DNA of 63,397 nucleotides, counting the filler, from Octopus bimaculoides (Eukaryota): NCBI RefSeq assembly GCF_001194135.2. It is 4 parts of 4 records of this genome, joined end to end, with 100 filler letters (N's around TTAATTAATTAA, not from the genome) between each part and the next. Parts side by side here need not be neighbours in the genome. Positions count along the whole stretch, not along the records: positions 29,968 to 55,219 come from NC_068988.1; 3 more parts are not named here. One strand, given 5' to 3'. The notes under the pieces are model-generated. The model was not told the origin of the DNA. It saw nothing but the letters and a program-made list of their open reading frames with translations, and made no database searches. Of this stretch, positions 1 to 63,397 are shown piece after piece (the first letter of the stretch is position 1; each line of letters starts with the position of its first letter). The position numbers and the translations under genes are program-made.

Positions 1-978
1 TATTTGAGCTGAGTCCGAACTTCCCATAGGAACATCAAAAGCCTCCGGAGTATCCTTACGGATCCAAAGTTTATTGTTAAATTTAATGATAGATTTACGA
101 GCCGCTAAAATTACATTAATTTCATCCCTAGAAAGACCTGCTTTATTGTGTGCGAACCAAAGCGCTTTGTTAAGGATAATAGAGGAGTAGAAACTAGAAA
201 TGTCAAACTGTATAAATTTGGTATTATTCTTATCTTTAATTGAATTAAACCAATCTATAACTTGAGAAGAATTAGACCAAAGATTCAGTTTTAACTTATT
301 AATTATAGTGGGTATATATTTGTCCAGAATGTTTTTGCTATGAATGCCTAAGTCAGACCTAGAAGGACAAATAAGACGTAGAGAAGGGTTGGACCAAAAA
401 TTTATCTTATGGTCCTTAAGAACAAACCGAGGTTGCTTAGGGACCATAGGTTCAGTCCTATCTTGCAGATTGTATTTGAACATAATTTCCTTAGCATCCA
501 GGTTAGCTTCCCGTAGAATATTGTTGTTGGTAGTCTTATAGTTTTTTTCTATCTCTTTCTTCAGTAATTCCATGTAGTTATCTTTAGACAGTTTGTATAA
601 ATTTCCAGTTTTATCCGACTGAACTAATAATCCTTTGGTTCGATTGATTTTCTTGGTAATGTTGTGGAGGTACCTAAGATGACTGTTCCTGAGAGGAGAG
701 CAATGAAACTTAATATTCCTTACTATAGACCAAATGTCCTCTTCAAATTTATCCAACTTTGGGTTAGACGGGGGAGAATTCCTCGATTTGAAAAGACTCT
801 TAAAGTTCAAATTAATATCCTTTTTGTTATTTGGTATGTTCTTAGTATCATGGAAATAGGTCTTCCATCTAATTCTGTTTAAAAAGGAGTTAGTCTTGCT
901 AATGAGTAATTTGATGTAAGTATTCCTTGGTGGAATAGGAATATCTTTAAGGGATGCGTTTATGTCGATAAGCTCCAT
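1..978 (-). CDS. Penelope-like element (PLE) ORF, N-terminal and RT portion, open to the window edge
   Basis: Hand translation from ATG at 978 gives 326 stop-free codons: MELIDINASLKDIPIP...RIRWKTYF...QSDKTGNLY...LKDHKINF...FIQFDISSFYSSI...FDVPMGSSDSAQI. These match PLE RT motifs. Confidence 0.9.
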   Translation of the reverse strand, partial: MELIDINASLKDIPIPPRNTYIKLLISKTNSFLNRIRWKTYFHDTKNIPNNKKDINLNFKSLFKSRNSPPSNPKLDKFEEDIWSIVRNIKFHCSPLRNSHLRYLHNITKKINRTKGLLVQSDKTGNLYKLSKDNYMELLKKEIEKNYKTTNNNILREANLDAKEIMFKYNLQDRTEPMVPKQPRFVLKDHKINFWSNPSLRLICPSRSDLGIHSKNILDKYIPTIINKLKLNLWSNSSQVIDWFNSIKDKNNTKFIQFDISSFYSSIILNKALWFAHNKAGLSRDEINVILAARKSIIKFNNKLWIRKDTPEAFDVPMGSSDSAQI

Positions 979-999
979 TATTGGTAACCATTAAATTAG

Positions 1000-3194
1000 C
1001 AGGCTATAGTGAAGACTGTAACAATATATTAGTTTATGTATATATTAATATTATCTCAGTTTAAAAAAACTTTTGACAATGTAAATATGTTAATAGTTAC
1101 CATAGATAGCAAAAATTACACCAAAAAACCAAGATATCACAGCCGTTTTATAGGTAGAGATACCAAGTTAAGGTGATACATTTTGAGAAGATATGAATAA
1201 TAACAATAAATGGAGCAAAATGCATATAAATAAAAGTTCCTTTAATTCCTACACATGTTTCAAAATATATGTGAGCTCTTCTTGTATATATATATATATA
1301 TAGATGTGTGTATTTTTTCCTTGTTAACAATTAACACGGAAAAAATAGATAAATAATTACCAGGATAGCAAAAAATTACACAAGTAAAAAGGGTGTAACT
1401 CCTTGTTTTTAAAGGTAGAAACTCCGGGTTTACGTGAAATATTTTGTATGATATATATAAATAAATAAATGGAGTTAAACGCAGTTATTATTCAAATTCT
1501 TTTACTTCTGACACATGTTTCGAAGATATCACTAGTATTATTCCAAAGGAATAAAATGGTGTAAAACAATGTAATCTTCTCTTCAGGGAAATGAAGGAAT
1601 GAAACTTGTCAATAAGACATTTTAACAGAATATGATGGATGTGTATAGTGATTAACTGAACGCTATTAAGTTAAAAAAAAAAAAAAACGTTAGAGGATAT
1701 AACGTCAAAGGTAGCCTATAGAAAGCGGAGGGGTAAAGGAAGGAAAAAAACCAAATAAATTAGAAGTATATAATGATATGTAAATTAAATAAAACCCCAT
1801 AGTTATGGAAAAAGATATATCTAGTGAATGTGAAATGTAAGTAGAAAATTAATGTTTAAATTATATATAATGATAGATCACTTATATAAACTAAAGGTGT
1901 GTTTCTGCCAATGTTTACATCGGTATGCATTCTCTATAACCGCGTTTACAAGGGGATTTTTTTAGAAAAAGGAATGAAAAATAGTTCAGAATTACAGAGA
2001 AGACAGAATTCCTTGCCTTTATCATAAGGTATCGAAATTGAGAGAATCAACCAATTTAAATTAAATTGTTTATTGTGGTCTTTTAGATACCAAATTAATT
2101 TACTAAGCCCTGTACTGTTATGTTTATTCCTATCCTTAAATGTAATGATTAGAAATTCTTTTAGATAACTGAGATGAGCTGCCTATATAAAAAAATACAT
2201 CGTTGCCTGCAGTAATTTTACACTGGTATATAGAATATTTAATTTTAGAGTTACTTAACATAAACTTGATTCTGTTGTAATTGATTTCAGATACAATAAC
2301 CTTGTTATCAATATTTCCAGGGGGATGGATGGTATTAGCTAAATTAATGTTGGTATTAGTAAATGTATCCTTATCTAACTGGCTAATATTATGTGAGGAG
2401 ATAATTTGCAAGAGATTTTTTGTGTTGGAAAAACCAATCCTAACCGCGTGTGAGTTGCTAATAGCGTAATACCTAGAATTCTTTGGAAAATTCCTAATAA
2501 TAGCTTCATGAAACTGCAAAGGATGATTAGATTTAATTTGCCTCCCATAAAGAATAATTAACCAAATAATTTTACTATTAGTTACCTTATTTTTAGTGTA
2601 ACTATCTTTGAAAGACATAGATTTACCTTTAGAATGGAAAAAGAGGTTTAAATAAGGGTTATATCCCTTCCTCTGTTTGGTGTTGGCGTATAAATTAAAA
2701 TTGATATCGTTATATCCTTACAACTAGATTTTGTGTCCCCATTAGTAAAGGTAGAATAAAATTGAATGGAATTAGTGTAGGTAACTTTCTCTGTATAACC
2801 TACTTTAAGAAAGGCATAGTTATAAAATTCGGCCTTGTCTAAGTTATCATTTAGATAACTTAGACAATCTAAATGAAATATTCTTAACTAAGTTCCTAGT
2901 AATTGCCTTAGAATGATTACTGAATTTGCTAATATACTTAAGATTGGTCGATGGTTTGTGGTATGGGAAGTACGAATTATTGTACAAGTTAAGTGTAAAA
3001 TCTAAAAAGTTGGCCTTCGTTACATCATCATCAAAAACGATGCTTAAGCCCATTCTAACTTAACTAAACTATTCTTAACTTTTTGTACATTGTTTTACAC
3101 CATTTTATTCCTTTGGAACAATACCAGTGATATCTTCGAAACATGTGTCGAAAGTAAAAGAATTCGAATAACAACTGCGTTTAACACCATTTAT
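1000..3194 (-). mobile_element. 5'-truncated upstream PLE copy (RT thumb, GIY-YIG endonuclease, 3' UTR/pseudo-LTR) in partial tandem with the ORF at 978
   Basis: ORF 2847-3053 (ANFLDFTLNL..YFPYHKP..SNH) and ORF 2136-2618 (SIYQCKI..FYIGSS..KRISNH), then LSKLIWYLKD..FCLLCNSE. Frameshifted. Confidence 0.85.
1505..1591 (-). ncRNA. Type I hammerhead ribozyme motif in the PLE 3' region
   Basis: Minus strand reads CTGAAGA (1586-1580), stem II GAAGAT/ATCTTC (6 bp), GAAA (1521-1518), stem III AC-ATGT-GT, cleavage triplet GTC (C at 1510). Stem I is ttcc/agaa with one mismatch. Confidence 0.7.
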
Positions 3195-3230
3195 ATATAT
3201 ATATGTGTGTATGTGTGTGTGTGTGTGTGT

Positions 3231-5792
3231 GTGTGGATGGTGCAAAGTCCCCTCTCGATCCAAGGCAACCTGGTGGTGGAACAATGTAGTTGACAGGGCT
3301 ATTAGGGAAAAGAAACAGGCATGGAAGAACTGGAAGAACAGTGGTAGCAAAGGAATAGTATCGGATTGCCAGAAGGAAAGACAGGTTCATTTAGCCAGAG
3401 GGGAAGCAGATAAAAAAAACTTTGCCATTGTTCTGCGTCATGAGAACCAAAGACTTGAGGTGTTTCGTATTGCAAGACAGTGTGTGAGAGTGAATCATTA
3501 TGTCATAGGAGAGACACCACTATGAAAGGTTGCTCAATAAAGAGAATGAATGGGAGAAAGAGAGTCTGCTGAATGTCGACCCAACAGAGGGACCAGCTAT
3601 CCGAATTGACAGTACCTTGGTAGATAAAGCAATTAGGAGTATGAAAACAGGGAAAGCCCCTGGCCCATCAGAAATCACTGCAGAGATGCTCAAAATATCT
3701 GGCAGTGTCGGCTATAGCCTAGTCACCCGTATAGTTAACCAGGTGATATACAAAGGAGTCATACCCAATGACTGGTGTAGCAGCACCATAGTCAACTGCT
3801 ACAAAGGTAAAGGTGATGCTTTAGATACAAATAATTACAGAGGTACCAAGTTGTTGTATCAGGTAATGGAAGTCACGGAGAGGGTCATAGCCCAACTAAT
3901 TAGGGAGAGAGTCAGTTCAGATGAGATGCAGTTTGGGTTCGTGCCACGGAAAAGCACCACTGATGCTATATTTCTGGTAAGACAGCTACAGGAGAAATAC
4001 CTTGCTAAAGATAAACCTCTGTACCTGGCTTTCATTGACATGTAGAAAGCCTTTGACAGTGGTCAATGAGGAAACTAGGGATAGAAGAATGGTTAGTGAG
4101 AGCTGTGCAAGCTATGAACAGGGATGCTGTCAGTAAGGTGAGGGTTGGCAACGAGTACAGTGAAGAATTCCGGGTAGAGGTAGGGGTCCACCAAGGTTCA
4201 GTCCTCAGCCACCTCCTATTTATTCCTCCAGGCAATAATAGAGGAATTCAAGACAGGATGCCTCTGGGAGTGCCTCTATGCTGATGACCTTGCTCTAATT
4301 GCTGAGTCACTATCAGAACTAGAGGAGAATCGAAGGGCCTTAGAGTCACCTAGCTAAAACCTAAGTCCTAATAAGTAGGAAGGTAGACAAACCACAAACT
4401 CCTTCAGGTAGATGGCCGTGCTCAATCTGTAGAAAAGGCATAGGTAGAAACTCTATAAGATGTACCCAGTGTAAGCTATGGACACATAAGAGGTGCAGCA
4501 ATATCAAAGGAAGGTTAACTAGTAAGATAGTTTTTGTATGTGGCAGATGCTCAGGAGTAATAAACACTGAAAATGTGCAGAGAACAACTTCTGCCACATT
4601 CCAGGGAGGGAAACTAGAAGTAGTTGATAGCTTCCATTACCTGGGTGACCAAGTCAGTAGCAGGGGAGGGTGAGCAGAAAGTGTAGCTGCTATAATATGT
4701 ATAGCCTGGGCAAAGTTCAGAGAGCTCTTACCTCTGCTGGTGACGAATGGCCTCTCGCTCAGAGTAACTACATGGCAGTGAAACATGGGCTGTGACTGCT
4801 AAGCACATGCGTAAGCTCACAAGGAATGAAGCCAGTATGCTCTGATGGATGTGTAATGTCAGTGTGCATACTCGACAGAGTGTAAGTACCTTGAGAGAAA
4901 ATTTGGACCTAAGAAGAGAGACGAATGTGCTGGTATGGTCACGTGGTGAGAATGGATGAGGATAGCTGTGTGAAAAAGTGCCACAGCCTAGCGGTTGAGG
5001 GTACCTGTGGAAGAGGTAGACCCAGGAAGACCTGGGATGAGGTGGTGAAGCACGACCTTCGAACATTAGGCCTCACCGAGACCTTTGGAAATATGCTGTG
5101 CATGAGAAGACCTGGCAAGACAAGTGAGACCATAACCTGTGGCCTTTACCAAGGGTGTAGCTAGCCCACTTATGTGTACCTTTCCTTCTTTGGACACTAA
5201 ACTCTGCTTGCGAAGACTTGTTGAGGCAAGTCAAATTGAAATCGAACCAAATTTGACGACTGGCACCCATGCCAACCTTCCTTCATTGGACACTAGACTG
5301 CTTGCGAAGACCTGTTGGGGCAAGTGAAATCGAAATTGAACTAAATTCAATGACTGGCACTAACAGCACCATCCGAGCAGGAACACTGCCAGAGCAGCTG
5401 TCTGGCTTCCGTGCCAGTGGCACATAAAAAGCACCATTCAAGTGTGATCATTACCAGCGGCGCTTTACTGGCACTTGTGCCGGTGGCATGTGAACAAAAC
5501 ATTCGTGCGAGGTAGTTGCCAGTGCCGCTGGACTGACTCCTGTGCAGGTGGCACGTAAAAAACACCATTTGAGTGTGGCTGTTGCCAGTACCGCCTGACT
5601 GGCCTTCATGCCGGTGGCATGTAAAAGCACCCACTACACTCTCGGAGTGGTTGGCGTTAGGAAGGGTATCCAGCTGTAGAAACTCTGCCAGATCAGATTG
5701 GAGCCTGATGTAGCCATCTGGTTCGCCAGTCCTCAGTCAAATCGTCCAACCCATGCTAGCATGGAAAGCGGATGTTAAACGATGATGATGAT
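3231..5792 (+). mobile_element. RTE-clade LINE, 5'-truncated and decayed (RT to 3' end), inserted in a (GT)n tract
   Basis: ORFs 3205-3525, 3530-4045 (KAPGPSEITAEMLK..YRGTKLL..QFGFVPRKSTTDAIF..LQEK..AFID), 4066-4284 (GVHQGSVLS), LYADDL at about 4275, and 4925-5164 (WYGHVVRM..GRGRPRKTW). Ends in a (GAT)n tail near 5790. Confidence 0.9.
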
Positions 5793-6049
5793 ATTTACAT
5801 TTTTAGTGTTTTCTTGTTATCTGAGTTATTAAAAAATGGTTCAAATTTAGATTTCTTGGCCTTTTTAGAAAGAATTTTTTAGGGTTTGCCAAGCAAGGGA
5901 GAAGAAAAAAAATTTTTGAGCAGGGGGGGGGGGTAAAGAGGCATGGCTTTTGTACTGTCAGACTTGTTTAGCACTTAGTGGTCTTTTATGGGAGACAGGT
6001 CAAGATTCCTAAGCAACATAATGGGAGCAACTACTTTTAGTGTGAAGTT

Positions 6050-7230
6050 ATGAGTTGGCATCCCAGTGGGTGTGTGTTCAAAAATTCAACAGGGTATTGA
6101 ACAACATGATCTTAATCGACTGTTGACAATTGATTGAAAAGTCATTTCTGATGTATCTGTTAACTTTAGAAGACATTCATGATTGAGTTTATCAACCATT
6201 TCATTAGCTGGAGCTATTGACAAATAAATTAGGAAATACTTTATCCATAAGATCCCTAAGAGAAAGTATCATTTGATCGTATGTAATTTTCCATAGCTGA
6301 AGTCTGGAGCTGAATGTTAATATCCCATTACCAGTCTTAAGAAGCTCGTATGATTACCTTGATGTTGCTTGCATGGTGAAGTGTTTTCACATGTCTCCAA
6401 AGATACAAATTTTTGAAGCATTAGCATTTGATCGTCTAGGGATAATTGGCAACATTTGATGAAAATTTCCGGCAAGAACTGTTGTTTTTTTGTATTGAAA
6501 GGTATGGTCAATTACCTCTGGAGCTCCATCATATGACAGTCACTCATCTCAAACAATGAGGCAAGTTTGTTGGAGAACTGTTGCTAGTGCAAAGTTTTTT
6601 GGAAATGTTGCACATTTGAGATTCTTTCATTGCAAGGTTTAGATGGAGCTTGTATTGCGGCCACCCTCCTCAATGAGGGGGGTGGCTACAATACAAGAGA
6701 TGCAACACTGGAGGAAGCTTAGATATTATTTCCTCCCATTTAGGATTGCTGGTGAAAGTGGCAAAAAGACCAGGTTTTCCATATGTCCTGACATATAAGC
6801 ATCTTGTGTTCGTTTGTGCATATATCGAGGACCACCTGTGAATGATTACGGGAGGATTATAAGTTGCCTCATGTTTTGAATATCACCATCTTTCCTTAGA
6901 GCATCTTTGAGATGAACATAATTGTTACGGAATAGATCATGATACATGTGTAATTGATTTGATCGTTTGTAATTGACTCTCCAGCTACATGTTCAATCTG
7001 TGGAATATTGAAATGATACCCATTTTGTCCATTCAAGAAAAGAGGATACTGAAGAGCATCATAAGAGGGATGAGTTTCTGTAACACATTTATGTTCGTTA
7101 TCTTGAGCATGAATCACATACCTATGGATGGCTACATCATTAGATGTGGGCTCATTAATATGGTGTAAAATGTCCTTTACTATTGACACAACAAATGCAG
7201 AAACACACACACACACTCATAGAATTGATA
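6050..7230 (-). mobile_element. Helitron Rep fragment (decayed)
   Basis: ORF 6896-7216 contains HPSYDALQYPLF..G..GYHFNI, a Helitron Rep motif. Downstream frames are broken. Confidence 0.7.
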
Positions 7231-7606
7231 ATATTGAAGACAGCAAAATGTACACACAAGTTCAGGCGATGTGTAGATGTCTGAGGCCTAATGTATAAAA
7301 ATTATCACAGTTGCACACACATACTGTCTGACATGCACATACTAAGACAGACACAGAGAGACATACATTCATGCACACCTCAGGCATATCTCTGTTCTTC
7401 TAGGTCTCTCCCTCTTTAGATGTGTAGGTGTCAGTCATCACAAAAATGTATGTATATTCACATACATACTGAAAATGTTTATTTGGCAGCCAAAAGATTA
7501 CTGAATCTTTTGATACCTCATTTGTCAAAAATCAGCAACTAAGTTTTCAAATGTGTACGGAACATACACACACACAAACTCTGCTTTAAGATATACATAC
7601 ATATCC

Positions 7607-7990
7607 TTTCTTTTATTTTTTTACTTGTTTCAGTCATTTGACTGTGGCCATGCTACAGCACCACCTTTAGTTGAACAAATTGACTCCAGGACTTATTCTT
7701 TTTAAGCCCAGTACTTATTCTAATGGTCTCTTTTGCCCAACCGCTAAGTTATGGGGATGTAAACACACCAACATCGGTTGTCAAGCAATGGTGGTGAGAC
7801 AAACACAGACATATATATATATATGTACAATGGGCTTTTTTCAGTTTCTGTCTACCAAATCCACTCACAAGGCTTTGATAGGCCTGAGGCTATAGCAGAG
7901 GGCACTTGCCCCAAGATGCCATGCAGTGGGACTGAGCATAGAACCATGTGGTTGGGAAGCAAGCGTCTTACCACACAGCCACTCTTGCCC
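7607..7990 (-). mobile_element. tRNA-derived SINE (octopus family), CpG-decayed copy
   Basis: Head GGCTGTGTGGTAAG..CAACCACATGGTTC..CAGTCCCACTGC plus a body shared with 47600-47971. Confidence 0.8.
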
Positions 7991-7999
7991 CTATGTATG

Positions 8000-8046
<47 letters not shown>

Positions 8047-8071
8047 ACATATATGCATATATATATATATA

Positions 8072-8319
8072 CATCATCATCGTTTAACATCTGCCTTCCA
8101 TGCTAGCATGGGTAATACATACATGACTGGCCCCGTGCTGGTAGCATGTAAAAGCATCCACTACACTCTTGGAGTGGTTGGTGTTAGGAAGGGCAACAAG
8201 TTGTAGAAACCTTGCCAAATCAGATTGGAGCCTGGTGCAGCCTCCCAGTTTGTCAGTTCTCAGTCAAACCATCCAATCCATACCAGCATGGAAAGCGGAC
8301 GTTAAACGATGATGATGAT
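8072..8319. repeat. RTE-associated 3'-tail repeat flanked by inverted copies of its terminus
   Basis: 8072-8112 is approximately the reverse complement of 8278-8319 (..CATGGAAAGCGGACGTTAAACGATGATGATG). The interior resembles 5615-5790. Confidence 0.7.
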
Positions 8320-8342
8320 ACATATATATAGATATATATATA

Positions 8343-10448
8343 CAAGCATACCTTACCCCCTCATTAATTGGTTCCAGGAGACAAGTTGAATTAGCTTGTC
8401 TCTAGGCTAGGCTGAATTTACTTGTCTCTAGGTTAAACCGATAATAACCATTTCCAGTTCTGTACTTTATTTATGAATGCATTTTCAATAATATATCATT
8501 AATAAAAACCTATTTTAAGCTTACAAACAAATAATTTCTTTGTTTTAATACAGTACAGTAAAAAAACAAGTAATCTAAATTTATAAATACATTTTGGCAG
8601 TGTCTACCGTACATCATGGGTGCTTTATTTATGAATGTGGTTTGCAATAAGACATGGTAAAATAAAAGCCTTTTTTAAGCGTAAAAAACAAATTCAGCAA
8701 TTGTTATTATTTTGGAATAGTAAAAAAAACTAAATTATTTTTAAATAACCAATATGTACATACAATTTTGTGGTTTACATTGCGGATGTAGATGGCTGTG
8801 GTTTGTCAGCATCAACAGCTGATTCTGGATGTTCTTGCTGTTTGATGCGCTTAAAAAAACGATTGAGAGTTCCTTAACCTGTCTTCTTTTCCTCAAGGAT
8901 TATATTATAAGGCGCAAAAACTTCGTGACAAGCCCCCATAATTTTGGAAAAGCGTTGAGCATTTGGATCCGTATCCTCGAACATAGAAAGATAATTTTTG
9001 ATATATGCAAATGCTTGCTGCATTTTCTTATATCTTTATTTTGCTGCTCATGAAGCTCTATCAAATCCTCATTAGTCAGAGGCTACTTGTCTTTCAAATA
9101 AATGTGTGAAATCTTTCTCCTCCAAATCCATTTCCAGTTCTTTGCTCATGGCCACCAACGTTTTGTTGATTGCAATATTATCAAACTCCTTAGAATCATT
9201 CAGGAATTGCGGGCATAACTTCTTCCATACACCATTCATAGCCATGCTCTGTACATCATTCCATATCTCTTCCAAAAGTCACGAAATAACACTTGAAGAT
9301 ATCAATTATTCCCTGATCCATTGGCTACAGAAGAGACATGGTGTTCAGAGGGAGGTATACGATGGTAACGTTAGGGTCAAAATCTATGGTGTTGTGCAGG
9401 TAGCCAGGAGCATTATCTAAGATAAGTAAAACCTTAAAAGGAATCCCCCTCTCCTTACAGTACTTCTCTGCTACTGGGATAAAATGACTGAAGAACCAAT
9501 CTTGAAAAATAACAACAGTAACCCATGCTTTTGAATTAGCCATCCATATAACAGGAAGAGATGCCTTGGGTATGTTCTTCAGGGCACAGGCATTGTGTGC
9601 ATGATATACAAGCAATGGCTTTAACTTAAAATCTCTTGCACAATTATCTCCCAACATAACAGTCACACATTCTTTTGAGACCTTGTAACCTGGAACTGTT
9701 TTCTCCTCCTTGGAAATGAATGAATGGTCTGGCAATTTTTTTCCAATACAATCCAGTTTCAACTACATTAAAAATCTGTTTGGGAAGAAACCTGTTTTCT
9801 TCAATGATTTTCTTTAATGCATTAGGAAATTCCACTACTGCTTGTTCGTCAGCTGATACACTTTCACCTTGCTTCTTAATGGAGTGATAACTTCTTCGCT
9901 CCTTAAATCTCACGAACTCTCTTTGACTTCTTATTTAGATATTTTTTTCTTCAGGTCCTCAAACAAAAACAATGCTTTCTCTTGAATGATTTCTTGACTA
10001 ATAGTAGCATGCTGACAATTCAACCTAACAATCCAAAGAGAAAGAAGACTTTCCATTTCTTCAAAGATTTTGCCTCTTTTCTTATTGATGACAGTGTTCT
10101 TCATCCCTGGGGCTTCAGATTTGATATGTGCTAAAATCTTGTCCTTATTATGTACTATCATTGATACAGTTGTCCAACTCATCCCAAAAGATCGAGCAAT
10201 TGCTACCACTTTTTCACAGCATTTTATCACGACCAGTTTATCTTTAGTTTTTTTTACTATTCCAAAATAATAATAATTGCTGAATTTGTTTTTTACGCTT
10301 AAAAAAGGCTTCTATTTTACCATGTCTTATTGCAAACTGCATTCATAAATAAAGCATCCATGATGTACGGTAAACACTGCCAAAATGTATTCATAAACTG
10401 AGATTATGAATGCTTAGCACTTTCACTATGAATTTTCTTAGGAGCCAT
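8343..10448 (-). mobile_element. Tigger/pogo DNA transposon, decayed transposase
   Basis: Start MAPKKI at 10448. ORFs 9931-10230 (CENP-B HTH: EMESLLSLWI..IQEKAL..LK), 9644-9913, 9325-9762 (DDE_1: KLKPLLVYH..ANSKAWVT..LILDNAPG) and 9072-9275. The left boundary at TA-CAAGCATACC is approximate. Confidence 0.85.
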
Positions 10449-12530
10449 CGGGGCAAAAAATAAAGTCACAAATGAATGCGAAAGTAGCTGATAAACAGAT
10501 GCAAACAAATCTGAATTCAAAACAATCGCAGGAATCATGAGTGGCAATGACATCTAATGGTAGATATTGGAACTACGGTGCAATATAAGTTCTGAAAGAC
10601 CTATAAAGACAAGACAGCCGATTCCCTTTTTCGTTCACTAAGCTACATTACTTTACGGTGTGTATCTTAACATTTACTGTACATATTTTATACAGTAACA
10701 TGATTTTATGTGCTTTTAACGGTTTTCAAGTGATTTTACAATTCCAATATTTGTGGCGGAGAGACGTAATGTCGAGTAAAATGACTTGACTTGATTTTTA
10801 TTTTTCCAGATATTATTTTTGAAAACTGACATACAATCGAGAACGACTTAAGCTGAAATATGCCTGTATATATAAACAAGATTCAGGACAACATTACTCA
10901 AAGTTTTTTTTGTGCAGATATACATCTTAAATGTAAACACATGTCAGCATCTGCAAAACTGAGTAATATGGAGCTGAGCAAGCATATTATTAAATGCAAC
11001 TCGAACTACTATCTTTTATTTGTTTACTTACTTGTGCATGCTTGGAGTTATGTAAAATATTTGTAAAAATGAACTCAATAACTTGTAAAAGAAATTCTAC
11101 AAATATGTTTTAATGTCTTCCAATAACAAGGCATTTAAAGTACAATACAAATTGCTTAAAATATAAAAGACCTTTCGTTAGCTGAATTAATTAGTCATCC
11201 AATATGTCACAACTTAGACTGTTTTGTTGATAATGACAGTCTTTAATATGTACTCATATTGTTTAGTTGTACGTAAACTTGGTGGCAATTATATTTGAAT
11301 AGATTAAACAGAAGAAAATAAAAAGCTTTGAAAATACGTGTAGTTGAAGCGATCTCAAAGATAAATGCTGGCTGTCAGAATATCAGCCAGCAGATATACA
11401 ATCACATTATTTTGATACCAATTATTAAAAAATCTGTCAACATTAAACTTTTATATAACATTTGAGAACATTCTTTTTACGTAGATTAACTTTTAATATA
11501 AAAAATATGAAAACGAAAAGCCTTGATTTAAAAAAATGGCTTTCAATTAAACAAGCATCCTTATATCCAGCATATAGTAAAAGTTCATTAAACTAATATG
11601 CAGTATAGTCCATAGAATTATTCTACCATAATCTTTATTATATAGTGAGTGTATAGTATATAGTAATCCTTATACTATATGAACAGTATTATACAGTTTT
11701 TATGATGCAATCCACATAACATAATTTGCAAACAATTAATGCTATACCCTTTATATATAGCTATATATAGCTGTGAAGCATTCATTTTACTTCCTTCAAA
11801 GACTACAGCTAATTTTCTCATCGTAACACTCATATGGTATGCCAACATCATGATACTATCCATGTCTAAAGTATTCTTTCTCAATACACTATATCACTTG
11901 TATGATATACAATCAGTATAATGGCATATTAAAATCAAAATAATCTGATAATCATGCATTACAAGGGATAAATTTATACAACATATGACATGACTCACAC
12001 AAATATTGTTGGGTAATAACTTTTCAGAAATACTTTCCTGCCATTGTTAGATACTCAGGCAAAAAGCTGTTTTGAGATAAGTAGGGTCTTGCTGTGAAAA
12101 TTAAAGGCAAGGCTTTTTTTAAAATTTTTCAATAAAAAAAAATTTAAGCTAGAAATTCTCAATTAAGAATTGGATATTACAATATATAGTTAACTTTACC
12201 AGGTAAAAATAAAATATCTGATTAAGTTAGTTAAGAATAAAGCTCCAAAAAAAAAAAAAAAAATCTAATCCCACAAGAGATAGATTAAAATCAGTAGAGC
12301 CGAAAAGGATACTGATAAATTAAATGGCAGTGGAAGACTAGACTGACCAACAACTTTAGTTGACATTGTAGTTCATAATCATGTGCATCTTTTTCATTTA
12401 TATTACAGGTACACAACACTATGCATTATCAAATACTTCAAAAGATTACAATGTAAGTCAGTGTGTGTGTGTGCACGCATGCATAATATTCTCAGTATAT
12501 GTGTATTGTGTACCTAGAAATAATTTTAAA

Positions 12531-12701
12531 CTATTTGGAATTGATACCAAGTTTTTCAAGAACCCTTAGGCCTTTTTCCATGTATTCTTCTTTAGTCATC
12601 CAAAAAGAATCTTTATCTTTCATAATATCTGCTAGGACAGCACCACCTAAAAATACCATATGCTTTCTGCGAGGTGGGTCTTCTATTCGAATTTTAAATT
12701 T
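12531..12701 (-). CDS. ACTR2: Arp2 last coding exon (exon 8, 171 bp)
   Basis: [58 protein letters not shown] acceptor at 12703-12702. Confidence 0.97.
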
Positions 12702-14051
12702 CTGAAAATTAAAATACATTAGAATATTTTTCAATAAGGATTCAAATGAAACAGATAAAATCAAAACAGATATTTTCAAAATAAATATTAAATCCTATTA
12801 CAAATTTTGAAGATTGAAAAGGAAGTTTAAAAGCAATCATTTATGTTAGTTCCCATCTGCATGTTAATTAAAGATTTTTTTCATTTTAATTAAATATAAA
12901 TGCTATCAGTCAATGTTGCTTCTACTAAATCATCAGAATAAATGCTTTAAAGCAGGATATATTTACTAATGGCTACTTTTAACTATGCATTAAACCAATT
13001 TGATTTTAGAGGAAAATAAAACAAATAGAAATGAATACTACATTACTTGTATTTTTATTTTGTTGTCTACAAATAAAATGTAAGATAGTCAAGCCTAATA
13101 GGATTTTATCTCAGAAGAAGGACATTAACATTTTTAGTTTTGTATTCATCTATCTTGACCATCATTACGACTTTAAGGTGTTAATGCAAATATGATTCAG
13201 AGTAAATCAGTAAGGTGACAGGGCATGAATCATGACATTTGAGTTAAACTAGCACCTTAATTTTTAAAATCTTAGTTTGGATGGTTTAGAAAATGCATTT
13301 AGTTGCAGATTTTAGAATGTGGTCTCTAAATGACTAAGAAGGTTAAGTCAAATTAGATCAAAACTCATCTCTTCCAATTTAATTACAAGAATCAATCATA
13401 GTCCAGGATACCTTTGTAAATTCAGATATTTTGGTTTTATTGCCATATGTCTTTAACACAAACCATTCATTCATGGAATGAGAATAGAATCCATTGTTAG
13501 GCAAGAGTCCATTGAGAATAGAATCCATTGTTAGGTACAACACAATGCTATAAGGATTTTGGACATGGTCAGTAATCTCAAACCATAATTCCACAACCAT
13601 TTTGCTTCTTTTAATCAAACAAAATAGTTTCAAAACGATAAAATTAGGCTCAATAACACTTGCCAAATTGCAAATTCAACAAAATATTAAAAAATAACTA
13701 TTATATATAGTTAAAATCAATACACCTATGTAGATATATATGTAAAGAGAAAAATCAATTAGCAAAAGAGAAAATTAAAAGATAAAAATTAAAGTATGAA
13801 AGAACAATGGTAGTTAATAGAAAGAGATTACATTTTTAATACTTTTTAAGATTGTTACATTTTTTGAACAAGGTTACAGTCAACTAAATTTAATAATGCA
13901 GGACATATTTTCATTTTAATGTACATCAAACATATGCATTAAAAGAATATTGTTTGGCATATTTATAGATAGAAGTGTGTAGCAAAGTCATAAGTCTAGT
14001 TATTGTAGGGTGGTATTTTAACATTAAACCAGATCAACAAAAAAAACTTAC

Positions 14052-14330
14052 TGAAAGTTTTGATGAATTTCCTTTAAGCACTCGTTCAAGATAAAGTTGT
14101 TTGAGTTCTCTTTCTAAACGACTAGGAAGGCCAGGATACATAGTTGAGCCACCAGACAGCACAATATGTTTATAGAATTCAGTGCGTGTATCAATGTCTG
14201 CTGCCTGTATAGTATTGAAGAGTAATTCAGCAACACCAACACCTTCAATGTTGATTAGATGGGGCTGGAACAATGCTTCAGGAGCTTCAAATCTTTCACC
14301 ACCAACTTTTATAACTCGACCATCAGGAAG
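14052..14330 (-). CDS. ACTR2: Arp2 exon 7 (279 bp)
   Basis: [30 protein letters not shown]...[11 protein letters not shown] at 14332-14331, donor GTAAGT at 14051. Confidence 0.97.
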
Positions 14331-14924
14331 CTATATAATAAAACCATTTTATAATACATTAGGTTTTTATTCTTATTTATATCACACTGTGTAAGTAAAA
14401 AAAAAAAAAGATGAAGACAATCACCATATCATCAAAAAAGTGTTATACAGCTCCATCAGTTACAAAGTTATAACCATTGTTGTAATTGTTCAACCATTAC
14501 TTTCATTTTCATAGAAAAGAATTTGGATACAAACTTTCAGTATTAATCTAACATTAAAATAAGTTATTACATTAAAATTTAATAACTTAATGGAGTCTAG
14601 GCACTGAATTTGGTAATATCCAAGTCAAAAATCGAAATGATTAAGTGAACAATGAATATAAGGACCAAGTGACAAATATTTTGAAATGTTGCATTATAAT
14701 CAAATTAATTAGAGATAAACAGGATTAAAAAAGATTAATGATTAATCTAATCATCATGTTTCACTTTCGTATTTCCAAGGAGACAATGGTTAGATGAATC
14801 TGCAACACAGCATAGTTTGTGCTGGCTCTTTTGAAGTATTTTGAGTTGCTTCCATGTTGAAAATAAATTGTTCAAGATATGTGTGTGTGTGTGTGTGCAT
14901 GCATATATATATATATATATATAT

Positions 14925-16480
14925 TAGATGATAAGAAAATGGAGGAAAAACAACAAATAGAAGTGTGTCATTATTTAATTAATTAAGCAAGGTGAGGGTA
15001 AGAGTGAGTTTACAGCCGTTTCTATGTATCAAAGTTGAGGTAAATAGGTGTTTACCTCATTGCAAATGGTAGACATCATCAGAACGAAGAAGGCGGAGAT
15101 AGACAAAGAGGAGAATAGAGCGAAAGATAAAGGGAGAAATCAGAAAAGAAAAATTTCAATGATTCGAAAGTCTTACATCTTAGTTGTGTTCATTAAATTC
15201 ATTATGAGGTAGTTGAAGAATAGAGGATGGTTGAATTCAAAGTCTTGTAGATAATTATTATAGCTAGTTGACCGGTGGTGTAATCTGAGGTAGTTATCCC
15301 TAATTATGGATATCCAGTGTGGTTAATAGGAGCTAAGTGTCACTAACTTATAGGTTGTGGGTAGTTCGTATATTTGGAGGAAGCCGAAAATGAGGGTAAA
15401 GTTTATATCTAGCATAAGTGTGATTAAGCGTGTAAATACAAAGTTACAGAATATTTATGCCTGAGGAGTGCAATGGAAAGGTAAAGAAAAAGATAAAGGA
15501 GGAAATTAATGTGTAAAAGAGTTGGTAGTTCTCGACAGGAAAGAATTATAGGGATAAGGTAGGCTAGCGTAGAAAGTAGCTTAGGTATATTAGTTATTTA
15601 TTGATAATGTGGGTTGGGGTAGGCTAGTATAAGATATGTATATGTTTATTTATTTATATTGTTGGTTGGATATGTGTAAGCTAGTTAGGTTAGGGAAGGT
15701 AATAGGCTGATAATTAGGTCTGCAAATAACATTTAAGCTAGGAGATAGTGGTATTTATAGGAATGAGTGGGTTTAACAAAACTTAGAGAATACAAATCTG
15801 CCTTTATGCAGACAAAAATTTTATTTTCATATTTCTTATTGAGTAGAGATGATTTGGCCATTAATATCAGTAGTTTTTCTGTTACAGAGGCTGACAGTGT
15901 TTTACTGTTAATGGTACAAGACGAATTTTTTTCTAGGATATGCCATTCTAAACTATAGTTGATTTTTTTTTTGTCTTTTAGTTCCCAAATGTAGCTACTA
16001 AGTCTTGTAGAGTTTGCTTTACTTCTATTTCTAAATGTAGATTGGTGGGAATTGTATCTAAGTATCATTTCATTTTTCATAGCTCTTATATACGATTTCG
16101 TATGGTTAGTTGTGAGTACATCACATCGGTATATTACGTTTTTTTGTTTTATACCTATTGGAGAATTGACACTTAGTTCTGTCTCTGCAGCCACATAAAT
16201 TATTTGGTTTATCTGTGCTTATGTTATGTTATGTTGAGGGGGGGTAATTATTTATCAGGTCCGTGTTGTTTGCGGGTTGGCTATTAGGGACTAGATTAAT
16301 TCCATTTGCTTGTTGGCTGTTATGTTTTATGCTAGTATTTTTTCTAGCTTTGTAGAAAGCGTCTAGCTATGATGGTAGCTAGGTTACTAGTAAGGCTATG
16401 GCCTACTCTAATTTTATTCTTAAAGATTCCTGAGTATTTGTTATTTAAGTTCAAGTGCTTATCTCTAAGTCTCATTATGG
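14925..16480 (-). mobile_element. Truncated Penelope-like element (GIY-YIG plus 3' region) in Arp2 intron 6
   Basis: ORF 15733-16194 (NVIYRCDV..SYI..RYNSHQSTFRN..STRLSSYIWELKD..LLNK). Degenerate hammerhead core CTGATGA (15082-15076) and GAAAC (15022-15018). Confidence 0.85.
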
Positions 16481-16517
16481 AGTGAACTATATTAGATTTA
16501 AGCTGCATTGCGAAAAG

Positions 16518-18362
16518 CATGGGTCACCAAACTATGGCCCACAGGCCGGCGTGATGTCATTTTGTCTGGCCTGCCATCGTATGCTGAAAAAAGTAAACAT
16601 GCTTTTATACTGCTTCTTACACTTCTTGGAGTATGCATGTCATATGTATACTGAGTCATGCGTTATGTATTTCACACACCATAATAATTACTAGAGTACA
16701 TCATGTGTACCTCAAGCTAGTCAGTTACTAGGGATTACAATTAAAACAAGAATATCTGATGCCGAGGCCTAAGACTGCTTTTGTTTTTTCTTCATCCATC
16801 GCTATGGCTACTAAGAAGAGAAAGGTTGATGATGAATGTCACATTTTCAATAAAGAAAAGTACTTCTTTGGAGAAACAAACGACCAGAAAGCTAGTTGCC
16901 TGATATGCAACAAAAGTGTTGCTGTTATGAAAGAGTACAATATTCGTCGTCATTACGAAGCAAAACATCTCTCAACACATTCTAAATATTCTGGAAAGTT
17001 GCGGTCTGAGAAATTTGAATCTATGAAACACAGTTTGGAATCTCAAATGAATTTCTTTATGAAAAAGTTTTTGAAAATGAATCTATCACTTGTGTAAGTT
17101 ACAAAATAGTGAATAAGTTGGCAGAGCGAGGAAAACCATTTACTGACGGAAACCTTATAAAAGAGTGCATGATGGAAGCAACAAATGAATTGTGTCCTGA
17201 AAAAGCTAACATGTTTGGCTGTATCAGCCTTTCAGTAAGTTCAGTTGTGTGGAGAATGGCAGAAATTGGAGAGAATACAGTTACAGATACATGAGAAAGC
17301 AAAGAAATTTTTGTGGTATTCTCTAGCAATGGATGAGTCTACTGATCTCACTAGTACGTCACAACTTCTTGTGTTCATTTGTGGTGTTAATTGCAACTTT
17401 GAGATTATAGAAGAAATGGCATCCGTTTACAGTATACATGGAACAACAACTGCAGAAGATATTTTCATAGAAGTATAGAAAACTTTGCAAAACTATAACC
17501 TTCAGTGGAATCAGCTTCAGTGTGTTACAGTCGATGGAGGAAAAAACATGGCAGGAGTGAGGAAGGGTTTGGTAGGGCAGATCGAGACCAAGTTGGAGGA
17601 GCTTCAACTTCTGAAAGCTCTGTTTATACACTGCATTATACATCAGCAAGCACCCTATGGAAAACACTTAGATATTTCTTGCGTATTAAAATAGGTTACA
17701 ACTGTGGTGAACTTTATTCGGAATCATGGGCTTAATCACTGACAGTTCCAGACTTTCCTTGAAGAAATGGATTCTAATTTCTGTGACTTGCCTTACTACA
17801 CTGAAGTGAGATGGCTCAGTTGCGGTAAAGTCCTGTTTCGTTTTTATAAGCTCCAAAGAGAAACAGATCTTTTTCTCACAGAAAAGAATAGAGCTGATCC
17901 ACAGCTGTCAGATCCTTCATGGTTATCAAAGTTGTCATTTCTAGTTGACGTTACTTCTCATATGAATGAATTGAATTTAAAACTGCAAGGAAAGAATAAC
18001 CTTGTCTGTGATCTCTACAGAATTATTACAGTTTTTCGGAGAAAACTATAATTTTCAGTGTTTTCAAGAGTTTTGTACAGAAAATGTGGCACATGTTAAC
18101 CTCGAGTTTCAGAAAAAAATTATTTGGGACTTAAATAAGCATTTTTCTCAAAGATTTTCAGATCTTGACAGAATTGAGAATGAAATTCTTTTGTTTGANN
18201 NNNNNNNNNNNNNNNNNNNNNNNNNNNNNNNNNNNNNNNNNNNNNNNNNNNNNNNNNNNNNNNNNNNNNNNNNNNNNNNNNNNNNNNNNNNNNNNNNNNC
18301 TCACTGAATTTTATCGCTGCTTGCCTGCTGATGAGTTTTCAAAATTGAAAAAATTTGCCACA
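16518..18362 (+). mobile_element. hAT (Charlie/SPIN, GTF2IRD2-like) transposon, 3'-truncated and decayed
   Basis: TIR-like CATGGGTCACCAAACTATGGCCC at 16518. ORFs with CLICNKSVAVMKEYNIRRHYE, WYSLAMDESTD, VTVDGGKNM, HCIIHQQ and EVRWLSCGKVL. Confidence 0.9.
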
Positions 18363-18369
18363 GGTACAC

Positions 18370-18485
18370 AGAAACAGCTGTAAACTCACTCTTACCCTCA
18401 CCTTGCTTAATTAATTAAATAATGGCTTTTTAGCACAACAGACACACTTCTATTTGTTGTTTTTCCTCCATTTTCTTATCATCTA
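18370..18485 (+). repeat. Inverted copy of the PLE 3' tail at 14925-15023
   Basis: Reverse complement of 14925-15023 with one mismatch and a 17-nt insertion. Confidence 0.9.
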
Positions 18486-18675
18486 TATATACATTAAACT
18501 ACGGTTTACCTCTTAAATTACCTGCTGCCATATAACTTATACCAAGGACCATACTTACTGAGGTAATTACCAGGAGTGCATTCGGATACTTCTATCTCTT
18601 AGAGGGCTTAACACCTCTAACTTATACCTTACATAACACACATATATATATAAACACACTAGTGGCAATACTCAC

Positions 18676-18825
18676 TGTATAAGACTCTACCAAGACGGTT
18701 GTTTCAAGAGCAAGTTGTTGTTCTTGGACCACATCATATGCTACATAACAAAGTTTTTCTTTCATAATACGAACAGTTTCAAAATCAGCTGAGTGATTGA
18801 AAGCATAACCTCTTAAAAGCAGCAG
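18676..18825 (-). CDS. ACTR2: Arp2 exon 6 (150 bp; not in ORF track)
   Basis: [50 protein letters not shown]. Polypyrimidine tract and AG at 18827-18826, donor GTGAG at 18675. Confidence 0.97.
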
Positions 18826-19095
18826 CTGGAGGAGAGAAAAAAGGTTAAACTAGTTGAGAAAGGAATGGAACATATGAAGTAGTAAGCTTTGCACAGGAAC
18901 ACAATAAAAGAAAGAGAGAGAGAGAGAGAAGTGGGGGAGCAAGAAATCCAACGATAATATTACAGCCACTGTTCCTCTTAAAGATGTAATTCTTAAGATC
19001 CTGAAAAGGATGTTGATAAAAATCTCAAGTATTTCAAACAAATTAGACTTTAATTACTTAGTAAATGATTGAGGATAATGGTAGTGTGAACATAC

Positions 19096-19232
19096 CTTAA
19101 TAAGATATTTAGTAATGTCTCTACCAGCAATATCAAGACGCCGTGTTAAGTGAGGTAAAGAGAACCCTTCATAAACTGGGCAAATATGAGTTACACCATC
19201 ACCAGAATCCACAACTACTCCTGTCTGTAACC
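19096..19232 (-). CDS. ACTR2: Arp2 exon 5 (137 bp)
   Basis: (G)[45 protein letters not shown]. Phase-1 acceptor at 19234-19233, donor GTATG at 19095. Confidence 0.97.
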
Positions 19233-19439
19233 CTACAATGATTAACAAACAAGATATTTATAAATAGCTGATTCTGACAAATTACATTAAACATTTTATT
19301 TTTCTGAGAGGTAGGCACATCATACCACCTTTTTAATGCCACCACCTGGCAAACATTTGTTTGTTGGAAGCATCTGGATTTGTCTTCAAGCAGGTATTTT
19401 CTGTGATGCACCATTACTCTTCACATTTCCCCATATTAA

Positions 19440-20450
19440 TCTCTTTGGTTAATTCTCTCTTCCCTTTTTTAACATTCGCATAATTCATTTCAGCCTAGAC
19501 CCTACACATCTCACATCTTAATGCTGTCCAACATACAAATTTCCCAAATCCATCTCTGTTGTCCACACTTCTCCCTTTATTCAAAACTGCACTCTGAAAA
19601 GTGGTGTCTGTGCATATGTAGTTTCTGCTTTTTATCTGGCTGTCAATAGGTCATTGGATATATAAACAAAAGAGTGAAAGACTGAACTGAACCCTGGGGA
19701 ATATAGAGTTGATAATGTAGGATAGAAAGAGCTTTGTCAACACAGGCTGCAACAGTGCAATAGGAAGTTATCAATCTCTTAAAATGAAAAATGGATGTAA
19801 CTTGTAGGTGAGCAATTTTAACCAGTGATTCACATGGTTCAAATCAACAAGGCTACAAATAATGTCCCTTCCATTACACTCAAACACTGCATTGCAAAGC
19901 TAGACCTTTGGTCTCTTTTTTAACACAGGAACATACTCTAATTTTAGGAAGTAGGGTGGATGCCCTGCAGAAAAGCACTGCCTCTGACTCTGCATTCTCC
20001 TGAACTATCAATCTCTGTCATCATAATGGCAACTTCTATATTCAATGACCCAACAACACTTACTCAGGCTCAGAGAATCTCATCCTTCACTCTTCCATAA
20101 CCATCTTCACCCAAGCACCATCCACATGCAACCTAAATACCTCACACCAAACCTGTACTGACTCCATATATATAGAACCCAAAACTATTCCCTAACAGGG
20201 TCATGCAAATCTTGTCTCCACCCCTACAAAAAAACGGAACAGAAAAAAAGGCACTGCATGTACCATGAAAACAATTCAGTTCAGTTCATACCACTTAGTG
20301 TCTGGCAACCACAGCTCTTTGATCATTCCAAATGCTAGGCCTCGCAATCAGTTTTTCTTTAACATAGCCAGAACTGCACTTCACAAACTGGAATCAAAAA
20401 ATATTTCACTTCCAACAATTACTGGGTGGCCCCCAAAAAAACAGAATCCA
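19440..20450 (-). mobile_element. Heavily decayed LINE remnant, probably Tx1/L1-like RT region
   Basis: Broken minus-strand frames (GHPVIVGSEIFF, KGLA...) resemble L1/Tx1 RT segments by eye only. Confidence 0.35.
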
Positions 20451-20465
20451 TAAAAATTTTATTAA

Positions 20466-21863
20466 CCCTTTCGTTACCATATTTCTAACCAAATTACACC
20501 CCTTATGTGTTTCAATTAATTTCTAACATAATCATAAATTTAGGCTGGTTTCATTAAACAACTCTAACTTTTTTATTTATCAACATATTAATGTGATTTT
20601 TGGAAGATAATTTAACGAAAGGTTCTCAACCAATTCTATACCAAAATTTTTGTCACAAAGTGACTTTAATTACAGGTAAATACAGGTAAATTCAACAAAA
20701 TATAAAATTATTAAAATTTTTGTTCAAACATCGCTATAGAAAATGGGTTATTAGCTAATATTCAATTGGGTATACAACAAAATATTATTATAGAAGAGTN
20801 NNNNNNNNNNNNNNNNNNNNNNNNNNNNNNNNNNNNNNNNNNNNNNNNNNNNNNNNNNNNNNNNNNNNNNNNNNNNNNNNNNNNNNNNNNNNNNNNNNNN
20901 NNNNNNNNNNNNNNNNNNNNNNNNNNNNNNNNNNNNNNNNNNNNNNNNNNNNNNNNNNNNNNNNNNNNNNNNNNNNNNNNNNNNNNNNNNNNNNNNNNNN
21001 NNNNNNNNNNNNNNNNNNNNNNNNNNNNNNNNNNNNNNNNNNNNNNNNNNNNNNNNNNNNNNNNNNNNNNNNNNNNNNNNNNNNNNNNNNNNNNNNNNNN
21101 NNNNNNNNNNNNNNNNNNNNNNNNNNNNNNNNNNNNNNNNNNNNNNNNNNNNNNNNNNNNNNNNNNNNNNNNNNNNNNNNNNNNNNNNNNNNNNNNNNNN
21201 NNNNNNNNNNNNNNNNNNNNNNNNNNNNNNNNNNNNNNNNNNNNNNNNNNNNNNNNNNNNNNNNNNNNNNNNNNNNNNNNNNNNNNNNNNNNNNNNNNNN
21301 NNNNNNNNNNNNNNNNNNNNNNNNNNNNNNNNNNNNNNNNNNNNNNNNNNNNNNNNNNNNNNNNNNNNNNNNNNNNNNNNNNNNNNNNNNNNNNNNNNNN
21401 NNNNNNNNNNNNNNNNNNNNNNNNNNNNNNNNNNNNNNNNNNNNNNNNNNNNNNNNNNNNNNNNNNNNNNNNNNNNNNNNNNNNNNNNNNNNNNNNNNNN
21501 NNNNNNNNNNNNNNNNNNNNNNNNNNNNNNNNNNNNNNNNNNNNNNNNNNNNNNNNNNNNNNNNNNNNNNNNNNNNNNNNNNNNNNNNNNNNNNNNNNNN
21601 NNNNNNNNNNNNNNNNNNNNNNNNNNNNNNNNNNNNNNNNNNNNNNNNNNNNNNNNNNNNNATTAAAAAAACACGATCGTCGTACAAAACTATAGCTGAA
21701 CTGTTTACACAAATAATCACATGTTTTCACAAATGTACTAACGAGATTTGCTTGGATATTCTCATTTAAATATGAATAGGTGATTATGGGCGGTTTTGGG
21801 CAGCTTGGTCACATGAACCAAAATTTTTTTCGGGCGGCTTTGGGCGGTTTGGTAACGAAAGGG
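20466..21863. mobile_element. piggyBac-like non-autonomous element (centre in a gap)
   Basis: 13-bp TIR CCCTTTCGTTACC (20466-20478) and GGTAACGAAAGGG (21851-21863), with TTAA on both flanks. Confidence 0.85.
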
Positions 21864-21879
21864 TTAAATCCTACAAAGG

Positions 21880-22480
21880 TCAAGCAAATTTCAAGAAATT
21901 TGCTGGACTTAGACTTCGGTCTGTGTATGATCATTCCTTTTGCATAAAAGTCATGTTCTTTTCAAAATATGCCCCAAATGGCATACATCATGCAAAATTG
22001 TCAATTACTTGAACACATTCCTTTTTTTGGGGATTTCCTTGGTTTCTGCTGTGATTGCTTGAGGGTTGTTCTGGTAAACATTATCCTTGAGATATCCCAA
22101 CAGATAAAAATCTGGTGAGGTTCAAGTCCAGTGAATGCGGTGCCCATTCAACGTCACACTTCCCACTGATCAGTCTCTCCTAAAATCACTCTCTTAGCCA
22201 GGCTAGGGAGTCATTTGATGTGTAGGGGTGGCCCCGTCTTGCTGGAACCACTATTCATTTTGATTTATCCCACTGCGTCATTTTATTCAAAGATTTGTGG
22301 GTTGTCTTTTTTTGGGGGGTCACTCTGTACTACCTCTCCACAAAGCTCAGATGAGACTATGGAATACTGCAGTCATATCATCTAGGATGGTGTTGCTTTT
22401 GCATGCACAATGATCCTAGGTCACATGCATAGAAAGGCCACCTGACTAATTGACATAAAGCCCATCTTTGGTCCATAGAC
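21880..22480 (-). mobile_element. Tc1/mariner-superfamily transposase remnant
   Basis: Minus frames give WFQQDGATP and PDFYLLGYLKDNVYQNNPQ, matching the DD-D catalytic region. Confidence 0.7.
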
Positions 22481-23321
22481 ATTCTGTGTGTCTGCCTTTT
22501 ACACTGCAACTATAGTGCTCTTCAGAAGCCGGCAGTTATTGAATCACCACTACCAAAGGATTTTTAATTTATTTGCCTTTCCTCTGCTCATCACCCATAT
22601 TGTGCCCAACTACCCAGACCTTGCACTAACTACCCATTCCTTTTCCCTCAGAACATTAGTCTTTGCAAATCCCCTCTCTGCCCTTATCTTTCCTGTGGTC
22701 ATCAACTTGCAATAGCTTAAGTGGAATATTAATGGTTTCAATGTAAGGCCAGCAAGGGCCATAGGCACAGTCCCTTCACTTAGACTAGCAAGATAATATA
22801 TAAATTGCAGAAATGAAATCAAATTATGCTTAGCAAGTTATTCCTAGGATCAAATCTTTGCAATAGGTAAAAGTAAAGATAAATTTAAAATCCCTGAATT
22901 TGAAACTAAATGTGAACTTGACCTATAAATAAAAAAATAAAGTTGCAAATTGTTAGATTTGTTTGGTAAAAGATTTACTGGATATAACAAAAGTGGTAGG
23001 ATAAATTTGATGCTTCAAATATTAAATCAAAAGCTAATAAATAAAATAACATTTGAAATAAAGACTTGTCAAAAAATAAAACCAAATGCCTTCACATTAG
23101 AAACAGCTTACATATACTCTATTTGGTTTTCATTTTATTACTTTCATTTCAATAAAATTAAGGCAAATATATTATATAAAATCTCTAAACTTACTAGTTT
23201 ATGAAGGAAAAATTTCATTTAATTTGATTTAGACATGAAAAGATGAAAATGTGATAAAAAGTCAACAGGTCAGTCTCAAATAATATAGGAGTGGAAAAAA
23301 ACAAGGATAGAAATAGTTTAC

Positions 23322-23394
23322 CTTGTGCATATAATGTTAGAACAGCTTGAATTGCAATGTATACACTATGGAAATTATATTTTTCAAACATAAC
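23322..23394 (-). CDS. ACTR2: Arp2 exon 4 (73 bp)
   Basis: VMFEKYNFHSVYIAIQAVLTLYAQ(G). AG at 23396-23395, donor GTAAA at 23321, phase 1. Confidence 0.97.
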
Positions 23395-23818
23395 CTGTAT
23401 ATTAAAAAGAAGCAAAATAACATCAGAATTGGAAACTTATAAAACAAATCATGCAGTATGTTCAAAGAGAAACAAATCATACCGTATATCAGAGAAAAAT
23501 AAACAATGCAACAATAAACTTATCTTTTATTTCTCTTTGAAAGCTATTTATCATTGATAATATAAACAGAATAATTAATTACAACTAAAGTACTGAAAAG
23601 CAGCTATATATAAAAACAATTACACTGTATAATATTATGTATAAATATAAAATGGGCATAATATTAGCTGGCCTCAATCCAGTTTTGCTCTTAATGCCCT
23701 TATTGTAAATTCCTAAATGTATAAAGATAGTTTCAGCCTTTTTGCTTTCTCTTTGGACATAACTGCATGATCTATAAATTATCATAATATATTAGCAAAA
23801 CTGAACAGATATTCTTAC

Positions 23819-24034
23819 CTCCACCATTTTCTCTCTGTTTTTTATTGGATTCATGGGAGGTTCTGTGAGTAGAATTTTGCTATTGCTAGTATCAATATTC
23901 ATTTTGTCTCGACCAAATGTGTAATCATACACATGCAGCATATCTTCCCAGTTACGAACAATACCATTTTCCATTGGATATTTCACTTCAAGCATTGAAC
24001 GAAGGGCACTGGCCTCTTCTCCCACCATTAAGTC
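23819..24034 (-). CDS. ACTR2: Arp2 exon 3 (216 bp)
   Basis: [32 protein letters not shown]...[18 protein letters not shown] at 24036-24035, donor GTAAGA at 23818. Confidence 0.97.
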
Positions 24035-24919
24035 CTGTCAAATGGAATAAGAATTTAAACTAAAACTAAAGTGGATTTGTACAAAAATTAGATCAATGTT
24101 CTACCTGTTATTTAACAAGTATAAAGATTTTACAAAGACATTTTAAAGAAATAAAAACCAAATATTACTTTAGGAAAAGTCAAAGGAAAATAAATTTGAT
24201 AGCAAATCAACTTTAAGGAAAAGAAAATACATGGTTACAACAAATTTTTGTGAGAGCCAAAAGAAAATGTCCAAAACAGGTGCGGATTAGTACTTCAATG
24301 GAGGCATATCATTTTTTTGCTTAAAGTACATTTACAATATAGAGCACTGTTCACTTCAAAAGTCATTTGGTTAAAGAAAAAACATTTAGGTATGGCAAAG
24401 TTCCAGAAGGATTTCCTTCCGTCTTGAACTTGTTAAATTCAGGAGGAGGAGGAACTTTAGCAAAGATGTCACACAATTAGTAGCATCAGAAAGACCAGTG
24501 AATTTTGCAAGAGACAAGAAATCAGTGTGTTACTGAGAAATTGCTTACAAGCCAAATAGCTCTATTTTTGATTTAAAAAATGTAACAATATGACATTGAA
24601 CACTATATAGTGCATCTTAACCTACCATTTCCTATTCCATAAAATTTTTCATGCATGAGTTTTGATGCAACATGCAGATCTTTCAGTTTTTGTATAAAAT
24701 GTTACGATAGATATGTTTAGCATTTTTACATGATATGATGATTTCATATAAAAATGTAAGCATTGTTTACTCTAATGAAACTTTGAATTCTGTTTTGATT
24801 TTGCTAAGCTTTTAATATTTGGGGGTAATTGGTGAGAAAACTGATAATTTTTCAAATCTGAATCAATTGTGATCTCATTTTTACTTTCTTAGCACTTTCT
24901 AGGAAATAATATCAACAGA

Positions 24920-25095
24920 AAAAATAACATCAGCAAAAAAGAATACTTTAGGAATGAGTACTCCATTAGTCAAAGGGTTGGGTTTGAAATTCCACCAAAA
25001 CACCTGATGAAGGTTGTAGAGTACATCAGCTGAAATGTGGTAACAACAAACAAGGTGAGGACACCTATCCATCCATTGGATGTAAGCCTGGAAAT
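24920..25095 (+). mobile_element. Non-autonomous hammerhead-bearing repeat, decayed copy
   Basis: Homologous to 40165-40310. CTGATGA at 25004-25010, stem GGTTG/CAGCT, GAAAT at 25032. Confidence 0.65.
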
Positions 25096-26517
25096 GTTCA
25101 TAAAGAGCAAACAATGACAACTCTGTAGCACCAGAGAATCAATTATTAACTGAAAAGCAAAAATCTGCAGCAGACCATCGTGGCTGCCACCTCATGTTCA
25201 AACAAGTATCAAATGTGTGCTGAATAATATGAACAGGTGTACAACATGCCACTTTTCATGCATGCATTATAAGTTGGTCATCCCTGACCTAACCTTTTTA
25301 ATAAGTATGATAGTTTTAACTGTTACTTATGCTACTGAAGCATTTTCTTGAGATGTGTGATAACCGTATCTTGATGATATTGAATGAGACTAGGTTGTCA
25401 AATCCATCATTGAAAGAAATTTTTGAGAATCACTGTTCACAAAGGACATACATCTGGAGGTTTACTGAGGTTTTCCCACATATATATATATGCATGTGCA
25501 CATATGTGAAGTTTGAGATGGCAATCAGTCAATGTAAAGAAAAAGAGTTGTGAGATAATTAAACTTTAAGAGTGGCCCAAATTCAAGTGAGGTTTGCTGT
25601 GTTGCACCAACATGATACAAAGTTTGTGATCAAAGATAAGTAAAGTCCATATGGAGGAAGCTTACAAGGTTTTTCAGCCATAGTCTATTCAGTTTTGATG
25701 ATGTTAAGAGTAATACTAAAAATGATGAGATATGAAGCAGTAAAGGTGGTTCCCATCATAATTGCTTCCATTACCCAAGAACTATTGATGGTACAGAACA
25801 ATAGCTGGCAGGGTTAGCAATTTCTTAGGTGCAGGAGATAGTCACACATTTCTGCATCAAAGTGAATATCTTAAGAAAGAAAAAAGTGAAAAGATTTGTT
25901 AAATAGAAGGGAGCACCCAAGCTGGAACACTGTCTTAAATGGTTGCTTAATTATTTAAGGCTAAGGGACCAATGAAACTTATGCACCTAGTGGTAAAGAG
26001 ATTTGGCCAAAGAAGAAAGACTTGCAAAGACTTGTTTGTGCAGCGTGAAACTGGTGACAAAATGAGAAGCAAACATAGTGACTTTGTCAGCAGGAATAAA
26101 TGGGTAAATTCTTTGACAACATTCAAGATTCTTTTGGCAAGAGGCTACTAAGAAAGTCTGGCTATATTTGGAAAAAAACAACAGAAAAGGCAGACTGTTC
26201 AATGTGCAAAACCATCTATTTGCCTAAAGGTAACTGCAGATCTGCTCCACATAGGGTATGCTGTACTTTTATTTGCTTGCAGAGCTACTTATGAATTATT
26301 CAAAGATTTCAAATGCACCTCAATTTGCCATTTCTGTTCTAAATTTAAGTAAAATATAAATTTGGCACTCTTTCCCTTCTATGTGAAACATAGCTAACTG
26401 TTGTTATAATCACCAGATAGTTATGACAAAAACTGATAAAGACAACACTCACAATAAGATAATTAGATTATGAAAGTCTAAAAAAATTTACAAACAAAAG
26501 TAATCAGTATAACTTAC

Positions 26518-26628
26518 CTTGACTTCAATATTTCCTACTTTATTTGTGGCACGAATAATTGGGTGCCCAACTAATGATGGAAATATATGGGAGGGGAAAT
26601 TGGAACCAGCATAGCCACATTTAACAAA
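26518..26628 (-). CDS. ACTR2: Arp2 exon 2 (111 bp; not in ORF track)
   Basis: [39 protein letters not shown] at 26630-26629, donor GTAAGT at 26517. Confidence 0.96.
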
Positions 26629-27146
26629 CTGAAATGAAGAGTATTGAAGATATAATTAAATGATGTGGAAGTAGTTATTTTCATTAGAAAATAAGAAAAA
26701 TTTTCTATTTTTATTTAGTTTAATACATTTCACAAGTTACATATATATTGCTCTACTAACTATTTTTCAAAATTTATGAAAAAAAAAAATGAAGAAAAAT
26801 GTAAATTTTTTTAGATAAAGATTATATTTTGTTTGTTTTACCATGTAGAAAAAAATATTGCTTCTTTTTAACAAGCTTGTTTTCTAACATTCAACAATAA
26901 TTAAAAATGGTTTAAACTGCCGACATGGGTAAATCAGTGGTTCCCAAAGTGGGCAGTGGAGAGATCCAGAGAGGTGTTGAAGAAAAATGGGGTGATTATG
27001 GGGGTGACCAAAAGAGAGAAATGTATGGCCAATATTTCATCATCTCTATTTTTCAATGGTACACTCAGGTTTAGAAAATAGGGTTTAAAATTATGTTGGT
27101 AGTGGGGCTAGGAATGTGGCTTAGGTGCCTAGGGGTTGGCATTCCA

Positions 27147-27305
27147 AAAAATACAACATACATGTGTATCTCAGCATCTGATATATCAGCATTCGCATGT
27201 GTTTCTGTTAGTGCTATGCATATTGCTTGATTACATGTAACTAAGTCTCTCAGGTATGGGGTTTTGTGGTGGTGTGATGTTACAAGGCCCCTGGCATTCA
27301 GCAAG
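27147..27305 (-). repeat. Inverted duplicate of 27889-28052
   Basis: Identical reverse complement except for a 6-nt indel (TCAAAG). Confidence 0.95.
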
Positions 27306-27879
27306 TATGGTTGTTTAGAATATTTAATCATTTACTATGGCTACATGATCCAGTGCTATCCATGTGGGTCACTCAATAAGATAAAGTAGTTTTATGAATC
27401 TGTAAGTGCAATATATATTGCTGGTGCCACATATCCAGCCCACTCTGTAAAGTGGTTGGCATTATGAAGGTCATCCAGTCATACAAACCATGCCATAACA
27501 GACCTTGGCAGTGCTGGTGCCACAAACATCACCTAGTCCAGTCTGTAAGCAGAATGGAACTTGGTGCACTCCTCTGGCTTACCAGTTCCTGTCAAACCAT
27601 TCAACTCATGCAAGCATAGAAGGTCACAAAACAATGTCTCCACTGCTCCTAAGAGCAAACAATATGCAGACGAAGTGCAGACAGCAGCTGCTGAACAGTT
27701 GTAGCTTTTGAAAAAGGTACAGAGGGTTGTAAGGCACCTGACCTGGCTTCATCAGACATTGAATCTGAGAAACATGTTCCAGCACTCAAGACCACTGAAA
27801 ACAAAAGATCCATGGTGGCCACTTCTGATGCTGTTACAAATGTCAGATCAGAAGCCACTACTAACACCCTCTACATCAC

Positions 27880-28380
27880 ATTAGTATTCTTGCTGAATGC
27901 CAGGGGCCTTGTAACATCACACCACCACAAAACCCCATACCTGAGAGACTTAGTTACATGTAATCAAGCAATATGCATAGCACTAACAGAAACACATGCG
28001 AATGCTGATATATCAGATGCTGAGATACACATGTCAAAGTATGTTGTATTTTGAACTGACAGAAGAGAAAGGACTCATGGTGGAGTTGCAATGTAGATGT
28101 CATGCCTGTAGTGCTACTGTCACACTCATATTCAGTTTCTGACACTGGTAGTACACATTAAACAGATGAAAATGGTAATATGTACTACATATTGCCCACC
28201 AGATGCTTGAAATCATGAAGACTCATTCAAAGAGAGCATCAAAATGATGGAAAAAGCAGTCACCAATATAGATGACAGCCTTCACATACTTCTTCTAAGG
28301 GACTTCAACCTCCCTAATGCTGAATGGCCTCAAAGCCGCCTTGTCTCAGGTATGTCACTGCAGGAACAGAAACAAGCAGA
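27880..28380 (+). mobile_element. LINE apurinic endonuclease remnant (CR1/L2-like)
   Basis: LLNARGL..IALTETH..AEI..YVVF*TDR..HGGVA..YCPP..RDFNLPNAEW. Confidence 0.75.
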
Positions 28381-28990
28381 GTGAAAGATAAAATGTTTTT
28401 ATAGGTTTTCAAATCACCGTTTTAAGATTTATTAAAACTTTACCAACGTACTGAAACAATAAGATAATGTCTTTCATTTTCTTCCATAGATGAATAGCCT
28501 GTCGTTATTGGGCAATTTTTACAATAGAATATCTTATATAAATTTCTGTTTATTCCACGTCAGACCATGCCTTCTCCAACAGATAGGCCTCTTGATCAGG
28601 ATGAATTTGTGCAATTTTTTGCAAAAAAATTCCTTGATGATCTTTTCCCTTTTTAAATTATTTACATGTTTGTTCGACTGTTTTCCATAACTTTATTCAT
28701 TAAAACTTATAAACTTTTTAAGTCTAAATTATTAATAATAATATACTGTATTCGCCGGCTTACTGGACACCCCTTTGCAGCTGAATCTCCCTCCGATTAG
28801 AATAACCATGCATCATGTCGCTTGATTGTTTTTTTTTAGATACAAGTACACTGTATTTTGTATCTTTTATTCCTGCTTTCAATCAAAGCTTGCTAATTAG
28901 TATAGCAACATATATTTCACAAATACACATTCTCTCTCCCTCTCTCGCAGTATTTGTCTCTCAACAAAAATCAACCTCTCATTGTAGTGA

Positions 28991-29059
<69 letters not shown>

Positions 29060-29479
29060 CATACACAGTGTATCACTCCAGTATTACTTGGGCTAGCGAT
29101 GACAGATCAAAGATACATACAACACGAGACTGGAAGTTAATTTTATACCAGCACTTTTTATTAAATCATTGCTACATTTGATCATACACATTGTTAATTT
29201 CAACAAGATAATTTTTGAAGTCAGTGTGCCAATATAGCCTCATTGAAATTAGGCTACTTGCCGGTCCCTTTCTCTCTCTCACTATTATAGTATAGATTAC
29301 TATATCTAGTGGTAATACGAACTAAAATTTTCAAAACCATGATTATTTTTAATTCTTGCTCAATTTCCCATTGGTGGTATGTGTATATTAGATGCAATGA
29401 AGATTTTTTTGTAGGTTTTCTTTTTTGTTTTGGAAAAACTGCATCCAATAGCTATCCTCAGTATTTTGTTGAGTGCTGT

Positions 29480-29867
29480 TTTTTGTGGCATGTTATTAAA
29501 GTCTTAAGATGCTGCCCAAACACCCTACACCTTCTAAGGCTTCTGGCAGTGAACCTAAGCACCAGAAAAAGGTTATGATGCTCCATGAGAAAGCACAACT
29601 GCTGGGTATGAGAAGGTAAAAGTTATGCTGCAGTAGGTTGCTATTATGTTGTCAACTAAAGCACCATATGCTACATAAAGAAGAATGAGGTGGCGATCAG
29701 GACTAACATAGCAGTAAGTTTCTGTGAAAGTGCCAAAAACATAACGATAGTCAGAAATAAGCACTTCGTGAGGATGGAATCTGCCTTAGCATTATGGATC
29801 AGTGACTGCAAGAAGAAAAACATCCCCTTGAGTGGTAACATCATCTGCAAGAAAGCACGGAAATTAT
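29480..29867 (+). mobile_element. Tigger/pogo transposase N-terminal fragment cut by a scaffold join
   Basis: ORF 29690-29923: RMESALALWISDCKKKNIPLSGNIICKKARKL (CENP-B HTH). Confidence 0.85.
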
Positions 29868-29967
29868 NNNNNNNNNNNNNNNNNNNNNNNNNNNNNNNNN
29901 NNNNNNNNNNNTTAATTAATTAANNNNNNNNNNNNNNNNNNNNNNNNNNNNNNNNNNNNNNNNNNNN
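29868..29967. other. Assembly spacer N44-TTAATTAATTAA-N44 (scaffold join)
   Basis: Exactly 44 N, the 12-mer at 29912-29923, then 44 N. Same structure at 55220 and 61252. Confidence 0.92.
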
Positions 29968-30650
29968 TATTTCGTCTGTTTGTAGTGTTTGTGTGGAGAA
30001 AGATTTTGCGTGCTCTTCAGTCTTGAAACGAAGTCCCACAGTGCCAAAAGATTTACCCCTGTTGATATATGATTTAAGGGACTAGAGCGGCCTCAAACAG
30101 CGTTCAATTTCTTGCTCAATCCTTTGAAATGCTCAATCCTTTTAGGTGTTTTATTGTGTACTTTATAAATGATTGTTTTTTTGTTTATGTCGTCTGATAT
30201 TTCTTTGGGTGTATGCAAAACAATTTTGTAGCCGACTGTTGACAAAAGAGTTTCTCCAAATTCCAGTTCTGATTGCGTTAATGTAATGGTTTTCGTTGCC
30301 GTTTTCAGAAAACTGGCAAAATTGTTCATTGTGGTGTCGGTGTTGACGGCCGGTGACCTGTTGTTGTTGTTGTTGTTGTTGTTGCTGCTGCTGCTGCTGG
30401 TATTGGTGGTAGCAGTGGTAGTCTCGGTGGTGTTGGTGGTGGTGACAGGGCTGTTAACAGTCGTAGTAACCATGACAGCGTTTACTTTAAGGTCTGTAAC
30501 ATTTGTTGATTCATTTGTTCTTTCTGCTGTTGATTTGGTGTGTGTGCACGTACATGACCTACTTTTTCGTTCTCCTAGTGTTTCAAGTCTAGGAAAATGA
30601 TCTTCCAAAAAACATTCCGACCAGCGTTCTACTACAACATTTCTCGACAT
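29968..30650 (-). mobile_element. Probable LINE ORF1-like remnant with a Thr/Ser/Asn low-complexity tract
   Basis: ORF 30093-30650 continues after a frameshift into RGKSFGTVGLRFKTEEHAK, which is RRM-like by eye. Confidence 0.35.
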
Positions 30651-30943
30651 TTTTCAATGTCGGGAAGAAAATATATATATTTAAAAGAGGTTGAAACTGC
30701 CCTTAAGGGCCAATTCCTACCTCGAAAACACAATAAAAAGAAAGTTGGGTGCTTCACACACCTTATATACAAAAATGATAACAATATGTGGGGAATAAAA
30801 GGTCAAATAAAGGTTTACCTCTGCAGCCGATGTGACAGCACGTNNNNNNNNNNNNNNNNNNNNNNNNNNNNNNNNNNNNNNNNNNNNNNNNNNNNNNNNN
30901 NNNNNNNNNNNNNNNNNNNNNNNNNNNNNNNNNNNNNNNNNNN

Positions 30944-31466
30944 AAAATTTTAAGCGTCGTAGACATTGGCTCGGTGTAGGGGAAAGGTCTAACCACAGCC
31001 GAAAAGGGAACGCCATGCGAAGAAGGTTGGGATTGCAAAGGAGTCATCCATTTTGTTTTGCTACCAACTGATGCAACAATCAATGCTCAAATCTACTGTC
31101 AGCAATTAGAGCGTTTGAACGCTGCTTTGAAGAGAAAAATGTCTGCTTCAGTAAATCGAAAGGGAGTGGTGTTTCATTAGGACACTGCAAGACCGCACAC
31201 TGCAAAGATCACGACGCAGAAGATCGAGGAATTTGGCTGGGAGAAAATTGCTCATCCGCCTTATTCCCTAGACCTTTCTCCTACAGATTATCATTCATTC
31301 CGTAGTTTACAGAATTGGATTATCTCTCGAAAGGATTGAAGAAGTCGAAACTGACCTTTCGCTGTTCTTCTCTTCGAAAACGAGAGAGTTTTTCACTAAT
31401 GAGGTTTAAAAGCATACGAGTATATATGGAATGATATCATAGATAATCATGGAAACTATATTGACG
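30944..31466 (+). mobile_element. mariner transposase C-terminal remnant
   Basis: VVFH*DTARPHTAKITTQKIEEFGWEKIAHPPYSLDLSPTDYH. Confidence 0.85.
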
Positions 31467-32948
31467 NNNNNNNNNNNNNNNNNNNNNNNNNNNNNNNNNN
31501 NNNNNNNNNNNNNNNNNNNNNNNNNNNNNNNNNNNNNNNNNNNNNNNNNNNNNNNNNNNNNNNNNNNNNNNNNNNNNNNNNNNNNNNNNNNNNNNNNNNN
31601 NNNNNNNNNNNNNNNNNNNNNNNNNNNNNNNNNNNNNNNNNNNNNNNNNNTCATTTCCTTATTCAAAATCTGGATATCATTTATGGTTTGACCTGATGTG
31701 TGTGTATGTGTGTGTGCATGTGTGTGTCTGTGTGATTGTGTCTGCGTGTGTGTGTGTGTGTGTTTGCGTGTACTTTTTAATAAAGACTAAAATTATAAGG
31801 CACAAAAGAAAATTACTCTCCCCAGATACAGCATATTACTCTCTTCTTTATTCGAGTACTTGTGTGTGCGTATGCGCGCGCGTGTGTGTGTGCGTGCGTG
31901 TGCATGTGTTTTGTGTGTGCGCCTGTACGCGTGTGGGGAGTATGAATCTATGTAAGTGTCCTATTCCAATACCTTATATATTCACTGAGGTATATTATGT
32001 CACAGGACTTTTCTTGACCATTATAAACTTAGCGGGACTGTCTACTTTTCATTCCCATCACGACCACTTTTATCCGGAACAAAGAAAGACAAATGCCGAG
32101 AAGAAACCACTCCAGTACAAAACTAATATTTCTTTATCAATCACATAAAAAAATGAGAGGCAAATTTGGCTTACGGCTGTCACAAAACATATCTTAACGG
32201 GAAGAAATATTGTATTCCGTTCTATTCGATGACTCAAAGAATCTTACAAATTTCCTATCTACACACGCACACAAACTCATATATAGATATATCTGTGCGT
32301 GTCTGTGTAAGTGTGTGTGTATGCGTGTGCGCGTGTGTATGTATGTATGTATGTGTGTGTGTGTGGTATGAGTATGTGAACGCGTGTATGTAAATTAATG
32401 TGTTGATTTAAAAATGATAGGATGTAATTTGAGACATGTTTGGCCACTAGTTCTACCAGACTAAGAGATAGTGCAGAGATTCCACTTCCCTCACTTTCAT
32501 TGCAATACAACCTCGTGGTTTTTTCCACAGACGGAGAATTGTCAGTGAGGGAAACGCCTTCTTGAATATACAGAGGAAGAGATTATATTTATAATTGAAG
32601 ATATACTCATTTTAATACAACGTTATTAATATGCAAGAAGAAATTTATTTAAGTCCGGCATTTAAAACATTAATTTGATGAGAGAAAAATAAATTATTTC
32701 TCTCACACGGAGAATTTTTGTGGAGGTCATGATACACAATATCAAATTTGGTAAAAAGAACTAGATGTACTAAATATCTTATTGGTTTTATTTCCGAAAT
32801 ATTCAGGCGTTCTACACTCTCAAATTTAGCAAATTGGCAAACATATATGATAAGAATTAGTTTCATTGATAATGATCTAAATAAACACCGGAAGCAGGAT
32901 TTGAACCGCGTGTGAGTGTGCGTGCGAGTGTATGTGTATAGCTATATA

Positions 32949-33010
<62 letters not shown>

Positions 33011-33033
33011 NNNNNNNNNNNNNNNNNNNNNNN

Positions 33034-33064
<31 letters not shown>

Positions 33065-33096
33065 GGGGGTGTATATATATATATATACACACACAC

Positions 33097-33765
33097 ACAG
33101 GGTGCAATGGATAAATTGTCGTCATTTTATATTTATCATTTCATGCTTGCGCATTGTTTTTGATTTTGTCGACTACATAGAATAGCAGGGTCACGTGCGG
33201 GAACCGTCTGTGAGAAAAACAGCACAATGACGCAATTCACTCTGCTAGTTGTACTACTTGGCATTCACGCCAGAAGCGCCAAAACGAACATTTCAGAGTT
33301 TTGGGATGGCAATCTGCGGACAGTGCAATCTGAAGACAGACATGTACCGAGAGTGATAAAAATCAAACATCCAGTCAACATCATGGAGTTTGGAGTGATC
33401 ACTAGTGATGGTGACGTTATGCTTCCACGGCCTCAGATACAACATGGAGACCTACGTCAAGTGCCTGGAGGAGTTAGTGCTATCCTGGGTCAAGAAGGTT
33501 ACTACTGGAAAACACGTCAGGCAACAGGACTCTGTACCATGCCGCACAAGCAGGAGAACCCAGTCATGTCTGTCAGACAATTTCTCCGACCACATCACCC
33601 GTAACATCTGGCCACCTAACTCCTCAGACTGCAACCTGCTTGATTATTTTGTGTGGGGCTCAGTTGAACGAGACACCAACAAAACTTATAACATCAAAGA
33701 TGAACTGAAGGCAAGGATTATGGCAGCATTCACCAACTTAAACAAGGAAATCGTCTAAAAGAGCT
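33097..33765 (+). mobile_element. Tc1/mariner (maT/DD37D-like) remnant
   Basis: KHPVNIMEFGVITSDG..QQDSVPC..WPPNSSDCNLLDYFVWG. TIR-like CAGGGTGCAATGGATAAATTGTC near 33097. Confidence 0.8.
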
Positions 33766-34126
33766 NNNNNNNNNNNNNNNNNNNNNNNNNNNNNNNNNNN
33801 NNNNNNNNNNNNNNNNNNNNNNNNNNNNNNNNNNNNNNNNNNNNNNNNNNNNNNNNNNNNNNNNNNNNNNNNNNNNNNNNNNNNNNNNNNNNNNNNNNNN
33901 NNNNNNNNNNNNNNNNNNNNNNNNNNNNNNNNNNNNNNNNNNNNNNNNNNNNNNNNNNNNNNNNNNNNNNNNNNNNNNNNNNNNNNNNNNNNNNNNNNNN
34001 NNNNNNNNNNNNNNNNNNNNNNNNNNNNNNNNNNNNNNNNNNNNNNNNNNNNNNNNNNNNNNNNNNNNNNNNNNNNNNNNNNNNNNNNNNNNNNNNNNNN
34101 NNNNNNNNNNNNNNNNNNNNNNNNNN

Positions 34127-34160
<34 letters not shown>

Positions 34161-34574
34161 ATGCAAACAGAAAGAAAGCAAAGACCGAAAATTTTCAGAC
34201 GAAAAAATATAAATGTATAGATGTTTATATTTTAATAGATCTAACTTACACAGAGTGTACATACGGCAGAGAACATTATAGCTAGGGGTGGGGAGTAAGG
34301 TGTTTGAAAAATTCTGATGATCGAGGCTCGATTTATCCAATCTTTATTTGCTTACATTTCTGGTTGCATATCTTGGTGAACTACATCTACCAACATTAGA
34401 GACACCAGAAACAGCTGTTGAACATATAACACCTTTCTTCCACCACTTTAATTTTCTCTGTCGTTTGTACTGCGTTTATGTTTGAACAATTAATATATGA
34501 ATATCTATATATTTACACTTAAATAATCGTCATCACGAAATCTTCAGTCTTTGCTTTCTTTCTGTTTACAAATG

Positions 34575-34610
<36 letters not shown>

Positions 34611-34630
34611 TAGCTAGCTAGCTAGCTAGC

Positions 34631-34698
<68 letters not shown>

Positions 34699-34954
34699 CA
34701 GATAGGTATACTGTATATCAAACCCCCAGTGGTTATATTCAGTTTCTTTATCCGCATAACTAACACCATATCTACTCACTTGGATTCCTCTTATAGTCAC
34801 TCTTTACCTTGCAGAATTGGTCCCGCGTAAAAACCTCGGAGTCTAAGCTCAAGTCATTTGAGGTTACCAAGAGTTCTCTATACCGATAATATCTGTATCT
34901 CATCTGTCTACTGTATGTATATATATACGTGTGTGTGTGTGTGTNNNNNNNNNN

Positions 34955-35000
<46 letters not shown>

Positions 35001-35173
35001 GTATATATATATATATATATACATAAGTACATATATATGGTGAGAGATAGTAAGAGAGGCGGAAAGAGGGAGGGGGAAACTGACAGACAAAGCGAAGAAA
35101 GAGAGAAGCATATGAATATATCTTCTATATAAAACAAACAGAACAAACGGTTTATTCTTACATGCTTCAAAAG

Positions 35174-35179
35174 TTTATT
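35174..35179 (-). terminator. Polyadenylation signal of the galaxin-like gene
   Basis: AATAAA about 30 nt downstream of the TGA at 35210-35208. Confidence 0.55.
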
Positions 35180-35207
35180 TTTTCATATCAATTACCAATC
35201 AGTGAAA

Positions 35208-35731
35208 TCAGTGGTGATGATGATGACTTGTCTGCCACCATGGGAGAAGATTCGGTCGTGAATATACTTGTTTGTTGAAACAGTTGTTAGTACGCGTGTC
35301 GAAGATTGAAGTTCCACAACAAGCATACGTGTTTGGTATAAGATTACTTCCTGTTGGAAAAGTATCAGAAATTGTTTTTATAGCACCATTACAGCAAAGT
35401 TGCGTAGCCTTATTCATTCTAGCTGTACCGCAACAAACATCATATATTGATACTCTTGCCATGGCTGCTCCACCACAACATACATTATTCACTCTGGGAA
35501 GAGGTCCATTAATACAACACTCTTGAGTGGATATATCTATACCTACCGCATTGCAACATCCATTTACAGTTTGTGATTTAGCAATGAGTGCACCGCTGCA
35601 ACATACTTTAGCATCTCTGTCAAATACTGCATCTCCACAACAAGCAGGATACTTCAAACCAAGTGTAGAGCCTACTTGCGTACCGCAGCAAATGTTATTC
35701 TCACCATAGTACGGTTGGCCATTGCAATAAT
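35208..35731 (-). CDS. Terminal exon of a secreted di-cysteine-repeat (galaxin-like) protein, intact
   Basis: Phase-1 acceptor TTTTTAG at 35733-35732, 524 bp open frame: (x)YCNGQPYYGENNICC...NNCFNKQVYSRPNLLPWWQTSHHHHH*. Nine CC pairs plus two single Cys. Confidence 0.9.
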
Positions 35732-35919
35732 CTAAAAATGAATCAAATATTAAAAATCAATTTAATTTAAATATTGAATACAGATGACAATGCATGAATA
35801 CATATAAATTATCACTATTATTACACATGAATATAAAAAATATAGAATATACATGATTACAGACACATAAATATTTTAAAAAGTATTACTATTATAGACA
35901 CATTTTAGAGAGCGGTAAT

Positions 35920-36092
35920 TAGTGACTACATCGACCCCAGTGATTGAATTGTATGTATTTTATCGACACCGAAAGGATAAAAGAGAAAGTCGACCTTAAC
36001 AAAAAAGAATTTGAAACTAGATTGCATAAACTGAGGAAACGTCACTGAGCATTTTGACCGGCTTCCTAATGATTCTGCTAGAATGCTGCCTT
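35920..36092 (-). mobile_element. SINE (second octopus family), decayed
   Basis: Homologous to 54851-55050 and 62950-63112 (GTCGAC..CTTTCGG..GTCGATAAA). Confidence 0.65.
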
Positions 36093-36132
36093 TTTGAATA
36101 CAATACTGTCATTCATTAATATATGCGTATAT

Positions 36133-36174
<42 letters not shown>

Positions 36175-36194
36175 TTATATACACATATATATAA

Positions 36195-36355
36195 CTTGGC
36201 GTGGCTGTGTAGTAAGAAGCTTGTTTTCCAATAGCACAATTCCGGGTTTAGTCTCAGAACGTGGCGCCTTGGGGAAAATGTATCTTCTATAGCCTCGGGC
36301 TGGCCAAAACCTAGCGAGTGGATTTAGTACACGGAAACAGAAAGAAGCCTGTAGT
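36195..36355 (+). mobile_element. tRNA-derived SINE head
   Basis: GGCGTGGCTGTGTAGTAAGAAGCTTG..GGGTTTAGTCTC..GTGGATTT..GGAAAC. Confidence 0.75.
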
Positions 36356-36985
36356 ATATATATATATATATATGTATATANNNNNNNNNNNNNNNNNNNN
36401 NNNNNNNNNNNNNNNNNNNNNNNNNNNNNNNNNNNNNNNNNNNNNNNNNNNNNNNNNNNNNNNNNNNNNNNNNNNNNNNNNNNNNNNNNNNNNNNNNNNN
36501 NNNNNNNNNNNNNNNNNNNNNNNNNNNNNNNNNNNNNNNNNNNNNNNNNNNNNNNNNNNNNNNNNNNNNNNNNNNNNNNNNNNNNNNNNNNNNNNNNNNN
36601 NNNNNNNNNNNNNNNNNNNNNNNNNNNNNNNNNNNNNNNNNNNNNNNNNNNNNNNNNNNNNNNNNNNNNNNNNNNNNNNNNNNNNNNNNNNNNNNNNNNN
36701 NNNNNNNNNNNNNNNNNNNNNNNNNNNNNNNNNNNNNNNNNNNNNNNNNNNNNNNNNNNNNNNNNNNNNNNNNNNNNNNNNNNNNNNNNNNNNNNNNNNN
36801 NNNNNNNNNNNNNNNNNNNNNNNNNNNNNNNNNNNNNNNNNNNNNNNNNNNNNNNNNNNNNNNNNNNNNNNNNNNNNNNNNNNNNNNNNNNNNNNNNNNN
36901 NNNNNNNNNNNNNNNNNNNNNNNNNNNNNNNNNNNNNNNNNNNNNNNNNNNNNNNNNNNNNNNNNNNNNNNNNNNNNNNNNNNNN

Positions 36986-37026
<41 letters not shown>

Positions 37027-37166
37027 CATAAGGATATCGCTGTTCATCTATCGCCTACGTCGATTCCTCTGATGTGCTATTTTGCATTTATAATAAAAAG
37101 TATATATACAAATTATGAAAATATTTTTTTTAAATATACAGTATTATTTCTACTATATATAAATGG

Positions 37167-37208
<42 letters not shown>

Positions 37209-37619
37209 GTTTGACAGGAAGATATTGGGAGTAACTGCGAAGGTTTGGCTTCTTCGACCTCATGAGATGGGACGGTTAATAGTCTGATGATGGCGACTAA
37301 TTAGAAATCAAGAAATCACTGTCCACATTTTACGTGTAGAAAAATGAATAATCTACTATAAGGTATTGAGTAAACCATCAGTTTAGTGCAAAATTCTTCG
37401 TATATACAACACGCATAGAAAAGTATTATACACACATGTGTATATCTATGTCTCTCTCTCTCTATATATATATATATGTATATGTAAGAATGTGCATGTG
37501 TGTGTGTATGTATATATATGCACACACACACACACACATATATATCTATATATACGGATTTGACAGGATGAAATCGGGTGTGCCTTCGAAGTTTCCACTT
37601 GCTCGACAACATGAGACAC

Positions 37620-37790
37620 CAGTCTCATGACAGTGTGGCTTTTGGGGAAGAAGCTTGCTTCCCATCCACATGGTTCCAGGTTCGGTCCCACTGCGTAGCA
37701 CCTTGGGAAAACATCAACTATAGCCGCGGCCAACCAAAGCCTTGTGAGTGGATATGGTTGACAGAAACTTATAGAAGTCCGTTGGATATA
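37620..37790 (+). mobile_element. tRNA-derived SINE head
   Basis: AGAAGCTTGCTTCCCATCCACATGGTTCCAGGTTCGGTCCCACTGCG. Confidence 0.75.
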
Positions 37791-38139
37791 TGTGTGTGTG
37801 CTTGTGTCTGTGTGTCTGTGTGTATTGCGTGTGTGTGTGTGTGTGCGTGTGTGTAAGTAAATATATATAAATTTATCATCGGTTGCATATACATAGCCTA
37901 TGTGTTTTGTTCATACTCCAAATTTGCTGTAGACAGCGTCCAGAATAAGCTCCCTGCATGACGCCGAGTGTTAAGGAACATTTGAATATCACATACCAAG
38001 CGAGACGACAAGACCGAGATTGGTTGATACGGATATTCCTCCATTTTTTTTTTCGTATCCTGCAGCAAATTGAACGTATAAACAAAGCACATATACTAGA
38101 GTTGCTTCAAATTCTAAATTTAATATAGGTTTGTGTATA

Positions 38140-39290
38140 CTAGGTTGTCCAGAAAGTTCTGAGCGTTTTTAAGCTAATTCTTTTAATGCTTCGTTAAACA
38201 CACCTGAGACATAACACAAAACTTTGGCGCTGCTAGAAATGGTAGTGTATCTCTTCTGTGTTTTTTGACTAAAAATAGATTTATCTTTCTTTCCAATTAC
38301 CCTTCATTGACATTTGAAATGGATAACCAAAAATTTCATATTTGCGCTGTAATGCTTTTTTTTTTTAAAAAAAAAGGGAGTAAATGCTGCCAGGCCTTGC
38401 AAAATCATTTGAGATGCTGTATGTGAATCGACTACTACTGGTTTGCAAAATCTAAAGCTGGAGAGTTTAGCTTGGAAGATGACAATCGCAGTGGAAGACT
38501 GTTTTGTAGGCAAAAATTAAAGAAAACTCAAATATCACTAGAGAACTTGCAGAGGAGTTGGAAGTTTCTAAAAGTACGGCTCATGAACACCTCGTGAAGC
38601 TAGGATATATTTCTCGCTTTAATGCATGGGTCTCTCACAAACTCTGAGAAAAGTATTGCTTGGACCGGTATTCCGTTTGTGATATGCTTTTGAAACAAGC
38701 CTTTTTTTAAACAACTTGTGACTGGAGATGAAAAATGGATTGTGTACGTAAACGTAGAGTGAAAAAGATTCTGGGGTTTGTGTAAGGATCCCCCCAAAAC
38801 AGGAACCAAAGACGAATATCTGAGCCAAAAAGTTATGCCTTGCGTTTGGTGGGATCATAAAGGCATTATTTTGTCATGAATTTCTCCTACAAAACCAGAC
38901 CATTGGTTCTGATGGGTACTGTCGTCAGTTGGATAATTTGAAACAAGAATCAAAGAATTGAGGTCGGAGATTGCCAGTGTTCCAACAAGACGACGCCCGA
39001 CCACATGTGTCTTTGGGTACTTGAACAAAGTTATACGAACTTAGCTGGAATCTCTTACCCCATCCTCCATATTCCCCTGATATTGCCCCATCCGACTTCC
39101 ACTTGTTTTTGTCTCTACAGAAATCATTGCAAAGGAAAACATTTAATGTTGTAGACTGAGTCAAAATGCATCTAGATAACTTTTTTCTTCAAAACCAGTC
39201 AAATTTTATGCTAATGCAATATTTAAATTGTCCGATAGATAGGCAAAGATAATTAATAATAATGGAAATTATTTCATTGAATAAAATTTA
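38140..39290 (+). mobile_element. mariner (DD34D) element, near full length, decayed
   Basis: KQLVTGDEKWIVY, CVWWDHKGII, HPPYSPDIAPSDFHLF. Starts TA-CTAGGTTGTCCAGAAAGTT. Confidence 0.9.
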
Positions 39291-39420
39291 TTCAAAGATC
39301 AATATAGATAGAAAGATACATACATACATTAAATTATACTATGTGCAAATTATGTATATACATATATAGATACTTGCATATGCATATATATGTATACACA
39401 CACACACACACACACACACT

Positions 39421-39483
<63 letters not shown>

Positions 39484-39562
39484 AGCTTTAATAAAAGCAT
39501 ATTGAGCTACATTCGGTATTCGGGTATTATTTTTCCACTTTGTCTTGCATTTACGTTCTCTC

Positions 39563-39606
<44 letters not shown>

Positions 39607-39768
39607 NNNNNNNNNNNNNNNNNNNNNNNNNNNNNNNNNNNNNNNNNNNNNNNNNNNNNNNNNNNNNNNNNNNNNNNNNNNNNNNNNNNNNNNNNNNNNN
39701 NNNNNNNNNNNNNNNNNNNNNNNNNNNNNNNNNNNNNNNNNNNNNNNNNNNNNNNNNNNNNNNNNNNN

Positions 39769-39826
<58 letters not shown>

Positions 39827-39959
39827 ATATATAAGTTTATGAATTTGTGCTGCAAGATTCCTGGTGTCAAGCCGTGTGTTGAAACAGATATTGTAGTATT
39901 TTGGGATGGTCATTTCTTTTCCTTTTACCAAATAAACACATGCACTATATATTCGTTCT

Positions 39960-40345
39960 TCACTCATTTTTTAAATTGTTCTTATTCTAACTCATGCCCA
40001 TTGTCCGGAAATCTCTCCTCATACATCCGTAACCTCTTCAGTAACATTTTCCATCCTCGTGTACGCTCTTGGAACAAGAGCATACACGAGGACGGAAAGT
40101 ACGAATATATAGTGCATGTGTTTATTTTGAAAAAAAAAACAATGACCATATACAAGAATATGTATATATATAACATCAAAAAATACCTTAGGAATGAGAA
40201 CCCAGGTTCGAAATTTTCCCAAGACACCTGATGAAGATTGGAGGGTATATCAGCCGAAACGATGTGTTAACAACAAACAAGATGACAAATATCCGTCAAA
40301 TGTAAATAATGTAATGTACATAATTCCCCATCTCTTAAATATAGA
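39960..40345 (+). mobile_element. Non-autonomous hammerhead-bearing repeat with an internal long hairpin
   Basis: GACAC-CTGATGA (40228-40234)-AGATTG..CAGCC-GAAAC (40256-40260)-GAT-GTGTT. Hairpin at 40049-40097. Boundaries approximate. Confidence 0.7.
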
Positions 40346-40702
40346 ACTGTATTACTATTTACTTCTCTAAGGATTGTACTCGATAAATTACGAAAATAAC
40401 TCTGACAGATCAAATACTAAGAAATAAGTATACTCCATTTGATTTATACCAAATAATATAGGAAAATGATTAGGTTATTTCCCTTGTCTGTTAAAATAAA
40501 ATATAATAGTTATATATAAGAATCCTTACTAGGGGCTCTAATATCGTATTTTCAACAATCTGAGTATGCCATGAGGTTTCCAGACATGAGTTCTACTCAT
40601 GTGTCAAATTTCATCAAAATCGATAAAATGTTGTAGGAGGGGTTAGCTAACAACTCCGCAAACAAACACACCCACAGACAGAATTTCGCACCTATCTGGA
40701 AG

Positions 40703-40765
<63 letters not shown>

Positions 40766-40767
<2 letters not shown>

Positions 40768-42199
40768 GGGGTTGGACAAAATAATGGAAAAACCTAGCAT
40801 CATAACATCATAATTTTGAAATATCTATAAAACCGCCAAAAGCTTGTTTATTTCTATGTGTTTTTATTTTTTTGATTTATTATTAGTGTTGCTTAATATG
40901 TTTTGCTAAAATTGCTGCTTCGTTTCAGATATCATCAGAAAAAGGTATTTAAAATGGCAGATCTATTGGACTCTCAAACAGGTCAAATTGTTAGTGCTCG
41001 TATGGCAGGCGCTAGCGTAATGAAAAGAGCTGAAACGTTTGGTGTATAAAGAAGTACTGTCTCGAAAGTAATGACAGCCTTTGAGAAAGAGGGAAAAACT
41101 TCCTCGTCGAAACAAAACTCCGGAAGTAAACCAGAACTTTCAGATAGGGACCGTCGGACTCTTACGCGAATTTTTAGAAAGGATCACAAAAGTACAGCTC
41201 CCAAAATTACTGCACAGCTTAATGACTACCTCGGGAACGCAGTTTCCACGAAAACCGTTCGCCGGGAGCTGCACAAAGCCAGATTTCATTGGAGGGCTAC
41301 AATCAGAAAACCACTACTTTCAAAAACAAACGTTGCAAAGCGTTTAGAGTGAAGTAAAAACCTACAGAATGGGTGTCGGACGATTCATCCTTTACCTTNN
41401 NNNNNNNNNNNNNNNNNNNNNNNNNNNNNNNNNNNNNNNNNNNNNNNNNNNNNNNNNNNNNNNNNNNNNNNNNNNNNNNNNNNNNNNNNNNNNNNNNNNN
41501 NNNNNNNNNNNNNNNNNNNNNNNNNNNNNNNNNNNNNNNNNNNNNNNNNNNNNNNNNNNNNNNNNNNNNNNNNNNNNNNNNNNNNNNNNNNNNNNNNNNN
41601 NNNNNNNNNNNNNNNNNNNNNNNNNNNNNNNNNNNNNNNNNNNNNNNNNNNNNNNNNNNNNNNNNNNNNNNNNNNNNNNNNNNNNNNNNNNNNNNNNNNN
41701 NNNNNNNNNNNNNNNNNNNNNNNNNNNNNNNNNNNNNNNNNNNNNNNNNNNNNNNNNNNNNNNNNNNNNNNNNNNNNNNNNNNNNNNNNNNNNNNNNNNN
41801 NNNNNNNNNNNNNNNNNNNNNNNNNNNNNNNNNNNNNNNNNNNNNNNNNNNNNNNNNNNNNNNNNNNNNNNNNNNNNNNNNNNNNNNNNNNNNNNNNNNN
41901 NNNNNNNNNNNNNNNNNNNNNNNNNNNNNNNNNNNNNNNNNNNNNNNNNNNNNNNNNNNNNNNNNNNNNNNNNNNNNNNNNNNNNNNNNNNNNNNNNNNN
42001 NNNNNNNNNNNNNNNNNNNNNNNNNNNNNNNNNNNNNNNNNNNNNNNNNNNNNNNNNNNNNNNNNNNNNNNNNNNNNNNNNNNNNNNNNNNNNNNNNNNN
42101 NNNNNNNNNNNNNNNNNNNNNNNNNNNNNNNNNNNNNNNNNNNNNNNNNNNNATATTTGTTTGAAATTTTAACGTTTCCATTATTTTGTCCAACCCCTG
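40766..42199 (+). mobile_element. Tc1 element with both TIRs (centre in a gap)
   Basis: TIR (C/T)AGGGGTTGGACAAAATAATGGAAA at both ends with TA flanks. ORF 41071-41352 is a Tc1 HTH (LSDRDRRTL..VSTKTVRRELHK). Confidence 0.92.
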
Positions 42200-42218
42200 T
42201 ATATATATATATATATAT

Positions 42219-42396
42219 ATGTTTCTAGGTAAATTTCACCGCGGTAAATTCCACCACGGTATATTCCAGCATGGTAAATTCCACCCATGGACAGACTTCC
42301 AATATAAGCTGCTCCCGCTAATAATCACCGTGGTCAGTTTCTCTAGACCGTGGGTCAATACCTATGTTATTTCGTCGGTCTGTCTTTCATATCTTA

Positions 42397-42443
<47 letters not shown>

Positions 42444-42527
42444 TGAGAGAGAGAGAAAGAGTGAGAGAGAGAGAGAGAGNNNNNNNNNNAAAGAGTGAGA
42501 GAGAGAGAAAGAGTGAGAGAGAGAGAA

Positions 42528-42568
<41 letters not shown>

Positions 42569-43379
42569 GAGAGAGAGAAAATTATCTTTATATAATCTAC
42601 TTGAACTGAGATGGGATCACTTTAATGTACTCCCATCGCGTAAGAATCTATGAAAAGGGCTCATCAACAATATCAAAACTAATATAATCTGGGATAAAGA
42701 AAGATAAGATTAAATTTTAGCACACATAGGATAAAAATATAACAGCGAGTACATTGCGAAGCAGAGTTAGGATCAGAAAGTTTAATTTATTCCTTTAAGA
42801 AATTATTTTAAAATTTCTTAAGATAAATTGTGTGTACTATTTCTTAAAAATTGCGGAGGGTTTTCATTTTGATATTCCTGAACTAACTCCTTCAGCCGTG
42901 CATCAATAATTTGATAGGTCTTTTTTTTTTAGTCTCCACGTCGAATGTGTGCAATGTTTATGTGGCTTAATCCTTCCTCAGCTTTGAGGCCAGTGCATAG
43001 TTTCCACAAATTTGGATGTGTGGATGTTAGTGATGAGCGCAAATCATTGTGGAACCCTTCTAAAGAATTATTTGATCTTAGCAAGTCATTTAAGAAGCGA
43101 TCACGTACATTCCAGAGTTGTCTAAAATAATGTTGGGTTTCTCTTCACCGATGAGGACCGCACCACCTTATAATCCCAATGTATGTAATCTCAAAATAGG
43201 GGATAAACTCAGAAGGGATGTTTTCATCATCAGACAAATCTTCAAATACTTTGACAACGTCTTCAACGTATATTTGTATTCATTGACATTATTGATATTA
43301 TTTTTATGCATTTTTTTAATTTCCATAATATCGTAACCCATATAATAATAATAAAATATTAATAACAATAATAATAATA

Positions 43380-43424
<45 letters not shown>

Positions 43425-43506
43425 AATAATAATTTCACCTGTGGTGAAATTTACCTGGTGGAATTCCGTGGTGGAATTTACTGCGATGGAATTTACCGGT
43501 CACCAT
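42219..43506 (-). mobile_element. MULE/Mutator element, internally deleted, with repeat-built inverted termini
   Basis: Minus frame LWNVRDRFLNDLLRSNNSLEGFHNDLRSSLTSTHPNLWK matches the MULE C-terminal RTNN..EGWHN motif. Arrays of GGTAAATTCCACCAC at both ends in inverted orientation. Confidence 0.8.
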
Positions 43507-43699
43507 NNNNNNNNNNNNNNNNNNNNNNNNNNNNNNNNNNNNNNNNNNNNNNNNNNNNNNNNNNNNNNNNNNNNNNNNNNNNNNNNNNNNNNNNNNNNNN
43601 NNNNNNNNNNNNNNNNNNNNTATATATATACGTACACACACGTGTATATATATATGTGTGGTGGGTTGTTGAGCCTGATTTAGTTTCTCTTTCTAATCC

Positions 43700-44550
43700 A
43701 TTGTGTTGTGATGGTGGTGGTTATTTTTCTGCTGTTTTGGCCGTTTTACCGCATCTTTTAGAACATTGTTTCACTTGGTATAGCACATTTTTATGATATG
43801 TATTAGGATTCAAACCACCAGATGGACTTGCCCAACTTCTGTTCTTATTGCATAATCTTTGTATAAGTTGCTTGCTGGATAATTATGTAGAGATAACAAC
43901 ACTAGATCTTATACCTTGAAGAAAGTGGGGGAATTACTGGTTTCTGCTTCTTCTGTAGCTTTCGTTTGTTTATGTAGTTTGTAATATTTTTGTCGTCGTT
44001 GTTATTCTAGCTGTTGGTGTAAATGGAAGCCATGAAAAGATTTCTCGTAAGGCTCTTTCTGGATATATGCAGATGAATCTCTTATCTTTCCTCTCGATGT
44101 GAGCGTTCTGTTGATTTTTTAAAGAACTTTACGCGTAACATCAATGTTTGTTTTTTAGAGCTTCCGCTTTTCTTCTCTCCCATAAACTAGAATGCCTTAG
44201 AGTGGTTTGCTTCCCAACGTATCTAACTCTTTAGTATTTTCTGCGCTACTGTCACTCATATACGTTCGTTGTGTTGGAACTGGAAGTGTCTCATGATGTC
44301 CACTACGTCTGACACTCTAGCTTGGTCCTCTAGCTTCGAGTAGCTCGTCAGATACCAATATTTTCTCTCTCGACCCCGTTTCTTCAGGTTTGATGAAATA
44401 AGGATAAACTCGTTTGATAACCGTGTGATAGTAGCCACAGAAAAGTGTTCTCTCTTGCCCTCACAGACTGCATTGTCAATCTTATGTTTGTTGCATCTTG
44501 TTATATACCCTACTTTAAGCCTCACTTCCTGCAGCAATTATCTACTTCTG
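43700..44550 (-). mobile_element. Probable Ty3/gypsy integrase remnant
   Basis: Broken frames (KILVSD, FKV*DLVL..NYP, LNPNTY) resemble an integrase core and GPY/F region, by eye only. Confidence 0.4.
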
Positions 44551-44719
44551 CTGGAGCGGAGAGCTAGCTTTTTTTCCCTTTTATATTTATACACTTGTCG
44601 ACAATATCCTTTATTTAAGCTGGGAAAGTTGCTTTATAACTCAACAATAGGAGTTTTCATTTGTTTAATGACACATTAATTCATTTTAACATTTTTTTCG
44701 ATTGAGTTATTGTTTAATC

Positions 44720-46297
44720 CATTCACTGCAGGTTATCACAACAATCGAAGTTGTTTTCATTACTGAACATTTCGTTACTGAACATTCGTCATCACAGATA
44801 AACTACATGGTTTGGAATCGATGAAAAATACAACCACTGGTCAGAACTAGTTTGAATGTGTTGTCGATTGTGTGGAGAAAAGTGTCCTGTCATGGAATAG
44901 AATGGCATGCATTCCAGCAGATGGGGCCAGAGCATTTACCGGAAAAAATGCGGGTATGATGAAACTTTTAGAGAACAAGTTAAAAGCAGAACGGCCAGAC
45001 AGTGATATCTTGTCTTTTCATTGCATTTTGCAACAGGAAAACTTCTGTAAAGCTGCATTGGACCTAAAGGATGTGGTGGATCCTGTAGTGAGCGTAGGGA
45101 ACTCAGTCAGAGTAGGGACGCTCTATCATAGACAATTTAAATCTCTGCTTGATGATATGGATGCTGAGTATGGAGATGGGATTTACCACAACAGTATTCG
45201 GTGTTTAAGCATGTGGAAAGTGCTAAAACGTTTTTGGGAATTACAGAATGAAATCCTCCTCTTTCTGGACATGAAGGAGCTTACATGTGATTTTGTGACC
45301 AAAATGGGATGTATGGAGATATAAGATATATGGAGATATAAGATATATGGAGATGTATGAAGATATAAGATATATGGAGATGTATGGAGATATAAGATAT
45401 ATGGAGATGTATGGAGATATAAGATGATGTTTGTAACTGATATGTTTGAGAAATCAAATGTATTGAATATGACATTGTATAGAAATGGGTAGTTTCTACA
45501 TAAAATGTGAGATCATTCAAAACAAAACTAGGTCTAGTTGCAAGGCAAGCAGATAAGAGCAAGTTTTGTTATTTCCCTTTATTAAGAAAACAGAAAGTGC
45601 CTGCAAGTGTTTCTTCCAAGATTAGGGGTCATTTGCTGAGCTTGTAAGATGAAGTCACAAGAAATTTCAGGATTTTTAGAAAACTGAGCTTTGAATTTGC
45701 TATCTTATCGCTTCGCTGCTGATATTGATACAGCACCAGAGAAGATGCAGCTTGATCTAATTGACATGCAGTCAGATCACACGCTAAGGAAATGTTTGAT
45801 TCTGTGACATTGATAGGATTTTACAAATTTCTATCTACTGACAAATTTCCGTGTGTGAAGAAACTTGCTGGGGAAATATTTTCTATTTTTGAATCCACAT
45901 ACGTTTGTGAGCAAAGTTTTTCTTGCATGAAAATCAACAAGAGTAAAAATAGGTCTTCTGTGACTGACATAAACTTGCAGGCAGTGATGAGGATCTCAAC
46001 AAGCAACATCACTCCTGATTTCAAAAGAATTGTAAATAAGTGTGACAGGTTACATTTGTCGCATTAAATTACTTGTGCTGGCTGATGTGTAATTTGCACA
46101 TAAATAAATGTAATGAAACCTTTTCTGTGTACCACCATTACTTTAGTTTTATTTATTTATTATTATGTAATTTACACTTCATGTTAAATGAAATGTAATG
46201 TTAACTAATGAATATAATCAGTTATAGAAGGTGCGGTACTCCGCTAAACACGGCTCTCTTAAAGTAGCGTCTGAACCAGAATAATTGCTCATCCCTG
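44720..46297 (+). mobile_element. hAT (GTF2IRD2/SPIN-like) transposon 3' half with terminal repeat
   Basis: ORFs 44872-45324 (ADGARAFTGK..SFHCIL) and 45792-46067 (STYVCEQSFSCMKINKS, dimerisation domain). 3' TIR ..TTGCTCATCCCTG ends at 46297. Confidence 0.9.
45307..45425 (+). repeat. Minisatellite inside the hAT transposase
   Basis: Units ATGGAGATATAAGATAT (17 nt) interspersed with ATGGAGATGT (10 nt). Confidence 0.9.
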
Positions 46298-47599
46298 ATC
46301 TAAATGTAAGTTGAATAACCTAAAAGCCTAATGCGTCTCTCCACTCTACAAATTTTTTATAACTCTAGTAAGCAATATATGTATCTATAAAATACGTGTA
46401 TCTATAATATGCGCCTGTAGAATACCTTCCTGTTTAATTGTTGAAGCTGTTGTTAGTTCGATTACAATGTGCAATGTTTTCTATTTAAAAAGGTGTTAGT
46501 GATTTAAGTCGGATTTGCTGTCATTTATAGAGGGTTTGGCATACTATAATTTCTGATTCACAGAGTCGCTGTCTCTTATTTTAGCCTATTCCACCTCTAC
46601 TATCATTGTTCTTGCGCCCCAGAATTTATTGGTCTCGGGTCACCTCCACTCAAGCAGTCAAGACACAATAAAATCCTCTTTTCTATTTATCCATATTGTC
46701 TTAATAAATCATCCATCATTACACTATTTTATTCCCCCCAACAATTATAACCCTCTGGGACTGCCCATCAACACATCTATTTTCCATAACCGTCAGAATC
46801 GAACGCTAATCAAGTCGACATCGCTTGTCTCGGAAATGGTGCAATGCTCATGGGCGTAATATGTTCCTGAACAGGTTTCTCTAGAAATACATTAATATGT
46901 CTCATTTTAAGACGGTATGCTGTAATTTGAGGGAGGAAGATTTAGCCTTTATTTCTAGCAAGTTAATCAAACAGATCTTCGTCTGAAAGAAACTTGGCAT
47001 TGGAAGAATTTTCATACAGAATATTGAATTAATGGGATAAAGTCTATATGTAACTGTTCATTTTAAATACATACAAGAATATGGTATATTTATATTAAAT
47101 TTTTAAACTATTACAAATTTTCGCGAAAAGAGCTGCATGAAATAAATATATATTTCGTAGGCAATTATACACTCGCAGCCAATTATACACTCGCCTAGCA
47201 GGTTCATAGTTTGAGAATTAAGGATTTCGTCCATAGGTTAACTAACCATCTCTCAGAATATTACCATAGAGTTAATAGCTATATTTTTTACTCGACATTT
47301 CGCTGAACTGAACACGCTTCGCCTGAAATGACGACATAAAAATGAGGCCATTGCTGGTTTTCAAATCTACCAATAAGTTACGGAATGCTTTTTGTTCATT
47401 TCTATAGCCAAGTCTTACAAAGAATGATTACAATACTTGATATCCAGTTTCTGAGAGATATGACTAAAATTAAAATCGGGGTCATCACGGCATGAAAGCC
47501 TTTGAATGTTTTCTGATATTAACCTTGTTTAATGACTATACAAAAGAAGCGTATATATTTTGTGCAAAGCAAAATTGAACAGAAAAAACATGTCTTTAC

Positions 47600-47971
47600 A
47601 TTCTTTTTCTTTTATTCTTTTACTTGTTTCGGCCATTTGACTGCGGCCATGCTGGAGCACCGCCTTTAGTCGAATCAAATCGACCCCAGGACTTATTCTT
47701 TGTAAGCCTAGTACTTATTCTATCGGTCGCTTTTTGCCAAACCGCTAAGTTACGGGGACCTAAACACACCAGCATCGGTTGTCAAGCGATGGTGGGGGGA
47801 CAAACACAGATACACAACATATACACACATACATATATATATACGTATATACGACGGGCTTCTTTCAGTTTCCGTCTACCAAATCCACTCACAAGACTTT
47901 GGTCGGCCCGAGGCTACAGTAGAAGACACTTGCCCAAGATGCCACGCAGTGGGACTGAACCCGGAACCATG
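47600..47971 (-). mobile_element. tRNA-derived SINE, CpG-intact, lacking its 5' A-box end
   Basis: Same family as 7607-7990. Joined to the pseudo-exon at CATGGT. Confidence 0.85.
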
Positions 47972-48435
47972 TTACCCAACTCTGTCGTAGATACACACGT
48001 CCAAAGTAACAGAAGTGTGTATATGTTTCGAACATTAAAGATACACAGCAAGCAAATATGTGCGGTATGTTATTATTTCTCCCCAGAATATGCGTTACAG
48101 TGCCCTAACAACAAAGAGACTTCGTGCTATACATTGTGACCGTCCCAATATAGTTTCCCTGAGAATTGGTGCTGTACCACAGTATGCATGCGTCGTTTGC
48201 ATAATCGGAGCGCCGTTACAACAATCGCTAACTGATGTATCTATCGATTCCGCGCTGCAACAGCCGTTCGTTGCAGTTGTTCTTGGAAGTAATGCACCTG
48301 CGCAACAAAATTTCGCCTCGCTATCAAATTCTACATTTCCACAGCAAGCAGGGCATTTAAAGCCATTTATCGGTGAAAGTTGTGAATTGCAGCAAATGTC
48401 ACTGAAAATGTTATACAGTTAGTGATTTAAAATAT
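47966..48435 (-). pseudogene. Pseudogenised paralogous terminal exon of the galaxin-like gene
   Basis: Same phase-1 acceptor (TTTAG at 48437-48436). Collinear with 35731-35208 (ICC..PACCG..FD..AK.CC.GAL..NGCC..ID.S..CC). TAA at 48421-48419, frameshift near 48155, TAG at 48107-48105, 3' end lost. Confidence 0.88.
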
Positions 48436-48661
48436 CTAAATGCAAAAATAAAAGAATAGAATAGAATATTGATTTTGGTTAGATTTAATAATGACAAAGG
48501 AATACTGATAATGGTAGGAGTCATTCATGCATTCATGCTCAAGCGCACATTCACACAAACACACACACATACACACGCGTACAAAATCACATACATACTC
48601 ATATGTATATTATATGTGCGTATGTGTGGGTATATGTTTGTGTGTCTGTCTGTCTGAGTAT

Positions 48662-48696
<35 letters not shown>

Positions 48697-49052
48697 TGTG
48701 TAACTCGAACAAAAATTACAGAGACGATGTTTTTGCATAACTTTTTTCAAGCATACAATCATTCCGAGGAACAATTTCATCACTATACACAGTTTTGAAC
48801 ATATAAATGTAATCTCATAGAATTAATCAATCAATTAAGGAAACACATTGCCCTCCATCAGACTGACGAGAAAAGTGAAAGGTAAACTGCAAATTAATTA
48901 ATTAGTTAATTATTGAATGGATGTAAATAAATTTACTTGTACAAGTCAATGTGCATATGGACGAAATAATTTCTCACGTCTTTCGAAATGATCGCAAAGT
49001 TGAATAAAGTTATATAACATCACTATTTTTCGTCTGATTTTTGCTATAGACT

Positions 49053-49290
49053 ATGATAAATGCACCAGCCAATGCGAACATGAACTGCAAAAGTAGAAAT
49101 CTAATCTACTGCATCAAATGCCCTAATTGTGAAGAATTGTACGTTGGCCAGACAGGTAATGCACTATCGGAACGCTCACAGGTACATCGACAACAGATTA
49201 AAAACCCAGAAGTCCGCCAAATACCACTGAGTAACCATCTAGCAACATGTGGTCATCAAACTTTTATTATATTTCCATTCCATAAACTTT
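49053..49290 (+). mobile_element. PLE GIY-YIG endonuclease fragment
   Basis: NCKSRNLIYCIKCPNCEELYVGQTG..ERSQVHRQQI. Confidence 0.85.
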
Positions 49291-49935
49291 ATTGTTTATA
49301 TATATNNNNNNNNNNNNNNNNNNNNNNNNNNNNNNNNNNNNNNNNNNNNNNNNNNNNNNNNNNNNNNNNNNNNNNNNNNNNNNNNNNNNNNNNNNNNNNN
49401 NNNNNNNNNNNNNNNNNNNNNNNNNNNNNNNNNNNNNNNNNNNNNNNNNNNNNNNNNNNNNNNNNNNNNNNNNNNNNNNNNNNNNNNNNNNNNNNNNNNN
49501 NNNNNNNNNNNNNNNNNNNNNNNNNNNNNNNNNNNNNNNNNNNNNNNNNNNNNNNNNNNNNNNNNNNNNNNNNNNNNNNNNNNNNNNNNNNNNNNNNNNN
49601 NNNNNNNNNNNNNNNNNNNNNNNNNNNNNNNNNNNNNNNNNNNNNNNNNNNNNNNNNNNNNNNNNNNNNNNNNNNNNNNNNNNNNNNNNNNNNNNNNNNN
49701 NNNNNNNNNNNNNNNNNNNNNNNNNNNNNNNNNNNNNNNNNNNNNNNNNNNNNNNNNNNNNNNNNNNNNNNNNNNNNNNNNNNNNNNNNNNNNNNNNNNN
49801 NNNNNNNNNNNNNNNNNNNNNNNNNNNNNNNNNNNNNNNNNNNNNNNNNNNNNNNNNNNNNNNNNNNNNNNNNNNNNNNNNNNNNNNNNNNNNNNNNNNN
49901 NNNNNNNNNNNNNNNNNNNNNNNNNNNNNNNNNNN

Positions 49936-49996
<61 letters not shown>

Positions 49997-50779
49997 TACC
50001 GAGCAAAAGTCTTCGGCCACTTTAAACTATTGTAAATTTCTAATTTTCAACTTATAATTAGATATTGCACATTGCGTTTTTACAGATGAAACATTGGTCC
50101 TGTTGGAGTCATTTCCATACCTAATCCTTACATTTTGTAGTAGGGGTTCTGAATGAGAGGAGAATATGCGAAACGACACCAAAAATGGCCGTGCAAAAGT
50201 TTTCGGTCATCTCACATAATCCAAACAATATACAGTGTTTTAAAAGAGAAAAATGTCTATAATAGAAATTATTACATAATGTTCATTTCAAGAATTTACT
50301 GTACATTGCTAATATTTCGTGTTGCTTCTCTTAGCTTGCATAATTGCTTCAATGTGCCTGAGGAGAGATGCGTACTAATTATTTACCACATTCACAGGTA
50401 TGAGACGCGATTCTTTGTGGCTGAGCTCCCACAACTCTTCAAGATTGTGTAGATTCTTCTGATGAACTTTTTCTGTTTAGTTCTGTCCACATTTACTCGA
50501 TGATATAAAAGCGCTGGGCAGTGATCTGTATAAATACAAACTTGTTATCAGTTCAATATGTTTGACACATATCCGAACCCATAAGAAAGCCTGTTTGGTT
50601 AAGAATCACTGCTAACTGAACTGGTGTGTTTACACCAATCTATCTACAGTGACAGATTTTCTCCATGACAAAATGCAGTGAATTATTTTCTCACGGCTTC
50701 GAATATTTATAAAGCCAAGATGTAAAGATAACAAAAGACAAAGACAGGTGAGTGAACAAGCAAGTGTATTAGTTTGACG

Positions 50780-51480
50780 CTTGGGACGAAAGGAAATGTT
50801 TTTGGCGTTTCGAATTTATTTCGAACTTCATGCAATAAAATTCTTAAATAATACAGTCCTCCTGCTTTTTGTGTGACGACATAAATACAACCAAGTGTTT
50901 CCTCTTTGAAAACGTTCAAATGGCCTTCAATATTTTTCCTCGCTTTCTTCTCTGCCATTCTTTGTTACTGCTGTTCCAAATGAAATACATGGATAATTCA
51001 GCATAAAGTAATATATTTGCAAAGTCATTATTCATGCATAAAAAAAAAAGAATTCTGTCAATGTTTTTCTCATATGACGTTCTTTGACAGTCATATATAT
51101 CCTCATTATTTCTGAGCAATAATCTTTGTATATCTGGTATATGAACTTGCAGTTTGACTATTGCAGGTATTCTTTCATGAAATCAACATCCTGAAATGAA
51201 TGCAACTGCTTCGGATGGTCCAATATACCTACTCATTGGGTATTAACTAATTTCATTATCATTGTTTATTTGAACAGCAGCTTGGTCATTTCTTGTCAAC
51301 GTGTACTTGCTTAATTGACCTCACTGAGGCAACGATTTCAACGCTGCAAATGGCATTTGAATGCTCTTTAAAGAGTTTCATTATAAGGTACAACCGATTT
51401 GTTGTTTGTTTTTCCATTCCTATGAGATTCAAATCCTCCCATTGTAACTGATCTTGGTCTATGAAGAGATAGTCCCTCTG
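50780..51480 (-). mobile_element. Helitron RepHel fragment
   Basis: LFFLCMNNDFANILLYAEL..WQRRKRG and TLGCIYVV..YYLRILLHEV. Confidence 0.8.
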
Positions 51481-51857
51481 CCTTTTTTTCTGCCTTTTTT
51501 TCTACCTTTTGATTAAGATGATAATAATTAATATTTTATTTTAAATATAATAACACTTTACCCCTTTAAAGAAAAAAAATTAAGTACCGCGGATCCCAAA
51601 AATATCTCATAGAATATAGGGCAAATTTCTATCTTGCAGTCCACAGCATTCCGAAACTTGTATAAATTATTAACAGAAAAAAAAAGCAAAGTAAGAAAAA
51701 AGGACGGACGGCGGTAGCTGCGATGACACTTTGATGTATACCTCCGCAAATCAACATTTTCAACTTGATTCTTTTTACTTAGATGGGGGGGGGGAAATGA
51801 CTATTTTATTTGTAATCTTTATCATCTTAATCAAGCGGCAAGAAAGCAAACTTTGAG

Positions 51858-51906
<49 letters not shown>

Positions 51907-51922
51907 TACATACATACATACA

Positions 51923-51954
<32 letters not shown>

Positions 51955-52474
51955 CATATGATACAAAATATTCTACTTTCTTACTTTATTACTCTAATAT
52001 ACATTTATATTGAGTAAGCTAACATGATCTTAGTACGCATATATGCAAATAGCTGACACTAATCAGTTAATTTGCACTGGCACCAAATATACACACTAAC
52101 TTTCACAGTACTCTACATTCTCACCATAAACAACTGTAACTATAAATTTATCGTACGCATAAGATGCAAACGCGTGAAGACTGAGTGTTTATCCATATTT
52201 AAACAGAAAACAAAAAATAACAAAAATAAAAAGTCTCCAATAGTATTACAACTGCATATTTCCAAACGTACAAATGCATCAACGTATCGACAAAACATCA
52301 ATACAATTTAACATGAACGGCCATATATAAATTCAGATAGTCAGGATAAGGATAAAGAGAACGGGAAAGGTTAATTAAAATTTAACAGCATGTGCCAGTT
52401 GCAAGGACATTGTGGTGCTGTTTGTTTCCTATAGCGCGATTTCTTCTAGTGTGTATCTTAGTATACACACAAAC

Positions 52475-52526
<52 letters not shown>

Positions 52527-53278
52527 TTGATTTATGGTTGATTCATATATATATTAGCAAATGCAAATATGATAACAGACACCCTGAATAAGTTAAAAAC
52601 TTAGAACGTCATTGAACCTAGCAAACTACCGAAATGCAATTTCTTTTTACTTTTTTTTTTCTACCCTCTCATAACATTTGTAATAACTTTGGCAGCAGTA
52701 TGCGCATTTTAATTTCTTCAGCAATGAAAATTGTCGTCTAACATTCGATTTCCAATCTATAACCTAATTCAAATTAGGCTTACAACCACATTTCATGCTA
52801 CTTCTGATCAGCAATTTTCTATATGGGATTTGACAAAATATGAACCTATTTCCAATACTCTTTATAGCCGAGAGTTGTATTTTTATAAAAATGTACTCAC
52901 ATAATATCTACCTATCAGGGCATAAATAAATTCAGTTGCTTATTTTACCATTTGTTTTTCTCGCAATAAAACGCCAGCGACTTTAAGGTGGAAAAAGTGT
53001 ATCCATCTTACCTTACATTCCAAATGATACTTATGTGATATTCAAAGTGAAATAACGATTTCTATGATTTGAATTTTACTTAATGTTACTCTATATAAAA
53101 CCGTGGATCTTAGTACAATTCACTTTAAACTCGATAGAAGCATATCGATATTGAATCTCGATATACTTGTAACTTTGAAAATGTATAAGACCTACAAACT
53201 AACTTTTTTTCTTTTTCGTTTGTTATATACTCTAAAAAAAGGAACAAAATCATATATAGAATTGTAAAAACTTCTTAC

Positions 53279-53381
53279 AAGTTGGGTGGTGAGGTTGATG
53301 ATAATATGACCAATGCAGGGCAGTTGTTGATCCAATGACTGCAAGCAGAGCAGAGGCAATGATGATTACAATGTTGGACAT
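53279..53381 (-). CDS. Signal-peptide first exon of the galaxin-like gene
   Basis: MSNIVIIIASALLAVIGSTTA/LHWSYYHQPHHPT plus 1 nt, donor GTAAGA at 53278. Phase 1 matches both downstream terminal exons. Confidence 0.8.
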
Positions 53382-53437
53382 GACGTTCCCTATTTTCTTC
53401 TCGAATCCAAGTTCACTTTGATATGCAGCGAAAAGCA

Positions 53438-53445
53438 TTTATATA
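53438..53445 (-). promoter_or_regulatory. TATA box
   Basis: TATATAAA about 60 nt upstream of the ATG at 53381. Confidence 0.6.
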
Positions 53446-53694
53446 TCTTCCTAAAAATTAAAACGTAGGACTAGGTAAACTAAAGTTCCCAGATTTTTAC
53501 TTGCATATCTTGTTCACGATTTAATGCATGAGAATATTTCACGGATGTGCTGTAGAAAAAAACAAAGAATGCATTCATTAAATAATAAAATCCAGCATAG
53601 ATAGGAAAAATTTAGAAGTAAAATACACTCTGAATGGTGTGAAGTGTAATTATGATGCAATGCCTTTTGATGTCATTGTCATTAGTAGCGATTT

Positions 53695-53746
53695 TGTTGT
53701 TATTATTTTTATTATTGTTATTATTATTATAATTATTATTATAATA

Positions 53747-53777
<31 letters not shown>

Positions 53778-53806
53778 TTATTATTATTATTATCATCATT
53801 ATTATT

Positions 53807-53851
<45 letters not shown>

Positions 53852-53858
53852 GTCATCA

Positions 53859-53902
<44 letters not shown>

Positions 53903-53905
53903 GTT
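53695..53905. repeat. Compound (ATT)n(ATC)n(ATT)n microsatellite
   Basis: Read directly from the sequence. Confidence 0.95.
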
Positions 53906-53929
53906 CAGTAGTTTTATTTTTATAACGTG

Positions 53930-54095
53930 CTTTCACTTCACTACCGAGCGCAGCTCTGTGCGCCTTTGGTATGTGCTGTGGTATGCTGTGATGCTCTTAT
54001 GGTTACTGTATTGAAAGTGTTTTGCGTAGAATGTGTGCAGTACCCAGTAGTGCAATTTTCTGTATGTTATATATATTTGTAAGTCCTGGTGTTTT
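53930..54095 (-). mobile_element. R4/Dong-like LINE 3' end
   Basis: IQKIALLGTAHILRKTL followed by a trinucleotide tail. Confidence 0.7.
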
Positions 54096-54850
54096 NNNNN
54101 NNNNNNNNNNNNNNNNNNNNNNNNNNNNNNNNNNNNNNNNNNNNNNNNNNNNNNNNNNNNNNNNNNNNNNNNNNNNNNNNNNNNNNNNNNNNNNNNNNNN
54201 NNNNNNNNNNNNNNNNNNNNNNNNNNNNNNNNNNNNNNNNNNNNNNNNNNNNNNNNNNNNNNNNNNNNNNNNNNNNNNNNNNNNNNNNNNNNNNNNNNNN
54301 NNNNNNNNNNNNNNNNNNNNNNNNNNNNNNNNNNNNNNNNNNNNNNNNNNNNNNNNNNNNNNNNNNNNNNNNNNNNNNNNNNNNNNNNNNNNNNNNNNNN
54401 NNNNNNNNNNNNNNNNNNNNNNNNNNNNNNNNNNNNNNNNNNNNNNNNNNNNNNNNNNNNNNNNNNNNNNNNNNNNNNNNNNNNNNNNNNNNNNNNNNNN
54501 NNNNNNNNNNNNNNNNNNNNNNNNNNNNNNNNNNNNNNNNNNNNNNNNNNNNNNNNNNNNNNNNNNNNNNNNNNNNNNNNNNNNNNNNNNNNNNNNNNNN
54601 NNNNNNNNNNNNNNNNNNNNNNNNNNNNNNNNNNNNNNNNNNNNNNNNNNNNNNNNNNNNNNNNNNNNNNNNNNNNNNNNNNNNNNNNNNNNNNNNNNNN
54701 NNNNNNNNNNNNNNNNNNNNNNNNNNNNNNNNNNNNNNNNNNNNNNNNNNNNNNNNNNNNNNGTGGTGGTGGTGGTGGTGGTGGATTTTGTGGTGGTGGT
54801 GGTGGTGGTGGTGGTGGTGGTGATGATGATGACTTTTATTAAATAATAAG

Positions 54851-55050
54851 GCGCGCTAGCAGAATCTTTAGCACGCCGGGTGAAATGCTTAGCGATAATT
54901 CGTCTGTTGCTACGTTCTGAACTTATATTCCACCGAGATCGACTTTGACCTCTATCTTTTCGGGGTCGATAAATCAAATACCAGTAAAACAGTGGGGTCG
55001 ATGAAATCGACTTGTCCCCTCCTCAAACTTTCAGGCCTTGTGCCTATAGA
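54851..55050 (+). mobile_element. SINE (second octopus family)
   Basis: AAGGCGCGCTAGCAGAATC..GTTCTGAAC..CTTTCGGGGTCGATAAA, followed by an (ATT)/(ATC) tail. Confidence 0.8.
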
Positions 55051-55057
55051 AGTAAGG

Positions 55058-55153
<96 letters not shown>

Positions 55154-55157
55154 GTCA

Positions 55158-55219
<62 letters not shown>

Positions 55220-55319
55220 NNNNNNNNNNNNNNNNNNNNNNNNNNNNNNNNNNNNNNNNNNNNTTAATTAATTAANNNNNNNNNNNNNNNNNNNNNNNNN
55301 NNNNNNNNNNNNNNNNNNN
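55220..55319. other. Assembly spacer N44-TTAATTAATTAA-N44
   Basis: 12-mer at 55264-55275 with 44 N on each side. Confidence 0.92.
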
Positions 55320-58245
55320 TCATGGAGTAGAAGAGGTTAGGAAGGGTCAAGTGGTGAAGACATTGTTTCAGCCTAGCTAAAGGCATCTGGAAAATATTAA
55401 ACTGCTGTCAGAGAAAAACTATTGTTCCACCGTGGGAAAAGTTCTGTTAGTGTTGATTTAAATTTGGCTATGGTGGATCGAATCCACTTCATGCATGCAA
55501 GATCCACGATATAGGATATCCCACATGACCTCTCTTGGTACACTGTTGAAAGCTTTTTCCAAGTCGTAGAAGATGAAAAAGACAGGTTTCTGCTGCTCCC
55601 GGCTCTTCTCCTGGATCTGACATGCACAAAAGATCATGTCGATGATACCTCTTGACCTTCTGAAACCACACTGTGACTCAGGAAAGACTGACTCAGCTAC
55701 CACTTGGAGACATTGTAACAAGATTCGAGCGATGATCTTGCTTGCGATTGAAAGCAGAGAGATGCCACGATAGTTACCACAAAGGCTCCTATCCCCTTTC
55801 TTGAAGATGGTGACAATGACTGCATCTTTGAGATCTTGTGGAATGTTTCTTCTCCCAGATTTGCAAAATCAGCATGAAAAGTCTTGCCCTAAGAGCAGAT
55901 CCACCCGCTTTGAGGAGTTCAAAGGAAATGTTGTCGGGTCCGGGAGCTTTGTTAGGTTTCATTTGATTGAAAGCGGAATTGAATTCGATATGGGAGGGGG
56001 GACGTGACAATTCTGGTCTGACAGGGTGTTGAGGAATGTTCTTCAGCGGATCTTCAGAAGCAGTGGACGGGCGATTCAGCAAGGCTTCGAAGTGTTCTTT
56101 CCAGCGATGAAGAATCCCATCCTTCTCGGTGATGACAGTTGAGTTGTCTGCCGTTTTCAGCTGGGATGTTGATGATCTTTGGGGACCGTAGATTTCCTTG
56201 GTTCCAGCAAAAAAGTTTCTCATGTCACGGCTGTCAGCAAAGGATTGGAGTCGGACAGCTTTAGCTTGCCACCATTGTTTCTCGATCTTGCGAATCCTTC
56301 TTTGGCAGAGTGACTTGGCTTCCTTGAATCTGGCGAGTTTCGTGGACCATGAGGGGTTGTTCAGATATTCAATGAGTGCCAATCGCTTACCATCAACCAG
56401 GGTGGAGATTTCAAGACTGTTTGAGTCGAACCAGTCTGCACGGGATCGCTTTTGGAAACCGATGTTCTCTCTCGCAGATTTGGTGATGATGTTCTTAAGT
56501 GTAGTCCACTCTGCGTTGGGATCAGAGCTATCACATGGGGGGGTTTCCATTTAACTGCTTTTCAACAGACTCTTGAAAAAGACGGACCCTCTGGAGGTCT
56601 CGGAGGGCAGTGGTGTTGTACTTCCTCCTGGAAGGTGGATTTGATCTTGGGGGGAATGTCTTCTTCAGAGTCCATATTATCCGTGTGACAACCAGACGGT
56701 GGTCGGTCCAACAGTCGTCAGCAGACAGCATAGAACGGGTGATCAGAACATCCTTGAGATCACATTGTCTTGTGATGGCATAGTCTAGGAGGTGCTAATG
56801 CTTGGATCTGGGATGTTGCCATGTGGTCTTGAAGCGGTTCCGTTGCCTGAAGAAGGTGTTTGTCACAGCAAGTTGGTGTTCATAGCACAGTCCAAGAAGA
56901 TGTCCATTTGCATTGGAGTTCCTGACTCCAACTTTCAAGACAACCTTCTCCCAAAGATGATGGTCTTTGCCAACCCTTGCATTGAAGTCACCCAGTAGGA
57001 GGATTTTATCTGAACTGGGGACAGCTGTGAGTTGTTGGTCGAATTGATGGTAGAACTCTTTCTTTATATTGTCCTCAGCATCCAGTGTTGGAGCATAGAT
57101 GGAAAAGATGGTGATGAAAGAAGATGTTGAGAGGGGAATTCGGATGGACAGGATTCTCTCCGTGATGCAGGACGGAGTCAGATTGAAGGATTTTACGAGT
57201 TTTATCTTGATTGCAAAACCCACACCGTGCATATGAGGTTGGCCATGCTCCTTTCCTTTCCAGAAGATCGTATATCCGGAACCTTGTTCTTCAAGTGAGC
57301 CTTCCCCTAAGAGCCTGGTTTCACTCAGAGCTGCGAGGTTCACATCGAAACAGCTCAGTTTGTGTGTGACGAGGGATGTTCTTCTGGCAGGTCGATTTGT
57401 CTTCTTGTGATCCAGAAGTGTCCGAACATTCCAAGTAGCAAAGTTCAGTACAGTATTTCGGCTGCAGAATGGGTGACCTGCTAAATGCAGCTTTCCAGCC
57501 GGGTAGAGTTGTGGCATCCGATGTTTAGCACACCTTTTCTAGGGCCTTCCTCATTCGAGGTGGACTGCGGGAATCCTAAATAGGCCAGCCCAGTCACGAA
57601 CATAGCTACCGCCCAACAGAGTTGACGCAAGGTCTCTGATTGAGTGGTCATCACATGGTCACCACCTACGTGTAGGATCGGGACTAGAGACTTCCAGCTC
57701 CACCAGGGCCTGTCCCCGTTATCCGTAGCCCACCGCCATAGGACTTGGGGCGGGGGGTAGGAAAGGGAAGAAAATAGCACTGGATGCCATGGCGTGATTT
57801 TGTTTAAGGTGTCCACTCACTTGGCTCAGTGGATGTCATCAGTGACACCGTGGAGGAGACTTACTGACTTTGACCTGTGAGTTGCAGCAAGCTGCCGTCG
57901 ATCAGTTCTTTTAGGCCATGCCTTGCTGTAGCCAGCCCGCTTGGCATAGCCTTCTTCCGCCGTCACAGCCATTGAGAGACATAGATGTTGCTTCGTCTGC
58001 CTGATCAACCGTTGAGGACTTGATGATTCCTTCTCGTAGCCTTAGCCTAAAGAGGCATCCTGCAAGGCAGCAGAGGAGTATCCAATTTTTACCCATTGGT
58101 GGGGCCCTAACAGGTGCTACCACTCCGGGCCTGAGCGGACCTGGGAGAAATGGCAACTAAGGGGTGTTTCCACGCTCCCCATAACTCCTGTACTCCCGAA
58201 CTGGAGCTTCACCTCCGGTTGCAGTTTTGTGTCTTACCCAGGACA
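55320..58245 (-). mobile_element. RTE-clade LINE with 5' UTR, endonuclease and most of RT; 3' end cut by the join
   Basis: ORFs 56795-57517 (ATWNVRTLLD..LSETRL..HGVGFAI..LGDFNARVG), 55789-56550 (KAPGPDNI) and 55458-55721 (PESQCGFRRSRG..DLEKAF). Few lesions. Confidence 0.93.
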
Positions 58246-58249
58246 CGAT

Positions 58250-58515
58250 TGTCAATTACAACACTATAAACTGCCTATGTGAAAAGAGCTATACTGGCTC
58301 CAACTAACTTCAAGAGTTAACAAGATACATCAGAAATGACTTTTCCATCAATTCACACAACAGTCGATCAAGATCAGGCTGTTCAATACCCTGCTGAATT
58401 TCTGAACACAATTAAACCCAATAGGATGCCACCACATAACTTCACACTAAAGTTGGGTGCTCCCATTATGTTTCTTAGGAATTTTGACCCACCTTGCCTG
58501 TGTAATGGAAATGGC
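58250..58515 (+). mobile_element. Helitron Pif1-type helicase fragment
   Basis: QYPAEFLNTIKPNRMPPHNFTLKLGAPIMFLRNFDPPCLCNG. Confidence 0.85.
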
Positions 58516-58534
58516 TTACCTATCTCTATAATTC

Positions 58535-59190
58535 TGTCTTAGACTTTAGCTGGCCGAAAACCCTTATTTCGCAAAATTCTATACCATTCAATATTTTATG
58601 TGTCTATGCAACAGAAAGCCCCAAACCTACCTCTCCATTCTCCCTCGTGCTGGCATAACCCCCCCCNNNNNNNNNNNNNNNNNNNNNNNNATCTGTCTCT
58701 TTTGATATCTGCTTTTCTCTGTCTCTCGATCCCCCTCACTCGCAATCTCTCTTCTCTTCTCCTACCTATTTGCATTGACCCCTTGCTTCGTCCACCAGGC
58801 CTATAAAACTATAGCGTGAGCAACGAACTCCTCACTTGTTCATAGAACCACTGCCGAATTAATTACGACCATAGAAGCATGTACAGATAAGTTCTGTCAT
58901 TCTCGCCTGTATTGTACTTTTCTGTGTATTTTTGCCCTGATTCGTAATATCTTATTAAGTGCTCAAATTCATTTTCAGTAGTCCCTAACGATGTCGCCAA
59001 ACTCATTCATTTATTCAAGTTTTTCAGTTTTAATTTCCTCACACAGTCACCTATTGTCTTGGACTTTAGCTGGCCGAAAACCCTTATTTCGAAAAATTCT
59101 ATACCATTCAATATTTTATGTGTCTATGCGACAGAAAGCCCCAAACCTACCTCTCCATTCTCCCTTGTGCTGGCATGTCCCCCCCACCAC
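58535..59190 (+). repeat. Direct repeat of at least 130 bp, period about 520 bp
   Basis: 58535-58666 is near-identical to 59055-59190. Both copies end at or near gaps. Confidence 0.85.
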
Positions 59191-60073
59191 CACTGTCTCT
59201 TTCNNNNNNNNNNNNNNNNNNNNNNNNNNNNNNNNNNNNNNNNNNNNNNNNNNNNNNNNNNNNNNNNNNNNNNNNNNNNNNNNNNNNNNNNNNNNNNNNN
59301 NNNNNNNNNNNNNNNNNNNNNNNNNNNNNNNNNNNNNNNNNNNNNNNNNNNNNNNNNNNNNNNNNNNNNNNNNNNNNNNNNNNNNNNNNNNNNNNNNNNN
59401 NNNNNNNNNNNNNNNNNNNNNNNNNNNNNNNNNNNNNNNNNNNNNNNNNNNNNNNNNNNNNNNNNNNNNNNNNNNNNNNNNNNNNNNNNNNNNNNNNNNN
59501 NNNNNNNNNNNNNNNNNNNNNNNNNNNNNNNNNNNNNNNNNNNNNNNNNNNNNNNNNNNNNNNNNNNNNNNNNNNNNNNNNNNNNNNNNNNNNNNNNNNN
59601 NNNNNNNNNNNNNNNNNNNNNNNNNNNNNNNNNNNNNNNNNNNNNNNNNNNNNNNNNNNNNNNNNNNNNNNNNNNNNNNNNNNNNNNNNNNNNNNNNNNN
59701 NNNNNNNNNNNNNNNNNNNNNNNNNNNNNNNNNNNNNNNNNNNNNNNNNNNNNNNNNNNNNNNNNNNNNNNNNNNNNNNNNNNNNNNNNNNNNNNNNNNN
59801 NNNNNNNNNNNNNNNNNNNNNNNNNNNNNNNNNNNNNNNNNNNNNNNNNNNNNNNNNNNNNNNNNNNNNNNNNNNNNNNNNNNNNNNNNNNNNNNNNNNN
59901 NNNNNNNNNNNNNNNNNNNNNNNNNNNNNNNNNNNNNNNNNNNNNNNNNNNNNNNNNNNNNNNNNNNNNNNNNNNNNNNNNNNNNNNNNNNNNNNNNNNN
60001 NNNNNNNNNNNNNNNNNNNNNNNNNNNNNNNNNNNNNNNNNNNNNNNNNNNNNNNNNNNNNNNNNNNNNNNNN

Positions 60074-61251
60074 NAGGGACCTTCCCTTTGTGGCTGGTGA
60101 CTTCAATGGTCATGTTGGACAACATTCAGGGGGCTTCTATGGCATACATGGCGGCTATGGTTTTGGTTCCCGCAACGAGGAGGGAACCAGGCTGCTGGAG
60201 TTCTGTGATGCAAATGACCTTATGGTCTGCAATACTAACTTCAGGAAACCTGCCAGTCACCTAGTCACCTACCGTTCAGGCAGACACACTAGCCAAATTG
60301 ACTACATCCTCACCAGGAAAAGGGAAAGATGGCTGCTTATAAATGCCAAAACCTTCCCAGGCAAAGAATGTACCCCACAACATAGACTAGTAGTTTGTGA
60401 CTTCAGGATCAGGGCTAAGTGGTTGACTAGAAGACGACAAGCTTGGAGGAGAAGGGTCTGGAAGCTCAAAGATCTTGCGAATGGACAGAGATTTAGAGAC
60501 GTATTACTCGAAGCCTTTGGCGAAATAGAGGGGGATGTAGCTTCACACAATGTAGAAGACAACTGGATGTTTCTACTGGACAACCTGCTGAGGGCCACTG
60601 ACCAGATCTGTGGGTGGTGCAAAGTCCCCTCTCGACCAAAAATAATGTGGTGGTAGAACAATATTGTCGACAGGGCAATTAGGGAAAAGAAACAGGCCTG
60701 GAAGGACTGGAAGAACGGTGGTAGCAGGAAATTTATCAGACTGCCAGAAGGGAAGCTAGGCAACAGGTTTATTTAGCCAGAGGGGAGGCAGATAAGAAAA
60801 AGTTTCCCAATGTTCTGTGCCGTGAGGACCAAAGACTTAAGGTATTTCGTATTGCAAGACAGTGTGTGAGAGAGAATCGTGATGTCGTGGGAGAGAAATG
60901 TGTTCCCATGGATGATGGTATGCTTGCACTAAATGAGGCTGCAAAGAAATAGGTTTGGAGACGCCACTACGAAAGATTGCTCAATAAAGAGAAGTCTGCC
61001 AAATGTCGACCCAACTGAGGGACCAGCTATCCGAGTTGACAGTACCTTGGTAGATAAAGCAATTAAGAGTATGAAGACAGGGAAGGCCCCCAGCCCATCA
61101 GGAATCACTGCAGAGATGCTCAAAATATCTGGCAGTGTCGGCTATAGCCTAGTCACCCGTATTGTTAACCAGGTGATACACAAAGGAGTTATATCCAATG
61201 ACTGGTGTAGCAGCACCATAGTCAACTGCTACAAAGGTAAAGGTGACACAT
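60074..61251 (+). mobile_element. RTE-clade LINE (endonuclease C-terminus to RT start), same family as 3231-5792
   Basis: VAGDFNGHVG..YGFGSRNEEG..NTNFRK..SQIDYIL..QHRLVV. 60606-61250 parallels 3232-3815. Confidence 0.92.
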
Positions 61252-61351
61252 NNNNNNNNNNNNNNNNNNNNNNNNNNNNNNNNNNNNNNNNNNNNTTAAT
61301 TAATTAANNNNNNNNNNNNNNNNNNNNNNNNNNNNNNNNNNNNNNNNNNNN
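61252..61351. other. Assembly spacer N44-TTAATTAATTAA-N44
   Basis: 12-mer at 61296-61307 with 44 N on each side. Confidence 0.92.
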
Positions 61352-61650
61352 TGGAGGCGGTGGCGGGGAGACGGGAGGAGAGGATGAGGTCATGGATAGT
61401 GGAGGACACAGTCTGTTGGTAGCTGGGCGTGGGGTCGGAGGACAGAGGGCGGTAGAATGAGGTATCTCGAAGTTGGCGGAGAGCTTCAGCCTTGTAGTGG
61501 TCCACGCGCCATACCACCACGGCTCCACCCTTATCAACCGGTTTTATGATGATGTCTGTGCGGCGTCGGAGGGATCGAAGGGCTGAGAGTTCGGCTGGGG
61601 AGATGTTGAATCGAGAGGGACGCCTGAAAAAGTTAAATCGGTCCACAGCG
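61352..61650 (-). mobile_element. PLE RT N-terminal fragment
   Basis: NISPAELSALRSL..IIIKPVDKGGAVVVW..Y..EALRQL.D..Y..L..DPT. Confidence 0.88.
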
Positions 61651-61667
61651 CGTTGGCAGGCGATATA

Positions 61668-61689
<22 letters not shown>

Positions 61690-61703
<14 letters not shown>

Positions 61704-61920
61704 TGTATTTGTGTGTCTGTGTTTGTCTCCCCACCATCACTTGATGACTGATGTTGGTGTGTTTACATCCCTGTGACTTAGCAGTTCAGCAAAATAAACT
61801 TATAGAATAAGTACTAGGCTTACAAAGAATAAGTCCTGGGGTTGATTTGTTCGACTAAAGGCGCTGCTCCAGCATAGCCGCAGTCAAATGACTGAAACAA
61901 GTAAAAGAATAAAAGAACTT
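61690..61920 (+). mobile_element. SINE 3' body
   Basis: Reverse complement of the body at 7607-7810 and 47600-47815. Confidence 0.8.
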
Positions 61921-62149
61921 GAAGTAACCTAACTAATGTCAAAACATACGTATTTTCATATTTCTAATCTTTCTTCCAGAGAAAGGCGAAACAAACGAAA
62001 TAACAGCAACAGTAGAGTCAGATTTGGATGGGTATTAATAGAGATAAAAGCATTATTTATTACCTGCAAAAGTAAGATTGGGGAACCAATGGAGATAATA
62101 TTCCTCCATTTTGATCACTCTATAAGTGATCTGTTAAGAACCTTGTAAT

Positions 62150-62629
62150 TATATGCACATAATTAAGAGTAATAAAACCATCGGTTGGCTGCAGACATTA
62201 CTCACTTGCTCAGGAGTAATGTCCATGAAGTAAAAAATAATCGTGATGTCTGTCACTCAGAAATAATAGACCCATGAACAGTTAAGGAAGGATGGAAGAA
62301 AAAGAAAACCCAAAATAGGCTACCTCGTATTTAGGAGGATTGTATACATCTGACTGTGGAAGATGAAAAATGTGAAGATAGTGCCAATTATTGTTGTGGC
62401 CTTGGGGACATAGACAAAAGGAATTGAGAGGAATATAAAGGAAATGAGAACAGAGTACCCAGTAGAGCTGTTGCAAAAGGTTTGCCTCCTTGGCATGGCC
62501 AAAATAATCAGGAAAGTATTAGATAGTTGAAGAGAACAGATAGCATGGTATTATAGGCTGCAGGTAGCAAGCTCACTACTTATACGAGACTCCAGTAGTC
62601 CCAACAAAACCCAAGTTATAATAATAATG

Positions 62630-62700
<71 letters not shown>
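62150..62700 (+). mobile_element. R4/Dong-like LINE 3' end with a (TAA)n tail
   Basis: ENVKIVPIIVVALGT..YPVELLQKVCLLGMAKIIRKVLD, then (TAA)n at 62620-62700. Confidence 0.75.
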
Positions 62701-62702
<2 letters not shown>

Positions 62703-62704
62703 AT

Positions 62705-63112
62705 TCAAATTTTGGCACAAGGCCAGCAATTTTGGGATAGGGGTATGTCAATTACATCAACCCCAGTACTCAACTGGTGCTTATTTTATTGACTCCAAAA
62801 GAACAAAAGGCAAGGTTGATCATTTTAACTCAGAATGTAAAGACAGACAAAATGCTGCTAAGCATTTCACTCAGCATGTTAACGATTCTGCTAGCTCGCT
62901 GCCTTAAATAATAATGATAATAATAATCTTTTCTACTAAAGGCACAAGGCCTGTACATCGACCCCAATGGTTCACTGGTACTTAATTTATCGACCCCGAA
63001 AGGATGAAAGTCAACCTCAGCAGAATTTGAACTCAGAACGTAAAGATGGACAAAATACTGCTAAGCATTTTGCCTGGCATGCTAGTGATTCTGCCAGCTT
63101 GCTACCTTCAAT
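62705..63112 (-). mobile_element. Two adjacent SINE copies (second family)
   Basis: 62705-62905 and 62950-63112 are each homologous to the reverse complement of 54851-55050. Confidence 0.75.

Positions 63113-63397
<285 letters not shown>

What the first reader, a model, noticed from the sequence alone, without database searches (positions are those of the whole stretch)
35208..53445. Unannotated-looking two-exon secreted galaxin-like protein assembled across 18 kb of repeats
Seen: joining 53381-53279 to 35731-35208 gives a 627-nt frame (208 aa). It has a 21-aa signal peptide and 20 Cys, with five modules in which Cys positions are separated by exactly 11 residues (NGQPYYGENNI, GDAVFDRDAKV, NAVGIDISTQE, GTARMNKATQL, GTSIFDTRTNN). 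A TATA box and AATAAA are present. Established: di-Cys repeats define coral skeletal galaxins and the usherin-like repeat, and a galaxin in the squid Euprymna scolopes is linked to symbiont selection and antimicrobial activity. Inference: a shell-less octopus keeps a small, fast-evolving galaxin cluster for matrix, mucus or microbial-control functions. This is the strongest candidate for a new system here.
Basis: partly seen in the sequence, partly recalled or inferred. Interest (0 to 1): 0.75.

Follow-up and report, generated by a model that had tools for sequence, protein, structure and literature searches.

The report
Already-annotated octopus galaxin gene

Summary
Joining 53381-53279 to 35731-35208 (minus strand) gives 627 nt, 208 aa and 20 Cys, with GT/AG splice sites and matching phase. 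All six assembly gaps lie in the intron.

The product is 100% identical over its full length to XP_014767985.1 "galaxin [Octopus bimaculoides]" (UniProt A0A0L8HZV2). The piece is base-for-base chromosome CM046608.1 of GCA_001194135.2. It matches Pfam Galaxin_repeat at E=1.8e-19. "Unannotated-looking" is therefore wrong and "galaxin-like" is right.

What I added:
- **Dead exon copy.** The 17.5-kb intron carries a decayed copy of exon 2 at about 48435-47975, with two stops, a 13-nt frameshift and lost Cys codons, among transposon relics.
- **Tandem cluster.** The gene sits next to galaxin-2, and O. sinensis has a matching cluster with introns of about 13-33 kb.
- **Selection pattern.** Whole-exon dN/dS is about 1 against the nearest relatives. 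Yet all 20 Cys are invariant and there are no indels, so a fixed scaffold carries rapidly changing loops.
- **Predicted fold.** AlphaFold2 models a confident rod of stacked β-hairpins with no match in the PDB.

Function is untested. A secreted protein acting at an epithelial or microbial surface is the best guess, but net charge is only +2.4, far below the squid antimicrobial galaxins.

The parts
53438..53445 (-). TATA box (TATATAAA). Its last A begins an upstream in-frame ATG at 53438-53436.
   Evidence: ATATATAAATG is invariant in all eight signal exons of the O. bimaculoides and O. sinensis clusters. The 57 nt between it and the ATG at 53381 vary 10/10/5 at codon positions 1/2/3, which is not a coding signature, so they are probably 5'UTR.
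53279..53381 (-). Coding exon 1: Met1 to the first base of codon 35. It encodes the leader MSNIVIIIASALLAVIGSTTA plus a His/Tyr/Pro-rich linker.
   Evidence: Kyte-Doolittle hydropathy is above 2 for windows 1-11, with T at -3 and A at -1 before Leu22. Codon-position variation of 9/5/13 is a coding signature. The GTAAG donor at 53278-53274 is conserved in 7 of 8 copies.
35732..53278 (-). Intron of 17,547 bases containing six assembly gaps, transposon relics and the decayed exon.
   Evidence: Transposon relics: Tc1/mariner HTH at 41071-41352(+), hAT dimerisation domain at 45792-46067(+), GIY-YIG at 49053-49304(+). SINE-like copies lie at 47800-47972, 37668-37834 and 36240-36377. No second signal exon was found in the readable sequence.
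47975..48435 (-). Decayed duplicate of the repeat exon (pseudo-exon). It is most like exon D1 of the O. sinensis galaxin-2-like gene.
   Evidence: The tttag|AT acceptor is kept. Lesions: first Cys codon changed to TTA; CAA to TAA stop at 48421-48419; TGC to TAC; 13-nt deletion at about 48148/48147; 12-nt deletion; TAG stop at 48107-48105; 3' end replaced by a SINE-like element near 47975. The TAA stop and the TAC change are shared with the partial copy in the galaxin-2 intron.
35208..35731 (-). Coding exon 2. It encodes the whole mature repeat region (all 20 Cys), a PWW motif and a C-terminal His5 tail, and ends with the TGA stop at 35210-35208.
   Evidence: All 20 Cys columns are invariant and there are no indels before the C-terminal tail in six intact copies from two species. 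AlphaFold2 pLDDT is about 77-95 for the 10-residue blocks covering residues 31-190, with stacked β-hairpins.
35151..35179 (-). Two AATAAA polyadenylation signals (35179-35174 and 35156-35151), 29-52 nt after the stop codon.
   Evidence: Read directly from the sequence. Their use is inferred.

Best explanation
This is the already-annotated Octopus bimaculoides gene 'galaxin' (XP_014767985.1), on chromosome CM046608.1 at about 40.61-40.63 Mb.

Shown:
- A TATA-box promoter drives a short first exon encoding a hydrophobic leader.
- The frame continues across a 17.5-kb transposon-filled intron into one large exon encoding the whole mature protein.
- The mature protein has nine Cys-Cys pairs with alternating 11- and 13/14-residue spacers, and is modelled as a rod of stacked β-hairpins.
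- The gene is one unit of a head-to-tail cluster that evolves by birth and death. A dead copy of the mature exon sits in its own intron, and the neighbour is galaxin-2.
- The Cys scaffold and the length are frozen, while the residues between change at or above the synonymous rate.

Inferred:
- The leader is cleaved after Ala21 and the protein is secreted.
- The Cys-Cys pairs form disulfides that staple neighbouring hairpins.
- The variable loops form a binding surface that acts outside the cell, most likely on microbes or on surface or matrix polymers at an epithelium. Its squid relatives EsGal1-3 are expressed in bacteria-facing epithelia, and their repeat peptides inhibit bacteria.
- Direct membrane killing by a cationic mechanism is less likely here than for the squid proteins.
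For: - **Identity.** The product is 100% identical over 100% of its length to XP_014767985.1 and A0A0L8HZV2. The locus has the same 18,174-base span, and 25,252 of 25,252 bases match, gaps included.
- **Family.** Pfam PF24748 gives E=1.8e-19. A profile search finds 866 relatives at E<=0.001, including Nematostella and sea-urchin proteins.
- **Gene structure.** GT/AG sites and phase fit. The same signal-exon, long-intron, repeat-exon layout occurs in four O. sinensis transcripts in gap-poor sequence.
- **Start codon.** The promoter and the inner ATG are conserved, and only the region after 53381 shows a coding signature.
- **Constraint.** All 20 Cys are kept while 50% of non-Cys residues differ from galaxin-2. 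At that rate the chance of keeping 19 Cys is 2e-6 (about 1e-6 for all 20). There are no indels or stops, unlike the decayed copy.
- **Rapid change.** dN/dS is 0.98-1.07 against galaxin-2, os_A and os_B. It is 1.21 for the galaxin-2/os_B orthologue pair, where the exon region is 82.9% identical against 84-86% for the flanking intron. It is 3.2 for os_A/os_B (Fisher p=0.004).
- **Fold.** Mean pLDDT is 80.9, with block means of about 77-95 over residues 31-190 and 22 short strands.
- **Squid relatives.** Ten EsGal genes are specific to symbiotic-organ epithelia, and EsGal1 and EsGal2 repeat peptides inhibit bacteria (PMC12773714).
Against: - I had no transcript evidence, so the exon 1 to exon 2 junction rests on prediction, on conservation of layout and on selection on exon 2.
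- The decayed exon keeps a good acceptor only 4.8 kb from the donor and could capture splicing.
- About 1.6 kb of N between the decayed exon and exon 2 could hide a private signal exon.
- Mature net charge is +2.4 at pH 7.4 (pI 8.1), against +5 to +21.5 reported for the squid galaxins. That weakens a classical cationic antimicrobial mechanism.
- dN/dS for this gene itself is not significantly above 1 (p about 0.3-0.6).
- No clear O. sinensis orthologue was found in the fetched region.
- No dedicated signal-peptide predictor was available.
Confidence: 0.85

Rival explanations
1. It is a structural extracellular-matrix protein. It would be built into a hard or chitinous tissue such as the beak, radula, sucker lining, stylet or egg case, as coral galaxins are built into the skeletal organic matrix, and would not act on microbes.
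For: - Galaxins were first defined as coral skeletal matrix proteins, and the di-Cys pattern was proposed to support a macromolecular framework (PMC3748352).
- The mature protein is nearly uncharged and is modelled as a rigid disulfide-rich rod.
- The linker after the leader (HWSYYHQPHHPTYY) and the C-terminal His run are rich in His, Tyr and Pro in all octopus paralogues. From my own memory, not tested here, that composition recalls cephalopod beak and sucker-ring proteins.
Against: - Loop residues turn over at or above the neutral rate, with repeated duplication and loss. That is more typical of proteins that face other organisms, although shell-matrix proteins also evolve fast.
- The only cephalopod galaxins with experimental data are expressed in soft, bacteria-facing epithelia.
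- There are no acidic or mineral-binding stretches.
Confidence: 0.3
2. The join is wrong or incomplete. Exon 1 originally belonged to the now-dead exon at 48.4 kb. The live exon at 35731 would then be served by its own signal exon hidden in an assembly gap, and the 208-aa model would be a chimera of two neighbouring tandem units.
For: - The dead exon lies directly downstream of exon 1 and keeps its acceptor.
- Gaps of 605 and 754 N between it and exon 2 are large enough to hide a signal exon of about 300 nt.
- In the neighbouring locus, NCBI's galaxin-2 isoform X1 appears to join the signal exon of one unit to the repeat exon of another, across 67 kb in a cluster region where about a third of the bases are N.
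Against: - In gap-poor O. sinensis, gene D has exactly this layout of one signal exon, D1, then D2, and no signal exon lies between D1 and D2.
- Nothing resembling a signal exon or its promoter occurs in the readable 10.6 kb between 47949 and 35731.
- The identical 208-aa model is on record both as an NCBI RefSeq protein and as a UniProt entry.
- Even if this rival is true, the mature protein is unchanged, because all 20 Cys lie in exon 2.
Confidence: 0.15
3. It is a non-functional relic. Whole-exon dN/dS of about 1 would mean the gene drifts neutrally, like the decayed copy in its intron.
For: dN/dS is 0.98-1.07 against the three nearest relatives. A dead copy lies nearby. The protein's 90%-identity cluster has one member on one contig, so no second source holds this sequence.
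Against: - A 174-codon frame stays open with no indel.
- All 20 Cys and 31 further columns are invariant across six copies, while half of the other residues have changed (chance about 1e-6).
- The truly dead copy shows what neutral decay looks like here: stops, a frameshift and lost Cys.
- The promoter, start context and donor site are conserved.
Confidence: 0.04

Closest known systems
Octopus bimaculoides galaxin, XP_014767985.1 / UniProt A0A0L8HZV2
   Same: It is the same protein: 208 of 208 residues match, at the same locus and with the same gene span.
   Different: Nothing differs. The database entry is a computed prediction with no experimental characterisation that I could find.
Octopus galaxin-2 group: O. 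bimaculoides XP_014786332.2, and O. sinensis galaxin-like and galaxin-2-like (P0002-P0005, P0009)
   Same: - The architecture matches: signal exon, long intron, one repeat exon.
- The 20-Cys framework is identical, with no indels.
- All share the PWW motif, and all but P0004 end in a His-rich tail.
- They are tandem neighbours on the same chromosome.
   Different: - Identity is only 49-57%.
- This copy has the longest His-rich linker among the O. bimaculoides copies.
- It lacks the Lys at position 3 of the leader.
- No clear O. sinensis orthologue was found: about 73% nucleotide identity, against 81-90% for orthologous segments.
Euprymna scolopes galaxins EsGal1-10 (PMC12773714; Heath-Heckman et al. 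2014 as cited there)
   Same: They are cephalopod galaxin-family proteins with tandem di-Cys repeats and a multi-gene family. AlphaFold2 predicts β-rich repeat folds for them too.
   Different: - The squid proteins are strongly cationic (+5 to +21.5), while this one is +2.4.
- Squid expression (light organ, accessory nidamental gland) and the antibacterial activity of repeat peptides are measured. Nothing is measured for the octopus protein.
- Octopus has neither of those organs.
- No non-octopus relative exceeds 32% identity.
Coral skeletal galaxins (Galaxea fascicularis galaxin; Acropora millepora galaxin and galaxin-2)
   Same: [quoted passage not shown]
   Different: - Coral galaxins are recovered from the aragonite skeleton's organic matrix, and the octopus has no such skeleton.
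- Sequence relatedness is limited to the repeat scaffold.
- The octopus proteins are shorter (about 190 aa mature) and carry His/Tyr-rich ends.

Membership tests
Galaxin family (Pfam PF24748 Galaxin_repeat) | A match to the family profile above the curated threshold. | tested here: met
   70.4 bits against a gathering score of 28, E=1.8e-19, in two stretches, the best covering residues 35-109.
Galaxin family (Pfam PF24748 Galaxin_repeat) | Tandem repeats marked by regularly spaced Cys-Cys pairs. About nine double-Cys motifs are conserved in coral and cnidarian galaxins (PMC3748352). | tested here: met
   There are nine CC pairs plus two single terminal Cys. Spacers alternate between 11 and 13/14 residues, with one spacer of 23. 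All are invariant in six octopus copies.
Galaxin family (Pfam PF24748 Galaxin_repeat) | An N-terminal secretory signal peptide. | tested here: met
   This rests on heuristics, since no dedicated predictor was available. Hydropathy is above 2 over the first 11 windows, with T at -3 and A at -1 before Leu22. The IGSTTA motif is conserved in paralogues and the region has a coding signature. AlphaFold2 models a low-confidence helix at residues 4-15.
Galaxin family (Pfam PF24748 Galaxin_repeat) | Homology to galaxin-like proteins of other phyla. | tested here: met
   The profile search found 866 representative proteins at E<=0.001 and 317 at E<=1e-10. Those that carry names come from Nematostella vectensis and Diadema sea urchins.
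Coral skeletal-matrix galaxin (in the narrow sense) | The protein is physically occluded in a biomineral organic matrix. | not testable with these tools
   This needs proteomics of octopus hard tissues. The family background is in PMC3748352.
Squid EsGal-type antimicrobial galaxin | A strongly cationic mature protein. +5 to +21.5 is reported for EsGal1-10. | tested here: not met
   Net charge is +2.4 at pH 7.4 and pI is 8.07 for the mature protein. The octopus paralogues range from +2.4 to +5.1, against the values quoted in PMC12773714.
Squid EsGal-type antimicrobial galaxin | Expression in bacteria-facing epithelia and growth inhibition of bacteria by the protein or its repeat peptides. | not testable with these tools
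   No expression or assay data for the octopus protein were found.

The most novel reading that the evidence does not exclude
The octopus galaxin cluster may work as a cassette system. One promoter and signal exon would be spliced to any of several downstream terminal exons, each encoding a complete mature galaxin whose loops are under diversifying selection.

Two observations fit this. O. sinensis gene D is annotated with two such alternative exons, D1 and D2. The window's gene has the same layout, except that its first cassette is dead and its acceptor is still intact.

If true, this would be an exon-choice route to diversifying a secreted, possibly microbe-facing protein in a mollusc. It would also mean the two named O. 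bimaculoides galaxins are recent octopus-specific duplicates (57% identical to each other, at most 32% to anything else), not ancient lineages that predate the squid-octopus split as suggested in PMC12773714.
Probability: 0.15. Interest if true: 0.45.

Novelty: already known. Interest (0 to 1): 0.15.

Why it matters
As a discovery it matters little. The gene, its name and its family are already in RefSeq and UniProt, and the two O. bimaculoides galaxins have been used in a published phylogeny.

The check does yield a few useful details for anyone studying cephalopod galaxins:
- A dead duplicate exon with a live-looking acceptor sits in the intron.
- Several NCBI models in the cluster probably carry a false 19-residue N-terminal extension or fuse neighbouring units across gaps.
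- The family shows a frozen 20-Cys scaffold with loops changing at or above the neutral rate. This is significantly above neutral for one O. sinensis pair.
- The octopus copies form one tight, young clade.

These points make the idea of a rapidly evolving surface on a rigid scaffold testable, in an animal that lacks the squid's symbiotic organs.

Tried and rejected
- **Second signal exon or promoter.** I searched the piece with eight signal-exon queries using blastn at word size 7. Only the known one at 53560-53230 was found.
- **Solved structures.** A profile search of PDB sequences gave no hit at E<=1. Foldseek against the PDB gave nothing below E=2; the top hits were weak matches to the reovirus sigma1 β-spiral with TM about 0.09.
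- **Literature by accession.** A full-text search for the accession numbers returned 0 papers. Heath-Heckman et al. 2014 (PMC4224630) is not held. The PNAS 2025 supplements are not held, so I could not confirm which accessions their 'octopus galaxin-1/-2' refer to.
- **O. sinensis orthologue.** None was found in the 120 kb I fetched. The best segments are about 73% identical, against 81-90% for true orthologous segments. The region further upstream could not be fetched.
- **Positive selection on this gene.** It was not demonstrated. Pairwise dN was not significantly above dS (p=0.23-0.59).
- **Uninformative scans.** The bacterial-type promoter and terminator scan and the tRNA scan do not apply to an animal gene or found nothing.
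- **Word-indexed homologue search.** It reached only eight proteins, six of them named Octopus proteins. The exhaustive profile search was needed to see the wider family.
- **Upstream ATG at 53438 as the true start.** Rejected as unlikely. It lies inside the invariant TATA box, and the 57 nt after it show no coding signature.

Full report
**1. What is in the sequence**

On the minus strand, 53381-53279 (103 nt) opens with ATG and ends at ACTT|GTAAG. A second exon follows the acceptor tcatttttag| at 35731 and runs to the TGA at 35210-35208. Joined, they give 627 nt and 208 residues with 20 Cys.

Exon 1 ends one base into a codon and exon 2 supplies the other two, so the phases fit. The Cys spacing is C-11-CC-14-CC-11-CC-13-CC-11-CC-11-CC-13-CC-11-CC-23-CC-11-C. 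That is nine CC pairs and six 11-residue spacers.

TATATAAA sits at 53445-53438. AATAAA occurs twice, 29-52 nt after the stop codon.

**2. The gaps**

The piece consists of 13 ungapped blocks. Exon 1 lies in block 49936-54095 and exon 2 in block 34955-36380. No reading frame crosses a gap.

What does depend on the gaps is the linkage of the two exons across six scaffold joins. The piece is identical, base for base and gap for gap, to GCA_001194135.2 chromosome CM046608.1 (25,252 of 25,252 positions). The chromosome-scale assembly therefore adds no independent evidence.

Independent support comes from Octopus sinensis. A 119,860-base stretch there contains only 100 N and holds four galaxin transcripts. 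Each has the same layout of signal exon, long intron and a single repeat exon, with introns of 14.6 and 17.9 kb for genes A and B and 12.7 and 33.1 kb for the two terminal exons of gene D.

**3. It is already annotated**

The 208-aa product is 100% identical over 100% of its length to XP_014767985.1 'galaxin [Octopus bimaculoides]' and to UniProt A0A0L8HZV2 'Galaxin-like repeats domain-containing protein'. The annotated gene span of 18,174 bases is exactly 53381-35208.

[quoted passage not shown] So 'unannotated-looking' and 'candidate for a new system' do not hold.

**4. Family**

Pfam Galaxin_repeat (PF24748) matches at 70.4 bits against a threshold of 28, E=1.8e-19. A word-indexed search found only octopus proteins plus two unnamed sequences.

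An exhaustive profile search found 866 representative proteins at E<=0.001. Most are longer multi-repeat proteins. The few that carry names come from Nematostella and Diadema sea urchins.

All octopus members are 46-67% identical to one another, and nothing else exceeds 32%. They form one tight, octopus-specific clade. This is hard to reconcile with the suggestion in PMC12773714 that the two O. bimaculoides galaxins represent lineages that split before squids and octopuses diverged. I could not check which accessions that paper used.

**5.

At 48435 to about 47975 on the minus strand there is a copy of the repeat exon behind an intact acceptor (ttctattcttttatttttgcatttag|AT). It is decayed in these ways:
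- The first Cys codon has become TTA.
- CAA has become a TAA stop at 48421-48419.
- One TGC has become TAC.
- A 13-nt deletion near 48148/48147 shifts the frame.
- A further 12-nt deletion follows.
- There is a TAG stop at 48107-48105.
- The 3' end is replaced by a SINE-like element.

The copy is most similar to exon D1 of O. sinensis 'galaxin-2-like'. That gene is annotated as one signal exon spliced alternatively to D1 (isoform X1, P0009) or to the next repeat exon D2 (isoform X2, P0004). The window's gene has the same layout with the first cassette dead.

A partial copy in the galaxin-2 intron shares the TAA stop and the TAC change. The dead exon was therefore either duplicated along with the gene or converted.

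The rest of the intron holds transposon relics and three SINE-like copies:
- Tc1/mariner HTH at 41071-41352
- hAT dimerisation domain at 45792-46067
- GIY-YIG at 49053-49304

No second signal exon is present in the readable sequence. Gaps of 605 and 754 N could still hide one.

**6. The cluster**

In O. bimaculoides, in gene orientation, the order is:
- this gene
- 15.5 kb of spacer
- a signal exon orthologous to O. sinensis gene A
- a long, gap-ridden stretch
- the signal exon, partial dead exon and repeat exon of galaxin-2, which is orthologous to O. sinensis gene B at 81-90% non-coding identity
- the signal exon of a third gene, orthologous to O. sinensis gene D

About a third of this region is N. 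NCBI's 'galaxin-2 isoform X1' joins the A-type signal exon to the B-type repeat exon across 67 kb and is probably a fusion of two units.

The window's gene matches O. sinensis sequence at only about 73%. Its orthologue is therefore either outside the fetched region or lost.

**7. Start codon and promoter**

ATATATAAATG is invariant in all eight signal exons. The ATG inside it is in frame and is used as the start in several NCBI models.

The 57 nt that follow vary 10/10/5 at codon positions 1/2/3, which is no coding signature. The next 63 nt vary 9/5/13, which is a coding signature. This supports the start at 53381 and a 5'UTR of about 30 nt.

The leader MSNIVIIIASALLAVIGSTTA is strongly hydrophobic and has T at -3 and A at -1. 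Cleavage after residue 21 is plausible, but no dedicated predictor was available.

**8. Selection**

I aligned six intact repeat exons from the two species. All 20 Cys columns and 31 other columns are invariant, and there is no indel before the C-terminal tail.

| Comparison | dN/dS | Note |
|---|---|---|
| this gene vs galaxin-2 | 1.04 | dS about 0.30 |
| this gene vs os_A | 1.07 | |
| this gene vs os_B | 0.98 | |
| galaxin-2 vs os_B (orthologues) | 1.21 | dS 0.18; exon region 82.9% identical vs 84-86% for flanking intron |
| os_A vs os_B | 3.2 | Fisher p=0.004 |

But half of the non-Cys residues differ between this gene and galaxin-2. At that rate the chance of keeping 19 Cys is 2e-6, or about 1e-6 for all 20. 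The dead copy shows what real neutrality does here.

The best reading is a frozen scaffold with loops changing at or above the neutral rate. Positive selection on this particular gene is not demonstrated.

**9. Structure**

AlphaFold2, run with an eight-sequence alignment, gives mean pLDDT 80.9. Block means are about 77-95 for residues 31-190. The model has 22 four-residue strands forming successive β-hairpins, and a low-confidence leader and tail.

There is no relative in the PDB by sequence or by fold. PMC12773714 reports similar β-rich AlphaFold models for the squid galaxins.

**10. Function**

Nothing is measured for the octopus protein. Squid EsGal genes are expressed in epithelia that face bacteria, and peptides from EsGal1 and EsGal2 repeats inhibit bacteria.

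The octopus protein shares the family, the secretory leader, the multi-copy cluster and the fast-changing loops. That fits a protein meeting other organisms or variable ligands at a surface. Its net charge, however, is +2.4, against +5 to +21.5 for the squid proteins. Cationic membrane attack is therefore less likely than binding.

A structural-matrix role, as in corals, remains a serious rival. The His/Tyr/Pro-rich linker and the His tail point that way.

**11. Verdict**

The gene is known, named and in the literature. The extra findings here are the dead cassette exon, probable mis-annotations in the cluster, the scaffold-versus-loop selection pattern and the youth of the octopus clade. They are useful details and not a new system.

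Noticed in passing
window 48435-47975 (-): A decayed duplicate of the galaxin repeat exon lies inside the intron. It keeps a strong acceptor 4.8 kb from the donor. It is orthologous in type to the intact alternative terminal exon D1 of an O. sinensis gene. Why splicing would skip it is unexplained.
   Followed up: partly
window 53438-53382 (-), and the corresponding regions of L002-L005: An upstream in-frame ATG sits inside the invariant TATA box, and the 57 nt after it show no coding signature (10/10/5 variable sites at codon positions 1/2/3). The 19-20-residue N-terminal extensions in NCBI models P0002, P0003, P0004 and P0009 are probably 5'UTR read as protein.
   Followed up: yes
L002 10001-77249 (O. 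bimaculoides galaxin-2 locus, outside the window): 'Galaxin-2 isoform X1' joins a signal exon orthologous to O. sinensis gene A to the repeat exon orthologous to gene B, across 67 kb of heavily gapped sequence. It is likely two tandem genes fused by the annotation. P0006 (144 aa, on a 1,162-bp unplaced contig, 93% identical to galaxin-2) may be the missing exon or a haplotype copy.
   Followed up: partly
window 41071-41352 (+), 45792-46067 (+), 49053-49304 (+): Transposon relics in the intron: a Tc1/mariner-type transposase HTH, a hAT C-terminal dimerisation domain, and a GIY-YIG domain that runs into a gap.
   Followed up: yes
window 47800-47972, 37668-37834, 36240-36377: A SINE-like element of about 170 nt is present three times in the piece, with 7 blastn matches at E<=1e-10 in the O. 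bimaculoides cluster and 11 in the O. sinensis cluster. One copy truncates the 3' end of the decayed exon.
   Followed up: partly
window 53639-53911 and 54992-55219; edges of most gaps (for example 32900-33100, 36300-37050, 39540-39830, 49940-50000): There are long trinucleotide (ATT/ATC-type) runs and TG/CA and TA/TG microsatellites. Most assembly gaps are flanked by such simple repeats, which is probably why the assembly broke there.
   Followed up: no
proteins P0001-P0005, P0009 (residues 22-36 and 199-208 of P0001): The octopus galaxins share a variable His/Tyr/Pro-rich linker after the leader and a PWW motif. All but P0004 also end in a His-rich C-terminal tail (His5 in P0001, up to 10 His in 18 residues in P0005). 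This suggests metal binding or cross-linking, but it was not tested.
   Followed up: no
P0001 vs P0002 and all other relatives: The two named O. bimaculoides galaxins are 57% identical and are tandem neighbours, while every non-octopus relative is at most 32% identical. This conflicts with the published reading (PMC12773714) that they belong to lineages that split before the squid-octopus divergence.
   Followed up: partly
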